Part shown: positions 1 to 64,000 of the stretch, in pieces | Layout of the letters: each line of letters starts with the position of its first letter | Position numbering within the stretch: the stretch's first letter is position 1 | Assembly: GCA_000004985.1 (NCBI GenBank) | Contig: GG738848.1 | Origin: Naegleria gruberi | Lineage: Eukaryota | Strand: one strand, 5' to 3' | Length of the DNA: 64,000 nt | Notes under the pieces: model-generated | The model's database searches: none | Told to the model about the DNA's origin: nothing | What the model saw: only the letters and a program-made list of their open reading frames with translations | Made by a program: the position numbers and the translations under genes

Positions 1-1000
1 TCCAAATAAATAGCTAGTGCTTTGTAGACTTCTAGGGCCACATTCTTAGGTATTCTTTTGCGCTTAGACCAGTTAAGCCAGTCATTACGGGAGCAACGAC
101 CATCAAATTCTATCCTAAGTTGAGAGGATTCTGAGATATCAGGAGGGAAACGAATCTTGTTAAGGCTAAATTTCTGGGAGATAGCGTCCCATGTGGCATA
201 CAGTTCATCCTTTTCAGGATTGCATTTGGGACAAGTTTGGAATACGTGGGTCCAATCTTCCTTGACATTACATTTGTCACAAATACTGTCGTTACCTAGT
301 AAAATTGAGTGGTGGAGATTAAAGTAGAGGAGTCTTTGCTGATAATAAGACAAGAGAGAGTTTCTCCAGAAGGAGAGAGTGCTATTATGCCAATTATAGT
401 CATTGTCTAATTGGCCCAACTTATTAATAATTTTCTTGGATCGCTGAGTTTCAATGATAGCATTTCTAAGGTTGGAGACAGGCTTGTGATTGGTACGGTT
501 ACACAAGACCCATCCATTATCTGTGGATTTGAAGTAATATTTCAGATCTTTCATTGTAGCGGCAGCATTTTTCCACAGTGAATCTGTAGTTTCACCCTTG
601 AGCGCCTTATTTATCATGGCTCTTGCGATTTTGGGTGATAGGAGAGGTAGAATTGACAAACCTACAGACAGATGCCATCCTTTCCACGTGACTTATATCA
701 ACTGGAGATGAAAGTCCAAGTCCACCCTGGGATTTATCACCATATATAACGGCTTTAGAGAGCCTGTTGTCACATCCAATTCTTTTCTTAATAATTCCAC
801 TAATTTTGACTTCCAATTTTTCCAATAGTGAAAGTGGAATAGCATCTACGCTTGAGAGGTATCTAGGTACAGAAAGCACCTTAGATAATATTACGTTCCT
901 CATTGGACCGAAACAACTTTTAAGAGAACCTTATCATCGGAGGGAGACCAAGACATGTTACTCGTCATTCAATAAAAGTTAATATTTCTCAGAGCTGCAA
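1..1000 (-). mobile_element. Non-LTR (LINE-like) retrotransposon fragment covering the reverse-transcriptase C-terminal region. It is frameshifted and continues past the window start.
   Basis: The minus-strand ORF at 607..903 contains the RT thumb motif YGDKSQGGLGL. Downstream, a second long open frame from about 605 to 1 in a -1 frame encodes a Cys/His-rich tail (DSICDKCNVKEDWTHVFQTCPKCN), which is typical of LINE ORF2 C-termini. The frameshift near 605 argues for a degenerate copy. No ATG start was found. Confidence 0.5.
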
Positions 1001-1392
1001 GACTTGTTGTGCTGTTTATTTAAAAATCTCAATTTTTCCCTAATGACGGCATTTACCCCTGAACGGCAAAAAACAACCAACCTGAGCAAAAAAAAAATGA
1101 ATTTAGGTCCTACTTTGACACAAATCATCTACCACATTTCATCAGAATCACACAGCTAAACAACAGGGTTGGTGTTTTTCATAAATTGTACCCTGTATTT
1201 AACTATTAAGTTTTATTAAATTCGGGAGTTGATTTTTCGAAAAAAGAATAGAGGGCGGCTACTTTTGAAAAACAACTACCTCATTCCGAAAAACAACAGA
1301 CCACCAAAATTCAATTCCTAAATGGCTAACACACCATAGCACACAAATTTGGTTTATTCAATTTTTAGAATTGTCACACTCATCACACCAAT

Positions 1393-1651
1393 TTACAAGT
1401 CACAAACACTATTCAACTTCAATTCGACTCTTCTCTTTTTCCAAGCTGAACTCAAATAGTCTTTGATCTTGTCCTTGATTTCACTGAAGAGACACCCATT
1501 TTGAAAAGTCAAGCAAATATCCTCTACCAACTGAATGTCAAGGTGTTCTCCTTCATTGATTTTATCTGAAATAACAACCTCTTCAAATCTAATCTTGGCT
1601 CCAACACCATCTACAGAAAGCACTTTTATTGGGAAAGAAGAATTTCTAAAT
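1393..1651 (-). CDS. Probable terminal exon of a spliced minus-strand gene, about 86 codons, function unknown.
   Basis: The open frame at 1393..1651 has no ATG. The tool's M is a GTG. A consensus acceptor (tttag) sits at about 1652 and a GTATGT donor about 90 nt further upstream on the minus strand. The peptide ends ...KRRVELKLNSVCDL. Confidence 0.2.
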
Positions 1652-2786
1652 TAAGAAGTCTATCATTTATGAAACATTAAAAATGAATCAACAAGACGTT
1701 AAGAAGAAAAACATTCAATACACAAAAACATACAGAGAACGAAAACGTATCAAGAAGGTTGTAAAAGAGACTATGAAGATATTAGCAAAAATGTAACAAA
1801 GGAACAATTATTAACTGGAAATTTGAAATTGGAAATAGATGAATCAAATTTGAAATCTGGACAACAAGAAGTAATTTTTCATGAGCAAGTGAGTTTCAGT
1901 TTTGGAGAATTGGGAGGATTTGATTTAAATGACAATAGTAGTAGTATTGTTGACGAATCAACAATGTATAAGGGGTAGGCGGTGAATGTTGTTACAGCAA
2001 TAACAATTATTCTCTTTATTATTGTATTTTGCGAGATTGCAACATCAAAGATTGGATTGTTATTGAAATTATTAGGAGAATTGCTTTCCAAAGATCATTT
2101 ATTATGTAAAACTAAAGATGCTCTGTTGAAATATGTGCTCAACTTTGGCAAAATGGCAAAGGTATTTAATTCTACGACTAATCGATAAGAATCATGTAAG
2201 TATTTAAATTAATTAATTTATTGATATCTTTAGGATTTCCGTATTAATACATCCCTTTCAGATTTGGTGGTCAAGACTGTTTCAGGGAACATTGCTAGTG
2301 TCAAATCAATGGATTTTTCACTTAAATCAATCTCAATATGCTTTTACTAGCAGTGGAAAGTAAGTGGTTTCATGGCTAAATTGCAACTAATATTTTAGAA
2401 GTGTAATAATCACAAGTTTTATTGAGAAGAACAATACTGTATTTGCTATTTTGGATAATTATGTGGATGGGAAATTTACTCACACTTTCACGGAGCCAAT
2501 TACTAACCTCAAAGACCTCACATTTTCATTTGTTGATTCATTTGGTCTTGGTCATTTTTCCAACCATTCCATTCTGCTAAGTTGACTCTTAATAAAAGTT
2601 TAGGTTATGATTGTAAAAAATTCAAGTCCTCAATTTATTGCAAATCAACCCCTCACTTTTTCAAAAAGCCAGGTCTGGATTTGATAAAAACCACTGTTCA
2701 GATAGTGGTACCTGATTTTACCCCTCGATTTTTTGCAAACTACCACTTATTTCCGTCATTAGGGAATTTTGATATTTTAGAAAAAA

Positions 2787-4013
2787 ATGAGCAAACGAAA
2801 TAGACAAGATTTTGAAAATTATCATCAATTTATTAATTCGGAGGAAATATTCACTAACAATTTTAATATTATGGAAGAGAAGGCAAAAAAGAGTGTGAAA
2901 TTCCAACAAGAAATATTTTCAGATGATGTTTGTTTTGAAATAATTTCCATGATTGATGATTCATGGTTTATTTTAAATAATTGTTGTTTAATTTCAAAAC
3001 AATTCTTTAATGTGATCAAGGAACGTTCAAAACTTGTTATTCAATTTAACAAAAAATTTACAAAGAAACGAGTTCAATTATTCATGAAAAGTCAATTCAT
3101 GAATAGTATTGTTAATCTTAAAGTTTCTCGCCGGTTACTTGACTCTTTAGAACAACCCAAATTCATAAGTGAAATGAAACAATTAACATCACTTAATATT
3201 TCTGACAATCAAATTGGCTTAGAAGGAGCCAAATACATCAGTGAAATGACACAATTAACATCACTTGATATTAGTGTAAATCGAATTGGTGTTGAAGGAG
3301 CTAAATTCATAAGTGAAATGAAACAATTAACATCACTTGATATTAGTGTAAATCGAATTGGTGTTGAAGGAGTTAAATTCATAAGCGAAATGAAACAATT
3401 AACATCACTTGATATTTCTGACAATCAAATTGGCTTAGAAGGATCCAAATACATCAGTGAAATGACACAATTAACATCACTTGATATTAGTGTAAATCGA
3501 ATTGGTGTTGAAGGAGCTAAATTCATAAGTGAAATGAAACAATTAACATCACTTAATATTAGTGTAAATCGAATTGGTGTTGAAGGAGTTAAATTCATAA
3601 GTGAAATGAAACAATTAACATCACTTGATATTTCTGACAATCAAATTGGCTTAGGAGCCAAATACATAAGTGAAATGACACAATTAACATCACTTGATAT
3701 TTCTGTAAATCGAATTGGTGATGAAGGAGCTAAATTCATAAGTGAAATGAAACAATTAACATCACTTGATATTTGTGACAATCAAATTGGTGTTGAAGGA
3801 GCCAAATTCATAAGCGAAATGACACAATTAACATCACTTGTTATTACTAGCAATCGAATTGGTGTTGAAGGAGCTAAATTCATAAGTGAAATGAAACAAT
3901 TAACATCACTTGATATTTCTGGCAATCGAATTGGTGATGAAGGAGTTAAATTCATAAGTGAAATGAAACAATTAACATCACTTAATATTAGTGTAAATCG
4001 AATTGGTGGATGA
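2787..4013 (+). CDS. F-box-like plus leucine-rich-repeat protein. It has 24-aa RI-like LRRs with consensus LTSLDISxNxIGxEGAKFISEMKQ. The ORF probably continues to 4483 but is broken by frameshifts.
   Basis: The N-terminus has an F-box-like segment (DDVCFEIISMIDDSWFILNNCCLISKQFFNVI). It is followed by about 12 perfect 24-aa LRR units. A 1-nt insertion at about 4011, a 1-nt deletion at about 4210 and further indels around 4340-4380 break the frame. The in-frame natural stop is at 4481-4483. Confidence 0.6.
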   Translation: MSKRNRQDFENYHQFINSEEIFTNNFNIMEEKAKKSVKFQQEIFSDDVCFEIISMIDDSWFILNNCCLISKQFFNVIKERSKLVIQFNKKFTKKRVQLFMKSQFMNSIVNLKVSRRLLDSLEQPKFISEMKQLTSLNISDNQIGLEGAKYISEMTQLTSLDISVNRIGVEGAKFISEMKQLTSLDISVNRIGVEGVKFISEMKQLTSLDISDNQIGLEGSKYISEMTQLTSLDISVNRIGVEGAKFISEMKQLTSLNISVNRIGVEGVKFISEMKQLTSLDISDNQIGLGAKYISEMTQLTSLDISVNRIGDEGAKFISEMKQLTSLDICDNQIGVEGAKFISEMTQLTSLVITSNRIGVEGAKFISEMKQLTSLDISGNRIGDEGVKFISEMKQLTSLNISVNRIGG

Positions 4014-4483
4014 AGGAGTTAAATTCATAAGTGAAATGAAACAATTAACATCACTTAATATTTCTGACAATCAAATTGGCGTAGAAGGAGCCAAATACCT
4101 CAGTGAAATGACACAATTAACATCACTTGATATTTCTGACAATCAAATTGGCTTAGAAGGAGCCAAATACATAAGTGAAATGAAACAATTAACATCACTT
4201 GATATTTCTGCAATCGAATTGGTGATGAAGGAGCTAAATTCATAAGCGAAATGAAACAATTAACATCACTTAATATTAGTGTAAATCGAATTGGTGGAGA
4301 AGGAGCCAAATACATCAGTGAAATGAAACAATTAACATCACTTAATATTATGACAATCGAAATTGGTGACAAGGAGCCAAATACATAAGTGAAATGAAAC
4401 AATTAACATCACTTCATATTACTAGCAATCAAATTGGCGTAGAAGGAGCCAAATACATAAGTGAAATGAAACAATTATTGTAG
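3160..4483 (+). repeat. Tandem 72-bp coding repeat array of about 18 units. A 216-bp higher-order repeat of three units is visible at 3209..3640.
   Basis: The units are near-identical at the nucleotide level. Alternating DNQIGLEGAKYISEMTQ and VNRIGVEGAKFISEMKQ variants give a 216-bp periodicity. The minus-strand ORFs 3209..3424 and 3425..3640 are near-identical mirror images of this array. Confidence 0.85.
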
Positions 4484-5012
4484 TTTAATAAAACTATTTT
4501 TTGATTGATTGAGATGGAAAATAATAGATTTAATAGAATCGATCCATATCTAGAAACCTCATTGAACTGAGCTTGAAACTTTGGCTTTGATTTCTTTTGT
4601 TTCATTAAGCTTAGAAATAGTTTTTTCAAATTGCTTCTTTTACCTTCTTGAATCATCCCTTGGTTGGATGTCATTACAGGGAGTGCCTTAGCAATCACCT
4701 TATCGGTATTACCTAGTTGGCATCAGTGGCGATGGCATCGATAGGTTTAATTAAATTTGAAAGTGGTTGAATTTTCCTTACAATTTCGACCTCTAGATTT
4801 GTTTATCCAGGGCTATCATCCTCGTTCTAAGAAATCAAAGTTTAGATGAACAGCCAAGCATAATATCAATTTTTACAAAATATGAAACTTGCCAATTTCG
4901 AAGGAATGGGTATTCTGATAATCTTCTATCTAGAATGAACCAATGACAAGAAAATACCTATTTATTGTTTCAATTAAACCAACATTAAACCAACTACTGG
5001 TTTGCAACTCAT

Positions 5013-7124
5013 TCAGGGAGGAACCAGAGTTGTTTGAGAATGAACACTTGGAAATATAACATGCCACAAATATTTAAAGTCCAAAAAGAGAGTTTTCCAA
5101 TTTAGAAGCATATTTTGAAATCGAATATTGTTGAGAAAGACATATGAATCCGTTTCACATGCCTCCAAACTGTGTGATATGAAATATTTCAGTAGAGGTG
5201 AAATTACGTATCGTGTGAATAGATTTGAAATATTTTGAGGACGAAAGACTGCCTCTGCCAAGTAATCCACAAACCAAACATAGGAATAGGTATAGTGAAA
5301 GACAAGTTGAAGATTTCTACTAAACGTAAAGTTGAATGTGTAGGGAAGTGGATGTACGTGCTTTTGTCGATTCTTCTTCTTTTCCAATCGAGAAGCAACC
5401 AATGATTCATGCAATGCTAAACAAGATTCACACACCAGTGCAATTCCTCTTCCATAGTAAGGATTAAGTGAGGCAACAGCATCACCCAGAGCGAGGAATC
5501 CCTCTACAATTGATTTCTTACCTCTCTTATTGGTAAGAGAAGGCAAAGTATCCCAATGATTGAACAAGACATAATCTCTCCTGTAAATACTCCAATCCAT
5601 AACTGGTGGTTCTCCCTCTCCCACAAACTTGGTAAAACACTCCTCACATACTTTGAAAGCACTTGGAATTTCTTGCTTGATGAATTGGAGAACTGCATCT
5701 TTGGATTTTAGGTTTTTGGCCTTTTCAAATGTTCCCAATTTACTGACAATAAACATGGCAAGATTATTTTCAATTCTATAGACCATTACTCGTTCAGTTT
5801 TGGGAAATTCATTACTATAGACCGTTAGCCATTGAGGTTTCTTTTCTCTCATGTAGAAACCCTCAGAGAGACATTCTGGCTTGATCTTGAATATTGCCAT
5901 TACGTTTGTGATTTGAGACTTCTTTTTGGTTTTCTTCATTGGTTTGGCACGGTGATCAATTTCTGCCACCTCATTCAAAATCCACTCTGGTGTCTTGGTA
6001 TAAACACCACTGCAATCAATGACCAAGCTGGCATCAAGTGTGCTTGTCTTTCCATCTATTGAAGGATGTCCACCTATGGCATCAAACTTGTTCTCTCCAC
6101 TAATCTGTACTCCTACAGCTCTGTGAACGATATTTCCCAAATATGTGGGTGAATTAGATTGTTGTTGAGAGCTCGAACTCGATGTATCTGAAATGGTATT
6201 ATGATCTGGAATTTCACTATACGTTGCAGAGAAAATCTTCTTGGTAATACTGTCATATGAACTAAAGTGTTCCTCATGATATCGTTCCCAGAGAATATCC
6301 TTCACCTCTGTCTTTTCCAATACTATAATATTTTTCAAGTTTTTTACATAATCTCTGAGCCAACTTTCCAAAAAGGTCCTCGACATCATAATCATGTTGG
6401 GAAAGTTCAATAAATTAAGTGGTACTCTCGGTTTACCATTTGTTCTATAATCAGCCATATCAATACTCAATTCAAAGGCACCTTCTTCGACCATACTCTC
6501 AGTGAATGATTTTTCATTCTTGGTCAATAACTTGTCTAACAATTGGATACATTTCATCAATAGGATATGAGTCTGATGTCCGTGAGCCACCATCGTATGC
6601 CCAGGAACCATCTCCTTCTGTTCCACAATATAAACCTGATCAAAGTGATGTGAGAGAACACACCCAGACAACAACCCAGATATAGAACCACCAATAATTA
6701 CACAACTTTTACCAGCTTTGGGTATGTGCTTCTTTTCCAATTGTTCAATTTCCTTCTCCAATGTCAAATCAGAGTGTTGCTTAATCTCCAAGAATGGAAC
6801 TATAAACTTTTTAAATAACTTTACAATAATCGCCTTTAAAATAAATACTAGAATAAAAATAAATAAATAATACACCAATAAGTCAATACTATTACAAGAT
6901 ATATTTGAGGATTTGCAAAAATCTTCCTTCCAATCCCTCACTCGATCCTTATAAATCACAGTTTGATTCATCACCAAATGTGTCCAATTCTTTAAAGTTT
7001 CCCAATCATTCCGATGTTGTTGTTGATGATTCGTATGTTTTATCTGATGTTGATTATGATGACTATTCATCACTGATGATGATGATGCCTGTGATGATGG
7101 ATTACTCCTCAAACTTCCCGTCAT
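5013..7124 (-). CDS. FAD-dependent monooxygenase/hydroxylase-like flavoprotein with an N-terminal TM segment.
   Basis: A dinucleotide-binding GxGxxG motif is present (SCVIIGGSISGLLSGCVL). The flavoprotein-monooxygenase motif GDAVASLNPYYGRGIA (GD-x6-P-x2-G-x-G) is also present. The 703-aa ORF is uninterrupted. The N-terminus is His/Gln-rich with a hydrophobic segment (LLVYYLFIFILVFILKAIIV). Confidence 0.6.
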   Translation of the reverse strand: MTGSLRSNPSSQASSSSVMNSHHNQHQIKHTNHQQQHRNDWETLKNWTHLVMNQTVIYKDRVRDWKEDFCKSSNISCNSIDLLVYYLFIFILVFILKAIIVKLFKKFIVPFLEIKQHSDLTLEKEIEQLEKKHIPKAGKSCVIIGGSISGLLSGCVLSHHFDQVYIVEQKEMVPGHTMVAHGHQTHILLMKCIQLLDKLLTKNEKSFTESMVEEGAFELSIDMADYRTNGKPRVPLNLLNFPNMIMMSRTFLESWLRDYVKNLKNIIVLEKTEVKDILWERYHEEHFSSYDSITKKIFSATYSEIPDHNTISDTSSSSSQQQSNSPTYLGNIVHRAVGVQISGENKFDAIGGHPSIDGKTSTLDASLVIDCSGVYTKTPEWILNEVAEIDHRAKPMKKTKKKSQITNVMAIFKIKPECLSEGFYMREKKPQWLTVYSNEFPKTERVMVYRIENNLAMFIVSKLGTFEKAKNLKSKDAVLQFIKQEIPSAFKVCEECFTKFVGEGEPPVMDWSIYRRDYVLFNHWDTLPSLTNKRGKKSIVEGFLALGDAVASLNPYYGRGIALVCESCLALHESLVASRLEKKKNRQKHVHPLPYTFNFTFSRNLQLVFHYTYSYVWFVDYLAEAVFRPQNISNLFTRYVISPLLKYFISHSLEACETDSYVFLNNIRFQNMLLNWKTLFLDFKYLWHVIFPSVHSQTTLVPP

Positions 7125-7672
7125 TTTTGTATATTATTTACAACAACAATATTAAATAATTTAAATAATTTAAATAAATTGATGATCATTATCATAATTC
7201 TCAAAATCGAGAGCAGTAAATATTAATTTGCTGTTGATGATCAGAAAAAGTCGCGTTAAGGAAAAACTGAGCAAACAAGTGTTGTTATTTTTTTTGATTT
7301 GTTTTTGTGGCCCTAAAAAGGAAAATTAGCTGGAATAGATCAACCCAAATATGGTACTTTCATTTTACTGTAAAAATCTGAGAAAAATATTCTTTAATTT
7401 CAAAATTGCATTGCTAAAAGTTGAATAGATGAAACTAAACTCTGATTCTGATAAAGTGCTAATATTATTAATTTTGGAAATTAGTAAGTTTTGAGATTTT
7501 CTTTTTAGAGCTCTTCCACCTGCAAGAATATATATCTGGCAGTGTGTACCAGGATCCTCTGTGGTTGTAATTTGTTTCTATTGTAATTTGCTCACGTTAT
7601 AGAGAATCACGTTTCGAAATCCCTTTAAATTTGTCACACTGGTAAATTAAACTTGCTTATTCGAAACAAAAA

Positions 7673-9016
7673 ATGCTTTCTTTCGCCTTTAGAGTTTTTA
7701 AACCTTTAATTTATAGTGTAGTTGGACTTTTTCAACCTTCTGATCCTGCTGTATCTTCCTCCTATGTGAGATTGGCCAATACTCTATTCGAATTACATTT
7801 TAATTATATTGAGAATAAGAAACCAATTTCCAATTTCTTTATAACTTGTGAGTTTGATGGTAAAACAGTGAGAAAGCAAGTATTACTAAAAGGTGATGGA
7901 AAACGTGATGGTGGTATCTATCATCATGCAGTTGAACTTCATCCACAAAAGTTAATGTCCATTAAGGTGGAAACCGAAAGTGGAAGGTTGTTATTCGAAG
8001 CTCTAGATATTAATACCAACAGTTTCAAACAAGAAACTCTAACATTAATGGAAATGTCTATTCCAGACAGAAAGCAAGAACTATTCGATTCTATTAAGGA
8101 CAAATTAATTTCCATTTCCAAAAATGTAATCATTGGATCCATGTCCATCACATTTAGTGGCAAATCATCCCTCCTCAACAATATCTTCAAAACACTTGGT
8201 TCCAAACATGTTCCATTCCCAGTAGGAAGCACAGAACAAGCAAGAGAAGCTTACAAACTATTTTATGGAAGTTATCCAAGTAATGATTATTTGTCGTCGT
8301 TCACCACTGAAATTCTCAAGAAAAATGTGGATGATGTTGAGGGAATGGAATCTCTTTGGATTTGGGATTTGCCTGGAATTTTCGAATTTACCACTGCCGG
8401 TCAAATGCCAACACTTTTGAGTTTGACAGATGACTTATTGAACAAGTTATTTGTTACAAAGAATGGAATGATGAAATTGAATGGTAACCAAGAGGATAAA
8501 AAAGTCAATCGAGAAGAAGAAGAATTCTCACTGAAACCTCAAGCTTTAATTGTAACTCTTCCATTGGAGAATAGTTTCGCCTATAATTCCACAAGTGATA
8601 ATAATATTGCGTTATATTTTGGAAGAATTTCTGGATTTCTATCAAAGGAGCATAATGTGAAATCTGTTTATTGTTATACCAAGATAGACGAAACTTATAT
8701 TTACCAGAATTACATTTCAAAGAATGTGGGAATTACTAGCATGTTGGACGAAACTGATCCTACACCAGATCAAATGAAACTCAATTTACTCAAACAATTC
8801 CATGAATGGGATATTTTAGAAAGAAAGGATAATAATTTTCCAGATATGGTTAACAGTGATCATACAATTCCTTTTTTATCAATCAATTCCCCAACTAAGG
8901 AAATTGACAACTTTTTCCAAGTTCAATATTTGGAAGTGTTAAATCTGGCATTGGATAAATGTTTCCAGAAGAAATCATCCCTCTCATGTGAATCCATTTG
9001 CATTGTTAAAAAATAA
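7673..9016 (+). CDS. Hypothetical protein with degenerate P-loop GTPase-like motifs.
   Basis: The 447-aa ORF contains IIGSMSITFSGKSSLLNNIF, which is dynamin/AIG1-like G1 with extra residues. It also contains WIWDLPGIFEF, a DxPG G3-like motif. No further domain was recognised. Confidence 0.35.
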   Translation: MLSFAFRVFKPLIYSVVGLFQPSDPAVSSSYVRLANTLFELHFNYIENKKPISNFFITCEFDGKTVRKQVLLKGDGKRDGGIYHHAVELHPQKLMSIKVETESGRLLFEALDINTNSFKQETLTLMEMSIPDRKQELFDSIKDKLISISKNVIIGSMSITFSGKSSLLNNIFKTLGSKHVPFPVGSTEQAREAYKLFYGSYPSNDYLSSFTTEILKKNVDDVEGMESLWIWDLPGIFEFTTAGQMPTLLSLTDDLLNKLFVTKNGMMKLNGNQEDKKVNREEEEFSLKPQALIVTLPLENSFAYNSTSDNNIALYFGRISGFLSKEHNVKSVYCYTKIDETYIYQNYISKNVGITSMLDETDPTPDQMKLNLLKQFHEWDILERKDNNFPDMVNSDHTIPFLSINSPTKEIDNFFQVQYLEVLNLALDKCFQKKSSLSCESICIVKK

Positions 9017-9144
9017 GAAGAAGAAACATGACTAAAAGAATAAACCTTTCATTTACTTAAGAGGAAACAAATCTTAATTATTTTAAACTATTTGAATTTG
9101 TAAATATTGTAAAGTTTTTGTAAAGTTTTTTGTAAACTTGAAAT

Positions 9145-10008
9145 TTATTCCTTTACAGATTTAAGCAATTTTGATGCACTCGCCAAAATTTCAAAATGAT
9201 ACCCATTTCTCGAAATATATGGAGAGTGTACAATGCGTTTCATTTGTGCACCAACGAAAATGAAATCTTTTGGAGTCAAACTTTCAAGCGAATCTGGCGA
9301 TCTTCCTGATATAAAAATGAAACTCTTTACAATAATCTTTCGTGTAAATCTTGGTGATTTTTCAACGTGATTGAAAATCGTTTCGTCAAGTTTGTCCATG
9401 TGGGGAATATTTTCATAGAATAAATTGTCAATTCTTGGGGATTTGACAAGAGTTGGAGAATTAGGTGTGAATGAATTGTAATTTTCTTGAAATTTGTTTT
9501 CGAGAAGAGAATTGTTTTGATCTGGTTTTTTGGCAAAGTATTTGCATGTTACTAATGTTGGCTGGATCAAAAATAGAATGCTTATCATTATCATTTGAAA
9601 GATTGACAACAAGATGATTGAGATATACGAAAGTGAAACTGAAACCAAGACGGCAAGAGATGATTTTTGAGAGAATGTCAATTTCTGGGTAGTACAATAA
9701 CCCAAGGAAGTTAAAAATCTCAAATTGAACAAGAAAATTGAACCAGCATCTTCGTGATGAAGAATTGTCAATAAGAGTTCCCACCAATTTCTATACGATA
9801 CTCGACTATTGTCTGTAAAAAACAAAAGGAAGGGTAGAAAGTTTGCCAACAAGTAAATCCATCCATTTCTATCTTCCATAGCAAGCTCTTGGTGCATTCT
9901 GATTCTTTCGTAATTCATTTTTTTGTTATTCGAAACGTGATTTTCCTCCTTACCAATCTTAACATTCCTTGAAACGTGATTTTTCAACAATCCTAAACAG
10001 ACTGTCAT
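9145..10008 (-). CDS. Hypothetical multi-pass membrane protein.
   Basis: The 287-aa ORF has several hydrophobic helices (LLANFLPFLLFFT, ISIILLSIFQMIMISILFLIQ). No recognisable catalytic motif was seen. Confidence 0.3.
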   Translation of the reverse strand: MTVCLGLLKNHVSRNVKIGKEENHVSNNKKMNYERIRMHQELAMEDRNGWIYLLANFLPFLLFFTDNSRVSYRNWWELLLTILHHEDAGSIFLFNLRFLTSLGYCTTQKLTFSQKSSLAVLVSVSLSYISIILLSIFQMIMISILFLIQPTLVTCKYFAKKPDQNNSLLENKFQENYNSFTPNSPTLVKSPRIDNLFYENIPHMDKLDETIFNHVEKSPRFTRKIIVKSFIFISGRSPDSLESLTPKDFIFVGAQMKRIVHSPYISRNGYHFEILASASKLLKSVKE

Positions 10009-10040
10009 CAGAAAACGTGATTAAACTTTAAAAAAAAACG

Positions 10041-10742
10041 ATGGGTAGATTAGTATATCTTGCAGCTGCAGGATTAGTTGGATATTTGCTTGGAACGAGA
10101 CAAACTAATACTGACAGCCCAAGTTCACTTTCGAATAACTCGCCACAATCATTGATTGAGGTTTCTACAACAGACCCAGTTGTGGAATTTCAGCAATTGG
10201 CTGTGGTTTCTAATCCCAGTGATATTGAAGAAACATCATCTACAGCTTTGGAAGTTATTCTAAACGATTCGTCTCCCAAATCCCTCACATGGTATAATAC
10301 TGCACTCTATACTACAATTCTATTACTTTCATGTAAACTTGGAGTTTCGATTTATACCACACTGTTCACAACCTTCAGTATTCCAATGTCTTTGCAAGAA
10401 CAGATTCGTATTCCAATTCTAATAACTAAAAACTATTCCTCTGAATGCTACAATCACTCTCTCCTTCTCAATCTACTCAATAGCAAAATGAAAGATTCTC
10501 GCTTCACATTTGAATTTTGCTCAGCTCCCGAAAAACCTCATTTGAATTGTTGTTTCTATCTGGAAGATAGTAGAGATGTGAAAAGTCCATTCGACAAGTC
10601 AATTCTCTACATTGTGAATAGTAAAATAGCACAAGCAGTGAATAGACCTCACATGTTCGTGTGTGCTCATTCGACCAATATTTTGGAATTGAAGAATATT
10701 CAGAATTTGATGGAATATTTGGAGATTAATTTTGTGGTATAG
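10041..10742 (+). CDS. Hypothetical protein with an N-terminal signal/anchor and a Ser/Thr-rich region.
   Basis: The 233-aa ORF starts with the hydrophobic N-terminus MGRLVYLAAAGLVGYLLG. A low-complexity S/T segment follows. A second hydrophobic segment is TAL YTTILLLSCKLGVSIY. Confidence 0.3.
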   Translation: MGRLVYLAAAGLVGYLLGTRQTNTDSPSSLSNNSPQSLIEVSTTDPVVEFQQLAVVSNPSDIEETSSTALEVILNDSSPKSLTWYNTALYTTILLLSCKLGVSIYTTLFTTFSIPMSLQEQIRIPILITKNYSSECYNHSLLLNLLNSKMKDSRFTFEFCSAPEKPHLNCCFYLEDSRDVKSPFDKSILYIVNSKIAQAVNRPHMFVCAHSTNILELKNIQNLMEYLEINFVV

Positions 10743-10775
10743 ATATGGATTAGAATAAAAATATATAAAATTGGT

Positions 10776-13700
10776 TTATTGAAAGGATCCAAGTTGAATC
10801 TTGTTGTGTTTTTGAACCATTGCATAGAACATGGATGAGTGATCGTTTAATAATTGTGTTGGACTTGCAAATTCTTTCACAATTCCATCATCAATGACCA
10901 CAACTTTATCATAATCCAAAATAGTTTCCAATCGGTGGGCAACACAAATGACAGTACATTTCTGGGAGAATTCATTTCTCAAGACTTGTTGGATTAGTTT
11001 GTCAGTTTCCAAATCGCAGAGAGCTGTGGCTTCGTCCAATACGAGAATTTTACAGTTTCGAATAAGTGCTCTGGCAAGACAGAGTAATTGTCTTGTACCT
11101 GCTGAGATGTTTTCTCCATTTTCTGATATTTCCATTCCTAATCCTGTTGCTCGAGGTTGAATCTCATCACTTTCTTCATTCGAAAGTTGGAATAATTTAT
11201 CTTTCATTCCAACCTTTTCCAATGCATTCCAAAGCTCCCGATCTGTAAATTGTGAATATCCATCAAGATTATCTCTTAATGTTCCTTTAAAGAGTGTTGG
11301 CTGTTGAGGAATGATACACAAGGCACTTCTCAAAGTTTCTAAAGGAACATTTCTAATATCAATTCCATCTACCAAAATGGAAGATTCTGATTCAATTTCT
11401 TGCATTCTGAATAGAGATTGGATTAAACTTGATTTTCCACAACCTGTCCTTCCACAAACAGCAATTCTTTCCTTTTCCTTAATAGTTAAATTAATTCCTT
11501 TAAGAACTAATTTGTTAGTCACTTGATTATTCGACTCTAAACTCTTGTACCTCATTAATACATTGTTGAAATTAATGTTTCCCTCACTCGCAAAGCTTTC
11601 AACTTTTTCACCTACTCCCTCAGGTTCATATTTTTCACTTTCCAAATTTGAATATTGGTCAATTCTTTGAATGGAAACTAAACCATTTTCTATCAATACC
11701 AATAAATAAGACAAGTAATATAAAACATCAAAGTTTGAAGTAGCTTGTAGAATAATCATTCCAACAAGTGGACCTCCAGATGCTAAAACACTTGACATGA
11801 TAATAACCGAAACGGCAAGACCACCCAATATTTCATTTCGAATATCAAAGTATTTGTACATGCACTGAATATTATATCTCACGTGTACGTGGTTATCTGC
11901 CTTAAATTCGAATAAATCTTTCATTAATTCTTCCTTTCCAAATGCACGAATGGTTTGAAGGCCATTAAGAGTTTCGGATATTTGAGAACTGAGTGGAGAT
12001 GAATAAATTCCAGACAATGTTGACAATTCTCTCAATGTAACTCTAAAGTAACTTTGATAATACAAGATTATTGGGAATAAAATAACTAAAATAAATATGG
12101 AAAATGGAGAAAGTATTAAAATGGTAACTAGGCCAAAAATCCAAAACATGAGAACTGGAACAAACTCTCTCAACAATGAATTCAACTCACTATCAATTTG
12201 ATTAGTATCTCTGGTAAATCTTGCAATAATTCTACCCACTGGTGTATTATCAAAAAAGGTAATACAAGAATTAACAATACTGTTCATGAGTTTTTCATGA
12301 AGTTTCTTTGCAGTATTCAAATAATGGGATAGAGCAAGGAAATTACCCATCACATCTACGCATACATAAAGAATAGCACTTCCTAAATAAGTCATTAAAT
12401 AGAAAATTAAAGTGAAATTTTCATATTTCTCATCAGTTGACCATTTGGTAAGGACATATTGATGAACAACATCAAGAATTTTGAATATAATTCCAAGAAT
12501 GCAAATAACTACAAATATTGGCTTGTTATAACCAACAGCAAACTTGAGAAGAGTTTTGTAATTTTCCCAAACTGTTCCCTTCACTCGTTGTTCTTCTTCT
12601 ATGGATGTGAATTTCTCCAATGATTCGTCATCATTTGGAAGTAGTTGAAGAGTTGGCTTGATTTCTTCTTGTTCAGTTTCGAATAAATCTTCTTCGACTT
12701 CTTCCTTCTTTTTACTAAACTCATCAATCAAATTTCTAAATACATTATTGGAATCTTGATAAAGTTCATGATAAGTTCCATTCTGAATGATTTTTCCATC
12801 TTCAAATACAAGAATTCTCTCTGCTTTGTCAATAAAGTGAATTTGATTCGTGACCATAATTGTTGTTTTACCAGCTTCCAAAAGTGGAAGTATTCCAAAT
12901 TTCATAATATGATCTGCAGTGTGAACATCAACTGCTGAGAGAGGATCATCCAATAGATAAACATCTGCGTTCGAATAGAGACATCTTGCTAAGGAAACTC
13001 TCAATTGTTGACCTCCTGACAAGTTGACACCATTTTCACCAATCATACTCAAATCTAAAATTTCTTTTGAGATTTGATAAAGATCAGTTTCTAAATTGCA
13101 TGCGTGTAATACTTTGGAATATCTTTCCGAATTAAATTCTTCACCAAAAGTTATATTTTCACGAATAGTTTGGTTTCTAATCCAAGAATCTTGTGAACAG
13201 TAGGCATATTTGAGTTTAGATTGTTTTTGGAAAGTGGAACAGCCATCATCTATTAGTCTAGTTTCTCCCAATAATGAAGATAAGAAAGATGACTTTCCAG
13301 AACCGACCTTTCCAATAACACAAATAAACTCACTCTTTCTAATTGACAAATTCATTCCTTTCAAACAAGAAACAGGTTCAGTAGAATCAACAGGATCCCA
13401 AGTAAATGAAGCATCTTTCATTTCTGTAATTATTTCATCATTTTCCACTTGGGCAATTTGGTGTGAAACTTCTTCAGCTCTCAGAAACTTGACAATTCTG
13501 TTAAATCCAGTTACTGCTCTTGAAACTTGTAATGCAGATGAAGGAAGTTGAATTGTTTCATATCTTACCAATTCCAAAGCATTAAGGAAGGAGAATGCAA
13601 GACTAACACTCAAAGATTGATTGCTGAAATAACAAAAATGGACGAAACTGACAAATGAAATGAAAGGAGCAAAAGTATTCCACAAGCATTCCATTCCTGC

Positions 13701-14732
13701 GTCTGAAATGAACCCCTTCTTAATATTTCTCATCTCAGTTTCTCTAATATTCATAATCTTGTCTTTAAATAGTTTCTCCATTGTATAATATTTGACAAAT
13801 CTCATAGCAGAAACTAATTGTGAAATAATTTCACTTCTTTCGTCCTGGTTCGACTCTATAATCTTTTCCATTCTCTGCTCCCAAATCATACAAACAATAG
13901 AAATTGGAATAATCACAAGTAAAATGGCAGAGAATCCAACAAGTGCTGAAATTCCTAGAAGAAATATTGAGAAGGAAATGGAAACTGAAATGTAAACAAA
14001 AGCTCCAATGATAATTTCAACATGATAGTAAAACCATTCGAACTTTTCAGTGTCAGTCGTTGCAATATTCATAACCGTTCCAGTTGAGTATTCTTGCTTG
14101 GAGCTAGAGTTTAGTTTAAGTGTCTTGTTGTAAATTGCATTAGAAAGGGAACTCTTTGTAAACTCTCCAATTTCTTGAGCAATGAATAGGCCGTGATCTG
14201 CACAGAATGTTTTCACAACCTTACAAATAAATAGGATTATACAAAAACCAACAATATATGAAACTGATTCAATATTCAAGTCATTATTGGAAAGTGTACT
14301 TTCACAATATATCAAAATAATGTTCAAAATGAATAATCTTGCAACTTCTGAACCAATCAATATCAATTTCAATACAAATGCCCAAGCAATCTGTAAAAAG
14401 TACAACTTGACAAAAAACCAAGCACATTTCCATGTGGAAATTTCAGCTGAATTCTCAAATGTTTCAATAAACTTTTCAAAGGGTTTCGAGCTTGATCTAA
14501 ATCCCCATGATGGCTGCATCTTGGTCAATTCATTCAATTCTAAAAATCCTTTAGAAAAAACCTTCTTAATCATTGGCTGTACTGAACTAAACGTGAATGC
14601 ACTCCATAAATGTCCAATCGAACATCCATTAGAATATGCTGTTTCGTCATATATCGTTTCCTTCCTTCTAAATGTTGAAGAGCATTGGGACATTTCAAGT
14701 TGTTGTTGTGTTTTTTTGATATTTTCATTCAT
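10776..14732 (-). CDS. ABC transporter of the ABCC/MRP subfamily, full transporter with TMD-NBD-TMD-NBD layout.
   Basis: NBD1 has Walker A GKVGSGKSS, signature LSGGQQLRVSLARCLY and Walker B VYLLDDPLSAVD. NBD2 has Walker A GRTGCGKSS, the degenerate ABCC-type signature ISAGTRQLLCLARALIRN and Walker B ILVLDEATALCD. There are two blocks of 5-6 TM helices. The 1318-aa ORF is uninterrupted. Confidence 0.85.
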   Translation of the reverse strand: MNENIKKTQQQLEMSQCSSTFRRKETIYDETAYSNGCSIGHLWSAFTFSSVQPMIKKVFSKGFLELNELTKMQPSWGFRSSSKPFEKFIETFENSAEISTWKCAWFFVKLYFLQIAWAFVLKLILIGSEVARLFILNIILIYCESTLSNNDLNIESVSYIVGFCIILFICKVVKTFCADHGLFIAQEIGEFTKSSLSNAIYNKTLKLNSSSKQEYSTGTVMNIATTDTEKFEWFYYHVEIIIGAFVYISVSISFSIFLLGISALVGFSAILLVIIPISIVCMIWEQRMEKIIESNQDERSEIISQLVSAMRFVKYYTMEKLFKDKIMNIRETEMRNIKKGFISDAGMECLWNTFAPFISFVSFVHFCYFSNQSLSVSLAFSFLNALELVRYETIQLPSSALQVSRAVTGFNRIVKFLRAEEVSHQIAQVENDEIITEMKDASFTWDPVDSTEPVSCLKGMNLSIRKSEFICVIGKVGSGKSSFLSSLLGETRLIDDGCSTFQKQSKLKYAYCSQDSWIRNQTIRENITFGEEFNSERYSKVLHACNLETDLYQISKEILDLSMIGENGVNLSGGQQLRVSLARCLYSNADVYLLDDPLSAVDVHTADHIMKFGILPLLEAGKTTIMVTNQIHFIDKAERILVFEDGKIIQNGTYHELYQDSNNVFRNLIDEFSKKKEEVEEDLFETEQEEIKPTLQLLPNDDESLEKFTSIEEEQRVKGTVWENYKTLLKFAVGYNKPIFVVICILGIIFKILDVVHQYVLTKWSTDEKYENFTLIFYLMTYLGSAILYVCVDVMGNFLALSHYLNTAKKLHEKLMNSIVNSCITFFDNTPVGRIIARFTRDTNQIDSELNSLLREFVPVLMFWIFGLVTILILSPFSIFILVILFPIILYYQSYFRVTLRELSTLSGIYSSPLSSQISETLNGLQTIRAFGKEELMKDLFEFKADNHVHVRYNIQCMYKYFDIRNEILGGLAVSVIIMSSVLASGGPLVGMIILQATSNFDVLYYLSYLLVLIENGLVSIQRIDQYSNLESEKYEPEGVGEKVESFASEGNINFNNVLMRYKSLESNNQVTNKLVLKGINLTIKEKERIAVCGRTGCGKSSLIQSLFRMQEIESESSILVDGIDIRNVPLETLRSALCIIPQQPTLFKGTLRDNLDGYSQFTDRELWNALEKVGMKDKLFQLSNEESDEIQPRATGLGMEISENGENISAGTRQLLCLARALIRNCKILVLDEATALCDLETDKLIQQVLRNEFSQKCTVICVAHRLETILDYDKVVVIDDGIVKEFASPTQLLNDHSSMFYAMVQKHNKIQLGSFQ

Positions 14733-15962
14733 TGAAAAACGTGTTTTTGTGTTTTTTAAAGGATAACCGAAGGTTACCGTTCAAGAGGTTCAAAGGTGAA
14801 TTTGAAAGTAGTAAGGAAGCATTTCTTGTTGATTTCAAGGGAATCTCATTGTAAACTAATGAGACTCAGATATTGTGGTTAATTTGAACCTCAATCTTGA
14901 AAATGAGAATTTCAAAATTGATTGCCATTGGAATGTTTAAATTTGATTGAATATTTAGAAGTGAATTATAATAATTCATGTTGAATGAATACTCCGTGAT
15001 CCTCAGGAGGTTAAATTTACTAATTCTCAGCAATTGATGAAGGTGTGATGGGTGCTTCTAATGTTGGACATGATGATGTTTCGAATCGGAATGGTTACAT
15101 GTTGTTATAATAATAATTCGTAATTCGTTTCTTGAGCAGAAGACTCCTTGTTGGGTTGTTTTATCCAATCATGATGTTGTTGTAGTGTGGATTTTTTTAT
15201 TAAAATTTAAAAAGCAATCAAATTTGGCGGTTTTCCAAAGTAACGGTTTTTTCAAATAAAAAATAAACAAGACACTTTATTAGAGACATGTTCATCGTCT
15301 TGTTGTTTGTCTAAAAGCAATACACTTGGATGTACACCGTGTAGACGTGCGGTTCATACATGATACTAAAAGCTATTGGAGAACATAATATGATTATAAT
15401 TTAATCAGGCTTTTTGTTAGTCTGGTACCATCATAATATTAAATTCAGCATCATAGCGGTTTAAGGATTCCTACTCTGCAGCCCTTCAATACAACATCTA
15501 ACAACTATGACTCAAAATATGTTATATTGTTGATTGATGAAGAATGGAACGATAGCTACCAGGAAATGTTATTAGAAGGTAGATGAAATTTATATGGCAG
15601 ATGATGCTCTTGTTGCTTCATCAGGCTTCGACACTTGGCAAACAGACTAAGAGTTCGCAATTACCTTTTAATCATACTCAATATCCAGTTTATCACAATA
15701 TAGGAAGAGCCCACTTTGCAATATCACATGTTTTATTATTACAATATCATTTTGATATTGTTGAATATTATATAATTCAATTTAATGGTTTTCCACAAAA
15801 GAAGTCATGGTTTCGTTCATTTGAAAGGGTTAGAATGGTTTATTACAATATAATACATGGTGGTGTATGCCATTTTGTGGCAATACTGAATTCGCGCTAA
15901 ATGTGTTCAGTTAGAGAGAAATGGTTTCGTCAGAAGTATTGAGAGAAGAAGAAACGGTTTGT

Positions 15963-16136
15963 TTAGAATACCATTCCAATAACAGCCAAGATAGCAATCA
16001 ATAACATGGCAGCAAATCCTTGTTCAGCAGCACCAGCATATACTTCAGATTCGTGATATTGAGCATTAATTGGTGAGGCAAAGAAGAACATGATACAAGC
16101 CAAGAGCATCATGACGAGGAAAGTTTGAGTGTTCAT
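15963..16136 (-). CDS. Small 57-aa predicted secreted/membrane peptide. It is not in the ORF track because it is under 60 aa.
   Basis: The peptide reads ATG...TAA as MNTQTFLVMMLLACIMFFFASPINAQYHESEVYAGAAEQGFAAMLLIAILAVIGMVF. It has an N-terminal signal-like hydrophobic stretch and a C-terminal hydrophobic helix. Confidence 0.25.
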   Translation of the reverse strand: MNTQTFLVMMLLACIMFFFASPINAQYHESEVYAGAAEQGFAAMLLIAILAVIGMVF

Positions 16137-16670
16137 TTTGAATAGTTTTGATTAGTTTTGTTTAGTTGTTTTGTTTTGTTATTGTTTCAGAATCTAACGG
16201 CACAGTTGTTAATTTATAGGACTTTTCGAATACATACTGAAATGGTCAAGTGGTTCCGTAAATGCTTCCATTACGAAATTTGTGTTCATCACTACAATTT
16301 AAGAAAACGGCTGCCGATATGAATTTTCTTCAAATGTAGTATTCAGATAACAACATCGGCAATAATACAACCATTCTCAAATTCATCCACTTCTCAAAAA
16401 GACGAAACTAATCTCTACATGAATTTGAGAGAATCAAATCATGCGATATCAAAACGAATATTACACTCACTTTCCTAACATTCTATTTTATTGGCATATT
16501 AGAAAAATTCAATATGGAATTGGAAACACAAGTTTACAATTCTAAACATCTCTTAATATATTGACCTGACTTGAAAAACTTTACAAATCTCTTTACAAAG
16601 TCTTTCGGTGTAAGGAGGAATTGTTGTGGCATTTTGATCGATATCCGTAAAATTAAATAATAAAATGGTT

Positions 16671-16743
16671 TGCTGACGGACGGGATCGAACCGGCGACCA
16701 ATGGCTTATTAGACCAACGCTCTACCGACTGAGCTACGCCAGC
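16671..16743 (-). tRNA. tRNA-Ile (anticodon AAU), 73 nt.
   Basis: The cloverleaf folds by hand. The acceptor stem is GCUGGCG/CGUCAGC with one G-U pair. The D arm is GCUC-AGUCGGUA-GAGC, the standard A box. The anticodon loop is CUAAUAA. The T arm is GCCGG-UUCGAUC-CCGUC, the B box, with one C-U mismatch. A U27-U43 mismatch is also present. A T-run (TTTT) follows the 3' end. The two non-Watson-Crick pairs lower confidence and it could be a slightly decayed copy. Confidence 0.6.
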
Positions 16744-16908
16744 TTACATTCATTACAAATAACCTATAGAATTATGTAATAAAACAAATAACAATTTGTG
16801 CGAGATCCAATTTATCCTAGCTGTTAGCAATTCATTATTAAAATTGTTTTAATACAGCAGATCTCGTCAATCATCACAAGTTGATAGTGTGGTTGTATTG
16901 TAATGTAA

Positions 16909-16989
16909 GTTGAGGTGGCCGAGTGGTTAAGGCGCCAGCCTGCTAAGTTGGTGGAGAAATCCGCGTGGGTTCGAATCCCATCCTCAACG
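16909..16989 (+). tRNA. tRNA-Ser (anticodon GCU), type II with a long variable arm, 81 nt.
   Basis: The acceptor stem is GUUGAGG/CCUCAAC with discriminator G. The D arm is GCC-GAGUGGUUAA-GGC. The anticodon stem is CCAGC/GUUGG with loop CUGCUAA. The variable arm is 13 nt (UGGAGAAAUCCGC). The T arm is GUGGG-UUCGAAU-CCCAU. TTTT lies just downstream. Confidence 0.8.
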
Positions 16990-17082
16990 ATTTTGCTTGT
17001 TGGGTAAAATAAATTTTTGAACTGCTTTACTTGTTATTTCCATTTTGATTTTCTTCTGAAGAAGCATGTACAATATATTTCA

Positions 17083-18288
17083 TTATTTATTGAAAGAAGT
17101 ATTGTCAAATGCAACTTTTGTGTCTTGAAACAAATCTTGAAGAAATGAATAATCGACATCATTGTCGACCACCTTTTCCACAACTGGGACTGGATTTGAA
17201 ACATTGATAAATATCAATTTCTTCAGTTTCTCATAGAATTCAGAAATAATATCAGCAAGAGGTTGGACAAGAACTTGGAAGACACCTGTCAGAATATTCC
17301 AAATAAATTTCCAAGTAAATGAAACTGTGGCTGCACCCACTTTGGTGGATTCAATTAAATATTTGACAAATGATTGCAAATATCCATTAAAATTATAGTT
17401 GAATGAATCCTTTTCCTTAAATAGTGAAATAATTTGAGTAATTGTGAAATAGGCCAATCCTGCTACAGCTGTGATAAACAAAGATTTGAGATCTAATTTG
17501 ATTTTCTTCATGGCCAAAGCAGGAACTAGAACTGAAGTAATGGCCAGCAATTTTTCATAGCTGAAAGTTTTTAAAAGGTAAACTTCTGAAACAAGTTCCC
17601 AAATCTTTCCTAAAAATTGAGAAATGGTTTCGTCTTGAAAATCAAATGGACTTGAAATTGGGACTACCTTATCTCCACTACATAGTAATGCCAATTGTTT
17701 GAAATTAATCAAATTCTTTGCCTTTTTGAAAAGAGTTTTCATATCTGAACGTTGGTCAACTGTGGCATACGGTTGACAGTTCAGTGTCAAGATAGAAATG
17801 TCCTTGTCAGGATACTGTTTCTTCATCTTGTAAGCAACTTCACAGGCAACGCTTCCTCCAGCTTTATAGCCAGTTACAATAATGTTGTAATTGGTTGTTT
17901 TAACTGAAGGCGCAAACTTTTCATAAATCATATTCGAAACTTGGCTAATAGTTTCCAAATCCTCCTTCTCTTCATTAAATGACTTGCAAACCAAAACGAT
18001 CAATTGCTTGCCATCAAATTGAATAAATTGTCCAAGAGAAATTCTATTCTCAAAGTTACACGAAACGGTCGAATCTGCAATGAGAGGTTTTACGTCTTGT
18101 TGCGAAACAACTTGTGCAAGCCATTTCTTTGTTGGAAAATTGTCAATGTCAATGACTTGCAATTCTTCGAATGGTTGGCTAGTCACGACAGGAATGAGAG
18201 ATTCTAATGAATGGACCGATTCTAATGGTGTTAGTGATTCTACTGATTCGACTGAGGATGTGAACCATCCTGTTAACCAACTTGACAT
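17083..18288 (-). CDS. Class 3 (fungal-type) lipase-like protein whose nucleophile-elbow Ser is replaced by Ala, a probable pseudo-lipase.
   Basis: The 401-aa ORF has IIVTGYKAGGSVA where a canonical lipase_3 would have GHSLGGA. That is H to Y and S to A in the G-x-S-x-G position. The C-terminal half consists of amphipathic/hydrophobic helices. It is a paralogue of the adjacent divergent gene at 18461..19591. Confidence 0.5.
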   Translation of the reverse strand: MSSWLTGWFTSSVESVESLTPLESVHSLESLIPVVTSQPFEELQVIDIDNFPTKKWLAQVVSQQDVKPLIADSTVSCNFENRISLGQFIQFDGKQLIVLVCKSFNEEKEDLETISQVSNMIYEKFAPSVKTTNYNIIVTGYKAGGSVACEVAYKMKKQYPDKDISILTLNCQPYATVDQRSDMKTLFKKAKNLINFKQLALLCSGDKVVPISSPFDFQDETISQFLGKIWELVSEVYLLKTFSYEKLLAITSVLVPALAMKKIKLDLKSLFITAVAGLAYFTITQIISLFKEKDSFNYNFNGYLQSFVKYLIESTKVGAATVSFTWKFIWNILTGVFQVLVQPLADIISEFYEKLKKLIFINVSNPVPVVEKVVDNDVDYSFLQDLFQDTKVAFDNTSFNK

Positions 18289-18460
18289 TTTTTTGAAGAT
18301 TTGAAGCTTGACAGTTGCATTAGAGAATGATTAGTTGTGCTTCACGATCACGTTTTGATTAATAACCCAAAAAATCTTAAACGTGATAATCATTTTGTTC
18401 AAAGTGTCAAATATCAATCACGTTTTACATTTTAAATAATTAATTCGAAAAAAAATAGAA

Positions 18461-19591
18461 ATGACACTCACCAACATTGATATTGAAAATAAAGAGATTT
18501 TAAAGTGGCTATGCAAAAGAACAAACTCAATCTATAGCTCAACTTTGTTGCCAGAATTGTCAGAACTTCCGTTGAAATCTGGCAGCTTGATATTTCATGA
18601 TAACAATAATTCAGTATTGGCAGTAGCAGATATATATGATTCAATAGGATCAGTAGTGGTTACTTGTAAAGGAAGTCAATCAATCTATGACTGGGTGTCA
18701 AATTTCACTGAATTTCCAACAACTTCTAATCAAAATTCTATTCCTGATTTCATTTACGAGAATGCATTGAAAATTTCACAGAAATTTGATAGAGAATCGC
18801 CAAATATTTTCAATAATAAGAAGGTGATTTGTTGTGGGCATAGTAGAGGTGCAGGAATTGCTTCTTATTTGGGCTATCATATTGCTTCAAATTCCAAGAA
18901 CTGTCAAGTGTCTGTTTTGACATTTAGCTCAATTCCATATGCCAATGATCAATTTAAAACTGCTTTCGACAATGTAATTTACAAAGCTAAGAATATCATT
19001 TCAATTCTAGATCCACTTCAAACTTTATGGGTTTCTAGAAATATCCCAGGAGAAACTAGAATATTGGAATTCACCTATCCAGGTGCATCAGCAATTGCAC
19101 TCTTTACCATTCCACTAACAGCATTCGTTAAGGAGATTCATTGTCTGTTTGACAAAATTTTCCATTTGCAAGGAATTTCTGAAATATTGGAATGTGCAAC
19201 ATCTTTTGCCTTATTTAAAGGTACAAGTCAATTCTTGTCCTTTTCTGGACTGGTGACCATGTTTCTTATGGATGTTGGAGTTAATGTATTCCAAGGAAAG
19301 TGTCACAAGATGGATTATACACAGCATGTAGTTGGAGGTGGCGTTGAACCTCTTATTAAGGCAGTTTTTGAGTTGCTGTCTGATGTCAACAACAAGACAA
19401 CCAACCTGGTGAATTTGATAACTAAGTTTGTGATGGGACCATTATTTGGATTGTTGAAGAAACTTTTCGTGAATGTTGTTGATCTGATCGATCAATTATG
19501 GAACGCCCTAAAGGAATTTGTGGGACAAGCTGTTAATTTCTTTAAATCTAGTTTATCTTTGATTTCCTATCATCCAATAGTGCAAAATTAA
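18461..19591 (+). CDS. Class 3 lipase-like protein with an intact GHSxG nucleophile elbow.
   Basis: The 376-aa ORF contains VICCGHSRGAGIASYLGY, the GHS-x-G motif. Its overall layout matches 17083..18288, including a C-terminal amphipathic helix region. It is divergently transcribed from that paralogue with about 170 bp between the two starts. Confidence 0.5.
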   Translation: MTLTNIDIENKEILKWLCKRTNSIYSSTLLPELSELPLKSGSLIFHDNNNSVLAVADIYDSIGSVVVTCKGSQSIYDWVSNFTEFPTTSNQNSIPDFIYENALKISQKFDRESPNIFNNKKVICCGHSRGAGIASYLGYHIASNSKNCQVSVLTFSSIPYANDQFKTAFDNVIYKAKNIISILDPLQTLWVSRNIPGETRILEFTYPGASAIALFTIPLTAFVKEIHCLFDKIFHLQGISEILECATSFALFKGTSQFLSFSGLVTMFLMDVGVNVFQGKCHKMDYTQHVVGGGVEPLIKAVFELLSDVNNKTTNLVNLITKFVMGPLFGLLKKLFVNVVDLIDQLWNALKEFVGQAVNFFKSSLSLISYHPIVQN

Positions 19592-19617
19592 AATTTGTAG
19601 TAATATCCTTATTCTTT

Positions 19618-20862
19618 TTATAATGAAAAATGATAGAATTCTCTCGTAAAACTCAAAGGACGGCTATTATATAATTTACACAAAGATTTCAATTCAAATT
19701 TGTAAAAACCTGTATCAATAATTCCTCCATAGCTATCTCTTGAATATGCTCCATGATACCTATGAAATTCAGCAATATTTTGCACAATCAATCCATAACC
19801 TCCTCCTTGATAAGGGCATTCCAATATTTTTGGTTTAAACTTGGAATAAATAATATCAAAGGGATGGACTCTTGAACTCTTCATATGAACCCCTCCAGAA
19901 GAAGTTGTCATTCCATAGAAGAAACATCCAATTAATACTCGGTAGATTCCAACATCTTTGCAATCTTGAAAAGTGTTCGAATTATTCTTGCTGTAAATAC
20001 GACTTTTGAGAAATCCAGGAGTGTAGTATTGGTAAATTTGGTCAATTGTGGTCAAGTTTCTTGTATAGCAATTTATGTAAGTCACATCCAGCATGAAACA
20101 TGTCTCAGTTCCGTCGAGTTTTCCCATTAAAAAATAATGTACCAAGTTGGTTGTAGAACTTGCTGTGTCAAAAGTTTTGAGTTTGATGTAAACTTGTTTC
20201 TTTTCTTGATCCACATCAAGAATGTCAACCAATCTTGAAAGTATTTCATTTTCTAACATTAAATTGACATTCTTGCAATCTGAAATATTCAAATATTTGA
20301 CAATCTCCAAAATGGAATCAAATTTCAAATCAAATTCAATGTGCATAACATTTGTATTCTTCCGTTCAGCACCAATGATTGAATAGAAAGTCTCTTTCTT
20401 CATTCGTTCATTCCCCATATTAAAATTGTTCTTGACTTCGTCTAACGAATTGCAATCATTCTTTTCCAAATCAAAACTCTTTGTATGATCAAAACCACAT
20501 TTGAATCGAATAATTATCTTTGATCTCTTAATATTTACAACATGATCATGACCATTTGGCATGACTTTTCCCTCCTGTATAGATTGCTCCATCAAACCCT
20601 CATGATCATTCGATCCATCACTCACCACTGGAGCATAATTTCTACTATTCATAAATTGCTCCAAAAGTTGTTGATCTAAATTTTCTCTCTTCTTCCGATC
20701 ATGAAAAGTAATCCTTGTCTTGACAATAATTCCGAAACTCTGCAAAATTTCAATCAGGGATGATTTATCAGCATTCTTCTTGTTATTATTATTTGTATTC
20801 TTTTCCCTCCTCTTGTGATGATCAGAAGCTGATGAACCTCTCTTTACATCATGTTGAGACAT
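19618..20862 (-). CDS. Hypothetical protein with a basic, Asn-rich N-terminus.
   Basis: The 414-aa ORF is uninterrupted. It contains a KLDG tetrapeptide (FLMGKLDGTE) reminiscent of the nucleotidyltransferase KxDG motif, but no supporting downstream motifs were found. Confidence 0.35.
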   Translation of the reverse strand: MSQHDVKRGSSASDHHKRREKNTNNNNKKNADKSSLIEILQSFGIIVKTRITFHDRKKRENLDQQLLEQFMNSRNYAPVVSDGSNDHEGLMEQSIQEGKVMPNGHDHVVNIKRSKIIIRFKCGFDHTKSFDLEKNDCNSLDEVKNNFNMGNERMKKETFYSIIGAERKNTNVMHIEFDLKFDSILEIVKYLNISDCKNVNLMLENEILSRLVDILDVDQEKKQVYIKLKTFDTASSTTNLVHYFLMGKLDGTETCFMLDVTYINCYTRNLTTIDQIYQYYTPGFLKSRIYSKNNSNTFQDCKDVGIYRVLIGCFFYGMTTSSGGVHMKSSRVHPFDIIYSKFKPKILECPYQGGGYGLIVQNIAEFHRYHGAYSRDSYGGIIDTGFYKFELKSLCKLYNSRPLSFTREFYHFSL

Positions 20863-20932
20863 TTTTTATAAATTCCGAGATGAACAAATCTACCATCATC
20901 ATCATTTAAATTCACTGGGATAATTATTTGGT

Positions 20933-21670
20933 TTATTCACTTTCATTAATTGGCTTGATCTCATCATCTTCTAATTCTTGATTTCCATTCTTATTCTTCT
21001 TCATCTTGTTGATCACTCTACGGACAAGTCCCAATACTTTCAATGCGATGAAACTCATCACAATGAAACCACCATTAAGCATCATGACAATAAAAACCTT
21101 CCTTGGAATGTAAGTGACATTTGGTGGAACCATTGTTAAATCATTGAAATTATTAAGGAAACAATAATATTTCGTAAGGGGTTGCATACTTGCCAATACT
21201 TCATTGGCCAATGAAAAACTTGTGGTAACAACGCCTGAATAGAGAACTCCATCACTCGGAGTGTTGACCATTGATACTAGCCAAGCTGGTGAATAACAAG
21301 ATCCTCCAATAGAGCACGTCTCTGCACTCTTTGGAATCGTACGCCTATCAGATTCTTCTCTCGAATAGACCGGTGTAATAATTGTCTCTGAATTTTGATA
21401 ATACAATGATTTCAGATGAATTGGAGTAACAAAATTGAATTCTCTCTTTGCAATCTCACAATCATAAGCAGTACATCTGTGCTCATTCAATGAGGATAAA
21501 ATCATCTCACACGAACGAATGGTTTCCGTATTTTCCAATCCATATTGTCGGAAAAACTCTGTCAATATATAAGTAAATACCACAATGGAAACAATTAGAG
21601 TCATTAAGAGAATGAACCGAATAGGATCCTTCCTTGCCAATTCCTTAATCTGCTCCAATTTATCTAACAT
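20933..21670 (-). CDS. Hypothetical two-TM membrane protein.
   Basis: The 245-aa ORF has hydrophobic helices near the N-terminus (RFILLMTLIVSIVVFTYILTEFF) and near the C-terminus (VFIVMMLNGGFIVMSFIALKVLGLV). The tail is acidic. Confidence 0.35.
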   Translation of the reverse strand: MLDKLEQIKELARKDPIRFILLMTLIVSIVVFTYILTEFFRQYGLENTETIRSCEMILSSLNEHRCTAYDCEIAKREFNFVTPIHLKSLYYQNSETIITPVYSREESDRRTIPKSAETCSIGGSCYSPAWLVSMVNTPSDGVLYSGVVTTSFSLANEVLASMQPLTKYYCFLNNFNDLTMVPPNVTYIPRKVFIVMMLNGGFIVMSFIALKVLGLVRRVINKMKKNKNGNQELEDDEIKPINESE

Positions 21671-22338
21671 TGATTTTTTTCTTTTTGATTTTAAAATCGC
21701 GAATTTCCATTGAGCTTAATACTATTTCCAACCAACTTCCAAGATAAAGCTAGTTCGTGTAACTAGTTAAAGATATTACGGCATGTTACCTGTTGTTGTT
21801 TTTTAAAAGATTTGGAAAACGATCAAGCTTCTTATTATCGAGAGTTAAGATAACATGATGTGCCACCATGCCAATTTTAAGATCAATCCACTGATATCAA
21901 AGCCAACAAGCCCAAACTCAAGAAGTGTTAATGTTGAATGGTTATGTGAATGCTCATGTGTAACTCAAGTGCCCTAACTTCCTTATACTCAGTCAATTAC
22001 AACAGATCTACCCAAACTTTTCTTTTCTTGTTCAATATTTTCAATATTCTTGATAGGAAACAATAGACAATATATTGTTTTAATTTCACTCTACAGGAAC
22101 ACCTTTGGGACTTCATTCTTCCACAATCAAGAGCAAGTTTTCCGGTTGTAAATCATTCAATGAAATTGAGAGAGGATTCGTATAGGAGTTTGTTTCTAAT
22201 GTTTCTAATGATGAGAAGAGAAAAAATCTTGGTCACCACTTGGATATGAGCCCGATGAAAAGGCAAATATCAAGGTTGACTAACCGATTTGTGTTAAAAC
22301 TAATCAAAAAAAAATAATCAAACATCTGACACTTTCAC

Positions 22339-24897
22339 ATGACATCCGTCAATAAGAACAAGGCTCTGTTTGAAAAGCTGGATGCCAGCGCAGCCAAAGA
22401 CCAGCACATTTTGAATGGTGGAGCTACAACTACTGTACAAAAGAAACCATCATCAATTTCAACATCCAATAATTCGTCTAGTTTCGGCAAAGCAAAATCA
22501 TCAAATAATAATAATACTAAAACAACCAATAATAATAATACCAAAACGACAAATTCATCATCCACTTCATCATCATCCTTTCTAAACAAGACTAATAGTT
22601 CACCATCATTGAAATCGAATAATAATTCGAATAGTGCTTCAGCAACCAAGACCACACCAACTCCACCTCCTTTCAAACAAACCACCACAACTCCCACTGC
22701 GCCACCAAAAACCAGCACAGTTTCCACCACTTCTGTCAATTCACTCAACAAACTATCAACCAACAGTCAATCAAGTCCAACCTTGAAAAGTACTTCAACC
22801 ACCAGCAGCAGTATTAACAGTCCTAGTGGTAGCACACGTAAAGCACCTCCTCCACCATCATCCTCTTCATCATCAGCATCATCAACTTCTCCTAAACTGC
22901 CATCAACACCAAGTACGTCAGCCATCAAAAAAACATCAAACACTCCAAGTACTCCAAGCACACCAATTTCTGCACTTGTGGACAATGATTACTTTAGTTC
23001 AATTACTAAAGATGTTCCAAAGAGTGAAATTAAAATATCTGGTCCTAAAGGATTGACACACGTTGGTCATGCCTCAACTAATGATCCAACTGCATTGTTT
23101 AAGAAAAATGCTCGATCTCAAACGATTACTGGTGGAGAACTTTCGAATAGTTCAACAAAGAAGAGGGATGGAGTGAGTTTTGATGTTCCTGTAAGTGAAA
23201 AGAGTGAAAAGAAGGATGGAGAAGCATCTGGTTCGAGTGCTAAACAAGTTTTGAATCAGGCAACTGATAAATTGAAAAGTGGAATGTCCAAGATGACCAA
23301 TTTGGTCAAGACTACTTGGGCTGCTGTTGGAAATGATAGTCCATCTACTCCAACCAGTAGCTCCAGCTCTAGTGGTAGTAGCTTAACAAGTTCTAAGAAA
23401 TCAAAGCCAAAGAAATTGCCACCAGTTCCAAAACCTGCAAATTCAGTTCGTGTTGCAAATACCAAAGTTGTGAGTATTTACATTCCAGAGAATGATGCTT
23501 CCGAACATGATCGTGAATTGGAAAAGACCAGAACTGAATTGGAAAAGAGAAAGACCATGATGAACGAGAAAATTAAGGAAGAGGAAAAGAAGAAATTAGC
23601 AGAAATGAAACAAAATATTCTCCAAGAGGAGCAAGCCAAGAAGAAACAATTGGAAGAAACATTACAAAAGGAAGAACGTGCCAAATTGGAAAAACTTGAA
23701 AAGGAACTAGCCAGTTTATCAGACCAAAAGAGAGAAGAACAACTTAAACAATTGAGAAATGAAGAAGCCAGAAGAAAGGAGAAAATGCTCTCTGATTTGG
23801 ACAGAGATGCCAAGACTAAGATTAAGGAAATCGATAGTCAAGTTCGTGCTGAAAAAGAAGATCGTTTGAGACAACTCGAAGAGGAAATGAGAAAAGAAGA
23901 AGCTCTTGCCAGAAAGGACATTGAAAAGAAATTCAAGGAAGAGGAATTGAAAAAGAAACAAGAACTTCAAGCCAAGATTGAAAAGGAAGAAAAGGAAATG
24001 TTGCAACGTATTCAAAAGAAACTCCAGGAAGAGGAAGAAAGAAAACTCAAAGAGCTCGCTCGTAAAATGGAAGAAGAAGAACAGCAACGATTGGAAAAGA
24101 TTAAAGCCAACTTGAAAGAGATTGAAAATGCTAAAAAGCAAACACCTCAACATCAAGAAGTTTCACAATTGAGAAGAAAGTCAGTCACTGCTCGTCTCAT
24201 GCAGGAAGAAGAAGAAAAGATCAAACAATTAAGTCAACAAATTAAACAAGAAGAAATGAAACGAATTGAAGAATTGGAAAAGAAGATGAAACAAGAAGAA
24301 CAAGAAAGAAAGCAAAGAATGAAACAAGAACTCGAACGTCTCGAAGACGAACAACGTCAACTCTTAATGCAACAATTGGAAGAAGAGAAACGAAAGCTCC
24401 AAGAAAAATTCCAAAAGGAAGCCGAAAAGGAAGCTGAGGAACACCGAAAGAAACTCCTAGCTCAAAATTCTGCAATCATTTCGAATAATGTTTCAGTTCC
24501 ACCACCTCCTCCATCTTCTTCATCATCAGGTTCTATTCCTCCACCTCCAGGTGGTAGCTCTCTTCCACCTCCACCTCCAACTGCCATTCTTCCTGTCTCT
24601 ACTCCAAAAATTGAAATTCACATTGATTTACCAGAACTCTCTGGAAGAGGTGACTTGTTAGAAAGTATCAGAAAGGGAGCTAGTTTAAAGAAAGTCACTA
24701 CAGAACAAATCAGCAAACCTCAATCCTCAGGAAATGCCATCACTAACATGCTCAAAAAAGCCCTCGACCAAAAACGAATTCACATGGCAGACGAAAGTGA
24801 TGAAGAAGAAAGTGAAGACGAAGATGATGAATGGGATTCAGAAGCTCACAATTTAATTGAATCTAAAAAGAAATCATTAGTCAACTCTGATGAATAA
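22339..24897 (+). CDS. WASP-family actin nucleation-promoting factor-like protein with CRIB-like motif, long E/K-rich coiled coil, poly-Pro, WH2 and acidic Trp-containing tail. No WH1 domain is evident.
   Basis: The 852-aa ORF starts with an S/T/N-rich low-complexity N-terminus. The CRIB-like motif is IKISGPKGLTHVGHAS. A coiled-coil region of about 400 aa is rich in E, K, R and Q. The poly-Pro block is PPPPPSSSSSGSIPPPPGGSSLPPPPP. The WH2 motif is GRGDLLESIRKGASLKKV. The acidic tail with a conserved Trp is DESDEEESEDEDDEWDSE, an Arp2/3-binding A-region signature. Confidence 0.55.
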   Translation: MTSVNKNKALFEKLDASAAKDQHILNGGATTTVQKKPSSISTSNNSSSFGKAKSSNNNNTKTTNNNNTKTTNSSSTSSSSFLNKTNSSPSLKSNNNSNSASATKTTPTPPPFKQTTTTPTAPPKTSTVSTTSVNSLNKLSTNSQSSPTLKSTSTTSSSINSPSGSTRKAPPPPSSSSSSASSTSPKLPSTPSTSAIKKTSNTPSTPSTPISALVDNDYFSSITKDVPKSEIKISGPKGLTHVGHASTNDPTALFKKNARSQTITGGELSNSSTKKRDGVSFDVPVSEKSEKKDGEASGSSAKQVLNQATDKLKSGMSKMTNLVKTTWAAVGNDSPSTPTSSSSSSGSSLTSSKKSKPKKLPPVPKPANSVRVANTKVVSIYIPENDASEHDRELEKTRTELEKRKTMMNEKIKEEEKKKLAEMKQNILQEEQAKKKQLEETLQKEERAKLEKLEKELASLSDQKREEQLKQLRNEEARRKEKMLSDLDRDAKTKIKEIDSQVRAEKEDRLRQLEEEMRKEEALARKDIEKKFKEEELKKKQELQAKIEKEEKEMLQRIQKKLQEEEERKLKELARKMEEEEQQRLEKIKANLKEIENAKKQTPQHQEVSQLRRKSVTARLMQEEEEKIKQLSQQIKQEEMKRIEELEKKMKQEEQERKQRMKQELERLEDEQRQLLMQQLEEEKRKLQEKFQKEAEKEAEEHRKKLLAQNSAIISNNVSVPPPPPSSSSSGSIPPPPGGSSLPPPPPTAILPVSTPKIEIHIDLPELSGRGDLLESIRKGASLKKVTTEQISKPQSSGNAITNMLKKALDQKRIHMADESDEEESEDEDDEWDSEAHNLIESKKKSLVNSDE

Positions 24898-24993
24898 AAA
24901 ATTCAAGTAACACAAATAATAAATTTATAGTTTACAAAAAATTAGCGCGCCCAAAACTTTCCACCAAAATTTAGAAAATCAAAATCAAAAAAA

Positions 24994-25896
24994 ATGCCAA
25001 AAGCCGCCAGCAAAAAATCCACAGAATCAAATTCTTCGTCATCACCAAGCACTTCACAGAAGACAACTGCTCCTGCTGTAAAACCACTCACCAAGCCAAA
25101 GATTAAATCCTTTCCGTGCGCACCAGCTTTTGAATGTAAAAGTGGTGAATTATTGTGGGGTCAACTTCAACACATGATCAAAGGCTCTTCGGCTACGAGT
25201 CATGATACTTCGAATGGTCCGATCACTTCAGGATTTGGAGGAGGAACCATTTTGCAGAGCACTTTTAGATATAGATTGGCTGCTAGGAAGGGAAATTGGA
25301 TTGTGGAGAGATTTGAATCGGAGAGTGGTTTTGGATTTGTTGTTCATCATGAAGATTTGAGTGGACAGGAATTGTTGGATCGATGTGCAAAGATTGGTAT
25401 TTCGAATGGACAGACACACGATGATCACAATATTGTCTATGTGAATCGTTATGATTGGAGTTATCACAGTGGAGATCAAGATGAAGTTTCGAGGGAGGTC
25501 AAGCAATTTATTACTCCACCAAAGAAGAGTAAGAAGAAGAGTGATTCAAGTGATGAGGAAGATGACTTCTCATGTGACGATAATGAATTTTTGGATGAAA
25601 TTGGTCAACTCTTTGCTGGTAGATTGATTTTGTTGGATGCTCCTGAATACCAATCATATATGAAATTGGTTGCTTCTGGTAAACATCCTGAGAATGGAGA
25701 TTGTGTACAATTTAAATCATCTACTGGAACTTTTTGTGGTGCTCATCTTTCAGATGCAGATACAGAATATGAGTTAGGTTGGATGATTTTCTCTGGTGAA
25801 AAGCATAAGGATTTCCCACAAGATGATGAATTTGTAGGATTTGTCTATGATTCTTCATATTGTGGATTGGAAGAGGGTCCTTTCACTATTGTATAA
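24994..25896 (+). CDS. Hypothetical protein.
   Basis: The 300-aa ORF starts at ATG. It has an S/T-rich N-terminus and an acidic SDEEDD patch. No recognisable domain was found. Confidence 0.35.
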   Translation: MPKAASKKSTESNSSSSPSTSQKTTAPAVKPLTKPKIKSFPCAPAFECKSGELLWGQLQHMIKGSSATSHDTSNGPITSGFGGGTILQSTFRYRLAARKGNWIVERFESESGFGFVVHHEDLSGQELLDRCAKIGISNGQTHDDHNIVYVNRYDWSYHSGDQDEVSREVKQFITPPKKSKKKSDSSDEEDDFSCDDNEFLDEIGQLFAGRLILLDAPEYQSYMKLVASGKHPENGDCVQFKSSTGTFCGAHLSDADTEYELGWMIFSGEKHKDFPQDDEFVGFVYDSSYCGLEEGPFTIV

Positions 25897-26331
25897 TAAT
25901 ATTGTAAAGTTTTAATTTTTACTGTAAATTGCCTTTATTGACATGTTTCTTGGCTAATTGAATTTACATTTAGTCGGGCCATTCAAAATTTAAAACAATT
26001 GTGTGGTGAGGTTCTAAAAGTGAAGGATAATTGAAAATTTTGGCATTTATCCAATATGTCCAATAAGTTTTAACCTAAAACAAATCCCTCGCACAAAACT
26101 CTGCTGCAGAATAATAGAAAAAAAACACCATGCTTCATTTCATCCTGTTGTTATTGCAACTTGTATTCAGTTCATTCTCGTTTTTTGAGATTTTGGATGA
26201 TGAGTTGATTTATGGTGATCACCAGCAGGAGAGTATTGATTCTTTGCCAGATTTATAAATTCCCGTTCTGAAATCTTTTGCCTTATTTTGAAGAAATTTG
26301 TGTATTGTACAATTTATTTCAAAGATGACAC

Positions 26332-27340
26332 TTAATAATCATCCAGTCCAACATTATGACATTTAATATTAATGTCACACAACTGTTTCTTTTCACTCAT
26401 TTGACTAAGGTTCTTTTTGAATAACACTTTGCGTCCTTTTACAAGTTGATAAAGAGGATAATCAAAGTTCTTAATATATTCTGCAAGCTCATAGAAACCT
26501 CGATCTTTGGCAATTAACTCTGGACTCTTCTCCAGAGAACAAGACTTGTTCTTATCACATCCCTTCTTCAATAAATATTTCACTACTGAAAAGAATCCAA
26601 AATTTGCTGCAATCCAAACAGATGTCTTCACACAAGTTAACTTATAGATAACAATTTGATACTTACTTGCTTTGACTGGTTTCGGTGGTATTAAAATTGA
26701 TATTAATAAGGTATTTCATTATTACTTACTGGCTGTAACCATGAAAAGTAACCATGAAAAATCCACAATTATTAATAGTCATTGTATAAAATAGTGTTGG
26801 TTTTAAAATTAGTGATAGGATTAAACTTACTCCATTGACTTCATCTAGTCTAGATCCTTGTTGAACAAGAACTTTCACAAGTGGTAACATTCCCTTTGCA
26901 CAAGCAGAATATAAAGGAGTTCTATTGAAACACTTATCATAGGTATTGACCAATTCTGAGAGTGGAAGAATCTTCGACTTGCTGCTTGGACCTTCATGTT
27001 GATGTTGTTGCTGTTTTGAAAGAAAATTAAAGATAGATTCAATCTTGAGCACATCACCCTTCTCTATCCAATAAACAGTCTTGAAAATTAAATATTCCAA
27101 ATTAACGTCTTCCATAGGTTGTGTTTGGCCGTTTGCATTTGTTTGAACAATCCCTGCATCTCTTAAGGCATTCATCTGATGAATATTAATAGCTTCTTGG
27201 TCATTCTCCAGAGTTTGTTGATTCGGTTGGTTTCTTACTCTCAAGCCAGCTCCACCACTCGTAGTAGATGAAACTCTTCCATTAGTAGTTGCCATTTGTC
27301 TCGTAGCCGCTCTAGCCGGTTGTTGTCCTCCTTGATTCAT
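26332..27340 (-). CDS. Ankyrin-repeat protein with two exons, 27340..26831 and 26640..26332.
   Basis: Exon 1 ends DEVNG directly before a GTAAGT donor at 26830 on the minus strand. An acceptor (tatctataAG) ends at 26641. The splice is in frame at phase 0 and joins to LTCVKTSVWIAANFGFFSVVKYLLKKGCDKNK, which is ankyrin consensus. An upstream ankyrin repeat is TPLYSACAKGMLPLVKVLVQQGSRLD. The tool's M at 26631 is actually a GTG. Confidence 0.5.
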
Positions 27341-27817
27341 CCTCTATTGTTCCTTCCTTAACAAGCCTTAAATTTTTTTTCAGTTAATTTTTGTATTCGT
27401 TGTTGTTCGCCTCAATGATGATGAAAAATAAGCGCTGAGGTTCAAAGCAAGAAGATGGTTGTTGTTTTTTTTCTTAATGTTGTTTGCAAGTCCTTTTTAA
27501 TAATAGCATTTTGGCGCCTTATTTGCAAATAGAGATCCACCACAGCCGTCGTTCAATTGTTTGGATTGGAATATAAAATTTGTTGAGGATGTTATTGTTT
27601 GAATTTCATGGTTGGAAACATGGAATTAGATTGTATGGAGTGTATTTTTAAAGTCTGTTCACTCGTTCAATTATTTGTTTCTTTAACAATAAGAATCTGT
27701 TTGTGGTAATTTTTTGCATTGTATTGAAATTGTTGATTGGTGAAAAGTGGTCTGTTTGAATATGTAAATCTTGTAACAATTATGGTGTGGATTCATTACA
27801 TGCTTTCAGTTTATTTT

Positions 27818-30800
27818 TCAAAGTCTTATTTTATCTTCGTTTTCTTCAGTTTCTTGTTGTTCTATAGCTTGTTGGTCATCAACTGGTGGATATGTTTCTT
27901 CCTTTCTATCCATGAAGAATGCCCTAGTACTGCCCATCAGGTTCAAACTATTACGAAGAGATGCATTGTGCATATTTTCAGCTCTCATTCTGGTAGATCT
28001 AAATGATGCGAACTTGGAGTTTGATTCTGGTTGACTTGTGGCTGATTGTACTTGTGTTAGTTGTTGTAAATGTTTGAAAACTTCAACTTCTACTGGATTT
28101 TCATGATCTACATTATGAATTACAGACCCTCCAAAACTGACATGAGCATTAGAATCTGCACCTTCCTCTTGATGAGGGAAAATTTCAAGTGGATCAACGT
28201 GATGTTTCTTCTTGAGTAAGTAGGTCTGGCAAAGTCCTTTTCCTTTCACATCAATTTTCCGTTCCTCAAATTCCATTCCCAAATCGTGAACTCTTTCATA
28301 GGTAGTTCTAGAAATTTGGATACGACCTGGTTCTCCTGTTGATTCCATTCTTGAGGCAGTATTGATGGTATCTCCCCACAAGTCGTAGGCAAACTTTTTG
28401 ATTCCAATCACACCAGCAACAACTGGTCCTGTATGTAGGCCGACACGAATGTTTACATTGGTATTCTCGCTGCAATTGTATTCCTTGATTACCTGAAGTG
28501 TATCAATGGCGAATCTCAATGACCTTTCAGGGTGATCTGATTGAGCATTCAAATCAATACCTCCAACACAAAAGTAAGCATCTCCAATGGTTTTAATCTT
28601 TTCCAAATTATACTTTTCAGTGAGCAAATCAAATCCATTCACAATAGCATTCAACATTAATACAAGTTCAGATGGATTCATTCCAGAACTAATTCTTGTA
28701 AACCCAACCATGTCAGAGAAGAATACAGTTACATCATTGAATTTTTCAGCAATGAATGTCTCTCCTCCCTTCAATTTGGAAGCAACACTCTCTGGCATGA
28801 TATTCAACAATAACTGTTCAGATTTCTTCTTCTCTTCAGCTAGTAACATGTTTTGCTTCTTCTCAGGTGTGAAATCCTTGATGAAACAACTAATAACTGG
28901 CTTCTTGTTGAAAATACTAACAAACAAATTGACTTTGGAAGGGAATTTGGTTCCATTCTTTCTGTAGCATTCCAATTCAAGAGTTTCACCAAAAGGTTGT
29001 GTTGCATTGACCATTTGTTGAATAATGGTTTCCAAACGTTGTCTATTATTATCGGAAGGATCGAATAGCTTGGTGAGCTTTTCTCCTAAAACATCACTAT
29101 TAGTCATGCCAAACATCTTTTGAGCAACTGGATTGAAAAGTTCAATGTCACCTTGTGAGTTACACAAAATGGCTCCATCAACTGCTGCATTCAAAATGGC
29201 TCTCACCTTACCGTCTCCACCACTACCTTCTTCTTCGTTGGTTTGTTTCTTTGATATTCTTAATTTGCTTGGAAGATTATTGAAAAGAGCAAATTGTTTC
29301 AACTCTTCATTGGATTCCATAGCCTCAATTGGAAGGTAGTTGAGTAAACTTCTTAATTGGTTGGATTGATCCCAAATATTTTGAATTAAACCATATGTCA
29401 AATATCCTAAAATTGCTAAAATAATAAATCCAAAAACAGAAAATAGGATGGTAATGATGAGATTTGGAACTGACATTGATGATGAATAGAAAGTAAACAA
29501 GTTCAAGAATTTTTGCAACAAAATATTGCACTTGTCATCTGTAGTAAGCATTGTCTTGTAAAGGTCAATCAACTTGTAATTACTAAAGTAAACATCCTCT
29601 GAAAATGTATTACTAGCCGTAGAGAAATCAACAATTAAATCATTAATACTACTACAAGAGTAATAGGTGGTATTAGTACAGTTGGTACTTTCAAGAATAG
29701 CCGTAACTTCAGTGCTTGATGACGTAAATGAAGATTCATATTGTAAATTATTCCAATAACTTGCAAGTGATCCCGTCAGTGCCTTATTCTCATCATGGAA
29801 AGAGTCAATTTCTGAAGATGTTATCAGCCTGGGGTCATTGATACTGGAAATGTCTGCATATCTCTTGGCAATAAAAATCTCCGAAAGTCTAAATGTTATA
29901 GAGACAGAGGTGGTCATAATTTTAACACCACTTTCAATATTCTCGAGTGCAAGTATTGCTTTTTGGGAGTCTAATTGAAAATCCAAGAAAAGCATAGACA
30001 TGCAGCATACTGTCAAGAAAATAGTCGCAACAATCAAGAAGGAAACTGAAAATTGAGGTCTTTCAAATAATGTAGGATCTTTCACATCAATATCTTCACC
30101 ACTCTTTGATTCCAAGTGGTGATAGATTTTTCCAATATAGTCCTTTGTGATTGATCTTGACATGAACTTGATTGTTGACTTAATTTGTCTCAATTTAAAC
30201 GTAGAGAATGCCACAAAAACAATTGCAATAATACCATAAACAGATATCGAAATAGCATAAAAGTAAATAAACTGCTCTTGCAACATTGTGTACTGTTCCT
30301 TATTTCTTTGTAAAAATAATTCACACATGTTTGAAAAACTAGCGGTTTGAACTTTTCTATTCTTCCAGAAAAACATAAAGTTAGAAGCAGTTGTTGTGTT
30401 TGAATATGATGTCATGTCCATTGCCAAATATTCATTGGTGTTTTTGATTATAATATCATTGATTTCTGAAAGGGAGGCATTTCTCTTTTGATTGAAAGAG
30501 TCTGCACTTGTAAAGTTGTTATCATAGTAAACAACTGGTAAATAAAGATCATGAGTAGAACTGGTAAAATCAGATAGCATTCCTTTTGTGAATTTTGATG
30601 CTGATTTCTTGAGAGATTGAAGAACTGTTACATATGTTCTAACTCTTGCCTTGTGTGCTGCAAAATAGCTTGTTGTACTGTTGGATCCATTGACCATAGT
30701 TGCAGCAATATCGTTACTGTACAATGGAAACATCTTGTTAAAGTTTTGAATCATTCTAATCTCTTTTAACATGTATCTTGGGAAGAATTGTGGAATGCAA

Positions 30801-33067
30801 ACATAATGTGCAACTGCCACATTATTATCAATTTGAATAGAGAAACTCACACCGAGACCAATTGCAACAGTCAAAATACTCAATGAAAAGCAAAAGATAA
30901 AGCCAAAGAAGTACATCAAAATGTTTGATCCCTTTGTTCTATTGAGGGCGGATCTTATTTGCAACTCCTTCTTGATAATTGATGAACGATTTTCTACTCC
31001 ATCAAACTCAGACGACTCTGAAACAGACTTTTCATCAAAGTTGAACTTGTTATTTTTCGATTCAACATTTGGCATGTATGGCAGGACCTTATTTCCTTTG
31101 ACAACTGGTTTCTTGTGGGAAACTTTACGAGTTTCCTCATCCTCAATAGTTGCTGCCTCGTCATACATTTCATTGGCTCTTTCTTTGTCAAATTTAATTT
31201 CTTCCAAAAACTTGGCATATGTTCTTAAAACATTCTTATTGTTACCATAATTTGACATTAAATTGGTTAGCACAAGGGTACATTGTTTTGTGAGTGATGT
31301 GATTTGACTGTTCAATGAGTCAATCTTGTCTACGGATACTGATTCACTCATCATTTCCTTCCAAAATGATTTGTGTAAAGAGCTGATAATAGCATGCTTC
31401 TTTTCAATTTTCTGAATGATATGTTTGACTTCTAATAGCTTTTTACCATCTTCTAGAGATATCTCCAACTCTTTTGTTCTGAGACTGATGGAAAATCTTT
31501 GAATCAGATTTGGTAAGTTTTTAGTGGCCTTCTCCAAAAGTTTCAATCCAGCACTTTGTTGACCTTCAATAAAGTTTCCTGTAATCACAGCAGCAATTAC
31601 TAAAAGGTCAATATTCTGATAAGTTTTCTGACTAGCAACTCCTTTGATAAAGCATTTGGCCATTTCAATTTCTGTCAAATTACCAATTGATAAACCTTCC
31701 TTTGCAGTCTTGACACAAAATTTCAAGAAGAGAAACAATCTTCTAGTCTTTTTTGTTTCCTCAATTTCATGTAAAATGTTGAGCGCTTGTCTCTCAAGAA
31801 TATACTTGGGATTAATAAAATCCAAATTGTCACTCTTAATTAGAGAATCAAGACCCTTCTCCAAGTGATCGAGAAATACTGCCTTGATATCTTTCATAAT
31901 CATTCGAGTGTACATCTCTAATGAAATACTTCCAACTGCAAAGAAGACAATCATTACAAAGAAGGTTATTCCCATCAATCCTAAACCAAGTCCAAACTCA
32001 TTCTCTTTGTTTACATAGACAGATACCACTCCACACAAGGAAGAACCAACTGCAGCACACATAAAACCAAAGTAAACTGAATTCTCCCATCTTGTATAGA
32101 ATGGAATAAAGTACAGAAAAGATGCAGCAAGAATAAATCTTGTTAGAAAGTAATAAACTGCTTGAATGACAATGTAATCGTCTGAAACCAAGCATGTAAA
32201 AATGTAAAAACTTGTTGAAGCAAGAAAGTTGAAGAATAAAAAGTGCAAATCGTACGAAGCAAATGGTGTCTTACTTTTAGCATGTACATCCATCAATGTG
32301 TGGGTTCCAACAAATAATGAAAGTGGCACTGCAAACACTGACATAATTCCAAGAACCATCATGGCAATATTACCACTTCCGTAACAATATACATCTGGGT
32401 ATCTCTGTAAAACTTGATGTGGTGTCAAAGCTGGTGCAACAATCACCGATGATGCATAGTTACAATCGAGGAAACCCAACAAGAGCCAACTAATTGGCAT
32501 AGATAGTAGACACGTTGTTGCAATAATTATCTGCGTGGCAATCTTTATCTTTGGCCAATATTTGCTCATTGTATAGACTGACCTATAGGCCAATGCCAAA
32601 GTAATAACCGAAACAATAAGAAACGCAAAGAAAACCGAAGCAATAATTAAGGCTGGTATATATGGAACATTTTCCAATCCAAATGTCATTGGATAATTGA
32701 GTGCTCTAGCTATCCATTTACCATATTCTCCATAGTTATAGTCTGGTTGTATTCCAATGAATAGTCCTATCCAAATAATGTACAAGTGCACGCACAACAT
32801 GACGATTTTGTCTTTCCTTGAGATACATTCTGTCGAGTCGTGCAAACTCATCAACAAAGTTATCAGAGATTCTTCAACTTTTGCCATGAAGGTCATATTA
32901 TTAAATTCAGTGTCCAAATCAGTTACTGAAACAACAGATTCAGAGCCAGAACCTGCAAACTTTGGTGGGCCTGCATTACTCCCCACCGAAAATCTTCTTG
33001 CACGTGTATCATATTGAGAGGGATTGCCCATACTGATGGCATCGTCTGTAATGTTGAGATTATTCAT
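27818..33067 (-). CDS. Polytopic class III nucleotide cyclase with 6 TM, a cytoplasmic region, 6 TM, a PAS/PAC domain and a cyclase homology domain. Adenylyl-type by the Lys in KIKTIGD.
   Basis: The 1749-aa ORF is uninterrupted. Two clusters of about 6 hydrophobic helices are present. The PAS/PAC segment is [38 protein letters not shown]...[21 protein letters not shown]. The cyclase domain is [16 protein letters not shown]...[15 protein letters not shown]...[36 protein letters not shown]. Confidence 0.8.
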   Translation of the reverse strand: [1749 protein letters not shown]

Positions 33068-34557
33068 AATGTTGTTTGATTTAGTTTTTTTTGATTAGTG
33101 ACTGCAGTGTAAGAGCTCAATATTCATTATCGCCATCATTAAACTTCATTGTTGTACAACATTAGAATGGATGCAGTTTCGTATTTGTAAATATCTCTTT
33201 CTATCTAGCCAAGACCTATAGTTGAATATTAGTGGTTCAATTATTCCATACGTACTTGGTGGTATGGCACATCTTGGAACCATCACTAGGAATCAGAGGT
33301 TGTAGAATAACAATCACTTCCGCTCATCAAACAACAATAAACTTCAGACGAAATATTAGAGTGTGTTGTATCTTAAATTTGAGCGTTAATGAGGCATGAT
33401 AGCACCAATTTAAAGTCATTTCTATGTCTCGTGATTTTAATTTTCGCTTATTAAAACACACATCATTGAAAAGGTAACAGAAAAATCTAAATATGATGTT
33501 TGCTGGGGAGAACAAGTTGCTTGGCAAATAAAATTCTTTGATACGTTGTATAAGCTGTTCCTTTGTTTAATCTCACCGTGAGATGATGTTGGATGAGAGC
33601 GAATAAGTAGATATTACATTCCTACTTTGATAGTGTAAATTCTCTCATGTGATTCTATCTCTTCTCTTAAAGGATGCGTGATTAGATTGTGGCCTCTTGG
33701 AATACCACTATGATGAAACATGAAGATAAAAATCTCTTGAATTTTTTTGTTAATTGAATTTTACATTCGTGGTGATGTGGATTCTTATCATACGGAGCAA
33801 GATGAATAATTTATTATTGTTATTATTCTGTTAATTTTACTCCAAAGCATGATGGGGATCATGTGGATTTCAAAGCTTGTGTTTTTCTTGTTCAAAACAA
33901 GTTGAAGAAGGTATTAAAGACCAAACAAATGTCGTTAGACAATACAAGCATCGAACAATCATCAATACCTTGAGGTGGTAGATTTGAATCTCCTAATAGT
34001 GGTTTGAGAAGATCATCGCCTTCCTACATTAATTTATATTGCAAACCTTCAACAGCATCCGAAAAGAAGAAGAATTTTACTAACAACAACATGGTGGTCG
34101 GACAATCGCTTCCTTTAAATTTCCTACCAGAGAAGTACCCAACATCATTAAAATACACAACCATCCTCTGCCAATAACATCTTCCTTTCCAATAATTATT
34201 TCACTCTCCAAAATCTTCGAGGCCTCTGCTGTTTTATGTTGCATAGGAAAACACAGAAAATTTCCCATTTTCTTGCTCAAGCCATTTTTTTAAATTTTTT
34301 TAAATTTTTTTTTAGTAATTTTGCCCTTCAATCACTTTCACAATTTTTGTAACGGAGTGTCAACTTTCTGAGAGTACCTTTCTAATAGTGGAAACAATAG
34401 CAAGAAATGGAAGAGGCGTGAAGTGTGATCTTGGAAATAGTCTGCTTAACGAATCACACAAAAAAACGTCTCTCAACAATTCGTTTCGTCTTGTTATTTA
34501 GCATTGCAGGATTTTATTCGAAATTTGTTCTTGTTGGAAAGGAGAACAATTTAATAG

Positions 34558-36747
34558 ATGGGTCAGCAACAATCAGGAGCTCGTGTCGATGACATGGTCA
34601 TCCCTTCCACATCAAATTATTCAACTACAATACCCACAACTAACCTTTCGAATAATAATATTCGACAATTTTCAATACCACCAACTAACCTTGTACAATA
34701 TTCCACTTCTCCTCCATCAAATTCTAATCCAACAACAACATCATCTTCTCCTCCATCCATTGAAACTCTCTCACCACCATCAAAGAAAAAATTTATTACT
34801 CAACTCGTCAAGAGAATTAAAGCAACTTCACCAGTTCGTAAAAATCAACTTGTCGATGATCATTACATACCCAATTCGAATAGAAAAGCAGTAGCATCGA
34901 GTCCTACCTCTACTCCTGCTTGGTCAATTAATAAGAGATCAAATTCTATAGTGATGAATAATTCGAATGATGATTCACCACCTAATGAATTGATTATGGC
35001 ATCTGCTAGGAGTATTTCCTCCTCACAATATGATCAATATTTGACAGAAAGTGGTGGAGTACCTCTTTCACCAGATGGTCAATATACATTTAGTTTTAGT
35101 TTAGAATCAATTTTGGAACAGAATGAGAATGAATTGAGTGTAATTAGATCATTTTTTGAACAGTATGGATTTGTGATTATTAGAAATGTTATTTCACAGG
35201 AGCAAATTGATAAAACAATTGAAGAAATTTGGTCAATTATTGAAGGAAAAGATGAGTCAACTGTGGAAGTGATGGAATCTTTGAAATCTTTCCATCAATC
35301 TGCGTTTATTCCTGCTAATAGAAATGATCCAACAACTTGGAAAGAAGAATGTGGTTGGCCATCGTTTTCACAAGTTGGAATTCTTGGTAATCAACCAGCT
35401 CTTGGAAGATGTGCCATGGAAAATCGTCAGAATGAAAACATTTACAAGATTTTCAATTTTTTAATGGGCTGTAAGAATCCAATTTCCACACATTCGAGTA
35501 CGAGTAGTGGTCTATTGCAACCTCATCAGAGAATTAGTTCACTTTCGTTTTCTCCTCAATCTCCTTCTTCCATTTCACCAAATTCTCCTTCCTCTTTGAA
35601 TTGTGCATCTGGTAGTTCCTGGAATGGAGGTCTCTCTCCTAGTAATCCACAACAACAAATGTATTCCCAATCGAAAAAGGAGCATTCGAGAAGGAATTTC
35701 AATCACAAATTGTGGTGCAGTTTTGAAACGTATGGAGTGATGCGTCCAACGAAACAAGTTCTCATGAAAGATGGCAAGACAAGAAAGGATTTCCCTCAAT
35801 ACAAGACCAATGATAATTGGCTTCATTGGAGATTAAATCCATGGAAGCTCTATAAGGAATATCAAGCATTGAAGAATAATGTTAAGAAATTTTCACAATC
35901 TCCACAGGGAAGTTGTGGCAATTGCTTTGCGTCTGATCATTCATATTATGATCAGGACTATTCCATTTATTCTGAGGGTTATTTCAATTCATCGAGTCCA
36001 CTGAGTAGTAGTGTTACCATGCCAAGCGAAGGACAACAATTCTTGAATGGCAGCAGTGTCAATTCTCCTGGAGACTCGAAAACAAATCCAGAATCGAATG
36101 GACAAGCAAAGAAGAAACAATCATCCACTCCCTATGAGAAATCTCTTCTCCAATTGAAAACCTGGACAGGAAGAAAGTTTTTACTGAACGAAGATTATGG
36201 ATTATTCAAAGCTCTCTCTCAACAATCAAATGTAAATTATAATTATGTCAATCCAAGAGTTGACTACATGGGATCTGAAGTTAAATTGCAAGGAATGATC
36301 AACTTGATTGATAGCAAGGAACAAGATGGAGGATTAATGCTCGTTCCTTGTTTTCACACTCAATTCCTTTCCTATGCAAAGGCCACTTTTAAAAAGTTTG
36401 CTGGAAAATCTGATCATTTGGACAATTTTGTAAAAGTTCCACCAGGTTTCCACAATTTAGATTTGTACAAGATGGCCAAACCAATCTCCTTACCAGCTGG
36501 AGCAATTATTATTTGGGATTCCAGAATTCCAACTTGTACCTATCAGAATGATTCAGACAAATTCCACATGGCTCAATATGTGAGAATGTTCAAATGTGAA
36601 AAGTATCTCGTACCATCATCAGAATCCAGTCCTAGAAATCCATCACTTTTGGAAATGAGAAGACAATTAATTGAAAGATCAATGCCAAAAGATTTTGAAG
36701 TGACACCACTAGGAAAGAAACTCTTTGGATTGGATCGTCAATGGTAG
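34558..36747 (+). CDS. Hypothetical protein with an N-terminal MGQQQS motif (possible N-myristoylation), S/T/P/N-rich.
   Basis: The 729-aa ORF is uninterrupted. It has a Gly2 start followed by S6. Long low-complexity tracts are present. The C-terminal third is more globular (LMLVPCFHTQFLSYAKATF...IIIWDSRIPTCTYQNDSDKFHMAQYV) but was not confidently assigned. Confidence 0.35.
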   Translation: MGQQQSGARVDDMVIPSTSNYSTTIPTTNLSNNNIRQFSIPPTNLVQYSTSPPSNSNPTTTSSSPPSIETLSPPSKKKFITQLVKRIKATSPVRKNQLVDDHYIPNSNRKAVASSPTSTPAWSINKRSNSIVMNNSNDDSPPNELIMASARSISSSQYDQYLTESGGVPLSPDGQYTFSFSLESILEQNENELSVIRSFFEQYGFVIIRNVISQEQIDKTIEEIWSIIEGKDESTVEVMESLKSFHQSAFIPANRNDPTTWKEECGWPSFSQVGILGNQPALGRCAMENRQNENIYKIFNFLMGCKNPISTHSSTSSGLLQPHQRISSLSFSPQSPSSISPNSPSSLNCASGSSWNGGLSPSNPQQQMYSQSKKEHSRRNFNHKLWCSFETYGVMRPTKQVLMKDGKTRKDFPQYKTNDNWLHWRLNPWKLYKEYQALKNNVKKFSQSPQGSCGNCFASDHSYYDQDYSIYSEGYFNSSSPLSSSVTMPSEGQQFLNGSSVNSPGDSKTNPESNGQAKKKQSSTPYEKSLLQLKTWTGRKFLLNEDYGLFKALSQQSNVNYNYVNPRVDYMGSEVKLQGMINLIDSKEQDGGLMLVPCFHTQFLSYAKATFKKFAGKSDHLDNFVKVPPGFHNLDLYKMAKPISLPAGAIIIWDSRIPTCTYQNDSDKFHMAQYVRMFKCEKYLVPSSESSPRNPSLLEMRRQLIERSMPKDFEVTPLGKKLFGLDRQW

Positions 36748-36849
36748 AGAGAAATGAAATTTGAGCAATAAATTACTTTTATTGAAATCAATTTATTAGA
36801 ATGTAGATTGAGAGCTTGCATTGAGTGGAAAGTCCAATATATAGTTATT

Positions 36850-38010
36850 CTATTTCTTCTTTCTTACAAGTGCTCCAGGATGCGAAAGTGATGCCAATTT
36901 AACATTCAACACAATAAACACAATCAATCCAGCAAAAGCAATCCAATTAAACGTAGCACTCGCTCTAATATTCTCAAATATGTAATGAGCCGAAACCACA
37001 ACATTTAGCAAAGCAACCACAAATGGAAAATATTCAGCTGCTCTTTCTAATGAGAAACCATCCTCTCCTCCAAATATATTTGGAGTCAAATTGACTATTC
37101 CCATCACTAGGAAGAGAACGGCAGCTGTTCTTTGTAAATGTGAGCTACCACCTCCATATCCGTATAAATTATCCATATTTAGTTTACCTTCTCCTCCAAA
37201 ATATAACAAGAATGAATTGATGAGAAATAAGAAACCTGTGGACATGGTTGCAATTCTGTAATACTTTTTAGGTTCGTTTTCTTCCTTAGTAACGAATTTT
37301 CTGGTGTCCTTTGCAGCAGGAATGGTTTCGTCTGGACTTTCGATTAATTCGTCAACTTCTTCGTCAATGATTTCGTCTACAACTTCCTTCTTTCTTCTTC
37401 TTGGAGAAACTCTTTCAGAATGAAAACTATTTTCCAGAACCTTTTCCACATTCGAATCCTTTCTCTGTGGAGGCGAGACGATTCGTTTGCTACTATTCGA
37501 ATGAGGATTCGTTTGCCTAATTCTCTGAGTTGCATCTTCAACCAAATCTCTTTCATTCAAATATTGAAAAGAAGAAGAAGATTCGTATTCATCTTCAGTA
37601 TTTTGTTCGAAAGTCGAAGTCGTTGGCTGTTGATATGAATGTTGTAAAGTTTCGGATGTTAAATCCATGACCTTTCGTATTTTCTCTTTCATTTCTTCTA
37701 GATTCGAATCAATTTCTTCAAGTGGTGCTTCAAGCTTGTCCAAAGTGTGATCAATTTTATCAATTGAGTTTTCTACATTTTCTTGATTGATCAAACTGCT
37801 TGTTTCCGTATCACCTTTAGTTTTGAGGTAAAACTTGTCATTATTCGAATCTAATGAGAAACTTGGTCCAAACTTATCCTTTTCAATACTAAACAAGTCA
37901 ATCGTAGTATTGGGAACGTTACTATTAATTGGTGTAATCATTTTCTTTGCAATTTTTCTGTCTGAATAAAAAAGCAAATTTACAAAAATCTTGAAATGTA
38001 ATATTTCCAT
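36850..38010 (-). CDS. Hypothetical membrane protein with a soluble acidic/coiled N-terminal half and four C-terminal TM helices.
   Basis: The 386-aa ORF has hydrophobic helices FLFLINSFLLYFGG, AAVLFLVMGIVNL, FPFVVALLNVVVSAHYIF and IAFAGLIVFIVLNV. The true start may be the internal ATG at 37941 (MITPINSN), because the first 23 codons look UTR-like. Confidence 0.35.
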   Translation of the reverse strand: MEILHFKIFVNLLFYSDRKIAKKMITPINSNVPNTTIDLFSIEKDKFGPSFSLDSNNDKFYLKTKGDTETSSLINQENVENSIDKIDHTLDKLEAPLEEIDSNLEEMKEKIRKVMDLTSETLQHSYQQPTTSTFEQNTEDEYESSSSFQYLNERDLVEDATQRIRQTNPHSNSSKRIVSPPQRKDSNVEKVLENSFHSERVSPRRRKKEVVDEIIDEEVDELIESPDETIPAAKDTRKFVTKEENEPKKYYRIATMSTGFLFLINSFLLYFGGEGKLNMDNLYGYGGGSSHLQRTAAVLFLVMGIVNLTPNIFGGEDGFSLERAAEYFPFVVALLNVVVSAHYIFENIRASATFNWIAFAGLIVFIVLNVKLASLSHPGALVRKKK

Positions 38011-40134
38011 TTATGTCACATTAAAGATATGAACTTTTTTCTTGGAATAATCAGCAACGTAAAGCTCATTATTCACTTCATTCATACACATTCCATAAGG
38101 TCCTTGTAAATGTTCACTTTTGAAACTATGTAAATATCCGCCACTTTCGTCAAATAATTCGATTCTCTTATTGGACGAATCACAAATCAATAATTGTCTA
38201 GAAACCTTATCATACAACAGTCCTCTCACAAAATTGAATTCCCCAATTGAGCTACCACTCTTTCCAAATGAATATTTCAACTCGGCTTGATAATTATTCT
38301 TGAAATTGACTCCAGTTGCAAGTGGAGATTCTGGTGTGATGGAAAGTTTAAAGATTTGAATCTTATTCGAACCTGTTTCACTCACTATTAAATCACCATT
38401 CAGTGTCATGTCTATTCCCCATGGAGAGCTAAAGTTTATACCACAAGTTGATTGATCGAGTCTGTGAATTGGTTGACCAGTTTGTGAATTCAACAAGTGA
38501 ATGCAATTATTATTGTAATCACATACAAATAGCAGTTTGGAATTTTTACAAAATGTCATTCCACTTGGATAGGAAATTATTCCACTTGATTGTTTCCATT
38601 CGTAAAATTGAGATTGTTTGTCAATGATTGAAATTTTCAATAATTGTTCCAAATTGAACTTGTAAACTGAACGATCGTTGGATCCAATGAAGATGCTCGT
38701 TCTAGATGATGCAGAGGAAGGACTCTTTGGAGAGGAAACTGCATCACCTCTTATATCTTCCTCAATAATATACAAACAATGAGGTCTGAAGAAGGTCTTG
38801 ATGGATCCTTTAAATTTCTTTGTTTTCAAATCGTAAACCATTATTCTACTATTGAAATAGTCGCTCACTAAGAGAACATTTAAGAGGTGAGAGATTTTGA
38901 CATCGTATGGATTGGAGAGATTGTTCTTTTCATTTTCTTGTTGTTCCAGAGAGTGAGAATAAGCGATTGTTCGAGGAATGACTCTTCTCTTCATGATATT
39001 CGAAACAGAAGAGAAATGCTCCAACTCTGTTCGAATTTCCTCGACAATTTCACTCAAATCCATGAGTTGATTCTCATATAAATCTGAAATGTCAGTAAAC
39101 TGAAACAACAACTTGATTTTCTCAAATTCTTGAAGCGTTTTGTAATATTTTCGGTGTTTCCTTTCCAATAATTCATATCCTGACATGTCTGATAAACTAG
39201 CAAACTCCAAATACAACAATTTCACATCCTTCTTCAATGTTGCAATTTCTCTGACTATCATTTCGTATTCCAAACATTTCTTCTCAATGCTTTCGTTCAA
39301 TTTCTCTTGTTTCTCCCTCACTACTCTTTGTACATTCTCATAAAATTCATTCGATTGCTGTTTCATCCTCAATTTCATTTTAGAAATCTTGTTTAAATAG
39401 AATTGACATTGATCATTCGTCTTGTTTGGTTCCAAACCATGCATACTCTCCCATTCATTCACACTATTTTCCAATTCACTCAATTCTTGTGTCATTTTCA
39501 ATTTTTCTTCAGCTTCTATATTCTCAATTAGGAAAATATCATGTCCCTTATGCGAATCAACAGAACAAGCAGCACAAATTAATGATTGGCAAGTTTTGCA
39601 GACAGTATTGATAGCTACTGAGTGGAGAATACATTTGGGAGGTTTCTTTCGGGCAGAAAGTGGTGAGGGTTGATGCTGAGAGGGCGAAATTGTATTTAAA
39701 CTCAAGGGAGAAACTAAACTATTCTGAACCGAATCATGAGGAAAGATGTGATGATGTGAGCACTTCTTTAAATGTGTTTTTGTATGGAATTTACATAGAT
39801 ACAAATCACATTCCTTGCAAAAACAAGTTGATTCTTGATATTCTTCTGCTTTCTTCCAACATTTCGAACAAGGTTGAATTTTATAATAAACTCCATTCGA
39901 AACTAAAGATGACGGTGATGATTTAGGAGTTTTAGGTGAGGATTCGGTACTGCCAACAAGAGAAGATGAGGTCGTGTTGCTACTAGCACCACTTGAGGAA
40001 CGAGAATGAATCATGAACTTTTTTTTTATGAAGTTTTTATTAGAGTTGATTGTTGACATGTGTGTTGCATTTGGAAACAAGAAGAGAATGAGGAAACTTT
40101 CTTTCTTGAAACCATGTATGATTCGATTTTTCAA
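38011..40134 (-). CDS. TRIM-like protein with two B-box zinc fingers, a coiled coil and NHL repeats. No RING finger.
   Basis: B-box-like zinc fingers are CSKCWKKAEEYQESTCFCKECDLYLCKFHTKTH and CILHSVAINTVCKTCQSLICAACSVDSHKGHD. A heptad-rich region of about 200 aa follows. At least five NHL-type repeats are present (LLVSDYFNSRIMVYDL, LLFVCDYNNNCIHLLN, DLIVSETGSNKIQIFKL, QLLICDSSNKRIELFD, ELYVADYSKKKVHIFNV). The likely start is an internal ATG (MSTINS or MIHSRSS). Confidence 0.65.
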   Translation of the reverse strand: MKNRIIHGFKKESFLILFLFPNATHMSTINSNKNFIKKKFMIHSRSSSGASSNTTSSSLVGSTESSPKTPKSSPSSLVSNGVYYKIQPCSKCWKKAEEYQESTCFCKECDLYLCKFHTKTHLKKCSHHHIFPHDSVQNSLVSPLSLNTISPSQHQPSPLSARKKPPKCILHSVAINTVCKTCQSLICAACSVDSHKGHDIFLIENIEAEEKLKMTQELSELENSVNEWESMHGLEPNKTNDQCQFYLNKISKMKLRMKQQSNEFYENVQRVVREKQEKLNESIEKKCLEYEMIVREIATLKKDVKLLYLEFASLSDMSGYELLERKHRKYYKTLQEFEKIKLLFQFTDISDLYENQLMDLSEIVEEIRTELEHFSSVSNIMKRRVIPRTIAYSHSLEQQENEKNNLSNPYDVKISHLLNVLLVSDYFNSRIMVYDLKTKKFKGSIKTFFRPHCLYIIEEDIRGDAVSSPKSPSSASSRTSIFIGSNDRSVYKFNLEQLLKISIIDKQSQFYEWKQSSGIISYPSGMTFCKNSKLLFVCDYNNNCIHLLNSQTGQPIHRLDQSTCGINFSSPWGIDMTLNGDLIVSETGSNKIQIFKLSITPESPLATGVNFKNNYQAELKYSFGKSGSSIGEFNFVRGLLYDKVSRQLLICDSSNKRIELFDESGGYLHSFKSEHLQGPYGMCMNEVNNELYVADYSKKKVHIFNVT

Positions 40135-40302
40135 TCAACTTGTGGTTGTCCATGTGCAATACTGTTTATTGATGGATTTAAATAGTGTTTTATTATAAAG
40201 AAAGAGTTTATACAAGCAACTTGACACCAATAGTAGAGGATGGCCATGGATGATGGTGTGAAATCATCCATTCACACTTCTTCAAATAAATATTCGAATC
40301 TC

Positions 40303-41809
40303 TTAATATTTTTCATGTAATTCTTGGAAGTGTGTTTCGGTTTTCTTCCTATTCAAGAAAACTAGTAAAATACACACCACAATACACAATGCAATCAAAG
40401 ATAGAATAAATAATACACCAACAGCAATAATTGGCTTCAATGTAAATAAATAATCAACTGGAGCAGTACTGAATTGAAAGTTTCCACCTTTTGAGAATAC
40501 TACATAGTATTGAGTTGCTTCTCCTGAAAAGAGATAGAGATTAGTTGAATTTACATGATAGTCATAATTGAAAAATTGATTTCTTTCAATATTCCAAGTG
40601 ATTGGTTTCTTTCCAATATAAACATCTTGAATTGTTGCTGTATTTTCAATTCTGATTTCAAAATATGTTTGAGGTTGAGTGGTGAAAGTTGCTGTGAATG
40701 GTGCGGAATTATCACTTTGAATTGAGTATGTTTGTCCAATTTCAAGTTTAGTATAATTAAAACTAATCTTTTTAGCATAAAACAAATTATATACAGCACT
40801 GGGTGGAGAAATTGTGAATGAATAATCTGGATTTCTATTGGAGATGACTTGTTGTGTAAGATTTGATTGAACAATGGCTACCATTTCTTGATTTGAATTT
40901 GAGAATTGCCACACTGATTGAACTGGATCATTAGATTTCAACTCTTGAGCTATCAATGAAATGCAACCATAATTTTGATAGAAATGATCTTCTTTCACAC
41001 TTTCAATTGAATTCCATTCATTTACCAAACAATTCCCAATATAAAATAAAACATTTCGTTGCTGAATAGGATTCAGTTTCAACACCAAATTAGGTTGTCC
41101 ATAAACGNNNNNNNNNNNNNNNNNNNNNNNNNNNNNNNNNNNNNNNNNNNNNNNNNNCTGATTTCATTCTGGGAATGTTAAATTTGCAAAATCCACATTA
41201 ATTTCCATAACTTTTCCCCATTCAACTGGTTTTGTTTCTCCATATGGACAAGCAAGTTTAGATTTTCCAGAAAATCCATAATTGATAACACCACCTTCTT
41301 TTGATTCACCAGTGAATGTGAGAGTTGGTCTTTCAGCAGCAGTGAAATCACATGTTAAAGAAATAGACAATGCTCTTGTAACTCCATCAGTAGCAGGAAT
41401 ACCAGCATGGAAGACCTTTACACCAGCACTTTCATCTGCAGGATTGAGCAATGAAAGTTTAGGAGTACCTTTCTTACCGATAGGATAGCAGAGATTGTAT
41501 TGTTTAGCATATAGATATCCTTGAGCGTCAACAGTACAAACAGCATTGCTTGGATTGGTAACTCCTCCACAAATATTGCTAAAATTCCAACTAATTAGTT
41601 TCCGATAATAATAAACAAAATACATACAAATAAAAGTTGAAATTAGCATCGGTTGCTGCAACTTTATATCCTGAACCAGGAATATCAATATTAGAAAGGT
41701 CGATAATTCCTCTATAAGCAATTGGTAATGAACAAGTCGGTGCGGAGAATACAACATGCACACAACAAGCAAGCAGCAATGTGAGCAACACAAAGGTCAA
41801 TCGTAACAT
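40303..41809 (-). CDS. Surface protein paralogue A with a signal peptide, an extracellular domain and a single C-terminal TM with a short cytoplasmic tail. It has two exons and is interrupted by a 50-N assembly gap.
   Basis: Exon 1 is 41809..41628 (MLRLTFVLLTLLLACCVHVVFSAPTCS...) and ends at a GTATGT donor. A 49-nt intron spans 41579..41627. Exon 2 runs from 41578 to 40303. It is about 90% identical to gene B over the ectodomain. The C-terminus is IIAVGVLFILSLIALCIVVCILLVFLNRKKTETHFQELHEKY. A 1-nt deletion relative to gene B creates a stop just before the gap at 41108..41157. Confidence 0.45.
41108..41157. other. Assembly gap of 50 N inside tandem paralogue A.
   Basis: A run of exactly 50 N. 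The flanks align to adjacent positions of paralogue B, so little or no real sequence may be missing. Confidence 0.9.
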
Positions 41810-42238
41810 TTTTTTTAGTCACTTCCAAAACCAATCAATCATCATGGGTATTAATTTTACCAAAAATTCCGATTATACAAATTAATATTATATATTACAA
41901 CACAAGAGATTAAATCATTTTGACTATTTTATCTAAAACCATTAATTTGTGTATTCATCATCATCATGCTGTTGTGATATTTTTTTTTCAACTTTTTTTG
42001 AAGTTGGACCATAGAGTTTACAACAACTGATAAAGAATCAATTTGTTTGTAAAATAATAATGGGAACATTTTGATAGGATTCACTGAATCAACCTTAATG
42101 GATTATTCCTTGGGGATTAGTTGAGCGTATATTGATCATCAATACTTTAGATTGTCAGTAATATGAATGAGAAACACTCATGAGGTGTGAAATCATTCTG
42201 GCAACAATTTTTATTTTCCAATATTTCCTCTTTTCCTT

Positions 42239-43660
42239 TTAAACAAAATATAACAATGAAAAAATCAATGCAATGATCAACAATGAGCCACCAACACAAC
42301 GATTAGAATCATTTCTAAATGCATGTTCAGTTATAGTGACTTTGAATCCACCTTTTGAAGATACCAAATAGTATTGAGTTGCTTCACCAGAGTAGATTGT
42401 TTCTTTTTGTGTTAAATTCAAATGATAATCATAATTGAAAAATTGATTTCTTTCAATATTCCAAGTGATTGGTTTCTTTCCAATATAAACATCTTGAATT
42501 GTTGCTGTATTTTCAATTCTGATTTCAAAATATGTTTGAGGTTGAGTGGTGAAAGTTGCTGTGAATGGTGCAGAATTATCACTTTGAATTGAGTATGTTT
42601 GTCCAATTTCAAATTTAGTATAATTAAAACTAATCTTTTTAGCATAAAACAAATTATATACAGCACTGGGTGGAGAAATAGTGAATGAATAATCTGGATT
42701 TCTATTGGAGATGACTTGTTGTGTAAGATTTGATTGAACAATGGCTACCATTTCTTGATTCGAATTTGAAAATTGCCACACTGATTGAACTGCCTCATTA
42801 GAGTTCAATTCTTGAGCTATCAAAGAAATGCAACCATAATTTTGATAGAAATGATCTTCTTTCACACTTTCAATTGAATTCCATTCATTTACCAAACAAT
42901 TCCCAATATAGAATAAAACATTTCTTTGCTGAATAGGATTCAGTTTCAATACCAAATTTGGTTGTCCATAAACTGATTTCAATTCTGGAAATGTCAAATT
43001 TGCAAAATCCACATTAATTTCCATAACTCTTCCCCATTCAACTGTTTTTTTTGCATATGGGCAGGCAAGTTTAGATTTTCCAGAAAAACCATAATTGATA
43101 ACACCACCTTCTCTTGATTCACCACTGAATGTGAGAGTTGGTCTTTCAGGAGCAGTTAAATCACATGTTAATGAAATAGACAATGCTCTTGAAACTCCAT
43201 CAGTGGCAGGAATACCAGCATGGACGACCTTTACAACTAATCCATCACTAGTCGAATTCAAACTAATTTGGGGAACCCCTTTAACACCTATTGGAAAGCA
43301 GAGATTGTATTGTTTGGAATATTGATATCCTTGAGCGTCAACAGTACAAACAGCAGTGCTTGGATTGGTGATACTTCCACAAATATTGCTAAATTAGTTT
43401 ACATTAGTTTTCGAATAATCCACAAATATATGATTATTATAAAATGGGTTAAAAAATTAATATACATACAAATAAAAGTTCCAATTAGCATCGGTTCCTG
43501 CAACCGTATATCCTGAGCCAGGAATATCAATATTCGAAAGCTCTATAATTCCAACATCACCAATTTTTAATGAACAAGATGATGCAGAGAACACAACATT
43601 CACACAACAAGTCAACAGCAGTAGCAGGAGTGTGAGAAACCGAAAGGTCAATCGAAACAT
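42239..43660 (-). CDS. Surface protein paralogue B with a signal peptide, an extracellular domain and a C-terminal hydrophobic tail at the extreme C-terminus (GPI-anchor-like). Two exons.
   Basis: Exon 1 is 43660..43470 (MFRLTFRFLTLLLLLLTCCVNVVFSASSCS...) and ends at a GTATGT donor. An 81-nt intron spans 43389..43469 with acceptor aatttAG. Exon 2 is 43388..42239, phase 2, verified in frame with ORF 42239..43261. The protein ends NDSNRCVGGSLLIIALIFSLLYFV with no cytoplasmic tail, which is GPI-signal-like. Confidence 0.55.
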
Positions 43661-44866
43661 TTTTTTCTGTCAGGCAGGTGTTTAGTCAATCGATGATGTT
43701 GATGTGAAAATGTTGATGTTGAGTCTCATATCGGATAATTTCGATTTCAATTCATACTAATCCAAATTAAACTACCAAATTAAACTACAAGTAATTGGGT
43801 TCGTGCTTATACTGATAATAGACTTTCATCATTCTAAAAACCTATTAGAATCATTATTTTAAATTTATTAATATTGTTCATCAATGAAATACTGTTGTAT
43901 TAATGAAATCCTTTTATGGATAAATCACTTTTAAGGCAATTGAGAATCTTAGCCATATCCTACTAACCTTTTAAATATGATACAATTTGTTTATTACCAT
44001 TTTGAACAGGTGTACAAAAATGAACTGAATAAAGTTGCTGTGGTTGAGAGAGCAATTTCTTTTGAACTGTTTTTTAACTAAGTTTTTATTCATCTCAATC
44101 ATCAATTTGGAAAGATTGCAAAGGATGCAATCGTGTAATTTTTGATATATCCATATGAACTTGTTGACAATAATCTATTTAATACTGAGGTTAGGGACTA
44201 TCAGAGTTTCGTTTACTTTTAAATTTGAAGAGTTTTTTGAAAAATTTGCAACCTAACAACTCGTTCTTACTCATTTTAACATCTTTTTGAGAATATTGGA
44301 ATTCTTAGGGGTATGTCTATGCGTAGATTCATAATTTGAAGTCAGATTTCCAATCACACCTTAGTTCCACTGAGAAATCGTATTTTGTTGAATACAATAT
44401 TATTGGAAAATAAAAATTTATTTAAACTCTATTTGAAGAGAATCTGTAATATGTCAAAATTGAAGTAAACGTTCTGTAATAATATTCCACTTCACAGATT
44501 TTTTACAGATTGTATCAGGTTTCGAATAGTTTTGCATTTTTTTTATTGATTGATTTTTGTTTTTGATGACTTCCATTTTGGAAACTTGAATCCAGCTTAG
44601 TGTATCCTTCAATGTTTGCCTTGTTTCTCCTACAGAGCTTAAGGTTGACCTAATAATCCATCTGAATCCAAACTAAACCTTTCGTATGGTTCACGCGCAA
44701 CACAACAAGAGATTCATTCTTTCTCTTGCAAACGTTCACAGAACAAAAAAAGGCCAACGACCAGATCACTAGGAAGTATCAGTTCCCCATCAACAGACTC
44801 TTCATACTCTTGTCATTCGTTCACTTTCCAAGATAACAAACGAAACAAACCGAAACTAAAAGAAAA

Positions 44867-46258
44867 ATGGCAACGCTGGCACCTTCATCAACCACAAACT
44901 CTACCTCCTCTACAACAACCCCAGTTCTGGATGATAAGAAAATTCTTTCCTTCTTTCTTTCTTGTGATAAATTAAAGCAAAATCACAAATTTCCCAAAAT
45001 GGAAAAAATGTGCAGAGAATTTGTTGTGAAAAATTCAAATTCTGTTGAAATTAGATATATAGCCACTGTTCGATTGTATCTTGCACTGGCTCTTCGGGAA
45101 TTGTTATATTTCAACGATTCTGTTCATCATTTCAAATTGGCAATTTCTGAATGTCCATCTATGGGAAGAGATCCAATAATTTTGACAGATTTTGGACATT
45201 CATTGTTTTCTGCAGGACTTTATGAGGAAGCTCAGGCAAAATTTGATTTGGCACTTGAGATTTATTGTGGAGAATCGAATGAGAAAGATGTGGCTGCTGA
45301 TTCTTTGGATTGGTCACAAGATTCAATTCTGTCCAAGTTGACCAGAAATGCATTGGATATGGAGGAATTGAAAAGTGGATTGGCAATGTGTCAATTAATG
45401 ATTCTCGATCCAAAAACTCCAGAATATAAGGATATTCTATTTATTTTGAAACCTAACAATCAATATTCAATTACTCACTCGCTCACTTTCTATGCAATTG
45501 GACTTTATTATGAAATGATTAAAGATTACAATAAGGCAATTGATCATTACAATGGAGCTTTGAAGAAGGATCAACAGTTTGAGGCAGCACTTGAGAGAAT
45601 GGCTGTTTGTCAAATGAATTTGGGTCAATTTGATAAAGCCAAATCGAGTTATGATCTCACATTGCAAATGAATAAGCAAAATTATAGAGCTCTGTACCAA
45701 TTGGCTAAACTTCATATTAGAGCTGGAATGCCACAATTGTCAAAGAGCAAATTGAGAAGTATTTTGACTCTTGATAAACAGGTGGAAAAGATTGAATCGA
45801 GTGAGGACAGGTTGAAATTGATTTCATGTTTGGCAGAATCATATTTCCTTCTTGGAGTGTTGGAACATTCAAGTCATTCAGAAACTAAAAAGGTCATTCA
45901 TGAGCTATTCCAAAATGCCATCAAATATTTTACCATTTACAGAAATATGACAGTATCTGATCATCAGCAGAGAGAGGAGGAATATCATAATACCATTGGA
46001 TTATGTCAATATTATTGCGAGAAGTATGAAGAATCTCTGGACTGTTTCACACAATCCATCGCTTCAAATCCACAATCAGCTAACGGTTTTTACAACAAGG
46101 GAATGTTATTCGAAACTTTGAGAGATTACAAACAATCCCTGCAACAATACAAACATGCACTTCAACTTTCCCCTCACGACAGTGATTGTGCATGTTCTGT
46201 TAAAAGAATAGATAGACTTTTGAAGAAGAATGCATTCCTCCATCACGACCTTTTGTAA
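44867..46258 (+). CDS. Tetratricopeptide-repeat (TPR) protein.
   Basis: The 463-aa ORF contains several 34-aa TPR-like units (YNKAIDHYNGALKKDQQFEAALERMAVCQMNLGQFDKAKSSYDLTLQMN, ANGFYNKGMLFETLRDYKQSLQQYKHALQLSP). Confidence 0.5.
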   Translation: MATLAPSSTTNSTSSTTTPVLDDKKILSFFLSCDKLKQNHKFPKMEKMCREFVVKNSNSVEIRYIATVRLYLALALRELLYFNDSVHHFKLAISECPSMGRDPIILTDFGHSLFSAGLYEEAQAKFDLALEIYCGESNEKDVAADSLDWSQDSILSKLTRNALDMEELKSGLAMCQLMILDPKTPEYKDILFILKPNNQYSITHSLTFYAIGLYYEMIKDYNKAIDHYNGALKKDQQFEAALERMAVCQMNLGQFDKAKSSYDLTLQMNKQNYRALYQLAKLHIRAGMPQLSKSKLRSILTLDKQVEKIESSEDRLKLISCLAESYFLLGVLEHSSHSETKKVIHELFQNAIKYFTIYRNMTVSDHQQREEEYHNTIGLCQYYCEKYEESLDCFTQSIASNPQSANGFYNKGMLFETLRDYKQSLQQYKHALQLSPHDSDCACSVKRIDRLLKKNAFLHHDLL

Positions 46259-46649
46259 ACTAATTAAAATGCTTTTTTGAATTCACAAATCCTTAACCAT
46301 ACCATTTCTGATGATAACCAAGGTTTGCTTTGCTTATGGATAAATTCCTAAATGCTAGTTCCTTCAAAGCACTTTGCAACGTGGAAGGATTCGTAATTTG
46401 TTTTACTCTGATTTCCTTCATTTAGCATCTTTTACAAATAGAATAAGGATAATAGGATCCTTTCAAATTGAAGTTGAGTTGTTTGTTAAGCAGTAAGAGA
46501 GGAAAGAGAGGAAATTAGGGCCTTTCACAACAACCCAAACACTTCTCAAAGACTGGAAATGGAAGTCGAGTTGGTGGTGAATCGCAACAAGACGAAACAA
46601 ACTGAGAGATTAATTCCACAACACAAATCATAAAAAAAACCATCAAACC

Positions 46650-47765
46650 ATGTTAGTGAACCGCAATGTTTGTTGCATTATCATGATAACGTTGTTGCTG
46701 TTGTTGTTGGTTGCAAACGTTACTTTAGCAGAGCAACAAGATATTTCGCCATCCACCACAAAACGAACATCGGTTAGTGTTGGTTTCACAAAAGCTCTAG
46801 ATGTTGGAATGGCTCAAGTTGCAACAAGTGACAAATGGCAACAAATATTCGAATCATTGGGTATGTTGTTTGATATATCTCAGTACTAACAAGAGTAATA
46901 TTTCATTGCTTGTCAATGTTATTGTCGATCGAATAGGCATTCCATTTAATGTACCAAAATGTTCTTCAAAATTTGGATCGTCATTCCCTTCCAATCCATT
47001 TCCTTCATCTAAAACCCAATTGAATATTTGTTATGAAGAACCTGCTCAAGTTTGGGCTTCCATTTTCAAAGGTGCTGGTGATTTATTAGTGGAAGTGCTC
47101 AACAAACAATACAGCATCAATTTGAAAGCCAATCATTTAATTTTGAATACTACAGAGCTTGGATACTTTGATAGTATGAAGGCTGGTGTGGATTCTGGAT
47201 TGTGTGACATTTGTACCTCCAATGTAAGTTTTTTCTCGGATGTTGTTGTTAAATGATGATATACTAATGAAATCTTGTTGTTGTTGTAATTGAATAGATA
47301 ATTAAAACACAAACAAGAGCCGAACAAGTCAACATGAATTGTCCATATGGTAGCTCTAGTTTAGCATTCCTTCGTTCCGAACTTGATCCATCAAGATTTA
47401 ATACTAGCAAAGAACTCAACAATACTGATGCAATCATTGTTGTTTATGGAGGAACCTATTTTGAAACTGTTGCTAGAACAATGTTTCCTGCTGCCAAACT
47501 AATTCTAGAACCTGGTGGTTATGACGCCACTTATGGATATATCAAGGATAAACGTGCCCATGCAACCATTGCTGATGCTGTTGATTTAAGTTATTGGTTG
47601 AAAAACAACAAGAACCAGTGTACAAATTGTTATATTAGATTCTTTGGAGATCCATATGAGTACGGAAGCGTTACTACTAAATTGTATGATAGTGAAGGAA
47701 CGAAGAATGGTTATTCAATGTTAATGCTGTTATTGTTGGTGCTTTTCTGCTTGTTCAATATATAA
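46650..47765 (+). CDS. Secreted three-exon protein with an N-terminal signal peptide and a C-terminal hydrophobic GPI-like tail. The ectodomain may have a solute-binding-protein-like fold (speculative).
   Basis: The exons are 46650..46860, 46937..47223 and 47298..47765. Intron 1 is gtatgt...tactaac...gaatAG, 76 nt. Intron 2 is gtaagt...atactaatg...gaatAG, 74 nt. Phases were verified at 1/1 and 0/0, giving one continuous frame. The N-terminus is MLVNRNVCCIIMITLLLLLLVANVTLA. The C-terminus is NGYSMLMLLLLVLFCLFNI. Confidence 0.5.
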
Positions 47766-48146
47766 CATATCATGGTTACTAGATTACTAGGCATTAAATA
47801 AATTAAATTTGTATTATAATTATTGGTAATTGATGATGCCTTTCCACTTGAAAAATTCCGTACAGGAAATTACATTCCAATTTAATAGAAGTATTAAATC
47901 TTGTTGTTAATTCACTATTAATACTATTAGCACTAGGTATAAATGATGTCCTATTACTTCCAAACCATCACGATGTAACAAGAGCTAGCAAATCATCTCG
48001 TCCGTGTGCGTAATAAAATCAAAGCAAGTTGCTGAAGAATTTTGATAGATTTTTTATTTTTAAAAATTTTTTTATTGTAAAACTAATCACGAGTTCATCA
48101 TCAAGAAAGGAAGAAGCAAATGGAAATAATAAATTTATAAAAAAAA

Positions 48147-50132
48147 ATGATCAGAAAGAAGGTTCGTAGAAATCCTGCCTCCGGTGATGGAGCACAATCT
48201 CTCGAGGAATTGAATAGGATCAGAAAGGAACAATACTTGAAGAAGAAGGCCATGCTTCAAGATTTGGTCAATGCACAAAAAAAGGACATTCCGATCCAGT
48301 ATATTATCCTGATCAAACAATATGAAGATGAAACATTTGATGAAATTTATGTAGCCCTTGATCCGATGCTACATATATTTAGTTTTTTAAGTCCACATGA
48401 TTTATTGCTCAAGGTTGGATTGGTTTGTAAATCTTGGTATTTCCTTTCTTTTAGAACCAATTTCCTTTGGCAATCTTTGTATTATAAAGAATTTGGAGAT
48501 GTACAAGCAAGACCTATTCATACTGCTCTCCTTGATGAAGATGATGACTCTGAATTTGATGGACATTGGAAGAAGGTGTTCAGTTTTAGAGTGGATTTGA
48601 GAAACAAATGGTACAATAATTCACCAGACAGAGTTGGTTATTGTGATATTATGGAGAGTGAAATTGTAAAAAGTACAAGAACTAAATACACCAATAAGGG
48701 AGAACTTTTCAGAAAGGATGCACACACAGCTTGTGTTGGAGAGGATGAAATTGGAACAGAGTCAGAAAATAAGAAATTGTACAGAGTTAATCCAGAGGAC
48801 AGATCGACCATCACTACAATGTGTTTGATTGGATCAGATCGTTTATTGGCAGGTGATGCTAGAGGCGTCATTAAATTGTTCAACTTGCGATCTTTCCAAC
48901 AAGTGAAAAAGTTTGTTGGAGCTCATCAAACCAGTGTACACAAAATTGTTGCTATCACTCCTGAACACTTGAAATTCAAATCGGATGACATGTCAGTTTT
49001 GGGATATTCATTCAAACTTGAAGCAACACATCATTACTTCTTATCTAATGATTTCCAAAACAATTCTATTTGTGTTTGGGATTTGGAGACTGGTTTGCTA
49101 TTGAAGAGATTTAGAGGAACTGACAAGGTTCACTCTGTATCTGGATCATCCACACACCTGAATGGAACTGTATTAGATATGAGAATTTGTACTATTAATG
49201 AGTATGGACCTGTACTCTTTGTAATTACACCAAAGAATGTAGAAATTTATGAACTCAACACTTTAAGATTATTGAAATTATATAGACCTTTCTATGAGCC
49301 AAAGAAGCATGAAATTGTCACCAAGAAACTCATTGATGCTGCCATTGAATCCTTTGATAAGGATGACATTGAAGTAGAGCAGGAGGAAGAAGAGGCTGAT
49401 GATAATTTTGATGATGATACTGGTATGAATCAACCATCAAAAACTTTGGTTTGTTTTGAATTGTTAGATGGAAATACATTTGCCTTTGTCAGTGGTGATA
49501 TGAAACTCTATGTGTACAATTTGAGTAATGGTATTTGTGTCAAGAAAATGGACATGAAGCATACTAAGATGCTTGACATTGATAATTACAATAGGCCAAC
49601 TTCCATTGATTCCTTCAAGAAGAAGTATAACAAATTCAAAGAGTCTGACGTGCTCATCACGCAAATAGCCAAGACCAATTTGGAGGGTCAAATTGCTTTG
49701 GTATTGAGCTTGAGACCATCAGGTTATAATGGGTATGATCCACTCAAATCCTACATCAAGTACTTTGATTATAGATTTGGTTGTGAGAATCCTGTGAGGT
49801 CATGTCAAGTCGGAAATTATGACTATTACTCTTCTGGTAAAATCTTCTTTGATGACGATAAGATTATTCAATGCACTCAGAGTCATATTCAATTATTGGG
49901 ACGTTGGGATGGTACTTTGAAACAAGAATTGTTGCCAACTCTCAATGTTGGATATTATACGATTGCCAACTTTATTGCAGATGATCGTTTCCTAATTATG
50001 GGTACATCCTTTGGTGGTATTGTTGTGAATGATTATGGAGGAAATTTATTGTATTGGAGTGATTTGAAGGGTAGAAAACTTGTGGATGATGAACCAAAAG
50101 AGGAGGATAAAATGGATGATTCTCAAGATTAA
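48147..50132 (+). CDS. F-box protein with a WD-repeat-like C-terminal region.
   Basis: The 661-aa ORF has a clear F-box (LDPMLHIFSFLSPHDLLLKVGLVCKSWYFLSF). WD-like blades are present (LAGDARGVIKLFNLRS..., NSICVWDLETGLLLKRF). The tail is acidic. Confidence 0.5.
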   Translation: MIRKKVRRNPASGDGAQSLEELNRIRKEQYLKKKAMLQDLVNAQKKDIPIQYIILIKQYEDETFDEIYVALDPMLHIFSFLSPHDLLLKVGLVCKSWYFLSFRTNFLWQSLYYKEFGDVQARPIHTALLDEDDDSEFDGHWKKVFSFRVDLRNKWYNNSPDRVGYCDIMESEIVKSTRTKYTNKGELFRKDAHTACVGEDEIGTESENKKLYRVNPEDRSTITTMCLIGSDRLLAGDARGVIKLFNLRSFQQVKKFVGAHQTSVHKIVAITPEHLKFKSDDMSVLGYSFKLEATHHYFLSNDFQNNSICVWDLETGLLLKRFRGTDKVHSVSGSSTHLNGTVLDMRICTINEYGPVLFVITPKNVEIYELNTLRLLKLYRPFYEPKKHEIVTKKLIDAAIESFDKDDIEVEQEEEEADDNFDDDTGMNQPSKTLVCFELLDGNTFAFVSGDMKLYVYNLSNGICVKKMDMKHTKMLDIDNYNRPTSIDSFKKKYNKFKESDVLITQIAKTNLEGQIALVLSLRPSGYNGYDPLKSYIKYFDYRFGCENPVRSCQVGNYDYYSSGKIFFDDDKIIQCTQSHIQLLGRWDGTLKQELLPTLNVGYYTIANFIADDRFLIMGTSFGGIVVNDYGGNLLYWSDLKGRKLVDDEPKEEDKMDDSQD

Positions 50133-50213
50133 ATGATTTTTTAACAAGTTGTTTTTACTCTTATGGTTGGATTAATTTTAGAAAATTATTGAGGAAGGAG
50201 CATACTTTTGGTA

Positions 50214-51095
50214 TTACATTTTGAGTTTTTTTATTTGTTTCTTTAACCATGGTCCTAATGGTTCTCTAGTGAATGCAAAACCATGAGTCACTAAAAATGT
50301 TTGATATCCCTCTTCATAGGCCCATTTGACACTCTTTACAATTTCGACTTTATCATATAGGTAGAAGTGATAAGCTGGTTTTCCATACGAAATGAATCCT
50401 CCTCCCATAATATCATTAATAATGGCTGCCTTCTTGTTATCCATCAAGACCACCAAACAACCTTCAGTATGACCTTTCATATTCTTCAAAGTGGCCTTGA
50501 CTCCAAACTCCTCCAAGCTTTCTCCTCCCCAAAAGGTCAAATCAGGTTCGAATGGAATGATGATCTTTCTGTCACCTCTAATTTTCAATATCTTTGCAGA
50601 GATTCCTGCTGGAACACTTGGAGCTCCTTCTCCCTTCCTCAACAAGTCAGCCTCATATTCTGGGCAAGCAATTGGCACATGGGGGTAATGCTTTTTGAAA
50701 TACCAAGCTCCACCTGCATGATCAAAGTGAGCATGTGTAATGAGAATTAAGGAGAGATCATTTGGTGTGATTCCTGCTACTTTATCCAATTGTTTTATCA
50801 ATTCCAATTCGTCACCATGTGTAGCAGTGTCAATAAGAATGTACTTTGCCTTCTTGTTGATATTGAGATGAGCATATTTGTTCGATTCTTGTTGTAAATT
50901 GTTGCATTCTTCCCAATTACACTTGACTAGAAAGACATTACTCTTTGGAAAAATGTCAATGGCAATAACTTCATTATCAAGAATGCTGAATACTCTATCC
51001 TTTTCATTCATTCTTTGAATATCCTTATCGGATACTTTTCTAATATTATTGCTATTTGAGTTTGTTGATGAAGACTTGCTTTGAACTGATATCAT
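50214..51095 (-). CDS. Metallo-beta-lactamase-fold hydrolase.
   Basis: The 293-aa ORF contains the HxHxDH motif LILITHAHFDHAGGAWYF. A downstream His/Asp residue is in MBL-like spacing (VTHGFAF). Confidence 0.65.
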   Translation of the reverse strand: MISVQSKSSSTNSNSNNIRKVSDKDIQRMNEKDRVFSILDNEVIAIDIFPKSNVFLVKCNWEECNNLQQESNKYAHLNINKKAKYILIDTATHGDELELIKQLDKVAGITPNDLSLILITHAHFDHAGGAWYFKKHYPHVPIACPEYEADLLRKGEGAPSVPAGISAKILKIRGDRKIIIPFEPDLTFWGGESLEEFGVKATLKNMKGHTEGCLVVLMDNKKAAIINDIMGGGFISYGKPAYHFYLYDKVEIVKSVKWAYEEGYQTFLVTHGFAFTREPLGPWLKKQIKKLKM

Positions 51096-51699
51096 GATGA
51101 ATACTGTTGTTCTTTTGATGCTGTGGAAGACAATTTTTTCTTGTAGGTATTTTTCAATAACATCTCTGTTTGGAAGGTATTTATTTCAAAAAGTTTGCCC
51201 TGAGTCCGCTTGTTCGAGTAGTATTAACTCTGTGGTTAGTGCAGCATTATTTTGTTCCATTATATAAAAATGGAATTTTGAATATATTAGGTATCACAAG
51301 TCCTCCCGTGATATTTATAAAGGTAATAATAATCGAGATCCTACAACCAATTCCAACCGCAAGGTTTATAGCCACGATGTTCAACAATTATTCTGGTCTG
51401 CCATTTGATGGAAACAACACTGATGGCTTCCTTAATTATTTCTTCTATCACCAACAATGATTTGAGGTTAATTGTTGTTGGCTAGAGTTAAATCCATATC
51501 CAACAATTTACCCATACTCCCTGTCACTCTAGCCACACACCAACAACTACAACATGATTGGCCACACACAGAAGTTAAGAAAGACTACAACCATGTTAAT
51601 TTGGTCTTCCCAACCCTGAATAACTAGTTAAAGATCTTTCGCGAGATTAAGATGCTGATAAACGCAATCTCCCTGTTATACAGTGAATATTGGTAAAAA

Positions 51700-54013
51700 A
51701 TGACGAACATGGTTACACCCATGCATCACTCGATGGATCAATTTGCGTTTGATGAAGATCCCTCGCTTAATGATTCGCAGCGGAAGAAGAGAAAGATATC
51801 GGCAAGAAAGGTGCTTAGTTTGCGGAATATTATCATTACACTGATAGCTTTATTTATGGTGATTATTGCGTTTGTAGTGTGGATTATAGGATTCACAGCT
51901 AGTAATTCATCAACTCGTTTGTTGAGTGAGAGGCTGAAGGAGAGTTCTTCCGAGAGAGTAGTAGTAATGATTGAGAGTATGTTCTATCAGGCGCAGGATT
52001 TGGCTCTCACATTCAAGAATTTCTATGATCAACAATCCGATTACATGTCCAACTTTTTTGTAAATAGGACAATATATGAAAGAGCAGTCAAATCCATGTT
52101 GTTTTCCTCACTCATAACTAGGCAATCTGCAATGAATTCTGTTAATTTTGTTTTTAACACTGGTCATATTGTTGGATGGGAGTGCTATAACTTGGGTTGC
52201 AATTATATAATTTCGAGAGAGAGCGATTTAACCATGATGGCTTACAATTACGATTTTAAGGCAGGTAAGCTCAAAGATACTACAGTATATCAAGTACCTG
52301 GATTCAATGCTGCCACTATTATTCCAACATACAAGGTGGTTACAGATCCAATTTACAAAAATAGTACGGTGAGAGGAACTGGAATGTTTTTCCCAATTAG
52401 TAGACATGTTGTTTTCGTGGATACCTACGTTACATCGATTGCACTTCCGTACTATGATACGGATGAAAAGTTGGTAGGTGCTGCCAACGTTGTATTTTAT
52501 ACTGACACACTGAATAGTAAGGTCAGAGAAGCTAATCCTTCACAAGAGGGTTACATTATAGTTATCGAGGATAGTGGTGTGATTGTTGCTCACTCATTTG
52601 CTAATCAGACAGCCATTATGGAAAAACCATGTTATTTAGAAGGAAATGCAGCAGTGAAATCATTATGTTCCTATTTTTTTCCACCAAATGTAACTACCAT
52701 TAGTTCTAGATTCCCTAGTAGTACTCAAAAATTTTCTTTGGATGGTTTGTCAATTCAAAGAACTGAAACATCGTTCCCTGGTGTAAAGTGGCATATTTTC
52801 ATTGCCATTCCAGATAAGGAAATATTAGGTGATATTGTAGTGCAGTCGTATAATACCATTTGGATCTCTGCACTTGTATTGGTACTTGCAATTATAGTCT
52901 CTGTTCTGACAACCTTCTCACTGATGAGAACTCTTTCACAATTGGCCAGGTGTTTCGATGCTATTCGTAACTTGGATTTGGATGCATCCACCATTGTTAA
53001 AGCCACTTCAGGAAGAACCTATGTTTATGAATTGGGAGAATTACAAAACAATTTCAAGAGTATGATTGTTACCCTTAAATCTATTAGAAAGTTTGTTCCA
53101 GTCCAAATCATTAAAAAGATTCTCATCACTGGCAAGGAAGCATCACTGGGTATTCAAGATGCTGATGCAACTATCTTTTTCCTTGATATTGCTGGATTTA
53201 CCACTCTTTCAGAAAAGATGGAACCAAAGGCTTTGGTAGATATGATTTGTTCTGTATTTGAAACTTGTTCTCAGGCAATTTCAAGACGTGATGGTGTTAT
53301 TGACAAGTTTATTGGTGATGCAGGTATGTACATATTAATTCATGTATTTATTTATAATTATATTAGTTATGGCATTGTGGAATGTTCCAACTAAAACTCC
53401 AGATCACGAATATCATGCCATTCAAGCAGCCATTGAAATTCAAACAGAAATGGAAAAGAAGAATATACCAATTCGTATAGGAATCCATAGTGGTCGTGTA
53501 AAAGCTGGTAATATTGGAAGTGTTGATAGATTTAGCTTTAGTGTCGTTGGAGATGGGGCCAATTTAGCCAGTAGATTAGAAGGTGCCAACAAGGCTTACT
53601 CTTCAAAGATTATTTGTAGTAGTAGTACAATGGAGGTTGCTCTCATTAGTGAGGAACGATTAGTTCTTCATGATCCAAATATAAATCGACTCATGTATAG
53701 AAGATTAGATAAATTGAAAGTGAAAGGTAAAGAACAACCAGTATTGACCTACCAAGTCTTTCTCTCAAGCCATCCAAAACATACCAATGATTTAGACGCA
53801 AGAGATGTTAAACTCTACGAAAAGGCTTTTGATTTGTTGATGAAAAATCAATATAAGGAAGCTCTTGCAATATTTTATACTCTCATAGATAAGGCTCCTA
53901 AAGATGTTGTTTTGGAAAAGAAGATTGAGTTGTGCAAATCTTTAGTTGAGAATGGTGGTTTTTATGATGATGGAAAGAAGTTTGATGGCTCTATTGAATT
54001 TACTGAGAAGTAA
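51700..54013 (+). CDS. Receptor-type class III adenylyl-cyclase-like protein: TM, an extracellular sensor domain of about 330 aa, TM, a linker and a cyclase domain. Two exons.
   Basis: Exon 1 is 51700..53323 and ends GDA+G at a perfect CAG|GTATGT donor. A 43-nt intron spans 53324..53366. Exon 2 is 53367..54013. The splice restores the canonical cyclase motif KFIGDAVMALWNVP. Other cyclase motifs are ATIFFLDIAGFTTLSEKMEP and IRIGIHSGRVKAGNIGSVDRFSFSVVGDGANLASRLEG. TM1 is IITLIALFMVIIAFVVWIIGF and TM2 is IWISALVLVLAIIVSVLTTFSLM. A Lys lies at the substrate-specifying position (DKFIGD). Confidence 0.75.
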
Positions 54014-54282
54014 AAGTTGTCAGATGCAGTTCGATTCCGCAAGTTGAAATTATAAAAACCATCAATAGGGATTGTTCAATATCATGGAGAGAGTTTTTAT
54101 ATCTTTAATAAAAGTTTTTCTCTTGTTTCACACAACTAAGATTTTCCTTGAACCCAAATAAGTACATTAACAACAATTATCCAATCAATTTCAATCAAAA
54201 TGATTATCAAAATACCCACCTCAAATAGCTAATTCACGCATTTCCCAACAAATTCAAACATTGAAAAAATATAAACACAAAG

Positions 54283-54834
54283 ATGACATCATTCTCAACA
54301 GAATCCATCTTAATGAGTGGAATGTCAACAAATGGCACCAAGATGCATCCAATGCACATGTATTTCTCAATGGAATCATTTCAACCTTACTACAAATACA
54401 TTCTTTTCCAAAATTGGAATGCTGATACCGATTGGAAGTATGCTTTATCATTTTTAGGAGTGTTTTTATTGGCATTCTTCAATCAGTCGATATATTTCTC
54501 ACTTCACTTTCAAGTTGATGAGAAGAGGAGAAGAATTCTTCACTATCTAGTTTCATATATTGTAAAACCGATTGGTTTCTTTGTGGAAATGAGCATTGGA
54601 TATTTACTCATGTTGGTTTCAATGACGTATAACTTTGGATTGTTCATGGCAATAATTGTTGGTAACTTTATTGGATATATCATCTTCCAAATGTTGATTT
54701 CTGAATATTTGGAACGTAAACAAGCAAGAACCAGTGAAGAAGAAGTGGAAAGGCAATCGCTTACCAACCTTAAGGTCGGAGAAGAATCGGAACCAAAGAA
54801 GCCTTGTTGTAAGAAACAAAACGTAATAAATTAG
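54283..54834 (+). CDS. Ctr-family (SLC31-like) copper transporter.
   Basis: The 183-aa ORF has a Met-rich N-terminus (MSGMSTNGTKMHPMHMYFSME). Three TM helices are present. The last TM contains the GxxxG motif (IIVGNFIGYIIF). An MxxxM-type Met pair sits near TM2. The tail is acidic. Confidence 0.55.
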   Translation: MTSFSTESILMSGMSTNGTKMHPMHMYFSMESFQPYYKYILFQNWNADTDWKYALSFLGVFLLAFFNQSIYFSLHFQVDEKRRRILHYLVSYIVKPIGFFVEMSIGYLLMLVSMTYNFGLFMAIIVGNFIGYIIFQMLISEYLERKQARTSEEEVERQSLTNLKVGEESEPKKPCCKKQNVIN

Positions 54835-54923
54835 TTAGAAACGGTATGATGAGAATGATGTCTGAAATCTGGATTCATTACAACAAATCCTATTCCTTTA
54901 GTATCAGAATCTCAATGAAAATT

Positions 54924-56749
54924 TTATTTCTTGATTTCTTTTACTTCTTTATCTACCAATTTGATAGCTAGTTTAGCTCTTGCATGTATGATATCATCAA
55001 AAGTAAATCCACTTATCTTTTGACACTTTTCCAAAAGACTCTTTGTTTCATGTAAATATTTCAGTTTTTCCTCCTGTGAATTTTCAACTCCAGCAACAAC
55101 CTTATTAAAATAGGTGAACTCTGCCAATTCATAATATGAAAATGCTGACCAAATCTTTTCAATTTTGATCTTTTCAAATGAAGTGGTTTTGTGAAATTCT
55201 TGTAAACTTTCCTCAGCCTTGTTCAAAACTTGTAAAAAGTGTGCGTTAACGAAATGAATTCCAGAGCAAATATCTGGATAAACCTTTGATTTCTCATCCA
55301 CAACCTTTACATCCAACACAAATTGTTTGAAAAATTCATACAACGGTGTAATTAATTCCTCACTCATGTGTAACAAGTCTCTATTCCAATAGATATTCTG
55401 GAATAAAGAGAGAATTATAAATAGGTGTCTATCTTGCTCATTCTTGATATGTTTGAGAGTTTCTACCTTCTCGTGTGGGAATTTGTTTTGCTTGGAGACC
55501 TTCTTTGCCAGTGAATCAATGAGTTGATTTGCAGCTTGTTTATCACCCTTTTTGAGTTTACAAGCGGCCAAAAGAATGATACTATTACCTGTGGCATCAA
55601 ACTTTCCCTTCTCATGATTTGCCACTTGAGTTGACAACTCTTCAGCTTGTTCCAAATTGCCAGCATAAAATTGAGCTAGTCCCAAAACATAAATCATACT
55701 GATTGGTGTTTCTCCTGATGCTTGTGTCAAAACTTCAATGGATTGTGAAATGTTTTCTATTGCCTTATTCACCTGTCCATTTTTCACATTGTGATAAGCA
55801 ATTACAAATTTGAAAAATCCACTTTTTGGATAGAGATTGCCAACTTTTTGTAAAATTGGTTCTGCCAAATCCAAATTAATTTTAGGTTTTTGGAATGGAG
55901 TAGGAATGAATAGGTATTTCAAACAGAGCATAAAGGTTGCCTTTCCCAAGATTCTTCCACCATATTGCTGAGCTTTCTTCATCAATTCAAATCCCAAATC
56001 TCTATCAATATTGAATCCAATATGACTCAAAATGGCAAGTAGATCAGGAGGTAACACTGAAACCAATCCAACTCCAAAATACGTTGGATAAATCACATCA
56101 CTATGAATGAAATTATTTGAAGTTTTTGGTTCATTCTTAAATTGTTCAATTTTGTGATAAATTTCCTTATATTTCATAAAACAACTTCTAAAATTGTAAA
56201 ACCCTCTAATATATGATCCATCCATAAATTGCAATAAACTTCTCAATAAATGTGATTCAGCATCCACCAATTTCAAATCCAATTCATAATTAAACATTTG
56301 TTGATCTCTTGTCAATTCCTCTAATTTACAATAATTTTCACTTGTCTTTTCAGCAGAATCAAATCTTTCCAAATCTTCCACAGTAATCTCGGCATTCCAC
56401 TTTGAAATCTCATCAATCATCTTACTAATATCCTCAGATCGTTTATAACGTTGCAAAGTTGACTCCAATCCACCCAATTTATCAAAGGCAAATTTTCTCA
56501 TATTTTCATCACCACATGCAGCTGACACGAAAGCAGCTGAATTTAATATTTTACAAAATATTTAATTGATGAATTATTAAATAATAATATATTATCAATA
56601 CATAGTGTAATGATGAACAACAACTTACGAATTGTGGCCAATTCCAATGCCATCCTCGGAATGTGTGATTTATCAGCCATATACTCCTTGGCTTGCTCTA
56701 ATTCAGTATTCCAGACGAGGTAGTTTGCCTTGGTGATGCAGGCGTACAT
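54924..56749 (-). CDS. TPR-like helical-repeat protein with two exons.
   Basis: Exon 1 is 56749..56629 (MYACITKANYLVWNTELEQAKEYMADKSHIPRMALELATI) and ends at a GTAAGT donor. A 92-nt intron spans 56537..56628 with acceptor aattcAG. Exon 2 is 56536..54924, phase 1, verified in frame with ORF 54924..56528, whose M is a GTG. The body consists of alpha-helical repeat segments. Confidence 0.5.
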
Positions 56750-57120
56750 TTTTACTTGTTTTTTTTATTGTTTGTTGGATTGCATGATTTTGTGCGCTTG
56801 GAGTGGGTGTTTGTTTTTGAGGAGTAATAAAAAAACTCCGCGAACGGACTATGGTATTCTATTACTGTTATCTTTGGGACATTTATGCAATCTCACGAGC
56901 CATAGTACCAATTGGTATGAAGAAATCATTGAAAATGGTGGAAGCTAAGCTACGCGTTGTGGGATAGAGATCGATTTATTAAGAAGAACAAAAATTAGGT
57001 AATAAGGATTAATTTCCATCACATTTGACGTCATTTACTTGTTGGATTTTGTAAACTCTAAAAGTGTTATTCACAAAATCCAACAACTGCTATTGAAGCC
57101 ATGCAATCATGTAAAAAAAA

Positions 57121-57835
57121 ATGTCATTTGTGAGTTGCATTGGTGGCTTTCAATTTTTCAACATGTTTTCCAACTTGCTCTCAAAATTAACAACCCCAAA
57201 CAAGAGAAAGATTCAAATTTGCATGTTGGGAATTTGGTCTTGCGGAAAAACAACACTACTATACAAAATGGTGGGTCTTGATGGAGGTGGTCAAACCATT
57301 CCAACTATCGGATTTAATGTTGAATCAGTAGATTGTGAATCTCATACTCTTGAATTTGTATGTGCATTGAATGTTTCATGATCATTAATTATATATTTTA
57401 ATTAATAATTATTGTGCTGCAAATCATATGGATGAATATATATTGTATATTTTGATAATTACGTAGTGGGATATTGGAGGAGGATGTGCAATTCCACCAT
57501 TGTGGAAACACTACATCACTCCATCAGAAAATTTAAATACAAATTGTATCATTTTCATGATTGACAGCCAGAATACAGATAGACAGTACCTACAGGAATC
57601 TTTTAGGAATTTGAAAGATAATGTTTTACAGGTGGCTAATGTCAAGTTACTGATCTTGTTGAGCAAGTATGATTTTGATTCACATGATGGAACTGTGAAT
57701 CAGTGGGAAATTACAGATATTTTGAATGAGTGCAAGTTGGTTGATCCTTCTTATGAGTGGGTGATCAAGAAGTGTAATGCAAGGAATGGGAAGGGAGTCG
57801 AGGAAATTCTTGATTGGATTGTGGAGAATTGTTAA
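57121..57835 (+). CDS. Atypical Arf/Arl-family small GTPase with two exons. The catalytic Gln is replaced (WDIGGG) and NKxD reads SKYD.
   Basis: Exon 1 runs to 57357. G1 is LGIWSCGKTT and the Arf switch-I signature is IPTIGFNVE. The GTATGT donor is at 57358. A 109-nt intron spans 57358..57466 with acceptor acgtAG. Exon 2 is 57467..57835 and begins WDIGGGCAIPPLWKHYI. The Arf-like start MFSNLLSKL at 57163 may be the true initiator. Confidence 0.7.
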
Positions 57836-57894
57836 AATACATGAATATTGGACAGTGTTGGAACTCTCAGAAATTATGATGTGATTAGGATGTA

Positions 57895-59676
57895 TTGCAC
57901 CAATTTTATTTTAACCTTAAAAAAATGTCTATAAGCTCATCGTCAAGAATCACAGATTACTTCATCAATCCTCCTAAGGAAACACCTCCTAAGGCAGAGG
58001 AGAGCGTAATAAAGTACCCGTCTCTCGGTTGTGCTGGAGTGCTTAGTTCTGCTACAGTAGGAAGTGTAGCAACACAATTGTCACAACCTATGTTCCTTAA
58101 CAATTTCGGAATTAATGTTGATGCAGCACTAACTGATGATAAAGGAGAAAGAAACGAAGCAGAAAGAAATTTAGAGAAGGTGTTTTCACAGGACATTATT
58201 GATGACGCTTTGTTTAAAATAACACAAAGAAAATCTAATATTAAGGTTGGAGAAAACCACTCATGTGCTCTTGTTAATTGTAATTTGTTTTTGTCTATTA
58301 GATTTACAGATATGAAAGTGGATATGAACGGAAAAGAGTTAATACTTAAAGCTTCAGATGACGTTACTCACCACTCCAAATTCTCTAATCAAAGAGAAGA
58401 AGAAAAAGCCTCTTTTGATCTAACAGACGACGAGAAATCCTTCAATCTTTTATTGTATTACATGCAAAGTGTGTTGAGGGACACGTTGAAACCAGATTAT
58501 TACGTTATGCTTAATCAATGTAAATTTGTTACGGACCTTTTTGGCAAAAACATTGTTGAGATGTTCAGAGCAGAATCCAAAGAAATGAGGGAGGATTTTT
58601 TTGCAGATTTGTAAGTAGCTAATTAACTGGTTCAATGTTAATATTTCATAGTTTGAAAGTTATTATGCTGTCTCAAAGGCAATGCTTAGTGTTGATGGAG
58701 CAACTTGAAAAGAAAACAGGTTATATTTATCCCATTAAGGCTCCAAGTATGGGGAATGCTGGCGATTTTTACAGACTTTCAATGACAACAGTTCTCCCTT
58801 CGGAATTATTTTACTTTCTATTATTCGAATTGCAAATTACAAATCCAACTTTCACACAATTCAAATTGGCATCAATCATCCAACAGTTAAAAAACAAAAA
58901 GACCGATGTAAAGGCAGTCATAGATAACAAAAAGAGCGTTTCTGATGAAAATATACGTCTCATGGACAATCGTTACAAAAGTCTTGAACAAAAACTAACA
59001 ATACTAGAAAGCTTTTACCCAGAATTCTTAAGAGATCAAAATATTGTTATAGATAACACTGCATGCTGTTCAGCCATCGATAAACTCCAAGCAGGAATTG
59101 CTATTAAAGGAAGCATAATTTCTAATGAAAAAGATGTTAGAAGTCTTTTTTTGGATTGTCAAATTATTTCTAAATATGTAATTGAACTCACTAAGAGAGT
59201 GTTAAGAGAATTAGGAGTTGATATGAGTCTTATTATCACTAACACCGGAAAGGAGTTGAGTGATATAGACATTGACAACCATTTTGATTGTCTAAATATT
59301 AGATTCAAAAGAATGGTAAGTATCAAAACGACTTGAAGTTAAATCATATTGTAGCCAACAAACAGAAATAACAGATCTCGTGTCTTCATTGTTGAGAAAT
59401 ATTTGAATGATAAATGGTCCAAAACTCATATAATCAAACACTATGATGACAAAGATTACTTTGACAACGAAACTTATAGCAACCCTTTAGTTCTTAATAA
59501 GCATCACCGTGACCAAGTCCCTAACCTTTTTGTAGCAATTATGCCATTTATTGTTCATGATCATTCATATTGTACCCAAGAAAACATGCTTAAGATACTG
59601 TACTCTGCATCTCTATGTCTCTCAAAAACTCACAAGATGAAACATGTTCACGGAGACATAAAACCTGATCATATTT
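57895..59676 (+). CDS. Multi-exon gene ending in a protein-kinase catalytic domain. Partial, because the 3' end runs into the assembly gap.
   Basis: Exon 1 is 57895..58610. The ORF-track stop TAA is actually part of a GTAAGT donor. Intron 58611..58651 is 41 nt with acceptor tcatAG. Exon 2 is 58652..59315, with a GTAAGT donor right after ...FKRM. Intron 59316..59354 is 39 nt with acceptor ttgtAG. Exon 3 is 59355..59676+ and encodes RVFIVEKYLNDKWSKT (subdomain V-like) ... KMKHVHGDIKPDHI (catalytic loop HxDxKxxN-like). All junctions were checked in frame. Confidence 0.45.
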
Positions 59677-62600
59677 NNNNNNNNNNNNNNNNNNNNNNNN
59701 NNNNNNNNNNNNNNNNNNNNNNNNNNNNNNNNNNNNNNNNNNNNNNNNNNNNNNNNNNNNNNNNNNNNNNNNNNNNNNNNNNNNNNNNNNNNNNNNNNNN
59801 NNNNNNNNNNNNNNNNNNNNNNNNNNNNNNNNNNNNNNNNNNNNNNNNNNNNNNNNNNNNNNNNNNNNNNNNNNNNNNNNNNNNNNNNNNNNNNNNNNNN
59901 NNNNNNNNNNNNNNNNNNNNNNNNNNNNNNNNNNNNNNNNNNNNNNNNNNNNNNNNNNNNNNNNNNNNNNNNNNNNNNNNNNNNNNNNNNNNNNNNNNNN
60001 NNNNNNNNNNNNNNNNNNNNNNNNNNNNNNNNNNNNNNNNNNNNNNNNNNNNNNNNNNNNNNNNNNNNNNNNNNNNNNNNNNNNNNNNNNNNNNNNNNNN
60101 NNNNNNNNNNNNNNNNNNNNNNNNNNNNNNNNNNNNNNNNNNNNNNNNNNNNNNNNNNNNNNNNNNNNNNNNNNNNNNNNNNNNNNNNNNNNNNNNNNNN
60201 NNNNNNNNNNNNNNNNNNNNNNNNNNNNNNNNNNNNNNNNNNNNNNNNNNNNNNNNNNNNNNNNNNNNNNNNNNNNNNNNNNNNNNNNNNNNNNNNNNNN
60301 NNNNNNNNNNNNNNNNNNNNNNNNNNNNNNNNNNNNNNNNNNNNNNNNNNNNNNNNNNNNNNNNNNNNNNNNNNNNNNNNNNNNNNNNNNNNNNNNNNNN
60401 NNNNNNNNNNNNNNNNNNNNNNNNNNNNNNNNNNNNNNNNNNNNNNNNNNNNNNNNNNNNNNNNNNNNNNNNNNNNNNNNNNNNNNNNNNNNNNNNNNNN
60501 NNNNNNNNNNNNNNNNNNNNNNNNNNNNNNNNNNNNNNNNNNNNNNNNNNNNNNNNNNNNNNNNNNNNNNNNNNNNNNNNNNNNNNNNNNNNNNNNNNNN
60601 NNNNNNNNNNNNNNNNNNNNNNNNNNNNNNNNNNNNNNNNNNNNNNNNNNNNNNNNNNNNNNNNNNNNNNNNNNNNNNNNNNNNNNNNNNNNNNNNNNNN
60701 NNNNNNNNNNNNNNNNNNNNNNNNNNNNNNNNNNNNNNNNNNNNNNNNNNNNNNNNNNNNNNNNNNNNNNNNNNNNNNNNNNNNNNNNNNNNNNNNNNNN
60801 NNNNNNNNNNNNNNNNNNNNNNNNNNNNNNNNNNNNNNNNNNNNNNNNNNNNNNNNNNNNNNNNNNNNNNNNNNNNNNNNNNNNNNNNNNNNNNNNNNNN
60901 NNNNNNNNNNNNNNNNNNNNNNNNNNNNNNNNNNNNNNNNNNNNNNNNNNNNNNNNNNNNNNNNNNNNNNNNNNNNNNNNNNNNNNNNNNNNNNNNNNNN
61001 NNNNNNNNNNNNNNNNNNNNNNNNNNNNNNNNNNNNNNNNNNNNNNNNNNNNNNNNNNNNNNNNNNNNNNNNNNNNNNNNNNNNNNNNNNNNNNNNNNNN
61101 NNNNNNNNNNNNNNNNNNNNNNNNNNNNNNNNNNNNNNNNNNNNNNNNNNNNNNNNNNNNNNNNNNNNNNNNNNNNNNNNNNNNNNNNNNNNNNNNNNNN
61201 NNNNNNNNNNNNNNNNNNNNNNNNNNNNNNNNNNNNNNNNNNNNNNNNNNNNNNNNNNNNNNNNNNNNNNNNNNNNNNNNNNNNNNNNNNNNNNNNNNNN
61301 NNNNNNNNNNNNNNNNNNNNNNNNNNNNNNNNNNNNNNNNNNNNNNNNNNNNNNNNNNNNNNNNNNNNNNNNNNNNNNNNNNNNNNNNNNNNNNNNNNNN
61401 NNNNNNNNNNNNNNNNNNNNNNNNNNNNNNNNNNNNNNNNNNNNNNNNNNNNNNNNNNNNNNNNNNNNNNNNNNNNNNNNNNNNNNNNNNNNNNNNNNNN
61501 NNNNNNNNNNNNNNNNNNNNNNNNNNNNNNNNNNNNNNNNNNNNNNNNNNNNNNNNNNNNNNNNNNNNNNNNNNNNNNNNNNNNNNNNNNNNNNNNNNNN
61601 NNNNNNNNNNNNNNNNNNNNNNNNNNNNNNNNNNNNNNNNNNNNNNNNNNNNNNNNNNNNNNNNNNNNNNNNNNNNNNNNNNNNNNNNNNNNNNNNNNNN
61701 NNNNNNNNNNNNNNNNNNNNNNNNNNNNNNNNNNNNNNNNNNNNNNNNNNNNNNNNNNNNNNNNNNNNNNNNNNNNNNNNNNNNNNNNNNNNNNNNNNNN
61801 NNNNNNNNNNNNNNNNNNNNNNNNNNNNNNNNNNNNNNNNNNNNNNNNNNNNNNNNNNNNNNNNNNNNNNNNNNNNNNNNNNNNNNNNNNNNNNNNNNNN
61901 NNNNNNNNNNNNNNNNNNNNNNNNNNNNNNNNNNNNNNNNNNNNNNNNNNNNNNNNNNNNNNNNNNNNNNNNNNNNNNNNNNNNNNNNNNNNNNNNNNNN
62001 NNNNNNNNNNNNNNNNNNNNNNNNNNNNNNNNNNNNNNNNNNNNNNNNNNNNNNNNNNNNNNNNNNNNNNNNNNNNNNNNNNNNNNNNNNNNNNNNNNNN
62101 NNNNNNNNNNNNNNNNNNNNNNNNNNNNNNNNNNNNNNNNNNNNNNNNNNNNNNNNNNNNNNNNNNNNNNNNNNNNNNNNNNNNNNNNNNNNNNNNNNNN
62201 NNNNNNNNNNNNNNNNNNNNNNNNNNNNNNNNNNNNNNNNNNNNNNNNNNNNNNNNNNNNNNNNNNNNNNNNNNNNNNNNNNNNNNNNNNNNNNNNNNNN
62301 NNNNNNNNNNNNNNNNNNNNNNNNNNNNNNNNNNNNNNNNNNNNNNNNNNNNNNNNNNNNNNNNNNNNNNNNNNNNNNNNNNNNNNNNNNNNNNNNNNNN
62401 NNNNNNNNNNNNNNNNNNNNNNNNNNNNNNNNNNNNNNNNNNNNNNNNNNNNNNNNNNNNNNNNNNNNNNNNNNNNNNNNNNNNNNNNNNNNNNNNNNNN
62501 NNNNNNNNNNNNNNNNNNNNNNNNNNNNNNNNNNNNNNNNNNNNNNNNNNNNNNNNNNNNNNNNNNNNNNNNNNNNNNNNNNNNNNNNNNNNNNNNNNNN

Positions 62601-62885
62601 NNNNNNNNNNNNNNNNNNNNNNNNNNNNNNNNNNNNNNNNNNNNNNNNNNNNNNNNNNNNNNNNNNNNNNNNNNNNNNNNNNNNNNNNNNNNNNNNNNNN
62701 NNNNNNNNNNNNNNNNNNNNNNNNNNNNNNNNNNNNNNNNNNNNNNNNNNNNNNNNNNNNNNNNNNNNNNNNNNNNNNNNNNNNNNNNNNNNNNNNNNNN
62801 NNNNNNNNNNNNNNNNNNNNNNNNNNNNNNNNNNNNNNNNNNNNNNNNNNNNNNNNNNNNNNNNNNNNNNNNNNNNNNNNNNNNN
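59677..62885. other. Assembly gap of 3209 N.
   Basis: A run of N. The 1198-aa minus-strand ORF at 59622..63218 is an artefact of translating N as X. Confidence 0.95.
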
Positions 62886-63627
62886 TTGGTTACAACATTT
62901 ACTCAACCTAAAGGTATTACCATGTTCAATGGTGATATTTATGTGGCAGACACAGGAGTAGCTGTTGTGTGGAAAGTTAAAATTACATACAGAAATGTTG
63001 GTACAGCAACTATTTATGCTGGAAGTTTCAGTACTTTGAATAATAATTATTGCAATGTCATTTATGCTACCAATTGTAAACTTATCAAACCAACAAGTGT
63101 AACTTTCTTTCAAGATGGGACTATGGCAATAGCTGATGGTAGTAGAGTTATTATGGTTAGTAAAGACCAAACGGCTTACCCAGCCCCTTTTTCCATGAGT
63201 GTTACTAATCCTATTCATGTTGTTGCATATTATGCTTCCAACATGTTAGTTTCTGATGCAGGTTTATCACGTTTCATTCAATTCAATAAGGATCAAGCTC
63301 AACCAAATACCAATGAAGTTTTGCGTAATGGATGGTCAGGAAATACATATTTTGGTATTGTTAAACAAGCTGATAATTCCAAGAATGTGTTTTTCCTCAC
63401 ATCTCAAGATCGCAATAACCAAAGAAATCAAGTTGCTTTGTTTAATTTTATTGACAGCGATTTACCAAGCACCAGTATAACAACACTGTATGGCATGTAT
63501 AGTTCTTTCAATTTTGACAATCCACATAATGCTTTGGGCATTTACTTGCCTGAGCCACAACAAATGAGATTGACTTCTAGTAATCAATTATATTTCCCAG
63601 TTTTCAATTCTGCTGTTGTTAAAGTTG
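62886..63627 (+). pseudogene. Subtelomeric open reading frame fragment, beta-propeller/NHL-like, open from the gap edge into the telomere repeat with no stop.
   Basis: There are 247 sense codons with no stop in AT-rich DNA (LVTTFTQPKGITMFNGDIYVADTGVAVVWKV...[11 protein letters not shown]). The frame then continues through the (GGGTTT)n repeat, which has no stop in any frame. The 5' end is lost in the gap. Confidence 0.3.
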
Positions 63628-64000
63628 GGGGTTGGGTTTGGGTTTGGGTTTGGGTTTGGGTTTGGGTTTGGGTTTGGGTTTGGGTTTGGGTTTGGGTTTG
63701 GGTTTGGGTTTGGGTTTGGGTTTGGGTTTGGGTTTGGGTTTGGGTTTGGGTTTGGGTTTGGGTTTGGGTTTGGGTTTGGGTTTGGGTTTGGGTTTGGGTT
63801 TGGGTTTGGGTTTGGGTTTGGGTTTGGGTTTGGGTTTGGGTTTGGGTTTGGGTTTGGGTTTGGGTTTGGGTTTGGGTTTGGGTTTGGGTTTGGGTTTGGG
63901 TTTGGGTTTGGGTTTGGGTTTGGGTTTGGGTTTGGGTTTGGGTTTGGGTTTGGGTTTGGGTTTGGGTTTGGGTTTGGGTTTGGGTTTGGGTTTGGGTTTA
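63624..64000 (+). repeat. Telomere-like hexamer repeat (TTTGGG)n, about 62 copies, G-rich strand 5' to 3' toward the window end.
   Basis: A perfect tandem GGGTTT array runs from about 63628 to the end of the window. It is preceded by a short degenerate GTTGGGGGTTGGG start. Orientation and position fit a right-arm chromosome terminus. Confidence 0.85.

Follow-up and report, generated by a model that had tools for sequence, protein, structure and literature searches.

In FBXL-type adaptors of SCF ubiquitin ligases—Skp2, FBXL2, FBXL17 and TIR1, for example—an N-terminal three-helix F-box stands directly before a solenoid of leucine-rich repeats (LRRs). An F-box is also joined to LRRs in the GALA/RipG effectors of Ralstonia solanacearum, secreted bacterial proteins whose repeat arrays are irregular and contain insertions. 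These effectors, together with LRR proteins of Pandoraea and Legionella (LegL1), are built from a 24-residue repeat of the form LxxLxLxxNxIGxxGA. Higher-order repeats of the alpha-satellite type, and LRR genes of variable repeat number, offer a parallel of another kind, at the level of DNA: several monomers together form a period that is conserved better than neighbouring monomers are, and the monomers themselves are mosaics.

The locus that we describe here lies on the plus strand of a 64-kb stretch of Naegleria gruberi NEG-M DNA, which we refer to in its entirety as the window, and it resembles each of these systems in part. Between positions 2787 and 4483 it comprises an F-box-like N-terminus, beginning with the ATG at 2787, and then an array of LRRs. 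With the FBXL proteins it shares the order of the domains; with the GALA/RipG effectors, compared here through their LRRs alone, and with the Pandoraea and Legionella proteins, it shares the 24-residue repeat; and with the alpha-satellite-type arrays it shares a well-conserved longer period, of 3 x 72 bp in this case, and mosaic monomers. Paralogs in N. gruberi have both the same N-terminal module (MSKRNRQDFEN...IFSDDVCFEIISM.DDSWFILNNC.LISKQFFNVIKERSKL) and the same SEMKQLTSL-type repeat of 24 residues. Tandem and higher-order structure of this sort is the usual signature of growth in LRR arrays.

The locus and its setting

The features of the locus are collected in Table 1. The exact 408-aa protein encoded by the open reading frame (ORF) is absent from the public protein collection, where the best match is 77% identical; the locus at 2787-4483 appears to be a gene that the current N. 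gruberi reference annotation has missed. Five other long ORFs in the window correspond exactly to EFC49274, EFC49440, EFC49277, EFC49280 and EFC49434, all from one scaffold of 712,659 bp. Two 71-aa ORFs on the minus strand (3209-3424 and 3425-3640) recur with a period of 216 bp, and we discount them as by-products of the repeat.

The window terminates in a run of TTTGGG, present in at least 62 copies at 63624-63999, which places the locus some 60 kb from the chromosome end; TTTGGG is the candidate telomere repeat of N. gruberi (PMC3622300). The reference genome of NEG-M was assembled from Sanger sequence (PMC9928731, Table 1). As a genus, Naegleria is characterised as mostly heterozygous and diploid, and N. 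gruberi itself is reported to show heterozygosity (PMC9928731).

Table 1. Coordinates of the features of the N. gruberi F-box/LRR locus, as positions in the window
Feature	Position	Strand	Basis and remarks
ORF as it stands, 408 aa	2787..4013	+	ORF list and three-frame translation; premature TGA at 4011-4013
Whole conceptual gene, 565 codons	2787..4483	+	Five 1-nt indels repaired; TAG at 4481-4483; no other stop
Predicted divergent F-box-like motif, residues 43-83, IFSDDVCFEIISMIDDSWFILNNCCLISKQFFNVIKERSKL	2913..3035	+	Family profile; AlphaFold helices
Linker and N-terminal cap, residues 84-127, between F-box and array	3036..3167	+	Conserved in paralog alignments A1 and A2
Tandem array, 18.4 x 72-bp units	3157..4477	+	Tandem Repeats Finder; unit table; Pfam LRR_6/LRR_8/LRR_4; model
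Units 1-9, clear 216-bp A-B-C higher-order repeat	3168..3812	+	Peak of identity at lag 3
In-frame 3-nt deletion in unit 7, GGCTTA^GGAGCC	3651..3656	+	Unit of 69 nt; conserved Glu of GxEG lost
+1 in unit 12, extra G at 4008/4009	4008..4013	+	Unit of 73 nt; makes the TGA at 4011-4013
-1 in unit 15, TCTG^CAATCG, base lost between 4210 and 4211	4207..4213	+	Unit of 71 nt
Three 1-nt indels in unit 17, net -1	4350..4371	+	-1 at 4350/51; +1 in CGAAA at 4359-4362; -1 at about 4369-4371
Closing TAG of the LRR frame in the last units	4481..4483	+	Frame +2 relative to the ATG; three-frame and repaired translations

Anatomy of the repeat array

Tandem Repeats Finder (TRF) reports a period of 72 bp from 3157 to 4477 (18.4 copies, 86% matches) and also one of 216 bp (6.1 copies, 90% matches); a 23-bp 'repeat' that it lists at 4312-4411 is a sub-match of the 72-bp array. 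When unit boundaries are set by the invariant AG[TC]GAAATGA, the array resolves into 18 full units and a 24-nt stub, which follows unit 18 and ends in the TAG. The units are 72 nt long with the exception of unit 7 (69), unit 12 (73), unit 15 (71) and unit 17 (71), and each corresponds to one 24-residue LRR, SEMKQLTSLxIsxNxIGxEGaKfI. The 3-nt loss in unit 7, at about 3651-3656, did not figure in the first-pass annotation of this DNA.

That annotation had put the number of 72-bp units at about 18, which TRF bears out, and had described them as almost identical, which overstates the matter: pairwise identities between units range from 75% to 100%, and neighbouring units average about 86%. Its 216-bp higher-order repeat is real in one half of the array and absent from the other. 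Among units 1-9, identity reaches 95.4% at lag 3 and 93.5% at lag 6 but stands at 86% for lags 1 and 2; unit 2 matches unit 5 perfectly (100% identity), and unit 3 matches unit 6 at 99%. Among units 10-18, no higher-order repeat is found (lag-3 identity, 84%). A permutation test for higher-order structure over the whole array gives p = 0.024.

Repeat type and predicted structure

The repeats are unambiguously LRRs, and they are of the RI/GALA type, with the consensus L-T-S-L-x-I-x-x-N-x-I-G-x-E-G-A-K-x-I-S-E-M-K-Q. Pfam LRR_6 (PF13516), the ribonuclease-inhibitor (RI) type, matches eight stretches of the 408-aa ORF with 181.8 bits against a cut-off of 23.4, and other LRR models match it too. 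Sequence searches find GALA proteins at E 1e-38, with a pairwise identity of 29%.

An AlphaFold2 model, built with 18 relatives (mean pLDDT 85.7, pTM 0.82), begins with a disordered tail (residues 1-40), continues with three helices, and then settles into a regular solenoid, in which each 24 residues contribute one strand of three residues and one helix of eight, at pLDDT above 90. The linker and cap between helices and array are modelled as a strand (83-87), a helix (93-100) and a second strand (108-113). Of the solved structures, the one that the model matches best is that of the LRR domain from Ralstonia RipG4, which is a GALA protein (E 4e-20, 32% identity). Ribonuclease inhibitors and Legionella LegL1 follow, and FBXL17 and TIR1 match as well. 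Taken as a whole, the model superposes best on FBXL2 as it is seen in the GGTase3-FBXL2-SKP1 complex (6o60; TM 0.74/0.77).

A putative F-box at the N-terminus

The first-pass annotation called the locus an F-box-LRR gene, and this description stands, the LRRs by their Pfam score and the F-box by way of relatives, profile and the FBXL2 superposition. It stands with a caveat: searched alone against Pfam, the N-terminus of the window's protein matched no family, even at E-values up to 10, and it carries Phe-Ser where most F-boxes have Leu-Pro. The N. gruberi relatives, with which this N-terminus aligns well, are more forthcoming. Twelve of 16 aligned N-termini of the family (alignment A1) match PF12937, F-box-like, the best at E 2.6e-6. 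Run against the PDB, the family profile picks out FBXO44, FBXO42 and FBXW11 and nothing else; the alignments cover the F-box, and their E of about 1 is not significant. A word-indexed search returned one match for the N-terminus by itself and, for the N-terminal alignment, none below the E-value threshold. An exhaustive search with the N-terminal profile, through 1.84 billion representatives, yielded 99 clusters; 50 of these matches were scanned, and 19 of the 50 contain a Pfam F-box (best E 1.9e-31), the sole domain, besides LRRs, that recurs among them.

In the model, the three helices ahead of the solenoid span residues 46-54, 59-66 and 71-80, with block-mean pLDDT values of 72-82. Profile and predicted fold together thus support a divergent F-box at the N-terminus, something that its own sequence, taken alone, does not. 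By homology, the protein would serve an SCF ubiquitin ligase as its substrate adaptor: the putative F-box, residues 43-83 or thereabouts, would dock on Skp1, and the concave face of the solenoid of about 18 LRRs would be where the target binds.

Relatives in Naegleria gruberi

The closest proteins are short N. gruberi paralogs. The N-terminal 126 residues are 63-82% identical to those of six paralogs (P0125, P0003, P0001, P0006, P0007 and P0002) and of a metagenome relative (P0009). N. gruberi paralogs include XP_002680629/NAEGRDRAFT_64253, XP_002680560/_64117, XP_002675340/_69393 and XP_002678923/_66053. The annotated paralogs are 'predicted proteins' of 215-305 aa with about 4-7 LRRs, compared with about 18 at the locus in the window. 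P0009, which is encoded on an ENA metagenome contig (locus L001), has four LRRs followed by a tail that is not LRR. Two or three of the paralogs end in tails that look like LRRs read out of frame—...DNPNW in P0001 and ...IVLVMKEPSS in P0002, for example—as read from the proteins alone. A metagenome scan with the 27-nt core of the repeat gave no matches, and none of the 105 pattern-matched stretches returned by a protein-based metagenome scan was confirmed. Judged by its sequence, the locus is a member of an F-box/LRR family specific to the N. gruberi lineage, and of a kind already known.

Growth and shuffling of the array

Fourteen of the 24 codons do not differ by a single nucleotide among the 18 units. 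Only 17 of the 72 columns vary; they lie in codons 4, 10, 12, 13, 15, 18, 21 and 23, and most of the variation is non-synonymous. All four combinations of alleles occur in 75 of the 136 pairs of variable columns, and the 14 clean units (1008 nt) contain only five private substitutions between them; the units, that is to say, are mosaics drawn from a small pool of variant codons. This mosaicism provides backing for unequal crossing-over or gene conversion, and together with the lag-3 peak in units 1-9 and the invariant codons it upholds the earlier suggestion that the array has undergone concerted evolution. The evidence also supports a recent amplification, roughly threefold, of an A-B-C triplet. 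At the level of DNA, the array is a recent product of duplication, whether by unequal crossing-over or by slippage, in 72-bp and in 216-bp register; recombination or gene conversion among its units has shuffled them as well. Some of the synonymous uniformity of the units may be family-wide, or a matter of codon bias, rather than the product of recent homogenisation, because the metagenome relative P0009 encodes SEMKQLTSL with the same codons as the array.

Codons 10, 12 and 13, which are among the variable ones, account for three of the five x positions that are canonically exposed in LxxLxLxxN; in the model they lie at, or just after, the beta-strand. For this reason it is plausible, on the modelled structure, that variation between units feeds diversity of recognition. 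The array is also a likely site of copy-number variation.

Frameshifts in the distal units

The first-pass annotation noticed single-nucleotide indels at about 4011, 4210 and 4340-4380, and all of them are there: a +1 at 4008/9, a -1 at 4210/11, and a -1, a +1 and a -1 at 4350-4371. The five together shift the frame by -1. Unit 15 has lost precisely the base at which codon 13 varies, being G, A or T elsewhere in the array, and with this loss the LRR frame rejoins that of the ATG. The array was also said to end, in spite of the indels, at an in-frame stop at 4481. A TAG is present there, but as the sequence stands it is out of the frame of the ATG; only after conceptual repair does it close the LRR frame, at 565 codons.

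Whether these lesions belong to the gene or to its assembly was left as an alternative in the first-pass annotation, between decay and mis-assembly; the pattern of the indels inclines to an artefact of consensus or assembly. Of the 72 columns, 17 differ from unit to unit, and all five indels are located in these, an outcome with a chance probability of about 7e-4; some of the indels look like two variants run together. Unit 12 reads AATTGGTGGATGAA, which is an exact common supersequence of AATTGGTGATGAA and AATTGGTGGAGAA, variants that occur in other units; more narrowly, its GGTGGATGAA at 4005-4013 is a merge of GGTGATGAA and GGTGGAGAA, both of which are likewise found in other units. In unit 15, TCTGCAAT lacks exactly the variable base. 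The insertion in unit 17, CGAAATT, can be read as CGAATT merged with CAAATT, though only within the short stretch AATCGAAATT; when the merge test took in a longer stretch, the CAAATT variant alone was matched. As a baseline, 7% of random insertions and 16% of random deletions can be represented as merges of variants. The units downstream, moreover, are in good order. Once repaired, units 12-18 have no stop and none of their invariant codons is altered, and private substitutions in the clean units number two before the first frameshift and three after it, with one more in unit 17. The ratio of indels to substitutions is about 1:1, which is not what neutral decay produces, and in the units after the first frameshift we found no pseudogene signature in the form of a downstream excess of substitutions or stops, or of lesions placed at random.

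A consensus assembled from stacked reads predicts all three of these patterns, and neutral decay predicts none, and it is for this reason that we lean, on balance, towards an artefact. The assembly would have piled up and fused reads that came from two unit variants or, the strain being heterozygous, from its two alleles; the five indels would then be errors in the whole-genome-shotgun Sanger consensus of 2010, and the product of the real gene would be an unbroken protein of about 565 aa. Several things tell against this. Neither the indel at 4350/51 nor the one at about 4370 is a clean merge, and one of the two involves a C that is absent from every other unit; the first half of the array, which is the most repetitive, is free of frameshifts; and the coverage in the N. 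gruberi genome paper is reportedly roughly 8x, at which Sanger consensus is normally accurate. Short paralogs with tails that resemble out-of-frame repeats suggest that truncation by frameshift could equally be a real feature of the family.

That the lesions are real, and the protein truncated, we consider a distinct possibility, if a lesser one. They could mark an ordinary pseudogene in decay, or else a truncated F-box protein of 408 aa with about 11.7 LRRs, whose 3' part is drifting. All of the further indels do lie downstream of the stop at 4011-4013, as would be expected of an unconstrained tail, the public N. gruberi set has no protein model for the locus, the close paralogs are short, and P0009, with its four LRRs and non-LRR tail, indicates that short forms are natural in the family. 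We nevertheless think such an explanation unlikely: neutral drift that had time for four more indels should have left tens of private substitutions downstream rather than the handful present, the repaired frame is free of stops with its invariant codons all intact, and random decay does not predict that every indel should fall in a variable column. The indels might instead be genuine, left behind when units that differ recombined or underwent gene conversion, and concentrated at variable codons because the heteroduplex mismatches there are processed in an error-prone way. The array would then be a recognition module that is actively diversifying, and here damaged. Strong mosaicism among the units fits this well, as do the restriction of the indels to variable columns, the hybrid character of some of them, and the tails of the paralogs, which seem, as far as the proteins reveal it, to be broken at the same variable codons (the Q/R codon in P0001, codon 13 in P0003). 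However, we know of no such mechanism established for LRR arrays, and 1-nt insertions are not normally made by mismatch repair; since merging of variants in the consensus is simpler and predicts the same pattern, we regard this explanation as somewhat more doubtful still. The stronger proposition, that real indels arise specifically at hypervariable LRR codons through frequent exchange between units, by recombination or gene conversion, strikes us as improbable.

It is conceivable, finally, that the frame is restored after transcription, either by splicing out of the damaged units or by programmed frameshifting on the ribosome. Twenty deletions with formal GT...AG ends, 368-515 nt in length, would connect the 5' ORF to the TAG at 4481. 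Both the donors (GTGATG, GTGAAA, GTGTAA and GTGGAT) and the acceptors, however, consist of the normal coding sequence of the LRRs and are repeated in each of the units upstream, where splicing would use them as well; a polypyrimidine tract, besides, is missing from the acceptors. We rejected splicing as implausible on these grounds, all 20 solutions being made of ordinary repeat sequence, and as programmed frameshifting would need a separate recoding signal for each of several shifts, rescue of either kind has, in our estimation, hardly any chance of being correct.

Significance and comparison with known systems

If the indels did originate by merging, the locus would flag a probable class of error in the 2010 Sanger assembly, in which indels appear where stacked units or alleles differ, and such errors may truncate other members of the Naegleria F-box/LRR family. 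If, on the other hand, the indels are real and stem from recombination, the family would be a rapidly diversifying repertoire of recognition, in which shuffling of a limited stock of variant codons within and between arrays gives rise to new specificities and, along with them, to many broken copies. It is more likely that this is an ordinary gene, with nothing surprising about it for an LRR gene family, and that its frameshifts are more a problem of assembly than of biology.

The locus documents that, in a free-living amoeba, F-box proteins with GALA-like LRRs have undergone an expansion specific to the lineage, and this bears on the origin of GALA/RipG-type effectors and of Legionella LRR proteins in bacteria. 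The differences from those systems are as instructive as the likenesses. Unlike the GALA/RipG effectors, the protein is encoded by a eukaryotic chromosomal gene, and its repeats form a tandem array that is near-perfect at the level of DNA. Its LRRs are of the 24-residue RI/GALA type, whereas those of FBXL-type adaptors are 26 residues long and contain cysteine. And in contrast to arrays of the alpha-satellite type, this one is coding, it comprises only about three copies of the higher-order repeat, and its higher-order structure has decayed in the distal half.

The chromosome end

The G-rich strand of TTTGGG, the candidate telomere repeat of N. gruberi (Fulneckova et al. 2013, PMC3622300), runs 5' to 3' toward the end of the window, and therefore the window reaches a chromosome end. 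The open frame next to it, whose translation resembles an NHL-repeat protein (GDIYVADTG, MAIADGSRV), passes into the repeats without a stop, and no subtelomeric repeat lies between the two. This frame is a coding sequence that is either cut off by the telomere or adjoins it; the junction may reflect de novo telomere addition. An ORF of 1198 aa on the minus strand (59622-63218) was rejected as an artefact, since its translation spans the larger of the two scaffold gaps.

Features of the window and the related metagenome locus
Feature	Position	Strand	Size	Remark
D2V1A4	5013-7124			annotated neighbour of the F-box/LRR gene
D2V1A5	7673-9016			annotated neighbour of the F-box/LRR gene
ORF in repeat array	3209-3424	-	71 aa (216 bp)	mirrors higher-order repeat
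ORF in repeat array	3425-3640	-	71 aa (216 bp)	mirrors higher-order repeat
Two adjoining ORFs	36850-40134	-	386 aa and 707 aa	single frame broken by one stop
N run	41108-41157		50 nt	scaffold gap
D2V1C1	48147-50132		661 aa	second F-box gene (Pfam match), unrelated to the first
N run	59677-62885		3209 nt	scaffold gap
Open frame	62886-63623	+	738 nt	stop-free throughout
TTTGGG repeat	63624-63999		at least 62 copies	candidate telomere repeat
P0009	L001 2086-2877			Naegleria-like; ENA ERZ929261 metagenome contig, 33% GC

Other genes

The adjoining minus-strand ORFs also resemble NHL repeats when translated (YVAD). The stop that splits them (38011-38013; ...HIFNVT*MEIL...) could stem from a sequencing error; alternatively, the locus could be a pseudogene or contain an intron at this point. 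In D2V1C1, a canonical Pfam F-box-like match (E 3.8e-10) precedes WD40/beta-propeller matches, which are weak.

The F-box/LRR gene and its relatives

No protein corresponding to the F-box/LRR gene (2787-4483) is present in the public N. gruberi set, and its exact 408-aa ORF was not found in the public protein collection; the closest public protein is a paralog with 77% identity. The minus-strand ORFs within the array were rejected as evidence of antisense genes, being by-products of its periodicity.

Three annotated short paralogs that share the N-terminal module of this gene (P0001, P0002 and P0003) lie on two N. gruberi scaffolds, 695,587 and 536,960 bp long, and their proteins end in short tails that resemble LRR units translated out of frame (DNPNW*, IVLVMKEPSS*, GAIREQ*). 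Judged from the protein sequences, the breaks that produce these tails seem to coincide with the variable codons of the window gene, those that differ between its units. Arrays truncated by frameshift may be common in the N. gruberi assembly. P0009, the relative from the metagenome, shares this N-terminal module and carries only 4 LRRs. The codons of the conserved LRR core, SEMKQLTSL, are identical in P0009 and the window gene (AGT GAA ATG AAA CAA TTA ACA TCA CTT), and therefore the uniformity of this core at the nucleotide level is not confined to the array in the window.

Follow-up and report, generated by a model that had tools for sequence, protein, structure and literature searches.

The region from 17083 to 19591 of the window, the whole 64,000-nucleotide stretch of Naegleria gruberi DNA that was analysed, encodes two class-3-lipase-like proteins, here named A (minus strand) and B (plus strand). 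The reading that we favour, with a probability of about 0.6, is that the two genes arose long ago by inverted duplication of a class-3 lipase gene restricted to one lineage, that B is active and that A is its non-catalytic partner. Catalytically dead paralogues are common among the alpha/beta hydrolases, and one further case is therefore unsurprising; A and B form a fairly ordinary pair of enzyme and pseudo-enzyme, and their lipase subfamily has a very narrow distribution. The coordinates of the features are collected in Table 1.

Table 1. Features of the A/B locus (positions in the window; residues numbered in each protein).
Feature	Position	Strand	Remark
Gene A, class-3-lipase-like paralogue, predicted to be catalytically dead, 401 aa	17083..18288	minus	
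Helical, amphipathic, moderately hydrophobic module, A residues 220-359	17212..17631	minus	Homologous to the B module
A K293/D294, where the His loop is missing through a deletion of four residues	17407..17412	minus	B here: C-H282-K-M
A K197, in the column of the putative catalytic Asp D184 of B	17698..17700	minus	Asn in the partial relative L002
Lipase-like alpha/beta core, A residues 83-188	17725..18042	minus	Only fairly confident modelled part; AF2 block pLDDT 56-87
Degenerate elbow G-Y-K-A-G-G, A residues 140-145	17854..17871	minus	Y141 for His, K142 for the nucleophilic Ser
Divergent intergenic region, 172 bp, presumed bidirectional promoter	18289..18460		ATCACGTTT x3
Gene B, probable active class-3 lipase (predicted), 376 aa	18461..19591	plus	
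Pfam Lipase_3 match, B residues 66-185	18656..19015	plus	
Intact nucleophile elbow G-H-S128-R-G, B residues 126-130	18836..18850	plus	
Putative catalytic Asp, B D184 (SILDPLQ)	19010..19012	plus	In the Asp column of the Lipase_3 alignment
Helical, amphipathic, moderately hydrophobic module, B residues 219-365	19115..19555	plus	Common to A
Putative catalytic His, B H282 (GKCHKMDY)	19304..19306	plus	About 98 residues past the Asp, within the helical region

The start codons of A and B face one another over the 172-bp intergenic region, which agrees with an earlier note on this DNA that had described a head-to-head pair sharing about 170 bp. Three copies of ATCACGTTT lie between the genes, at 18347-18356 (+), 18379-18387 (inverted) and 18417-18426 (+), and TCACGTTT has 10 occurrences in the window, where 1.9 would be expected. 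The local DNA has 34% G+C, giving a stop probability of 7.3% per codon and a probability of 7e-14 for 401 codons free of stops. Since their lengths are far above expectation in such DNA, the two ORFs are not expected by chance. A tblastn search across the window revealed no third copy of the A/B type. Scans of this eukaryotic locus for sigma-70 promoters and terminators, signals that are irrelevant for a eukaryote, gave nothing above background.

Protein B matched the Pfam family PF01764 (Lipase_3) with 47.4 bits (E=2.3e-12), above the curated gathering cut-off of 22 bits, its residues 66-185 lying on positions 1-131 of the 140-position model. When it was compared with the Lipase_3 profile by hhalign, a value of 99.1% (E=9e-19) was obtained. 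The G-H-S-x-G nucleophile elbow (CGHSRGAG) previously read in the plus-strand copy is present as described, as G126-H-S128-R-G130 within the segment KVICCGHSRGAGIAS. In the structural model it is placed on a strand-turn-helix (strand 121-127, helix 129-144), a block with pLDDT 73-84. The candidate Asp is D184, and H282 is the only His after D184 that is conserved in both B and its Willaertia orthologue; its motif is of the H-x3-Y type, like that of the other Lipase_3 proteins in the alignment. The model has pLDDT below 50 over residues 181-299, H282 included. From alignment and conservation, S128, D184 and H282 are predicted to form a complete catalytic triad, and B is probably a working class-3 lipase or esterase.

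The relationship between the two proteins is distant. BLASTP aligned 252 aa of the two at 21% identity (E=3e-7) and placed GYKAGG of A opposite GHSRGAG of B, and a profile-profile comparison of the A type with the B type by hhalign gave 96% probability (E=2.8e-9), covering residues 117-360 of A. By these comparisons A and B are homologous, distant paralogues, as had been supposed, and the low identity implies that the duplication is old. Against Lipase_3 itself, A scored only 17 bits (E=0.0058), over residues 128-169 and below the 22-bit cut-off. Its link to the family comes from the comparison with the class-3 lipase profile (hhalign, 93.8%, E=1.7e-7) and from its paralogy with B, which together support homology to Lipase_3 despite the sub-cut-off score.

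The active site of A has been lost. According to the earlier note, both the His and the nucleophilic Ser of the elbow are replaced in the minus-strand copy, and both replacements were found again, Y141 and K142 standing at these places in the segment G140-Y-K-A-G-G145 within NIIVTGYKAGGSVACE. This segment aligns with GHSRGA of B and with GHSxGG of unrelated Lipase_3 proteins, and the model of A puts it at a strand-turn-helix (strand 135-141, helix 143-158), which argues for its homology to the nucleophile elbow. The rest of the triad is missing as well. K197 stands at the Asp position and the His loop is deleted, a deletion of four residues that is also found in L002, the partial A-type relative; the single His of the whole protein is H26. 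The Asp column of A is less certain than the Ser column, since a conserved D206 (GDKVVP / EDKIVP), nine residues past K197, resembles the DxVP motif. The gap-free alignment of A with B places K197 in that column and D206 was accordingly set aside as the true Asp homologue, with some residual doubt; the choice is immaterial for A, as Ser and His are absent. The alignments thus indicate that the triad is lost in A only, with the Asp assignment less sure than that of Ser. This comparison, with the homology of both proteins to class-3 lipases, favours the enzyme and pseudo-enzyme pair that the earlier note had proposed.

The AF2 models are poor overall, with a mean pLDDT of 51 and 47 across the two. 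In A the core is modelled with strands 86-91, 96-101, 135-141 and 164-169 and helices 111-131, 143-158 and 177-186. The cores of A and B both match class-3 lipase structures best, so that the alpha/beta-hydrolase fold considered earlier for the pair is seen in both models, and the top Foldseek matches of B are fungal class-3 lipases. As modelled, the core of A has the class-3 lipase alpha/beta fold; since the AF2 input was shallow and already included Lipase_3 sequences, such matches do not count as evidence separate from the sequence alignment. Downstream of the cores, both proteins have a region predicted to be helical; its amphipathic segments reach a hydrophobic moment of 0.62, and each protein has two stretches of moderate hydrophobicity. 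The long C-terminal amphipathic helices of the earlier note are therefore shared by A and B as it said, but they are not a simple tail, because the module of B carries H282. As this His lies inside the helical region, about 65 helix residues of B can be regarded as inserted after the last core strands and ahead of the putative catalytic His. A Pfam search of the C-terminal halves of A and B, at E up to 10, matched no family and no EP domain.

Relatives of these proteins are very few. The only full-length relative of B is KAL9644854.1 of Willaertia magna, which is 32% identical and conserves the Ser, Asp and His (CCGHSRGGG, SIYDPIA and GKAHSMVY). Its locus has no A-type neighbour gene, from which it follows that B-type proteins can work without an A-type partner. 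Among 1.84 billion representatives, the helical module was seen outside the window only twice, in a protein of Willaertia magna and in an environmental fragment. An exhaustive profile search gave seven matches at E<1e-3, five of them ordinary Lipase_3 members encoded in metagenomes and in one nematode. Word-indexed protein searches with A, B and a four-sequence alignment returned no matches and missed the Willaertia protein too. No relatives of A or B were detected in scans of metagenome and viral contigs, and searches of NCBIfam and of phage DNA gave no match. A sequence search of the PDB yielded nothing significant for either protein; a resemblance of B to tau repeats (E=0.046) and a match of A to FSP1 (E=0.4) were taken as chance.

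L002 is the only A-type relative. It is partial, ended by a telomere repeat (TTTGGG), frameshifted and does not reach the elbow, and beyond the A-type fragment it has no synteny with the A locus. The best-conserved stretch, residues 162-262 of A, is 68% identical, and identity at codon positions 1, 2 and 3 is 0.78, 0.83 and 0.53. The dN/dS was 0.17-0.19 over residues 162-262 and higher, 0.4-0.5, over residues 268-388, values that come from one saturated pair (dS ~1) in which L002 may itself be a pseudogene. Judged from its open reading frame and from this single saturated comparison with a possible pseudogene, A is apparently kept intact under purifying selection.

Based on these data, the following scheme can be proposed. 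An ancestral class-3 (fungal-type) lipase gene, restricted to one protist lineage, would have been duplicated in inverted orientation long ago. B, with S128, D184 and H282, would be a lipid esterase or lipase whose helical module fixes the enzyme to a membrane or to a lipid surface, and the part of this module around the His loop may serve as a lid-like element. A keeps the lipase-like core and the same module, has lost every catalytic position and would be unable to cleave esters by the serine-hydrolase mechanism. Expressed together with B from the common 172-bp upstream region, it may pair with B through the common module or compete for the same lipid surface, and could thereby tune the localisation or activity of B, a role of the kind that the earlier note had suggested with its regulatory or lipid-binding partner. 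Binding to membrane or lipid, co-expression and interaction of the two proteins are what we infer from the shared module and the layout of the genes.

Other explanations for A have to be weighed. It might have been neofunctionalised into a protein that binds lipid or membrane, or serves as a scaffold, on its own and with no remaining functional tie to B, the adjacency of the genes being only a footprint of the duplication. Such a protein would be consistent with an old duplication that has left only 21% identity, with conserved residues 162-262 that lie outside the former active site and have no close counterpart in B, and with the Willaertia B-type gene that lacks an A-type neighbour. However, the 172-bp head-to-head layout with its repeated motif favours co-regulation, and the helical modules of A and B are still recognisably homologous, so this explanation is kept as a tentative one, with a limited chance of being correct. 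That A is a functionless pseudogene in early decay is very unlikely. The absence of all catalytic residues, a low-complexity N-terminus and the truncated and frameshifted state of L002 could be understood in this way, but the frame is open over 401 codons (P=7e-14) and dN/dS is well below 1, the third codon positions having diverged far more than the first and second. From the Lys residues at two former triad positions (K142 and K197) it could be imagined that the former active site of A has taken on a new chemistry, for instance a reaction centred on Lys142 or the capture of a ligand. K197 is not conserved, being Asn in L002, and no alpha/beta hydrolase is known to have Lys as the elbow nucleophile; this idea is hardly credible.

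A different possibility concerns both proteins, which could be non-catalytic adaptors like plant EDS1/PAD4, where the triad is kept and hydrolysis is not the function; the triad of B would then serve ligand binding. This is improbable given that no EP-domain match was obtained and that fungal lipases score equal to or above EDS1 in the structure matches. The triad of B is moreover conserved with Willaertia, and catalysis is its simplest account, since all three residues persist at only 32% overall identity. Somewhat more doubtful still, and drawn by analogy, is the idea of an obligate heteromer in which the triad-bearing B and the triad-less A are joined through the helical module and which, instead of merely digesting lipids, acts as an independent, amoeba-lineage lipid-sensing or signalling switch of the EDS1/SAG101 kind. 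The favoured reading of an active B with a non-catalytic partner A offers a clean natural pair, with all three triad residues in B, none in A and a common upstream region. The lipase subfamily is nearly absent from public data, in which 1.84 billion representative proteins include a single full-length relative, and its helical module, which in B carries the predicted catalytic His, is undescribed. If A regulates B, the locus would be a compact model for the origin and retention of lipase pseudo-enzymes in free-living amoebae; if it does not, A would be another lineage-specific pseudo-enzyme.

Among known systems, the class-3 lipases come closest, including the Rhizopus, Rhizomucor miehei and Thermomyces lipases and the Aspergillus feruloyl esterase A. 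Like these, B carries a G-H-S-x-G elbow, followed by a putative catalytic Asp beyond the next-but-one strand and, further on, by a candidate His. Unlike them, it has about 98 residues from Asp to His, mostly a helical, partly hydrophobic insertion that runs on into a helical C-terminus of about 90 residues, while A differs from them by the absence of the whole triad and by a score below the family cut-off. A second comparison is with EDS1, PAD4 and SAG101, which form heterodimers of paralogues in which SAG101 is without the S-D-H triad and EDS1 and PAD4 keep it (bioRxiv 10.1101/2021.12.15.472806). A and B share with them an N-terminal class-3 lipase-like domain followed by a helical C-terminal part, and the lipase-like domains of EDS1, PAD4 and SAG101 are among the structural matches of the A and B models. 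In contrast to these plant proteins, A and B have no detectable EP domain and a much shorter helical part, which in B carries the putative catalytic His; they also come from another kind of organism and presumably serve a different biology. The resemblance to EDS1/SAG101 is thus an analogy and not family membership. Another system is ABHD5/CGI-58, an alpha/beta-hydrolase pseudo-enzyme in which the nucleophilic Ser is replaced and which acts on lipid droplets as a co-activator of the lipase ATGL. Like A as proposed here, it combines an alpha/beta-hydrolase fold that lacks the nucleophile with a non-catalytic role at a lipid surface, where it regulates a true lipase; unlike A, it belongs to another alpha/beta-hydrolase subfamily, is not a paralogue of ATGL and is not encoded beside it.

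A and B, the lipase-like genes on the minus and plus strands, are distant paralogues arranged head-to-head that share a class-3 lipase core. A stretch of 172 bp separates their opposed start codons, and BLASTP aligned 252 residues of the two proteins at 21% identity (E=3e-7), from just before the nucleophile elbow to near the C-terminus. The paralogue pair described in the earlier note was recovered at its proposed position, and the quoted motifs are exact, B reading CCGHSRGAG (G126-H-S128-R-G130) and A reading TGYKAGGS (G140-Y-K-A-G-G145). No third copy was found within the window. The chance of 401 codons staying open is 7e-14 (stop probability of 0.073 per codon), and the GC values of both genes by codon position are bracketed by those of four long ORFs nearby. 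The N-terminus of A (residues 1-33, 18190-18288) is of low complexity and consists of reiterated S-V/L-E-S units (SVESVESLTPLESVHSLESL), partly encoded by a 9-nt tandem repeat (tandem unit at 18235-18255). Model confidence is very low over the first ~80 residues of A, for which B has no equivalent.

Features of the lipase-like gene pair and its surroundings
Feature	Position	Strand	Length	Remark
ORF A	17083-18288	minus	401 aa	
ORF B	18461-19591	plus	376 aa	
tRNA-Ile(AAT)	16671-16743	minus		just downstream of A
tRNA-Ser(GCT)	16909-16989	plus		just downstream of A
TPR-PAS-adenylate/guanylate cyclase	27818-33067	minus	1749 aa	
B-box+NHL protein	38011-40134	minus		
dCache-cyclase	51700-53394	plus		
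Run of N	41108-41157			assembly gap
Run of N	59677-62885			assembly gap

The Pfam Lipase_3 model, whose cut-off is 22 bits, matched B with 47.4 bits; A fell short of it with 17 bits, over residues 128-169 only, but its homology to the family is supported by profile comparison and by its paralogy with B. An A-type profile (A plus L002, a Logan contig with a partial A-type relative) matched a generic Lipase_3 profile, made of four unrelated matches, with 93.8% probability (E=1.7e-7). This comparison placed TGYKAGG opposite TGHSxGG, so that the GYKAGG segment is indeed homologous to the elbow. The corresponding values for a B-type profile (B plus its Willaertia orthologue) were 99.1% and E=9e-19, and the A-type and B-type profiles matched each other across A residues 117-360 (96%, E=2.8e-9). 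AlphaFold2 models built from 8-sequence alignments were poor overall (mean pLDDT: B, 51; A, 47), with core blocks at ~56-87. At the elbow, both models have a strand-turn-helix (strand and helix at 121-127 and 129-144 in B, at 135-141 and 143-158 in A), and with either model Foldseek against PDB gave fungal class-3 lipases and feruloyl esterase A as top matches. Since the AlphaFold2 input already held Lipase_3 sequences, these matches are supporting rather than independent evidence.

Multiple alignments that include ordinary Lipase_3 proteins place S128 and D184 (SILDPLQ) of B in the Ser and Asp columns. H282 is the sole His beyond D184 kept in both B and its Willaertia orthologue (GKCHKMDY and GKAHSMVY), and its motif looks like the H-x3-Y of other Lipase_3 rows. 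From these observations we infer that the triad of B is S128-D184-H282. In A, Y141 and K142 replace the His and Ser of G-H-S, as the earlier note had read; the Asp column holds K197 (Asn in L002), and a 4-residue gap, also present in L002, lies exactly at the C-H-K-M of B. The only His of A is H26. Judged from these residues, the triad was lost in one copy only, and A cannot be a serine hydrolase because every triad position is changed. The conserved, DxVP-like D206 of A (GDKVVP/EDKIVP) was considered as the former Asp; an A-B alignment almost free of gaps argues otherwise, and an Asp there would leave A inactive all the same.

Long helices are predicted after the core in both proteins, several segments having a high hydrophobic moment (0.62 for A 342-359, 0.57 for B 332-349), and each protein has two moderately hydrophobic stretches (Kyte-Doolittle 19-residue mean of 1.5-1.7). 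The proposed long amphipathic region is thus present in both copies, but it is not wholly a C-terminal tail: D184 and H282 of B are separated by ~98 residues, mostly predicted helices, which suggests that this region is partly an insertion within the hydrolase fold, carrying the putative His loop. This helical module had no Pfam match up to E=10, the EDS1 EP domain included. In both proteins its composition would suit either attachment to a membrane or lipid-droplet surface or a helical bundle. Residues 276-290 of B (19286-19330, QGKCHKMDYTQHVVGGG), around the putative His, weakly resemble tau microtubule-binding repeats (QSKCGSKDNIKHVPGGG; E=0.046 against PDB), most likely by chance.

Word-indexed protein searches for relatives gave no match, and metagenome and viral scans found none. 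When 1.84 billion representatives were searched exhaustively with a profile, seven matches had E<1e-3, two of which are family members, so the subfamily is very narrowly distributed. A look-up in the public gene collection retrieved neither A nor B. One family member is the hypothetical protein KAL9644854.1 from Willaertia magna, a heterolobosean amoeba, and the organism of the window is probably heterolobosean as well. This protein aligns with B at 32% identity across 319 residues and has CCGHSRGGG and the same helical module; RRM, NHL-like and actin-like proteins are encoded beside its gene, and no A-type gene was found at this locus. The other is a 125-aa fragment on the 2.9-kb contig L002 (SRR29240419_14550), which encodes A-type residues 162-388, and hence does not cover the elbow. 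Its identity to A is 68% in residues 163-262 and 36% in residues 268-388 (at the nucleotide level, 70% to the window over 468 nt), and no synteny was found beyond the A-type part. L002 starts with (AAACCC)4 (1-27), joined directly to the reading frame at A residue 162, and is frameshifted at an A4T4 run (320-352). It may be a truncated pseudogene; telomere addition may have healed a partial gene here, or the junction may be an artefact of assembly. The hexamer is the same as that of the window's telomere.

The spacer contains ATCACGTTT three times, direct at 18347 and 18417 and inverted at 18379 (cluster 18347-18426), the copies lying 43, 82 and 113 bp upstream of the B ATG. The window has ten copies of the motif (A)TCACGTTT, where 1.9 would be expected. 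In another triple cluster (9933-10020), the copies precede the start codon of ORF 10041-10742 by 28, 69 and 108 bp; both clusters have a spacing of ~30-40 bp and lie no more than ~115 bp before a plus-strand ATG. One more copy (7607-7614) is 66 bp upstream of ORF 7673-9016, and none was found upstream of the Willaertia B-type gene. It looks like a recurrent motif, a candidate shared cis-regulatory element.

The surrounding DNA is gene-dense (~34% G+C), with long uninterrupted ORFs and eukaryotic domains (full-length two-half ABC transporter, WH2-motif protein, the 1749-aa cyclase, B-box+NHL, F-box/WD and LRR proteins). With the two cyclases and the B-box+NHL protein, the context resembles that expected in a free-living protist rich in signalling genes. 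Many neighbouring ORFs, including 19618-20862 and 20933-21670 beside B, have no Pfam match. Both tRNA genes lie inside a 2.3-kb stretch (14767-17082) without a long ORF. A 1198-aa "ORF" (59622-63218, minus strand) was rejected as an artefact translated through the second N gap. The window ends in a telomere-like array of ~62 tandem GGGTTT units (63628-64000). As the plus-strand frame from 62889, after the N gap, is open right into this repeat, the terminal gene seems to lack a stop codon, with the telomere as its cap.

Taken together, these features support and sharpen the reading of the pair as enzyme and pseudo-enzyme. B carries a full putative triad, conserved in its orthologue, and would be an active lipid esterase anchored on a lipid surface by its helical module; A would be expressed together with B from the common spacer and act, without catalysis of its own, as its partner or competitor. 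The likeliest of four alternatives is that A acts as a stand-alone lipid or membrane binder. That both proteins are non-catalytic comes second.

Decay of A into a pseudogene ranks third. In a codon alignment with L002, dN/dS was 0.17-0.19 for residues 162-262 and 0.4-0.5 for residues 268-388, rough values from a single pair near saturation (dS ~1), and identity at codon positions 1, 2 and 3 was 0.78, 0.83 and 0.53 (residues 162-262). Together with the intact ORF, these values argue against a decaying pseudogene; A is a triad-less yet intact, conserved gene. A new chemistry in A is the least likely alternative.

The novelty of an enzyme and pseudo-enzyme pair is modest, dead alpha/beta-hydrolase paralogues being already well-known; what is new is a narrow subfamily whose helical insertion carries the putative catalytic His, together with a tidy divergent gene pair. 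ABHD5/CGI-58 provides a functional analogy. The pair differs from plant EDS1/PAD4/SAG101 in that the EP domain is not matched, and is thus not a member of that group. These plant proteins nevertheless remain the closest analogy, as they combine a class-3 lipase-like part with a helical domain and form heterodimers of paralogues, of which SAG101 lacks the triad (bioRxiv 10.1101/2021.12.15.472806).

Follow-up and report, generated by a model that had tools for sequence, protein, structure and literature searches.

WAWH ("WASP without WH1") proteins were described in 2012 in Amoebozoa and include types II and III, in which a Ser-rich N-terminus is followed by a GBD, a long coiled-coil or ER/K region, a proline-rich region (PPR), and a VCA module (Kollmar, Lbik & Enge 2012, PMC3298513). 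Type III is recognized by a region of ~800 aa, ~90% of it E/R/K, between the GBD and the PPR (PMC3298513). That dataset has no WAWH member from Naegleria (PMC3298513), and inventories of Naegleria Arp2/3 activators rest on searches of the annotated proteome (PMC7594500). A first-pass annotation of the locus described here proposed an unusual architecture that could form a lineage-specific class. Types II and III had already been described, so the WAWH-like design was known in other amoebae and the Naegleria copy is the new part.

In characterized WASP-family proteins, the WH2 motif brings an actin monomer, and the C helix and acidic Trp tail bind and activate Arp2/3. WHAMM and JMY consist of an N-terminal region, a long central helical region, a PPR, and WH2(s)-C-A, in that order. 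Naegleria is a main model outside the opisthokonts for crawling and phagocytosis driven by Arp2/3, and its pathogenic relative N. fowleri relies on actin-dependent feeding to kill.

The window, a stretch of 64,000 nucleotides of Naegleria gruberi DNA, contains an uninterrupted open reading frame (ORF) of 852 codons at 37% G+C, with NAEGRDRAFT_62821 and NAEGRDRAFT_62823 as its neighbors (Table 1). The gene proposed in the first-pass annotation was found as described, with every listed motif in its place, and mapping on the 852-aa translation confirmed their order (CRIB-like, poly-Pro, WH2, acidic DDEW). Pfam, the PDB, and a WAWH type II VCA profile all support the proposal that the product would be a WASP-family-type nucleation-promoting factor with a VCA-like tail and no WH1 domain.

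Table 1. Features of the putative nucleation-promoting factor and their coordinates in the window
Feature	Residues (aa)	Position (nt)	Strand	Basis
Putative WH1-less WASP-type nucleation-promoting factor ORF; complete, single exon	852 aa plus stop	22339..24897	+	ORF listing
S/T/N/P-rich disordered N-terminal region	~21-217	22399..22989	+	Composition, no Pfam match, AF2
Degenerate CRIB core, SEIKISGPKGLTHVGHASTN; includes CRIB-like motif ISGPKGLTHVGH (aa 233-244, nt 23035-23070)	229-248	23023..23082	+	Custom GBD HMMs, Smith-Waterman vs NgWasp_A
Isolated predicted helix, SAKQVLNQATDKLKSGMSKMTNLVKTTWAAVG	300-329	23236..23325	+	AF2 single-sequence model, pLDDT 72-80
KKLPPVPKP, candidate SH3 ligand	358-366	23410..23436	+	Motif scan, by inference only
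Long charged helix	388-716	23500..24486	+	AF2, composition, periodicity statistics
Proline-rich region (PPPPP, PPPP, PPPPP)	721-747	24499..24579	+	Motif scan; aligned to WAVE1 PPR
WH2 (V) motif, core LLESIRKGASLKKV (aa 773-786, nt 24655-24696)	768-788	24640..24702	+	Pfam, N-WASP alignments, AF2
C (central/connector) region, GNAITNMLKKALDQKRIHMA	798-817	24730..24789	+	Published pattern, N-WASP/WAVE1 alignments, AF2
Acidic (A) region with Trp832, DESDEEESEDEDDEWDSE; DDEW at aa 829-832, nt 24823-24834	818-835	24790..24843	+	Sequence; VCA alignment
Post-acidic extension, AHNLIESKKKSLVNSDE, plus stop	17 aa plus stop	24844..24897	+	Sequence, AF2

By sequence, the C-terminus is a genuine PPR/WH2/C/A module. 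We searched Pfam with the whole protein and with four separate segments (E ≤ 10), and WH2 was the sole match (PF02205, 30.6 bits; gathering score, 23.1). Alignments to the N-WASP WH2 also supported this motif, and AF2 placed a helix at residues 770 to 778 within it. The poly-Pro block and the acidic DDEW tail were both present as annotated. The published C-domain pattern consists of three large hydrophobic residues spaced by three, a K/R doublet, and a hydrophobic residue (PMC3298513). The C region fits this pattern, with I801, L805, and L809 three residues apart, followed by K812-R813 and then I814. It also aligned with the C region of N-WASP (6uhc) and with WAVE1 (4n78), and AF2 predicted a helix spanning residues 799 to 813. 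The Trp of the acidic region was conserved in at least 90% of an alignment of 37 VCA matches. The last AF2 helix (aa 831 to 849) starts in the acidic region and spans most of the 17-aa tail; WASP proteins do not usually continue beyond the acidic region.

When the VCA was compared with the PDB by phmmer, it matched N-WASP (3m3n, 1.4e-6; 6uhc, 5.7e-4 through WH2, C, and A) and WAVE1 (4n78, 4.6e-6). A search of 1.84 billion representatives returned the 37 matches, with WH2 in 36, WH1 in nine, and PBD in eight. Because of these WH1 and PBD domains, the nearest VCAs are of the WASP/N-WASP type. An HMM built from five Dictyostelid WAWH type II VCAs aligned end to end with residues 770 to 833 (34.3 bits), and an NgWasp VCA HMM scored 1.0 bit on the same module.

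At the other end of the protein, the annotated low-complexity N-terminus in place of an EVH1/WH1 domain was borne out. About 230 aa are S/T/N/P rich, and neither the whole protein nor any of the four segments matched WH1 (PF00568) at E ≤ 10. There was also no Pfam match to the family-specific N-terminal domains of SCAR/WAVE, WASH, WHAMM/JMY, and WAML (SHD, WAHD1, WMD/JMY, and IMD). AF2 modeled residues 21 to 299 as disordered, and residues ~21 to 217 had a pLDDT of ~30 and no secondary structure. This S/T/N/P-rich region is predicted to stand in for the WH1 domain plus linker. A motif scan found two RxxPxxP-type motifs within it, KTTPTPP at aa 104 and RKAPPPP at aa 167. We rejected an upstream WH1 exon, because the ATG is preceded by in-frame stops at distances of 4 and 8 codons and the 668 bp of intergenic DNA 5' of the ORF contain no WH1-like open stretch or exon. 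The isolated helix at residues 300 to 329 matched no Pfam family. It was considered as a counterpart of the pre-CRIB helix of Dictyostelid WAWH_A, but the likeness was too weak and the order was wrong.

A CRIB profile check had been set beforehand as the test that could tell against the CRIB-like motif, and Pfam PBD gave no match for the whole protein or for isolated 40-aa and 124-aa segments. Searched against PDB sequences, the CRIB region gave no CRIB match, only a chance match to SLX4IP (E = 0.7). We also used three custom GBD HMMs, whose best domain fell on residues 229 to 248 at only 3.1 to 6.0 bits, scores equalled in 0.06 to 0.5% of composition-preserving shuffles. These wider profiles replaced a first GBD HMM of 10 mostly metazoan WASP-type sequences, which aligned in the right place at 0.2 bits (equalled by 2.2% of shuffles). 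The exact 7-mer IKISGPK is common to the motif and the CRIB of Naegleria WASP_A/C/D, and the match to NgWasp_A extends to eight of nine identical residues (S[QE]IKISGPK). Just upstream, YFSSITKDVPK (aa 218 to 228) parallels LFSKIFGTKNKDQIPDR of NgWasp_A, the sequence of which came from the PMC3298513 supplement. Full-length BLASTP against NgWasp_A reported only proline-rich and low-complexity alignments and not the CRIB match, which came out by Smith-Waterman on the relevant segments (p = 0.0018 for the NgWasp_A GBD; range against NgWasp_A/C/D, 0.0018 to 0.0045).

Because flank and motif match the NgWasp_A CRIB and the custom GBD profiles peak there, residues 229 to 248 look like a decayed true CRIB core. 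The annotated motif therefore holds by its likeness to NgWasp_A and by the custom profiles, but not by Pfam PBD or PDB matches. In an ungapped alignment with I-S-x-P-x-x-F-x-H-x-x-H-V-G, the motif retains I, S, P, and both His, which are five of the eight consensus residues, with F replaced by L and V-G by A-S. The L for F had been annotated correctly, but the "missing first His" had not, since both are there.

The autoinhibitory part of the GBD appears to be absent because the HMM alignment covers just positions ~5 to 25 of 70, ending with the CRIB core. It includes neither the beta-hairpin nor the C-region-binding helices (IPxEWK...AG(I/V)...L...FI), and a motif scan found no [KR]3 run or basic region upstream of the CRIB. 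Judged from its sequence, the GBD is reduced to the CRIB core, with the autoinhibitory half and the basic region missing. Their loss speaks against the first-pass proposal of an autoinhibited, Cdc42/Rac-regulated WASP-like activator in which GTPase binding at the CRIB frees the VCA, and we consider that regulation improbable. In its favor are the residues kept in the core, the homology to the Naegleria WASP_A CRIB, and the equally degenerate CRIBs of two accepted members, EdWAWH_A (ISEPTDFRQINHAT) and NgWasp_B (MGSVKNFQNTAHVG). However, besides the missing hairpin, helices, and polybasic stretch and the lack of Pfam PBD and PDB matches, the CRIB region is predicted by AF2 to be disordered, and high-affinity GTPase binding by WASP and PAK requires residues flanking the CRIB core.

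In a second allele of the ORF (L001, from a second strain), the frame is intact, and the differences are 9 synonymous changes, 5 nonsynonymous changes, and a single 3-nt indel that is in frame. None of the changes lies within the CRIB core or VCA. The dN/dS of ~0.18 compares two near-identical alleles, and the conservation of motifs is that between these two alleles, not between species. On this comparison, the ORF is under purifying selection. A chance ORF was ruled out by the 852-codon length and the intact frame in the second allele.

The exact product of the ORF was absent from a 15-billion-protein collection. Neither the CRIB-like segment nor the VCA matched anything in word-index protein searches, not even the protein itself, and a whole-protein homology search gave 8000 low-complexity candidates, none significant. 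There was no orthologue from another species in the word-index searches, among the 1.84 billion representatives, or in two JGI metagenome scans queried with the VCA and the CRIB region. JGI id 62822 had no mention in the literature searched. Thus, public protein sets seem to lack this protein. This absence, the lack of an orthologue in these collections and scans, the degenerate GBD, and the extensive low complexity would suit a decaying, nonfunctional WASP paralogue, a drifting ORF with motifs that are functionless relics. We regard this as very unlikely because an 852-codon open frame at this G+C content is unlikely to last by chance, the second allele is in frame and under apparent constraint with its CRIB core and VCA unchanged, and WH2, C, and A are all near consensus.

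The first-pass annotation also described a 400-aa coiled coil between the CRIB-like motif and the poly-Pro block. A charged helix is predicted in that position, but it is shorter (~320 to 330 aa; residues 389 to 707 by composition) and has no heptad periodicity. AF2 modeled two helices, 388 to 599 and 607 to 716, with a break at Pro603. The composition is 56% E/K/R/D, 11% Q, and 21% hydrophobic. Hydrophobic periodicity was lacking at 3.5 residues (z = -1.1) and strong at 3.67 to 3.75 residues (z = 11 to 15), and E/D-to-K/R pairs at i+4 were in excess (z = 6.3). The controls were the EhWAWH_C ER/K region and the DdWAWH_A coil, the latter with z = 10 at 3.5 residues. We therefore rejected a canonical heptad coiled coil, and the helix looks more like an ER/K helix. 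It may be a monomeric single alpha-helix or an oligomer, as both are compatible with the statistics. If fully extended, it would be ~48 nm long.

The overall order of regions resembles that of WHAMM and JMY, and the 3.67- to 3.75-residue periodicity fits a straight amphipathic helix able to lie on a surface, but we find it hardly credible, and the weakest of the alternatives, that this is a WHAMM/JMY-like factor whose helix binds microtubules or membranes and whose N-terminus targets an organelle ahead of a C-terminal WCA, because no WHAMM/JMY family or other N-terminal domain matched in Pfam, the similarity of the CRIB flank suggests WASP ancestry, the nearest VCAs are WASP type, and interphase Naegleria amoebae are reported to have no cytoplasmic microtubules (PMC7594500).

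The explanation that we prefer, and consider likely as a whole, is that the ORF encodes a class I (VCA-type) nucleation-promoting factor of N. gruberi that probably came from a Naegleria WASP paralogue. The sequence shows that WH1 is gone and that the GBD has shrunk to what looks like a decayed CRIB core, without the basic region and the autoinhibitory clamp helices. The predicted ~320-aa charged helix separates the N-terminal part from the PPR-VCA and would serve as a spacer or oligomerization element. We infer that the VCA is free of a WASP-style intramolecular clamp, so its activity would be set mainly by the site and density of recruitment. Candidate handles for recruitment are the disordered S/T/P-rich N-terminus with its SH3-ligand-like motifs, possibly weak binding of a Rac-type GTPase to what is left of the CRIB, and binding of profilin or SH3 domains to the PPR. 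Metazoan N-WASP VCAs resemble this VCA much more closely than those of NgWasp_A/B do, which fits awkwardly with a recent origin from these paralogues.

A more specific version of this explanation is tentative, and we doubt that all of its parts hold together. The factor would have originated independently in Discoba from a Naegleria WASP paralogue, converging on amoebozoan WAWH types II and III, and would be a real Arp2/3 activator missed by current inventories of Naegleria actin regulators because its gene is not in the annotated proteome. Its helix would serve as a rigid spacer, a single alpha-helix ~48 nm long, and would fix how far a membrane-recruited N-terminus lies from the site of branch nucleation.

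A VCA-bearing activator outside the annotated proteome would alter the count of nucleation-promoting factors in Naegleria, and an extra activator could account for any Arp2/3 activity that remains after perturbation of WASP or SCAR. A second, probably independent "WASP minus WH1 plus very long helix" beyond Amoebozoa would suggest a recurrent amoeboid solution. The protein is an incremental addition to a well-understood family and brings no new mechanism.

Among known proteins, the closest VCA sequences in the 1.84 billion representatives are those of metazoan N-WASP/WASL, and an Oscarella WASL-like VCA is 53% identical over 65 aa. However, N-WASP differs in its WH1 domain, basic region, full GBD, and pair of WH2 motifs and in the lack of a long charged helix. 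WHAMM and JMY share the order of regions, but the Naegleria protein has no detectable homology to their N-terminal or central regions and has a WASP-type CRIB relic. NgWasp_A/C/D come from the same species and share the S/T/P-rich linker, the pre-CRIB flank and CRIB start followed by H-V-x-H, the PPR, and a single WH2-C-A. In contrast, NgWasp_A has WH1 and a complete GBD and lacks the long helix, and its VCA resembles the one described here only weakly (Smith-Waterman score, 57; p = 0.002).

WAWH type II, represented by Dictyostelium discoideum DdWAWH_A, also lacks WH1 and has a Ser-rich N-terminus, no basic region before the CRIB, a CRIB that starts (E/K)ISGP, a very long helical region from CRIB to PPR, and a single WH2-C-A. 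It differs in having two N-terminal CxxC motifs, whereas the Naegleria protein contains zero Cys residues, and in having the post-CRIB part of the GBD (IPxEWK...). Its coil is heptad periodic, and it belongs to Amoebozoa and not to Discoba, a different supergroup.

WAWH type III, represented by Entamoeba EhWAWH_C, shares the S/T-rich low complexity, the charged E/K/R helix, the PPR, the VCA, and the absence of WH1, and both helices have excess E-to-K pairs at i+4. The charged regions are alike in kind but not in degree, because that of Entamoeba is ~800 aa, 83 to 90% charged, and 8% hydrophobic, compared to ~320 aa, 56%, and 21% with a 3.7-residue periodicity here. The type III WH2 is degenerate, whereas that of the Naegleria protein is near consensus. 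Type III has kept the post-CRIB part of the GBD and lost the CRIB core, the reverse of what is seen here, and this would make the pair a natural experiment on which of the two halves of the domain matters. The PPR, the VCA, and the absence of WH1 agree with WAWH proteins, with GBD homology confined to the weak CRIB core. By predicted domain architecture, the Naegleria protein would fall in the operational class WAWH, between types II and III.

By sequence, the C terminus of the 852-aa protein is a bona fide VCA, with a proline-rich region (PPR) followed by near-consensus WH2 (V), C, and acidic (A) regions. The first-pass annotation had proposed a WH2 motif, and Pfam placed PF02205 there above its gathering score; no other family matched the protein. 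A sequence check also found every motif that it quoted in its place. When the last 118 aa were compared with all PDB chains by phmmer, N-WASP (3m3n, 1.4e-6; 6uhc, 5.7e-4) and WAVE1 (4n78, 4.6e-6) chains matched. In 6uhc the match extends across WH2, C, and A; in WAVE1 it reaches from the PPR as far as the Trp. When 1.84 billion representatives were searched exhaustively by phmmer with the last 105 aa (E <= 1e-3), 37 matches were obtained (best, 1.7e-7), nearly all spanning query positions ~21-86, from WH2 to the Trp. WH2 was present in 36 of the 37, WH1 in 9, and PBD in 8, and named proteins included Oscarella WASL-like and Strongyloides WASp. Short helices were predicted by single-sequence AlphaFold2 (AF2) at 770-778 (WH2) and 799-813 (C).

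Kollmar, Lbik and Enge (2012; PMC3298513) defined the WAWH class ("WASP without WH1"). The C region fits their pattern exactly, with I801/L805/L809 at three-residue spacing, K812-R813, and I814. A type II VCA profile of five Dictyostelid sequences from their supplement, picked independently of our protein, aligned with it end to end at aa 770-833 (34.3 bits). The VCA (24640-24843) is far nearer to metazoan N-WASP (up to 53% identity) and Dictyostelid WAWH type II (34 bits) than to the VCAs of the N. gruberi WASPs NgWasp_A and NgWasp_B (1 bit). For the CRIB flank, by contrast, NgWasp_A is the nearest sequence, and the two ends disagree on ancestry.

Two other proteins were seen among the matches of the VCA search. 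P0037 (Logan contig, 311 aa) has a C2 domain, CRIB/GBD, PPR, and VCA without WH1, and is a further WH1-less WASP variant of eukaryotic origin. P0020 (ENA contig, 392 aa) has a signal-peptide-like N terminus, long proline-rich repeats, two tandem WH2-C-A modules with an acidic end on each, and no other domains. This protein may mimic an Arp2/3 activator, as a secreted or pathogen-type factor.

Features of the WASP-type protein and of the window around it
Feature	Position (aa)	Position (nt)	Strand	Basis
ABC transporter		10776-14732	-	
Class 3 lipase		18461-19591	+	
Target ORF, uninterrupted	852 aa	22339..24897	+	ORF listing
CRIB-like motif ISGPKGLTHVGH	233-244		+	sequence
E/K/R/Q-rich stretch, about 320 aa	~389 to 707		+	composition
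Helices, break at Pro603	388-599, 607-716	23500-24486		AF2, pLDDT 70-89
Three poly-Pro blocks	721-747		+	sequence
WH2 (PF02205)	768-788		+	Pfam, 30.6 bits vs gathering score 23.1
WH2 core LLESIRKGASLKKV	773-786		+	sequence
DDEW in acidic tail	829-832		+	sequence
1749-aa protein with TPR, PAS, adenylate/guanylate cyclase catalytic domain		27818-33067	-	
N run, assembly gap (50 bases)		41108-41157		
N run, assembly gap (3209 bases)		59677-62885		

The proposed lack of WH1 was borne out. Pfam did not find this domain in the whole protein or in the N-terminal segment scanned separately. Two in-frame stops precede the ATG, at distances of 4 and 8 codons, and the 668 bp up to the divergently transcribed neighbor hold no open stretch of more than 60 codons and nothing resembling WH1. 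The first ~230 aa are of low complexity and rich in S/T/N/P, aa 21-299 are predicted to be disordered (AF2), and a motif scan found RxxPxxP at aa 104, 167, and 358. By eye, we also saw YFSSI (aa 218-222, within nt 22987-23022), of the form [LYF]F[SE][SK][IL], ~16 residues before the CRIB-like motif. Its counterparts would be GLFSKI in NgWasp_A and DcpWAWH_B, RFFQKV in DdWAWH_B, and VFGFFRGV in NgWasp_B. A further copy, LFEKL (aa 10-14, within nt 22363-22404), lies in the N-terminal predicted helix. This form may be a conserved pre-CRIB element in non-metazoan WASPs.

The proposed CRIB-like motif, the core of a GTPase-binding domain (GBD), stood only in part. It failed the profile check that the first-pass annotation had named as a refutation: Pfam PBD did not match the protein, or a 40-aa or 124-aa segment alone at E <= 10, and the CRIB region had no match in the PDB, source of many CRIB-GTPase complexes. 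However, comparison with N. gruberi WASPs favored a CRIB core. In the PMC3298513 supplement alignments, the GBD of WASP_A/C/D reads ...LFSKIFGTKNKDQIPDRSQIKISGPKVDKFKHVSHIGFDPKSGFTDIPPELKTIFAKAGISEDELKDKKTAKFLMKTLV, and the corresponding stretch here is ...DYFSSITKDVPKSEIKISGPKGLTHVGHASTNDPTALFKK...; the 7-mer IKISGPK is identical in both (8/9 when the residues just before it are counted), H-V-x-H recurs, and the flanks upstream are similar. Smith-Waterman alignment of aa 205-340 with the NgWasp_A GBD segment scored 52, a value attained by only 0.18% of 5000 shuffles (0.45% if all of aa 1-388 was shuffled). GBD profiles were built in three versions: from WAWH alone, from WAWH with WASP-type hits, and from these two sets with NgWasp added. 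In each, the best domain fell at aa 229-248 (3.1-6.0 bits); 0.4-0.5% of shuffles did as well against the profiles lacking NgWasp, and 0.06% against the one that included it. The "missing first His" reported earlier was an artifact of gapped alignment. In an ungapped comparison with I-S-x-P-x-x-F-x-H-x-x-H-V-G, I, S, P, and the two His are conserved, F is replaced by L, and V-G by A-S. The accepted family members EdWAWH_A (ISEPTDFRQINHAT) and NgWasp_B (MGSVKNFQNTAHVG) have CRIBs just as degenerate. We conclude that a true CRIB core, passed down from a WASP ancestor, has most likely decayed into this motif.

In WASP, a beta-hairpin and IPxEW(K/R)..F..AG(I/V)....L......FI helices bind the C region, causing autoinhibition. 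Genuine GTPase-released autoinhibition of our protein, which keeps the CRIB core, is unlikely: the alignments of all three GBD profiles end at that core, leaving the post-core GBD undetectable, the hairpin and helices were not detected with these profiles, and a motif scan found no polybasic run upstream of the CRIB. By these comparisons WH1 is absent, as are the basic region and the part of the GBD responsible for autoinhibition, and the CRIB core is apparently a relic.

WH2 of WASP-family proteins delivers G-actin, and C and A engage Arp2/3, triggering branch nucleation. Here too, WH2 would supply G-actin while C and A (W832) would engage Arp2/3. The VCA is probably constitutively accessible because no clamp would hold the C helix. 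Recruitment and clustering might then provide control, by way of the PPR and the disordered N terminus with its RxxPxxP motifs, perhaps with the CRIB relic binding GTPases weakly. We think it quite probable that this is a functional WH1-less WASP-type nucleation-promoting factor.

The first-pass annotation had described a 400-aa coiled coil between the CRIB-like motif and the PPR. Neither the length nor the coiled coil held. The region is shorter by composition (E/K/R/D, 56%; Q, 11%; hydrophobic, 21%), and its hydrophobic periodicity over aa 389-707 is not canonical (z of -1.1 at 3.5 residues and 11-15 at 3.67-3.75), whereas the type II control, the DdWAWH_A coil, had z values of 10, 2.4, and -0.4 at 3.5, 3.67, and 3.75. 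The type III control, the EhWAWH_C ER/K region, had 2.7, 2.4, and 0.6. E/D->K/R i+4 pairs occur at about twice the shuffle frequency (z of 6.3, vs 2.3 in DdWAWH_A and 13.5 in EhWAWH_C). Because of these periodicities and this pair excess relative to the controls, we read the region not as a canonical coiled coil but as a long, charged helix that resembles an ER/K single alpha-helix and bears a hydrophobic stripe of unusual, non-heptad spacing. The 3.67-3.75-residue spacing is hendecad- or pentadecad-like, as usually seen in straight amphipathic helices or in coiled coils of right-handed twist. The helix would measure ~48 nm if fully helical and extended (322 residues x 0.15 nm), and it might be a spacer or an oligomerization element.

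Both flanking ORFs are exact matches to N. gruberi NAEGRDRAFT_62821 and NAEGRDRAFT_62823, which places the window in the nuclear genome of this species, and GC3 is the same as in neighboring genes. A 15-billion-protein collection contains both of these neighbors but no exact entry for our protein. The CRIB segment and VCA retrieved nothing, the protein itself included, from a 5.8-billion-cluster index, and the exhaustive search gave no match above 53% identity to the VCA. Because none of these searches retrieved it, the public N. gruberi (NEG-M) proteome appears to lack the gene or to carry it under a different model. The Naegleria actin inventory was made by BLAST against that proteome and mentions five further WH2 proteins, unlisted in its text (Velle and Fritz-Laylin, PMC7594500). 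No orthologue in another species was found by the exhaustive VCA search or two JGI metagenome scans.

A second, N. gruberi-like allele, on a metagenome contig (L001, 1-3946; ENA ERZ929261), carries aa 92-852 with the same downstream neighbor adjoining. The two sequences agree at 99.3% of positions within the ORF and at 97.9% downstream of it. Differences affect 17/2289 positions (nine synonymous, five nonsynonymous, and one in-frame 3-nt deletion), and the CRIB core and VCA are free of them. The rough dN/dS is 0.18, at a divergence too small for motif-level tests. The comparison argues for a functional gene. The cyclase, ABC transporter, and lipase genes are ordinary neighbors with no obvious functional link to it. 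Elsewhere in the window, a "1198-aa ORF" at 59622..63218 (-) is an artifact that spans the large N gap.

Overall, the WASP-type PPR-WH2-C-A organization without WH1 stands and the CRIB core does so partly, but the coiled coil and the idea of a previously unseen architecture do not, the design being already present in WAWH types II and III (PMC3298513). [quoted passage not shown] The alignment in that study has 19 sequences (Dictyostelids, Acanthamoeba, Entamoeba, Thecamonas, and Anolis), none from Naegleria, and strings from our protein matched nothing in the accessible part of its supplement files. To judge from its sequence, our protein fits neither type fully. Unlike type II, it has zero Cys, hence no CxxC motifs, and a helix without heptads; unlike type III, its helix is shorter and less charged. 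Furthermore, it has kept the CRIB core and lost the post-CRIB GBD, whereas Entamoeba type III shows the reverse. On this comparison, it is to our knowledge the first WAWH-like protein documented in Naegleria or Discoba, and its pattern of domain loss is distinct, which specialists in actin-regulator evolution should find useful, if unsurprising.

What the first reader, a model, noticed from the sequence alone, without database searches (positions are those of the whole stretch)
27818..33067. A 12-TM nucleotide cyclase carries an internal PAS/PAC sensor and a single catalytic domain
The topology is 6 TM, a cytoplasmic region, 6 TM, PAS/PAC and one class III cyclase domain, all in a single 1749-aa exon. 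It resembles neither the metazoan tmAC layout of 2x6 TM with two catalytic domains nor simple receptor cyclases. A single catalytic domain implies a homodimer. The PAS domain directly upstream of the catalytic domain suggests gas, redox or small-ligand regulation. The substrate-defining residue is Lys (EKIKTIGD), predicting adenylyl specificity.
Basis: partly seen in the sequence, partly recalled or inferred. Interest (0 to 1): 0.6.

Follow-up and report, generated by a model that had tools for sequence, protein, structure and literature searches.

The report
Naegleria TmcB-PAS receptor adenylyl cyclase
This is a real, already annotated but unstudied Naegleria gruberi gene for a membrane adenylyl cyclase that joins a 12-helix TmcB-family membrane module, with two outward-facing helical-bundle domains, to a PAS domain and one intact catalytic domain; it belongs to a gene family found across heterolobosean amoebae and is not a one-off.

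Summary
The 1749-aa ORF (27818-33067, minus strand) is real and identical to N. gruberi XP_002682184.1 / NAEGRDRAFT_46042, annotated "predicted protein". One class III cyclase domain, one PAS domain and the Lys in EKIKTIGD are confirmed. All eight canonical catalytic residues are present, with the Lys/Asp adenylyl signature, so a homodimeric adenylyl cyclase is the best reading.

The PAS domain lacks the heme-ligand His and the LOV Cys, so a gas or redox role has no support. It sits exactly 54 residues from the first metal Asp in every member in which the spacing could be read, through a conserved S-helix/CTE.

The same architecture occurs in at least 7 further N. gruberi proteins and in N. 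fowleri, N. lovaniensis, Willaertia and Pharyngomonas. The membrane module alone occurs in dictyostelids, chytrids and Cyanophora.

Verdict: an undescribed variant of receptor-type class III cyclase, of moderate interest.

The parts
27818..33067 (-). Complete single-exon gene, 1749 codons plus stop (NAEGRDRAFT_46042).
   Evidence: ORF listing. 100% identity and 100% coverage to the NCBI model.
32819..33067 (-). N-terminal cytosolic tail, aa 1-83. It has no signal peptide and contains an RRFS motif (aa 24-27).
   Evidence: Hydrophilic, 8 K+R. Poorly conserved, 18%.
31913..32818 (-). Compact 8-TM bundle, aa 84-385. TM1 84-106, TM2 136-166, TM3 171-200, TM4 231-258, TM5 275-293, TM6 296-320, TM7 326-352, TM8 358-385+. 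It has an extracellular beta-hairpin (aa 202-220) flanked by conserved C202 and C228, and a conserved cytoplasmic PFxRRxENS turn (P322, N329).
31103..31912 (-). Cytoplasmic extension of TM8 plus an all-helical repeat domain, aa 386-655. It includes TPR_TmcB (PF25474) at aa 543-647.
   Evidence: Pfam E 8.3e-21, 74.6 bits against a cut-off of 27. AF2 predicts helices 420-650. The TM8-to-TM9 cytosolic region (aa 379-719) holds 54 K+R.
30932..31102 (-). Disordered acidic/basic linker, aa 656-712.
   Evidence: AF2 pLDDT below 50 for model residues 597-632.
30206..30925 (-). Sensor unit A, aa 715-954: TM9, helical ectodomain A (739-935) and TM10. The TM helices continue outward into the bundle. C757 and C915 are conserved in at least 90% of members; N863 (NAS) is invariant only in the four-sequence alignment; five N-x-S/T sequons in total.
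30047..30205 (-). Cytoplasmic loop, aa 955-1007, with the conserved KDxxGKIYHxLExK helix (K975, G979).
   Evidence: 10 K+R in 55 aa. AF2 helix 975-988. Conservation.
29399..30046 (-). Sensor unit B, aa 1008-1223: TM11, helical-bundle ectodomain B (1029-1202, four main helices plus one short helix) and TM12. It carries a conserved NCT...C motif (N1129, N1132, C1138 invariant).
   Evidence: Weak collinear profile similarity to unit A (hhalign probability 37%, E 3.5e-4).
29216..29398 (-). Juxtamembrane segment and tether, aa 1224-1284. It has the conserved LRxLLNYLPxExxxSNEELKxFxLF motif, then a low-complexity stretch of variable length.
   Evidence: AF2 shows the TM12 helix running to about aa 1244. 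The distance from LNYxP to VDG varies from 46 to 65 aa among paralogues.
28868..29215 (-). PAS domain, aa 1285-1400, ending in the DxT motif (D1398, T1400).
   Evidence: PAS_9 E 3.4e-16; PAS E 2e-09. TIGR00229 E 2.4e-11. Closest solved relatives are FixL/DosP, but the heme His is replaced by L1345.
28751..28867 (-). Signalling helix plus cyclase transducer element (CTE), aa 1401-1439: EKKQNMLLAEEKKKSEQLLLNIMPESVASKLKGGETFI. The family consensus is NILP, matching the NxLP core of CTE_2.
   Evidence: It aligns to the helical region preceding C2 of AC9 and AC8. It is 65% identical across the family. CTE literature: PMC5995499, PMC9552081.
28208..28750 (-). Class IIIa cyclase homology domain, aa 1440-1620. 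Catalytic residues are D1452, K1492, D1496, R1541, D1562, N1569, R1573, K1610.
   Evidence: Guanylate_cyc E 2.8e-56. PDB alignments to AC9 C1/C2. Residue table: 21 of 28 family representatives share DKDRDNRK.
27821..28207 (-). Non-conserved, low-complexity C-terminal tail, aa 1621-1749.
   Evidence: Absent or unalignable in homologues.

Best explanation
The gene encodes a receptor-type, homodimeric class IIIa adenylyl cyclase built on a TmcB-family membrane module.

What the data show:
- One polypeptide carries, in order: an 8-TM bundle; a cytoplasmic TPR_TmcB repeat domain; two tandem TM-helical ectodomain-TM units; a juxtamembrane helix and tether; a PAS domain; a fixed-length signalling helix with a cyclase transducer element (CTE); and one catalytic domain with the complete set of metal, substrate (Lys/Asp = ATP), transition-state and phosphate-binding residues.

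What I infer:
- Two protomers (24 TM helices in all) pair their catalytic domains head to tail and form two symmetric active sites, as in Rv1625c/Cya.
- The PAS domain and the S-helix/CTE form the dimeric coiled-coil lever that sets the geometry of the catalytic dimer, as in sGC, bPAC and phytochrome-cyclase fusions.
- The primary signal is extracellular. It is received by the two bacterial-sensor-like helical-bundle ectodomains, which may pack as an intramolecular pseudo-dimer. It then passes through TM12 and the conserved juxtamembrane motif to the PAS domain.
- Divergence of the ectodomains among at least 8 N. gruberi family members would give the amoeba a panel of chemoreceptors that write directly into cAMP.
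- The roles of the 8-TM bundle and the TPR domain are unknown. They are probably a scaffold or a second input, because they are the part shared with the cyclase-less TmcB proteins of other eukaryotes.
For: - Domain content and order come (29/30, 28/30 and 28/30 family members hit PAS_9, Guanylate_cyc and TPR_TmcB).
- Catalytic residues D1452, K1492, D1496, R1541, D1562, N1569, R1573 and K1610 were read from the AC9 C1/C2 alignments and tabulated across the family. By E-value the closest single-domain solved homologues are bacterial homodimeric adenylate cyclases (4p2f, 176 bits; 7yzi); I take these to be Rv1625c and M. intracellulare Cya from memory.
- The 8+4 topology with the N terminus inside follows from hydropathy and AF2 (pLDDT 87 and 94.7). 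It also fits the positive-inside K+R counts, the enrichment and conservation of N-glycosylation sequons in the two big loops, and conserved Cys residues in predicted outside segments: C202/C228, C757/C915 and C1138.
- Coupling: the DxT-to-metal-Asp spacing is exactly 54 residues in all 28 members in which the pattern reached the metal Asp; the five other values (47, 53) are early regex stops in that output. The S-helix/CTE is 65% identical across the family.
- The conservation gradient fits a receptor family: cyclase 64%, CTE 65%, PAS 38%, 8-TM block 25%, TPR 28%, ectodomains 20%.
- Family distribution is given.
Against: - No biochemical data exist for any member; a literature search on the locus identifiers found nothing.
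- The TM12-to-PAS connection is not a rigid helix. Its second half is low-complexity and the whole varies from 46 to 65 residues among paralogues, which weakens a simple piston model from the ectodomain to the PAS domain.
- No Pfam sensor family (4HB_MCP, TarH, NIT, HBM, CHASE, Cache) hits the ectodomains in this protein at E<=1 or in 30 relatives at E<=0.01.
- The dimer could not be modelled with the tools available.
- The 8-TM bundle is more conserved than the ectodomains and exists without any cyclase in other phyla. It may therefore have an autonomous, for example transport, function.
Confidence: 0.55

Rival explanations
1. The PAS domain is itself the primary sensor of a cytosolic signal such as gas, redox state or a small ligand. 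The membrane module would then only anchor or localise the enzyme.
For: - The PAS domain lies directly upstream of, and is rigidly coupled to, the catalytic domain.
- The link to the membrane is a flexible tether of variable length.
- The closest solved PAS relatives are the O2-sensing FixL and DosP.
- Some PAS residues beyond the structural core are at least 90% conserved: E1364, R1369, F1375.
Against: - The heme-ligating His is replaced by Leu here and is Ile/Leu/Val in the 17 of 18 relatives with a residue at that column (one gap). This PAS domain has no His.
- The LOV Cys motif is absent (read from the sequence).
- No cofactor-specific Pfam or NCBIfam model reaches its cut-off.
- It does not explain why 1200 residues of conserved membrane module with ectodomains are kept in every paralogue.
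Confidence: 0.2
2. The TmcB module is a transporter, channel or 'transceptor', and the cyclase reports on or is gated by its activity. This would parallel the ciliate and apicomplexan P4-ATPase-guanylyl cyclases and the Paramecium ion-channel-type adenylyl cyclase.
For: - The 8-TM bundle is compact, confidently predicted (pTM 0.90) and more conserved than the ectodomains.
- The module exists as a free-standing protein in dictyostelids, chytrids and Cyanophora, which suggests an autonomous function.
- There is precedent for large polytopic modules fused to protist cyclases (PMC13466520, listed; the Paramecium case is from my own knowledge).
Against: - No transporter Pfam family is hit.
- The nearly invariant residues found in the 8-TM block all lie in loops (G113, L220, N233, P322, N329). 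Polar residues within the helices were not examined.
Confidence: 0.15
3. The membrane module is mainly a targeting or scaffolding device, for example to the flagellum or a membrane subdomain. The cyclase would be regulated by partners that bind the TPR domain or by phosphorylation.
For: - A 'tiny macrocysts protein B-related' protein is listed in the Chlamydomonas cilia methylome table (PMC11244166).
- TPR-like repeats are typical protein-protein interaction modules.
- An RRFS PKA-type consensus site lies in the N-terminal tail (read from the sequence).
Against: - Two elaborate, glycosylation-sequon-bearing, Cys-conserving ectodomains are not needed for targeting.
- Their fast divergence among paralogues looks like ligand diversification.
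Confidence: 0.08
4. The protein is a catalytically dead pseudo-cyclase or a guanylyl cyclase.
For: A few family members do carry substitutions, for example Acrasis P0109 (RKDCDEVH) and N. gruberi P0085 (DKSRDNLK).
Against: This protein has all eight canonical residues, including both metal Asp and the Lys/Asp adenine pair. The Glu/Cys guanylyl pattern is seen only in the unrelated Volvox cyclase.
Confidence: 0.02

Closest known systems
Mycobacterial Rv1625c / Cya (6-TM, single-domain class IIIa adenylyl cyclase; PDB 4p2f, 7yzi; PMC9433096)
   Same: - One catalytic domain carries all the metal, substrate, transition-state and phosphate-binding residues, so it is a homodimer with two active sites.
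- It is membrane-anchored, with a helical/CTE element before the catalytic core.
- These entries (adenylate cyclases 4p2f, 7yzi) are the best single-domain solved matches by E-value (176 bits); assigning them to Rv1625c and Cya is my own knowledge.
   Different: - 6 TM helices per protomer against 12 here.
- No ectodomains, no TPR domain and no PAS domain.
- The membrane modules share no detectable sequence or fold similarity.
Metazoan membrane adenylyl cyclases AC1-AC9 (2x6 TM, C1+C2)
   Same: - Class IIIa catalytic fold.
- NxLP-type CTE_2 before the catalytic domain.
- Highest total PDB scores: AC9 E 2.4e-67, matching both C1 and C2.
   Different: - One catalytic domain instead of two complementary ones.
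- An 8+4 TM layout instead of 6+6.
- The intervening cytoplasmic region is a TPR_TmcB repeat domain, not C1.
TmcB/TmcC 'tiny macrocysts' family of multi-pass membrane proteins (Pfam PF25474 TPR_TmcB): dictyostelids, chytrids, Cyanophora, Chlamydomonas
   Same: - TPR_TmcB hit well above threshold.
- Collinear homology of the 8-TM block plus TPR region to the Heterostelium, Cavenderia, Geranomyces and Fimicolochytrium proteins.
- The same hydropathy layout: about 6-8 clustered TM helices, a long gap, then 3-5 widely spaced TM helices.
   Different: - In the dictyostelid proteins the last hydropathy peak lies about 40 residues from the C terminus; the chytrid, Cyanophora and Logan proteins keep longer tails, but none has a cyclase hit. 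Here and in other Heterolobosea a PAS-CTE-cyclase cassette is appended.
- The ectodomain sequences are too diverged for HMM detection outside Heterolobosea.
- No molecular function is known for TmcB (my own knowledge; the literature search was uninformative).
Bacterial four-helix-bundle (4HB) periplasmic sensor domains of chemoreceptors and histidine kinases (Tar/Tsr, PcaY_PP, Adeh_2942, TorS, NarX-type), and the engineered Tsr/Tar-cyclase chimeras
   Same: - A helical bundle formed by outward extensions of two flanking TM helices.
- The output enzyme is reached through a cytoplasmic signalling helix.
   Different: - No sequence-level membership in any Pfam sensor family.
- Two bundles in tandem within one chain rather than one per protomer.
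- The protein is eukaryotic, and the bundles are embedded in a 12-TM protein.
Soluble guanylyl cyclase and other PAS-coiled coil-cyclase enzymes (sGC H-NOX-PAS-CC-CHD; cyanobacterial CyaB1; LOV/BLUF cyclases)
   Same: - A PAS domain leads through a fixed-length coiled-coil/CTE to the class III catalytic domain.
- Three family members give weak HNOBA hits.
- In sGC the PAS domain acts as a transducer and dimerisation module rather than binding a cofactor.
   Different: - Homodimeric and ATP-specific here.
- Membrane-integral.
- No H-NOX, GAF, LOV or BLUF input domain.
Heme-PAS oxygen sensors FixL and DosP
   Same: They are the closest solved PAS sequences (E 7.6e-08 to 1e-05).
   Different: The proximal His ligand is replaced by Leu here and by Ile/Leu/Val in the 17 of 18 relatives with a residue there, and this PAS domain contains no His.

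Membership tests
Class III (IIIa) nucleotidyl cyclase, catalytically competent | Guanylate_cyc (PF00211) domain above the gathering score | tested here: met
   190.4 bits against a cut-off of 21.9, covering aa 1440-1619 and profile positions 3-182 of 183.
Class III (IIIa) nucleotidyl cyclase, catalytically competent | Two metal-binding Asp residues | tested here: met
   D1452 (FFSDMVGF) and D1496 (IGDAYF) align to the AC9 C1 Asp pair.
Class III (IIIa) nucleotidyl cyclase, catalytically competent | Transition-state Asn/Arg pair and phosphate-binding Arg and Lys | tested here: met
   N1569 and R1573 (INTASRM), R1541 (NIRVG) and K1610 (VKGKG).
Class III (IIIa) nucleotidyl cyclase, catalytically competent | Cyclase transducer element preceding the catalytic core | tested here: met
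   LLLNIMPESVASKL aligns to the pre-C2 helix of AC9 and AC8. The family consensus NILP matches the NxLP core of CTE_2.
Class III (IIIa) nucleotidyl cyclase, catalytically competent | Measured cyclase activity and a dimeric quaternary structure | not testable with these tools
   This needs an enzyme assay, SEC-MALS or cryo-EM. The structure tool predicts single chains only.
Adenylyl (not guanylyl) specificity | Lys plus Asp at the purine-selecting positions (Glu plus Cys/Ser in guanylyl cyclases) | tested here: met
   K1492 and D1562. The Volvox cyclase P0006 in the same alignment has E and C.
Metazoan-type tmAC | Two complementary catalytic domains (C1, C2) in one chain | tested here: not met
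   There is a single Guanylate_cyc stretch even at E<=1, and region 386-712 is all-helical TPR.
Metazoan-type tmAC | Two hexahelical membrane domains | tested here: not met
   The layout is 8 + 4 TM helices.
PAS domain | PAS-fold profile hit above the gathering score | tested here: met
   PAS_9 59.8 bits (cut-off 27); PAS 37.9 bits (cut-off 22.6); TIGR00229 43.9 bits (cut-off 22.9).
Heme-binding PAS (FixL/DosP type) | Proximal His ligand on the F-alpha helix | tested here: not met
   BjFixL His200 aligns to L1345. That column is Ile/Leu/Val in 17 of 18 relatives (one gap), and this PAS domain has no His.
LOV (flavin) PAS | GxNCRFLQ motif with the adduct-forming Cys | tested here: not met
   The equivalent stretch reads GEKLTKLF (read directly from the translation).
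TmcB/TmcC family | TPR_TmcB (PF25474) domain | tested here: met
   74.6 bits against a cut-off of 27. 28 of 30 relatives also hit it.
TmcB/TmcC family | Homologous N-terminal multi-TM block collinear with the TPR domain | tested here: met
   phmmer stretches cover query positions 161-592 (Heterostelium, E 8e-15), 46-593 (Cavenderia, E 3e-10) and 72-585 (Geranomyces).
TmcB/TmcC family | C-terminal 4 TM helices with two large loops, homologous to those of dictyostelid TmcB | tested here: inconclusive
   The hydropathy layout is shared. Family HMMs of the two units do not detect the dictyostelid, chytrid or Cyanophora proteins.
4HB_MCP / TarH-type sensor domain | Sequence-profile membership in a Pfam sensor family | tested here: not met
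   No such family is hit at E<=1 in this protein or at E<=0.01 in 30 relatives.
4HB_MCP / TarH-type sensor domain | Up-down four-helix bundle continuous with two flanking TM helices on the extracytoplasmic side | tested here: met
4HB_MCP / TarH-type sensor domain | Ligand binding | not testable with these tools
   This needs binding assays.

The most novel reading that the evidence does not exclude
The TmcB family is an unrecognised class of eukaryotic 12-TM surface receptors. It combines a membrane bundle of novel fold with two prokaryote-style four-helix-bundle ligand-binding ectodomains, arranged as an intramolecular pseudo-dimer. The heterolobosean fusion to PAS-CTE-cyclase acts as a 'Rosetta stone' that reveals the family's signalling nature. 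It would then assign a sensory function to the orphan TmcB/TmcC proteins of Dictyostelium (sexual macrocyst development), chytrids, glaucophytes and green-algal cilia. It would also provide a natural example of the proposal that cyclase membrane domains are receptors (PMC4821796, PMC11606603).
Probability: 0.3. Interest if true: 0.65.

Novelty: new variant of a known kind. Interest (0 to 1): 0.45.

Why it matters
- What the large membrane domains of adenylyl cyclases do is an acknowledged open question (PMC12414865; the receptor hypothesis is in PMC4821796 and PMC11606603).
- Here the membrane part is not a plain 6-TM anchor. It is a 1200-residue module with recognisable sensor-like ectodomains, wired through PAS and a CTE to a canonical catalytic domain. 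That makes it a tractable natural system for transmembrane control of a class III cyclase.
- It gives the first functional hint for the orphan TmcB family. Its 8-TM bundle has no solved structural relative.
- The family also occurs in several copies in the brain-eating amoeba N. fowleri, where surface receptors that write into cAMP could bear on environmental sensing.
- The catalytic and PAS parts themselves are conventional, and the gene is already in public annotation.

Tried and rejected
- Foldseek against the PDB with the whole module gave nothing at E<0.1, only importin and talin-like helical repeats.
- phmmer of the membrane halves against PDB sequences found nothing below E 0.2.
- BLASTP of unit A against unit B found no significant internal repeat. 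The profile-profile comparison was only suggestive.
- Literature searches were unproductive. 'TmcB' returns unrelated acronyms. 'Tiny macrocysts' returns one cilia-proteome table entry. The locus tag and accessions give zero papers. The Naegleria genome paper and the differentiation paper are not held. The Naegleria pangenome paper only counts cyclases, and the Acrasis genome paper only notes that cyclase domains are abundant and discusses one other adenylate cyclase.
- I considered a cryptic degenerate C1 domain in the 379-719 region and rejected it. There is no Pfam hit at E<=1, and AF2 predicts an all-helical TPR.
- I considered a heme or LOV PAS domain and rejected it on the key residues.
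- I considered a guanylyl cyclase or a pseudo-cyclase and rejected both.
- The regex spacings of 47 and 53 are artefacts: the pattern stopped at an earlier 'CF' before the metal Asp. They are not real length variants.
Full report
**Observation**

The window is Naegleria gruberi DNA of about 34% GC. The flagged interval is a single open reading frame, 27818..33067 on the minus strand, of 1749 codons. Its translation is 100% identical over its full length to the public model XP_002682184.1 / EFC49440.1 / UniProt D2V1B3 (NAEGRDRAFT_46042). That model is annotated only as 'predicted protein' and lies on a 712,659-bp scaffold. By my own estimate, an open frame of this length in AT-rich DNA has a chance probability below 1e-50. 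The gene is therefore real and already annotated. No paper in the held library mentions its identifiers.

**Domains**

- Pfam finds exactly one Guanylate_cyc domain (aa 1440-1619, E 2.8e-56).
- It finds one PAS fold (PAS_9 aa 1297-1400, E 3.4e-16; PAS aa 1287-1398, E 2e-09).
- NCBIfam agrees on the PAS 'S-box'.
- No second cyclase domain appears even at E<=1.

**Catalytic domain**

phmmer against PDB sequences aligns the domain to both C1 and C2 of AC9 and AC8. By E-value, the best single-domain matches are bacterial adenylate cyclases (4p2f, 176 bits; 7yzi), which I take from memory to be the homodimeric Rv1625c and M. intracellulare Cya.

From those alignments and a family alignment, every canonical residue is present in the one domain:
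- metal-binding D1452 and D1496;
- purine-selecting K1492 and D1562, the adenylyl pair;
- phosphate-binding R1541 and K1610;
- transition-state N1569 and R1573.

Twenty-one of 28 family representatives share this DKDRDNRK pattern. An unrelated Volvox cyclase in the same alignment shows the guanylyl pair Glu/Cys.

The segment before the domain reads ...SEQLLLNIMPESVASKLKGGE. It aligns to the helix preceding C2 in AC9 and AC8. It matches the NxLP core of the cyclase transducer element CTE_2 (PMC9552081; CTE concept in PMC5995499).

**Topology**

The '6 TM - loop - 6 TM' description is not borne out. Three lines of evidence agree on the following layout: Kyte-Doolittle hydropathy on this protein, hydropathy averaged over 54 homologues, and AlphaFold2 models built on those alignments. 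The models are aa 60-1250 (pLDDT 87, pTM 0.65) and aa 75-395 (pLDDT 94.7, pTM 0.90).

- Eight closely packed TM helices span aa 84-385.
- TM8 runs on into a cytoplasmic all-helical repeat domain (to about aa 650, containing TPR_TmcB).
- A disordered linker follows (656-691).
- Then come only four TM helices (about 715-738, 936-954, 1008-1028, 1203-1223).
- These four each extend as long helices into two large loops (739-935 and 1029-1202).

With the N terminus inside, several features fit:
- K+R counts follow the positive-inside rule.
- The two large loops carry N-x-S/T sequons at a higher density than the cytosolic regions (5 and 2; N863, N1129 and N1132 invariant among the four close homologues).
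- Conserved Cys residues fall in predicted outside segments: C202/C228 flanking a beta-hairpin, C757/C915 (at least 90% conserved in 30 sequences), and C1138 (invariant).

The total of 12 TM helices is right, but the layout is 8 + (1+1) + (1+1) with two ectodomains.

**What the membrane module resembles**

- Foldseek against the PDB finds nothing at E<0.1 for the whole module.
- phmmer finds no solved sequence relative.

Even so, the context is the same as in bacterial sensors: a helical bundle made from outward extensions of two flanking TM helices on the extracytoplasmic side. A profile-profile comparison of the two TM-ectodomain-TM units gives a weak, collinear match (probability 37%, E 3.5e-4). 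That hints at an internal duplication but does not prove it.

**PAS domain**

Its closest solved relatives are the heme-PAS domains of FixL and DosP (E 7.6e-08 to 1e-05). However, the proximal His (BjFixL His200) aligns to L1345. That column is Ile/Leu/Val in the 17 of 18 full-length relatives that have a residue there (one has a gap), and this PAS domain has no His at all. The LOV motif is also absent (GEKLTKLF in place of GRNCRFLQ). The conserved PAS residues are the generic structural ones (VDG, N..A...FG, RKNG..F, DxT). A gas or redox sensor is therefore unsupported, though a small-molecule ligand cannot be excluded.

The coupling to the catalytic domain stands out. The distance from the PAS DxT motif to the first metal Asp is exactly 54 residues in all 28 members in which the pattern reached the metal Asp. 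The five other values are early regex stops in that output. The intervening S-helix/CTE is 65% identical across the family. By contrast, the TM12-to-PAS connection has a conserved juxtamembrane motif (LRxLLNYLPxExxxSNEELKxFxLF) followed by a low-complexity stretch, and the whole varies from 46 to 65 residues.

**Family and distribution**

An exhaustive HMMER search with the membrane module (aa 60-1250) found 165 representatives at 50% identity.
- About 35 of the long representatives have the same complete architecture. In a Pfam scan of 30, 29 hit PAS_9, 28 hit Guanylate_cyc and 28 hit TPR_TmcB.
- Named members come from N. gruberi. At least seven further proteins were identified: D2VY33, D2VSW1, D2W3W6, D2UX70, D2VQM4 and D2UYX7, plus the partial model EFC36143, which lacks the cassette.
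- Other members come from N. fowleri (at least 7 loci), N. lovaniensis, Willaertia magna and Pharyngomonas kirbyi. An Acrasis kona protein keeps the TPR and a degenerate cyclase domain but gave no PAS hit. The architecture is thus found across several heterolobosean lineages.
- The membrane module without a cyclase occurs in dictyostelids (Heterostelium, Cavenderia; UniRef name 'TmcB/TmcC TPR repeats domain-containing protein'), chytrid fungi (Geranomyces, Fimicolochytrium) and the glaucophyte Cyanophora. In Cyanophora, PAS domains follow the TPR.
- Those proteins share a similar hydropathy layout: about 6-8 clustered TM helices, then 3-5 widely spaced ones. In the two dictyostelid proteins the last peak lies about 40 residues from the C terminus.
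- A 'tiny macrocysts protein B-related' protein is listed in a Chlamydomonas cilia methylome table (PMC11244166).
- From my own knowledge, TmcB is named after a Dictyostelium mutant phenotype and has no known molecular function.

Among 18 full-length family members, mean pairwise identity is 64% in the cyclase, 65% in the CTE, 38% in PAS, 25% in the 8-TM block, 28% in the TPR region and 20% in each ectodomain. This gradient, with a conserved output and fast-evolving outward-facing domains, is typical of receptor families.

**Mechanism**

Shown by the data:
- the domain order;
- an intact adenylyl-type active-site complement in a single domain;
- a fixed-length PAS-to-catalytic linker containing a CTE;
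- a confidently predicted 8+4 TM topology with two helical ectodomains.

Inferred:
- The protein homodimerises through the PAS domain, the S-helix and the catalytic domains, forming two symmetric active sites.
- Extracellular ligands bind the helical-bundle ectodomains, possibly packed as an intramolecular pseudo-dimer.
- The conformational change passes through TM12 and the juxtamembrane helix to the PAS domain, and through the S-helix/CTE to the catalytic dimer.

I put about 0.85 on 'active homodimeric adenylyl cyclase' and about 0.45 on 'the ectodomains are the primary sensors', giving 0.55 for the combined statement.

Rivals:
- The PAS domain is the primary cytosolic sensor (0.2). The flexible TM12-PAS tether favours this; the missing cofactor residues argue against it.
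- The TmcB module is a transporter or transceptor coupled to the cyclase, by analogy with the P4-ATPase-guanylyl cyclases (0.15). There is no fold or family support.
- The module is purely for targeting or scaffolding (0.08).
- The protein is a pseudo-cyclase or a guanylyl cyclase (0.02).

**Comparison and novelty**

The protein works like a receptor-type class III cyclase, and its catalytic half passes every sequence test for an active class IIIa adenylyl cyclase. It is not a metazoan-type tmAC, because it has one catalytic domain and no 6+6 layout. It is not an Rv1625c-type enzyme, because the membrane module is different. Its PAS domain is not a FixL or LOV type.

On the membrane side it is a member of the TmcB family, with the TPR_TmcB domain and the 8-TM block both meeting the test. 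The combination of a TmcB module, PAS, a CTE and a cyclase is visible in automatic database annotations, but I found no description of it in the literature. I rate it a new variant of a known kind and of moderate interest (0.45).

Its value lies in two points. It is a natural test case for the idea that cyclase membrane domains are receptors (PMC4821796, PMC11606603, PMC12414865). It is also a functional clue for the orphan TmcB family and its structurally unmatched 8-TM bundle.

Noticed in passing
window 51700-54013 (+): A second, unrelated receptor-type cyclase gene lies here. ORF 51700-53394 encodes an N-terminal TM helix, a dCache_1 domain (aa 208-304), a second TM helix and the start of a Guanylate_cyc domain ending at ...DKFIGDA. 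The rest of the catalytic domain (RIGIHSG..., GDGANLASRLEG...) continues in ORF 53342-54013 in another frame. This implies a short intron near 53336-53390.
   Followed up: partly
window ~60001-62000 (inside the mechanical 'ORF' 59622-63218): The GC fraction is 0.000 in this 2-kb bin, which I take to be a run of N (an assembly gap; I did not read the sequence). The flanking 62001-64000 bin has abnormal composition (GC 0.22, GC skew +0.43). The 1198-aa ORF listed there would then be an artefact.
   Followed up: no
window 32987-32998 (-), aa 24-27 of the cyclase: An RRFS motif, a PKA-type R-R-x-S consensus, lies in the cytosolic N-terminal tail. Similar basic-x-S motifs occur at the aligned position in two close homologues. 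This may be a site for cAMP/PKA feedback; it has not been tested.
   Followed up: no
P0155 (Cyanophora paradoxa, 2176 aa) and P0154 (Logan assembly, 1913 aa): These TmcB-family proteins lack a cyclase but have one or more PAS domains inserted directly after the TPR_TmcB domain, before the last four TM helices. The module has therefore associated with PAS domains in a different position in a distant lineage.
   Followed up: partly
P0004 (N. gruberi EFC36143, 1084 aa, 'partial'): This close paralogue (43% identity) has a gene model that lacks the TPR region and the whole PAS-cyclase cassette. It is probably a truncated or mis-spliced model on a short scaffold rather than a real cyclase-less form.
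   Followed up: no
window 10776-14732 (-): A 1318-aa ORF encodes a full-length ABC transporter, with two ABC_membrane and two ABC_tran stretches.
   Followed up: no
window 38011-40134 (-): A 707-aa ORF carries a B-box zinc finger and NHL repeats. This is a TRIM-NHL-like architecture, which is unusual outside animals.
   Followed up: no
window 22339-24897 (+): An 852-aa ORF carries a C-terminal WH2 actin-binding motif. It lies in a region of strong AT skew (+0.18 to +0.26).
   Followed up: no
window 30206-30925 and 29399-30046 (-): The two TM-ectodomain-TM units give a weak, collinear profile-profile match (hhalign probability 37%, E 3.5e-4). This hints that the 4-TM half arose by tandem duplication of a two-TM sensor unit.
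   Followed up: partly

What the first reader, a model, noticed from the sequence alone, without database searches (positions are those of the whole stretch)
40303..43660. Tandem surface-protein paralogues carry different membrane anchors, one a TM tail and one GPI-like
Two head-to-tail minus-strand genes share a signal peptide, a short phase-2 intron at the same position and an ectodomain that is about 90% identical, with long identical nucleotide runs. After the last conserved block they diverge completely. Gene A ends in a TM helix plus a 17-aa cytoplasmic tail. Gene B ends in a terminal hydrophobic GPI-type signal. An anchor swap after duplication is a neat example of modular evolution, and it could change signalling versus raft localisation.
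Basis: seen in the sequence. Interest (0 to 1): 0.6.

Follow-up and report, generated by a model that had tools for sequence, protein, structure and literature searches.

The report
Tandem lectin-domain genes with different membrane anchors
Two neighbouring Naegleria gruberi genes encode near-identical sugar-binding-type (MRH) membrane proteins; one keeps the ancestral membrane-spanning helix and short tail, while the other stops inside the helix, leaving a GPI-like end, a familiar way for duplicated receptors to diverge.

Summary
Two head-to-tail minus-strand genes (B 43660..42239; A 41809..40303) share a signal peptide and a phase-2 intron in the same codon. Their ectodomains are 89% (nt) / ~87% (aa) identical, with identical runs up to 143 nt, and similarity ends after '...SKGG'. 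This is probably a contig-end artefact, and A is unannotated.

The window is Naegleria gruberi, and B is NAEGRDRAFT_78226. Both proteins carry an MRH (mannose-6-phosphate-receptor homology) lectin domain 70-76% identical to the organism's Atg27/CD-MPR-like receptor, followed by a ~230-aa all-beta domain found only in N. gruberi.

A ends in a 26-residue TM segment plus a 16-aa tail, as do the outgroups NAEGRDRAFT_66816 and 79079, so TM plus tail is ancestral. B ends after 14-19 hydrophobic residues with no cytosolic residue. Its best omega candidate is N423 (N-D-S), and no usable splice donor would add an exon. It fits the published GPI rules only at the short end, and no real GPI predictor was available.

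'Anchor swap' and 'surface protein' are not shown. In-situ truncation, as in CEACAMs, is more likely. Interest is modest.

The parts
42239..43660 (-). Gene B = NAEGRDRAFT_78226 (446 aa). Exon 1 is 43660..43470, the intron is 43469..43389 and exon 2 is 43388..42239 (stop TAA at 42241..42239).
   Evidence: The spliced translation is 100% identical over its full length to P0001/XP_002682188.1.
43389..43469 (-). Gene B intron: 81 nt, phase 2, GTATGTA..ACTAAT..TTTAG.
   Evidence: Removing it gives the annotated protein.
43061..43576 (-). Gene B MRH (P-type lectin) domain, residues C29-C173 (the span includes the intron). It has six Cys and the sugar-binding tetrad Q86, R131, E154, Y163.
   Evidence: The family profile hits CI-MPR in the PDB at E=3.5e-48. 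The four columns align with Q348/R391/E416/Y421 of bovine CI-MPR domain 3.
42338..43054 (-). Gene B juxtamembrane domain of ~230 aa, all-beta, found only in N. gruberi (residues ~176-414).
42242..42313 (-). Gene B C-terminal GPI-like signal. N423 is the omega candidate (also an N-D-S glycosylation sequon), followed by the putative propeptide DSNRCVGGSLLIIALIFSLLYFV.
   Evidence: judged against the rules quoted from PMC10491789.
40303..41809 (-). Gene A, unannotated (468 aa after gap repair). Exon 1 is 41809..41628, the intron is 41627..41579 and exon 2 is 41578..40303 (stop 40305..40303).
   Evidence: No protein matching it exists in the databases searched.
41579..41627 (-). Gene A intron: 49 nt, phase 2, in the same codon as in B.
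41108..41157 (.). 50-N scaffold gap inside gene A exon 2. Its true size is about 0 by alignment with B.
41164..41166 (-). In-frame TGA in gene A, next to the gap. It is caused by a 1-nt deletion relative to B at the contig end.
41512..41514 (-). Gene A codon CTA (L83), where B (CAA, 43324..43322) and almost all relatives have the sugar-binding Gln.
40354..40431 (-). Gene A transmembrane segment IIAVGVLFILSLIALCIVVCILLVFL (26 aa).
   Evidence: The summed Hessa-scale dG is about -7 kcal/mol.
40306..40353 (-). Gene A cytoplasmic tail NRKKTETHFQELHEKY (16 aa).
42184..42196 (-). 13-mer ATGATTTCACACC 3' of B's stop. The same word lies 3' of A's stop (40267..40255). It may be a colinear remnant of a shared 3' region.
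   Evidence: P about 0.02 by shuffling.

Best explanation
A and B are tandem, Naegleria gruberi-specific paralogues. Each encodes a secretory-pathway glycoprotein built from four parts:
- a signal peptide;
- an MRH (P-type lectin) domain derived from the organism's Atg27/CD-MPR-like receptor lineage;
- a ~230-aa lineage-specific all-beta domain;
- a membrane anchor.

The ancestral anchor is a single TM helix plus a short basic cytosolic tail, and copy A keeps it. In copy B the juxtamembrane and TM region lies outside the homogenised core of the gene. It diverged in place and acquired a stop after only 14-19 hydrophobic residues, which removed the cytosolic tail. What remains has the layout of a GPI-attachment signal. 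N423 would be omega, D424 omega+1 and S425 omega+2, followed by a 7-residue spacer and a 14-15-residue hydrophobic end. B is therefore most likely cleaved and GPI-linked by the ER transamidase, or failing that held by a tail-less hydrophobic peptide.

The central ectodomain is kept almost identical, probably by gene conversion. The lectin domains diverge: B keeps the Q/R/E/Y sugar-binding tetrad and A has L in place of the Gln.

Shown: the gene structures, the domain identity, the ancestral state and the absence of a further exon.
Inferred: GPI processing, truncation in place, gene conversion, and any cellular location.
For: - Identity and organism: B is 100% identical to NAEGRDRAFT_78226.
- MRH domain: the family profile matches CI-MPR structures at E=3.5e-48. 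P0002 passes Pfam CIMR (38.6 bits against a cut-off of 22.5).
- Origin of the MRH domain: the MRH domains of A and B are 76% and 70% identical to NAEGRDRAFT_79079. That protein scores above threshold for PF09451 ATG27 and PF02157 Man-6-P_recep.
- Ancestral anchor: P0002 has the same C-terminal domain plus a TM helix and a 17-aa tail, and 79079 has a TM helix plus a conserved tail.
- A retains the ...VDYLFT strand seen in P0002 (VDFVYT) just before the TM helix. B has ...EHAFRNDSNR there instead.
- B's end has 19 uncharged residues and then stops. N423-D-S425 fits the omega and omega+2 rules. The Kyte-Doolittle sum of the putative propeptide is 34.8, inside the 17.7-39.6 range tabulated for proven human GPI signals.
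- No GTA donor exists in the last 90 nt of B.
- Purifying selection acts on the ectodomain: dN/dS is 0.18-0.59.
- Differences are clustered. Silent changes in conserved codons are 14% in the 5' part and 7% in the centre (P=0.03), and there is a 143-nt identical run.
- Precedent: CEACAM GPI signals arose repeatedly from TM exons through stop codons, in families shaped by gene conversion (PMC2832619).
Against: - No dedicated GPI predictor could be run.
- The spacer (7 residues) and hydrophobic stretch (14-15) are at or below the short end of the ranges quoted in PMC10491789.
- The omega-10..omega-1 stretch (KVTITEHAFR) is modelled as a beta-strand rather than a flexible polar linker, although the model is low-confidence.
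- N423 is also an N-glycosylation sequon.
- The 15-19-residue segment has a negative summed Hessa-scale dG (-2 to -3 kcal/mol), so it could simply stay in the bilayer.
- Tail homology between B and A or P0002 is not statistically demonstrable. 'Truncation in place' therefore rests on position and on the identity gradient, not on sequence similarity.
- Presence of the GPI transamidase in N. gruberi was not checked here.
- No transcript evidence was available for either gene.
Confidence: 0.5

Rival explanations
1. B is not GPI-modified. Its terminal hydrophobic peptide stays as a tail-less membrane anchor, or the unprocessed protein is retained in the ER and degraded, or it is released as a soluble lectin. 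The A/B difference would then be 'tail versus no tail', a loss of cytosolic sorting or signalling information, rather than TM versus GPI.
For: - The segment CVGGSLLIIALIFSLLYFV sums to -2.0 kcal/mol on the Hessa scale, and the 15-mer to -3.0.
- The spacer and hydrophobic lengths fall short of the quoted GPI ranges.
- There is no obvious flexible linker before omega.
- The B lineage has more MRH substitutions than A relative to 79079 (15 vs 6), which would fit some relaxation of constraint.
Against: - Single-pass proteins with no cytosolic residue at all are unusual.
- A hydrophobic peptide at the extreme C-terminus behind a signal peptide is the defining layout of GPI proproteins.
- Its hydrophobicity lies inside the range of proven GPI signals.
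- B keeps all four lectin residues, and the ectodomain is under purifying selection.
- B gained the small-residue cluster NDSN exactly where an omega site is needed.
Confidence: 0.27
2. The anchors differ because of a true modular replacement. The duplication or a later recombination had its 3' breakpoint near codon 414, and one copy recruited an unrelated 3' end.
For: - After ..SKGG the two tails are statistically unrelated at protein level, and the flanks cannot be aligned.
- Similarity also begins abruptly at the A-run before the ATG.
Against: - Identity falls in steps rather than at one point: about 99% in codons 271-360, then 86%, then 73% in codons 393-414. The 5' edge shows the same decay, 77% in the signal peptide.
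- B still shows the strand pattern F-x-hydrophobic-T...F and a V-G-G / V-G-V motif in the same positions as A.
- A shared colinear 13-mer lies 3' of both stops (P about 0.02).
- TM and tail sequences evolve fast in this family in any case. A vs P0002 tails are only marginally similar (83 of 2000 shuffles score as high).
Confidence: 0.12
3. The difference is an artefact. Either B's TAA is a sequencing error or is read through, in which case B would read ...SLLYFV-x-KEKRKYWKIKIVARMISHLMSVSHSYY*, a normal TM helix plus a basic tail. Or gene A is a pseudogene or a mis-scaffolded chimera.
For: - The frame stays open for 27 codons after B's TAA and begins with a basic stretch.
- Gene A contains a gap and an in-frame TGA, and it has no annotated product.
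Against: - The sequence after B's stop is purine-rich, so it gives K/R/E in all three frames. An open run of 27 codons is not unusual here (another frame runs 30 codons).
- B lies far from any gap.
- A's two contig ends abut exactly where B is continuous, with the reading frame preserved.
- A's 3' flank differs from B's, so it is not a haplotype of B.
- A's ectodomain shows dN/dS well below 1.
Confidence: 0.08

Closest known systems
Atg27 / cation-dependent mannose-6-phosphate-receptor-type MRH proteins (Pfam PF09451, PF02157). The nearest example is N. gruberi NAEGRDRAFT_79079, with orthologues in N. fowleri, N. lovaniensis, Willaertia magna and Acrasis kona.
   Same: Both are type-I proteins with an N-terminal MRH domain. 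The MRH domain is 70-76% identical to that of 79079. Six Cys and the Q/R/E/Y positions are conserved in B.
   Different: A and B have an extra ~230-aa all-beta domain between the MRH domain and the membrane. They lack the conserved Atg27-type TM helix and tail (..LYFIIGA.VLKFK...IP...FWKD.PFL..DG...Y-x-x-hydrophobic). They get no PF09451 or PF02157 hit at E<=1. A has Q->L at the sugar-binding Gln, and B has no cytosolic tail at all.
Cation-independent mannose-6-phosphate receptor repeats (Pfam PF00878 CIMR; PDB 6um1, 6v02, 1q25).
   Same: The best solved-structure relatives are CI-MPR domains 5 and 3. The binding tetrad aligns column for column.
   Different: A and B have a single MRH domain (two in the paralogue 66816) instead of 15 repeats. 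Ligand specificity is unknown, and A and B alone fall below the Pfam threshold.
CEACAM family: GPI-anchored members derived from TM-anchored CEACAM1-like ancestors (PMC2832619). The FcgammaRIIIA/B and NCAM/LFA-3 TM-versus-GPI pairs are comparable, from my own knowledge.
   Same: These are recently duplicated, clustered paralogues with near-identical ectodomains, homogenised by gene conversion. One copy is TM plus tail, and the other ends in a shortened hydrophobic peptide created by a stop in the TM-coding sequence.
   Different: The protein fold differs (Ig versus MRH), and the organism is a heterolobosean amoeba. GPI anchoring is experimentally proven for CEACAMs but only inferred here. In CEACAMs the ligand-binding domain is the part kept similar, whereas here the lectin domain is the most divergent part.

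Membership tests
MRH (mannose-6-phosphate receptor homology) / P-type lectin domain | Significant sequence or profile similarity to known MRH domains. | tested here: met
   A profile of A, B, 66816 and relatives against the PDB hits CI-MPR at E=3.5e-48 and also CD-MPR. P0002 passes PF00878 at 38.6 bits against a 22.5 cut-off. UniRef names B 'MRH domain-containing protein'. A and B alone give no Pfam hit.
MRH (mannose-6-phosphate receptor homology) / P-type lectin domain | Conserved cysteine framework (three disulfides in the domain). | tested here: met
   B has C29, C67, C78, C94, C139 and C173. A has the equivalent six. These columns are invariant or nearly invariant across 21 relatives. Disulfide pairing itself was not tested.
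MRH (mannose-6-phosphate receptor homology) / P-type lectin domain | Gln-Arg-Glu-Tyr sugar-binding tetrad. | tested here: inconclusive
   B has Q86, R131, E154 and Y163, aligned to Q348/R391/E416/Y421 of bovine CI-MPR domain 3, so B meets it. A has L83 instead of the Gln, so A does not. Binding was not tested.
MRH (mannose-6-phosphate receptor homology) / P-type lectin domain | Flattened beta-barrel fold. | tested here: inconclusive
   The AF2 model of B has pLDDT 21-40 over the MRH region because the alignment held only 4 sequences.
Atg27 / CD-MPR family (PF09451, PF02157) | An MRH domain followed directly by the conserved TM helix and a cytosolic tail with a C-terminal Y-x-x-hydrophobic sorting motif. 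| tested here: not met
   Neither A nor B hits PF09451 or PF02157 at E<=1, while 79079 and its orthologues do. A's tail NRKKTETHFQELHEKY has no such motif, B has no tail, and both have an extra 230-aa domain.
GPI-anchored proteins (C-terminal attachment signal as described in PMC10491789) | N-terminal ER signal peptide. | tested here: met
   By inspection only: MFRLTFRFLTLLLLLLTCCVNVVFSA|SS has a basic n-region, a hydrophobic core and a small-x-small c-region. No predictor was run.
GPI-anchored proteins (C-terminal attachment signal as described in PMC10491789) | Small omega residue, omega+1 not Pro, small omega+2. | tested here: met
   N423-D424-S425 is the only candidate with an acceptable omega+2 and spacer.
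GPI-anchored proteins (C-terminal attachment signal as described in PMC10491789) | Hydrophilic spacer (8-12 residues) followed by 15-20 hydrophobic residues running to the very C-terminus. | tested here: inconclusive
   The spacer NRCVGGS is 7 residues. The hydrophobic stretch LLIIALIFSLLYFV is 14 residues (15 with S432, 19 uncharged in all), and nothing follows it. The Kyte-Doolittle sum of 34.8 is within the range of proven signals.
GPI-anchored proteins (C-terminal attachment signal as described in PMC10491789) | Flexible polar linker at omega-10..omega-1. | tested here: inconclusive
   KVTITEHAFR is modelled as a beta-strand, but at pLDDT below 50.
GPI-anchored proteins (C-terminal attachment signal as described in PMC10491789) | The organism has the GPI transamidase and biosynthesis pathway, and the protein is actually lipid-linked. 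| not tested
   Only general statements were found: GPI-anchored proteins occur in all eukaryotes studied (PMC10216265 abstract), and there is 'evidence of GPI-anchored proteins' in the Naegleria pangenome (PMC9928731). The N. gruberi genome could not be searched with these tools, and biochemistry is not testable here.
Type-I single-pass membrane protein (gene A) | A signal peptide, one hydrophobic segment of about 20 or more residues, and a positively charged cytosolic flank. | tested here: met
   A has a 26-residue uncharged segment with summed dG of about -7 kcal/mol, followed by NRKK.

The most novel reading that the evidence does not exclude
B is a true GPI-anchored P-type (MRH) lectin displayed on the amoeba surface, and A is its TM-anchored, tail-bearing partner with an altered sugar site (Q->L). 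Together they would form a protist 'paired receptor' whose shared stalk is kept identical by gene conversion. As far as I know this would be the first GPI-anchored MRH-domain protein. It would also be an independent re-invention, in Heterolobosea, of the TM-to-GPI route seen in primate CEACAMs. The pair might serve glycan recognition of prey or substrate rather than lysosomal sorting.
Probability: 0.3. Interest if true: 0.45.

Novelty: new variant of a known kind. Interest (0 to 1): 0.3.

Why it matters
If B is GPI-linked, it would show that the shortcut of truncating a TM helix to make a GPI signal operates in a deeply divergent eukaryote, on a lectin fold that is otherwise known only with TM anchors or as a soluble protein. 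It would also give a natural pair for asking what a cytosolic tail adds to an MRH receptor.

Three practical points for N. gruberi annotation also follow:
- Gene A is a real but unannotated gene, hidden by a scaffold gap.
- The models for 66816 and 79079 probably lack their first exon.
- A three-member, species-restricted MRH family with a new ~230-aa domain exists.

None of this touches a long-standing open question, and the evolutionary pattern itself is well known.

Tried and rejected
- Pfam on A and B gave nothing significant: DUF3974, LapA and Fim1F_C at E>0.02 were rejected as noise.
- Looking up B and P0002 in the contig collection for transcript or alternative-assembly evidence found nothing on record.
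- Test for residual homology of the tails. Protein shuffles were not significant. The nucleotide local alignment beyond the shared CAAAAGGTGGA anchor adds almost no score. I therefore dropped the idea that B's hydrophobic end is demonstrably the N-terminal half of A's TM helix. It remains a positional inference.
- 'Ghost tail' after B's stop (KEKRKYWK...). I rejected this as evidence because the region is purine-rich and gives basic or acidic residues in every frame.
- Hidden 3' exon in B. I enumerated all GT..AG combinations starting in the last 90 nt (94 in total). None has a GTA-type donor.
- P0010, a 917-aa butterfly repeat protein, hit the C-domain profile through 8 summed weak repeats. 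I rejected it as spurious.
- Further family members in the window: tblastn found only A and B.
- Literature searches for Naegleria GPI machinery or M6P receptors found nothing specific. Galian et al. 2012 on the marginal hydrophobicity of GPI signals is not held.
Full report
**Observation**

The region holds two head-to-tail genes on the minus strand. Gene B runs 43660..42239. Its exon 1 is 43660..43470 and its intron is 43469..43389 (81 nt). Gene A runs 41809..40303. Its exon 1 is 41809..41628 and its intron is 41627..41579 (49 nt).

Both introns begin GTATGTA, carry an ACTAAT branch-like box and end TTTAG. Both are phase 2 and interrupt the same Phe codon in ..NFYF|NICG...

From the ATG to the motif ..SKGG, 1230 coding sites align with 89.3% nucleotide identity and about 87% amino-acid identity for the mature ectodomain. 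Exact shared runs are 143, 86, 80 and 66 nt. A 143-nt run never occurred in 5000 shuffles of the variable sites. Upstream of the A-run before each ATG, and downstream of ..SKGG, nothing aligns.

A 50-N scaffold gap (41108..41157) lies in exon 2, and an in-frame TGA (41166..41164) sits next to it. The TGA comes from a 1-nt deletion relative to B (GAATGAAATCAG vs GAATTGAAATCAG). The right-hand contig starts CGTTTATGG where B reads CAGTTTATGG. The two contig ends therefore abut with no residue missing and the frame preserved. I read this as low-quality contig ends at the start of the most repeat-like stretch, not as a pseudogene. This is an inference.

**Identity**

Spliced gene B is 100% identical to NAEGRDRAFT_78226 of Naegleria gruberi, which is listed as XP_002682188.1 and which UniRef names 'MRH domain-containing protein'. 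The window has 34% G+C.

No protein corresponding to gene A exists in the 5.8-billion-cluster database or among the representatives searched exhaustively. A is therefore unannotated.

**Anatomy**

Pfam does not recognise A or B directly. Three lines of evidence still place the N-terminal domain firmly in the MRH family:

- The only full-length relative is NAEGRDRAFT_66816 (P0002, 35% identity). It carries two copies of the N-terminal domain and passes PF00878 CIMR (38.6 bits against a 22.5 cut-off).
- An exhaustive HMMER search of 1.84 billion representatives found 25 hits. All except P0001 and P0002 match only the N-terminal ~140 residues.
- A profile of 21 of these sequences hits the cation-independent mannose-6-phosphate receptor in the PDB at E=3.5e-48 and also hits CD-MPR.

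In the alignment to bovine CI-MPR domain 3, the family's conserved Q, R, E and Y fall on chain residues 392, 435, 460 and 465. After subtracting the 44-residue signal peptide, these are the known binding residues Q348, R391, E416 and Y421. The numbering comes from my own knowledge, and the offset fits exactly.

B has all four residues (Q86, R131, E154, Y163). A has R, E and Y but Leu (CTA, 41514..41512) in place of the Gln.

The closest MRH domain outside the trio is NAEGRDRAFT_79079. It is 76% identical to A and 70% identical to B, which is as close as A and B are to each other in this domain (76%). It scores above threshold for PF09451 ATG27 and PF02157 Man-6-P_recep. Its orthologues in N. 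fowleri, N. lovaniensis, Willaertia and Acrasis are named Atg27.

tblastn finds no further members in the window. The neighbouring genes are unrelated: a B-box/NHL protein and a TPR protein.

**The two C-termini**

A ends with a 26-residue uncharged segment, IIAVGVLFILSLIALCIVVCILLVFL, with a summed Hessa-scale dG of about -7 kcal/mol. A 16-aa tail, NRKKTETHFQELHEKY, follows it.

B ends ...FKVTITEHAFR-N423-D-S-NRCVGGS-LLIIALIFSLLYFV, with nothing after the hydrophobic stretch.

I compared B with the rules summarised in PMC10491789: a small omega residue, omega+1 not Pro, a small omega+2, a spacer of 8-12 residues, 15-20 hydrophobic residues, and a flexible omega-10..-1 linker.

- B meets the omega and omega+2 rule at N423 and S425.
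- It is slightly short on the spacer (7 residues) and on the hydrophobic length (14-15 residues, or 19 uncharged).
- It has no obvious flexible linker before omega.
- N423 is also an N-glycosylation sequon.

The Kyte-Doolittle sum of the putative propeptide is 34.8. That lies inside the 17.7-39.6 range tabulated for proven human GPI signals in PMC9520029.

B's end is thus GPI-like but borderline by rule. A real predictor was not available.

For a missed downstream exon, I enumerated all 94 GT..AG introns of 35-450 nt whose donor lies in the last 90 nt of B. The donors are all GTT or GTG, never GTA as in the two verified introns.

The frame does stay open for 27 codons after the TAA and begins KEKRKYWK. 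However, the sequence is purine-rich and gives similar peptides in all frames, so I do not count this as evidence for a lost tail or for read-through.

**Direction and mode of change**

Both outgroups, 66816 and 79079, have a TM helix and a cytosolic tail. TM plus tail is therefore ancestral, and B is the derived copy. A also keeps the ..VDYLFT strand that 66816 has (VDFVYT) immediately before the helix. B has ..EHAFRNDSNR there.

Whether B's end arose in place or by replacement cannot be settled from similarity. The tails are no more alike than segment-wise shuffles. For B vs A, 1654 of 2000 shuffles score as high. For B vs 66816, 303 of 2000 do. Even for A vs 66816 the figure is 83 of 2000.

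Three observations favour divergence in place.

1. Identity decays in steps towards both ends: 77% in the signal peptide, about 99% in codons 271-360, then 86%, then 73% in codons 393-414.
2. Silent changes in conserved codons are half as frequent in the centre as in the 5' part (7% vs 14%, P=0.03). This suggests a homogenised (gene-converted) core inside an older duplication whose flanks have diverged beyond alignment.
3. A colinear 13-mer, ATGATTTCACACC, lies about 50 nt 3' of both stop codons (P about 0.02).

This is the same route documented for primate and pig CEACAMs. There, stop codons in a TM exon repeatedly created GPI signals in a family shaped by gene conversion (PMC2832619).

**Function (inferred)**

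Ectodomain dN/dS is 0.18-0.59, so both copies look functional. The lectin domain is the most divergent part (78% amino-acid identity, dN/dS 0.59), and the stalk is nearly identical.

B keeps the full sugar-binding tetrad but has no cytosolic tail. A has a tail but lacks the key Gln. The tail carries no recognisable Y-x-x-hydrophobic, dileucine or KKxx motif on inspection.

The label 'surface protein' is untested. The nearest relatives are endomembrane sorting and autophagy receptors. Neither A nor B meets the Atg27/CD-MPR definition, since they lack the conserved TM helix and tail and have an extra domain.

**Verdict**

The anchors differ. TM plus tail in A is solid. 'GPI-like' for B is reasonable but unproven, and I put it at about 0.5.

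'Swap', 'modular' and 'surface' are not supported.

The pattern is a known kind of paralogue divergence. The new elements are its occurrence on an MRH lectin in a heterolobosean, the species-restricted stalk domain and the unannotated gene A. I score interest at 0.3.

Noticed in passing
window 40303..41809 (-): Gene A has no counterpart in any protein source searched. It appears to be an unannotated N. gruberi gene, hidden by the 50-N gap and the adjacent TGA.
   Followed up: partly
P0002 (NAEGRDRAFT_66816) and P0003 (NAEGRDRAFT_79079), not in the window: Both public gene models begin inside the MRH domain without a signal peptide (MGVFNASG..., MIFLFSNICG...). They have probably missed a short first exon at the same ..YF|NICG.. 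intron site as A and B.
   Followed up: no
window 41512..41514 (A) vs 43322..43324 (B): A single-base difference (CTA vs CAA) replaces the MRH sugar-binding Gln with Leu in gene A. The Gln (rarely Glu) is present in nearly all 21 aligned relatives.
   Followed up: partly
window 42184..42196 and 40255..40267 (-): The shared 13-mer ATGATTTCACACC lies about 50 nt 3' of both stop codons. It is the only colinear match in otherwise unalignable 3' flanks (P about 0.02). It could be a remnant of a common 3' UTR or a small regulatory element.
   Followed up: partly
P0008 (ENA metagenome fragment, 99 aa): This environmental MRH fragment, 54% identical to B, ends ...CPILNSEANSSVFLSMRLVVCLIVVFWIY. The MRH domain is followed at once by a terminal hydrophobic stretch. 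It may be another tail-less or GPI-like MRH protein, or a gene-call artefact on a 1-kb contig.
   Followed up: no
window 59677..62885: A second, 3209-N scaffold gap. The 1198-aa 'ORF' at 59622..63218 is an artefact of reading through the Ns.
   Followed up: no
window 38014..40059 (-) and 44867..46255 (+): The flanking genes are unrelated to the pair. One is a B-box zinc finger + NHL-repeat protein (TRIM-like architecture) and the other is a TPR-repeat protein.
   Followed up: partly
MRH domains of A, B and NAEGRDRAFT_79079: A's MRH domain is as close to the Atg27-like gene 79079 (76%) as to its tandem partner B (76%). The MRH domains of 66816, which shares the stalk domain, are only 47-53% identical. 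The MRH and stalk parts may therefore have different histories, through domain exchange or conversion between the Atg27-like gene and this family.
   Followed up: partly
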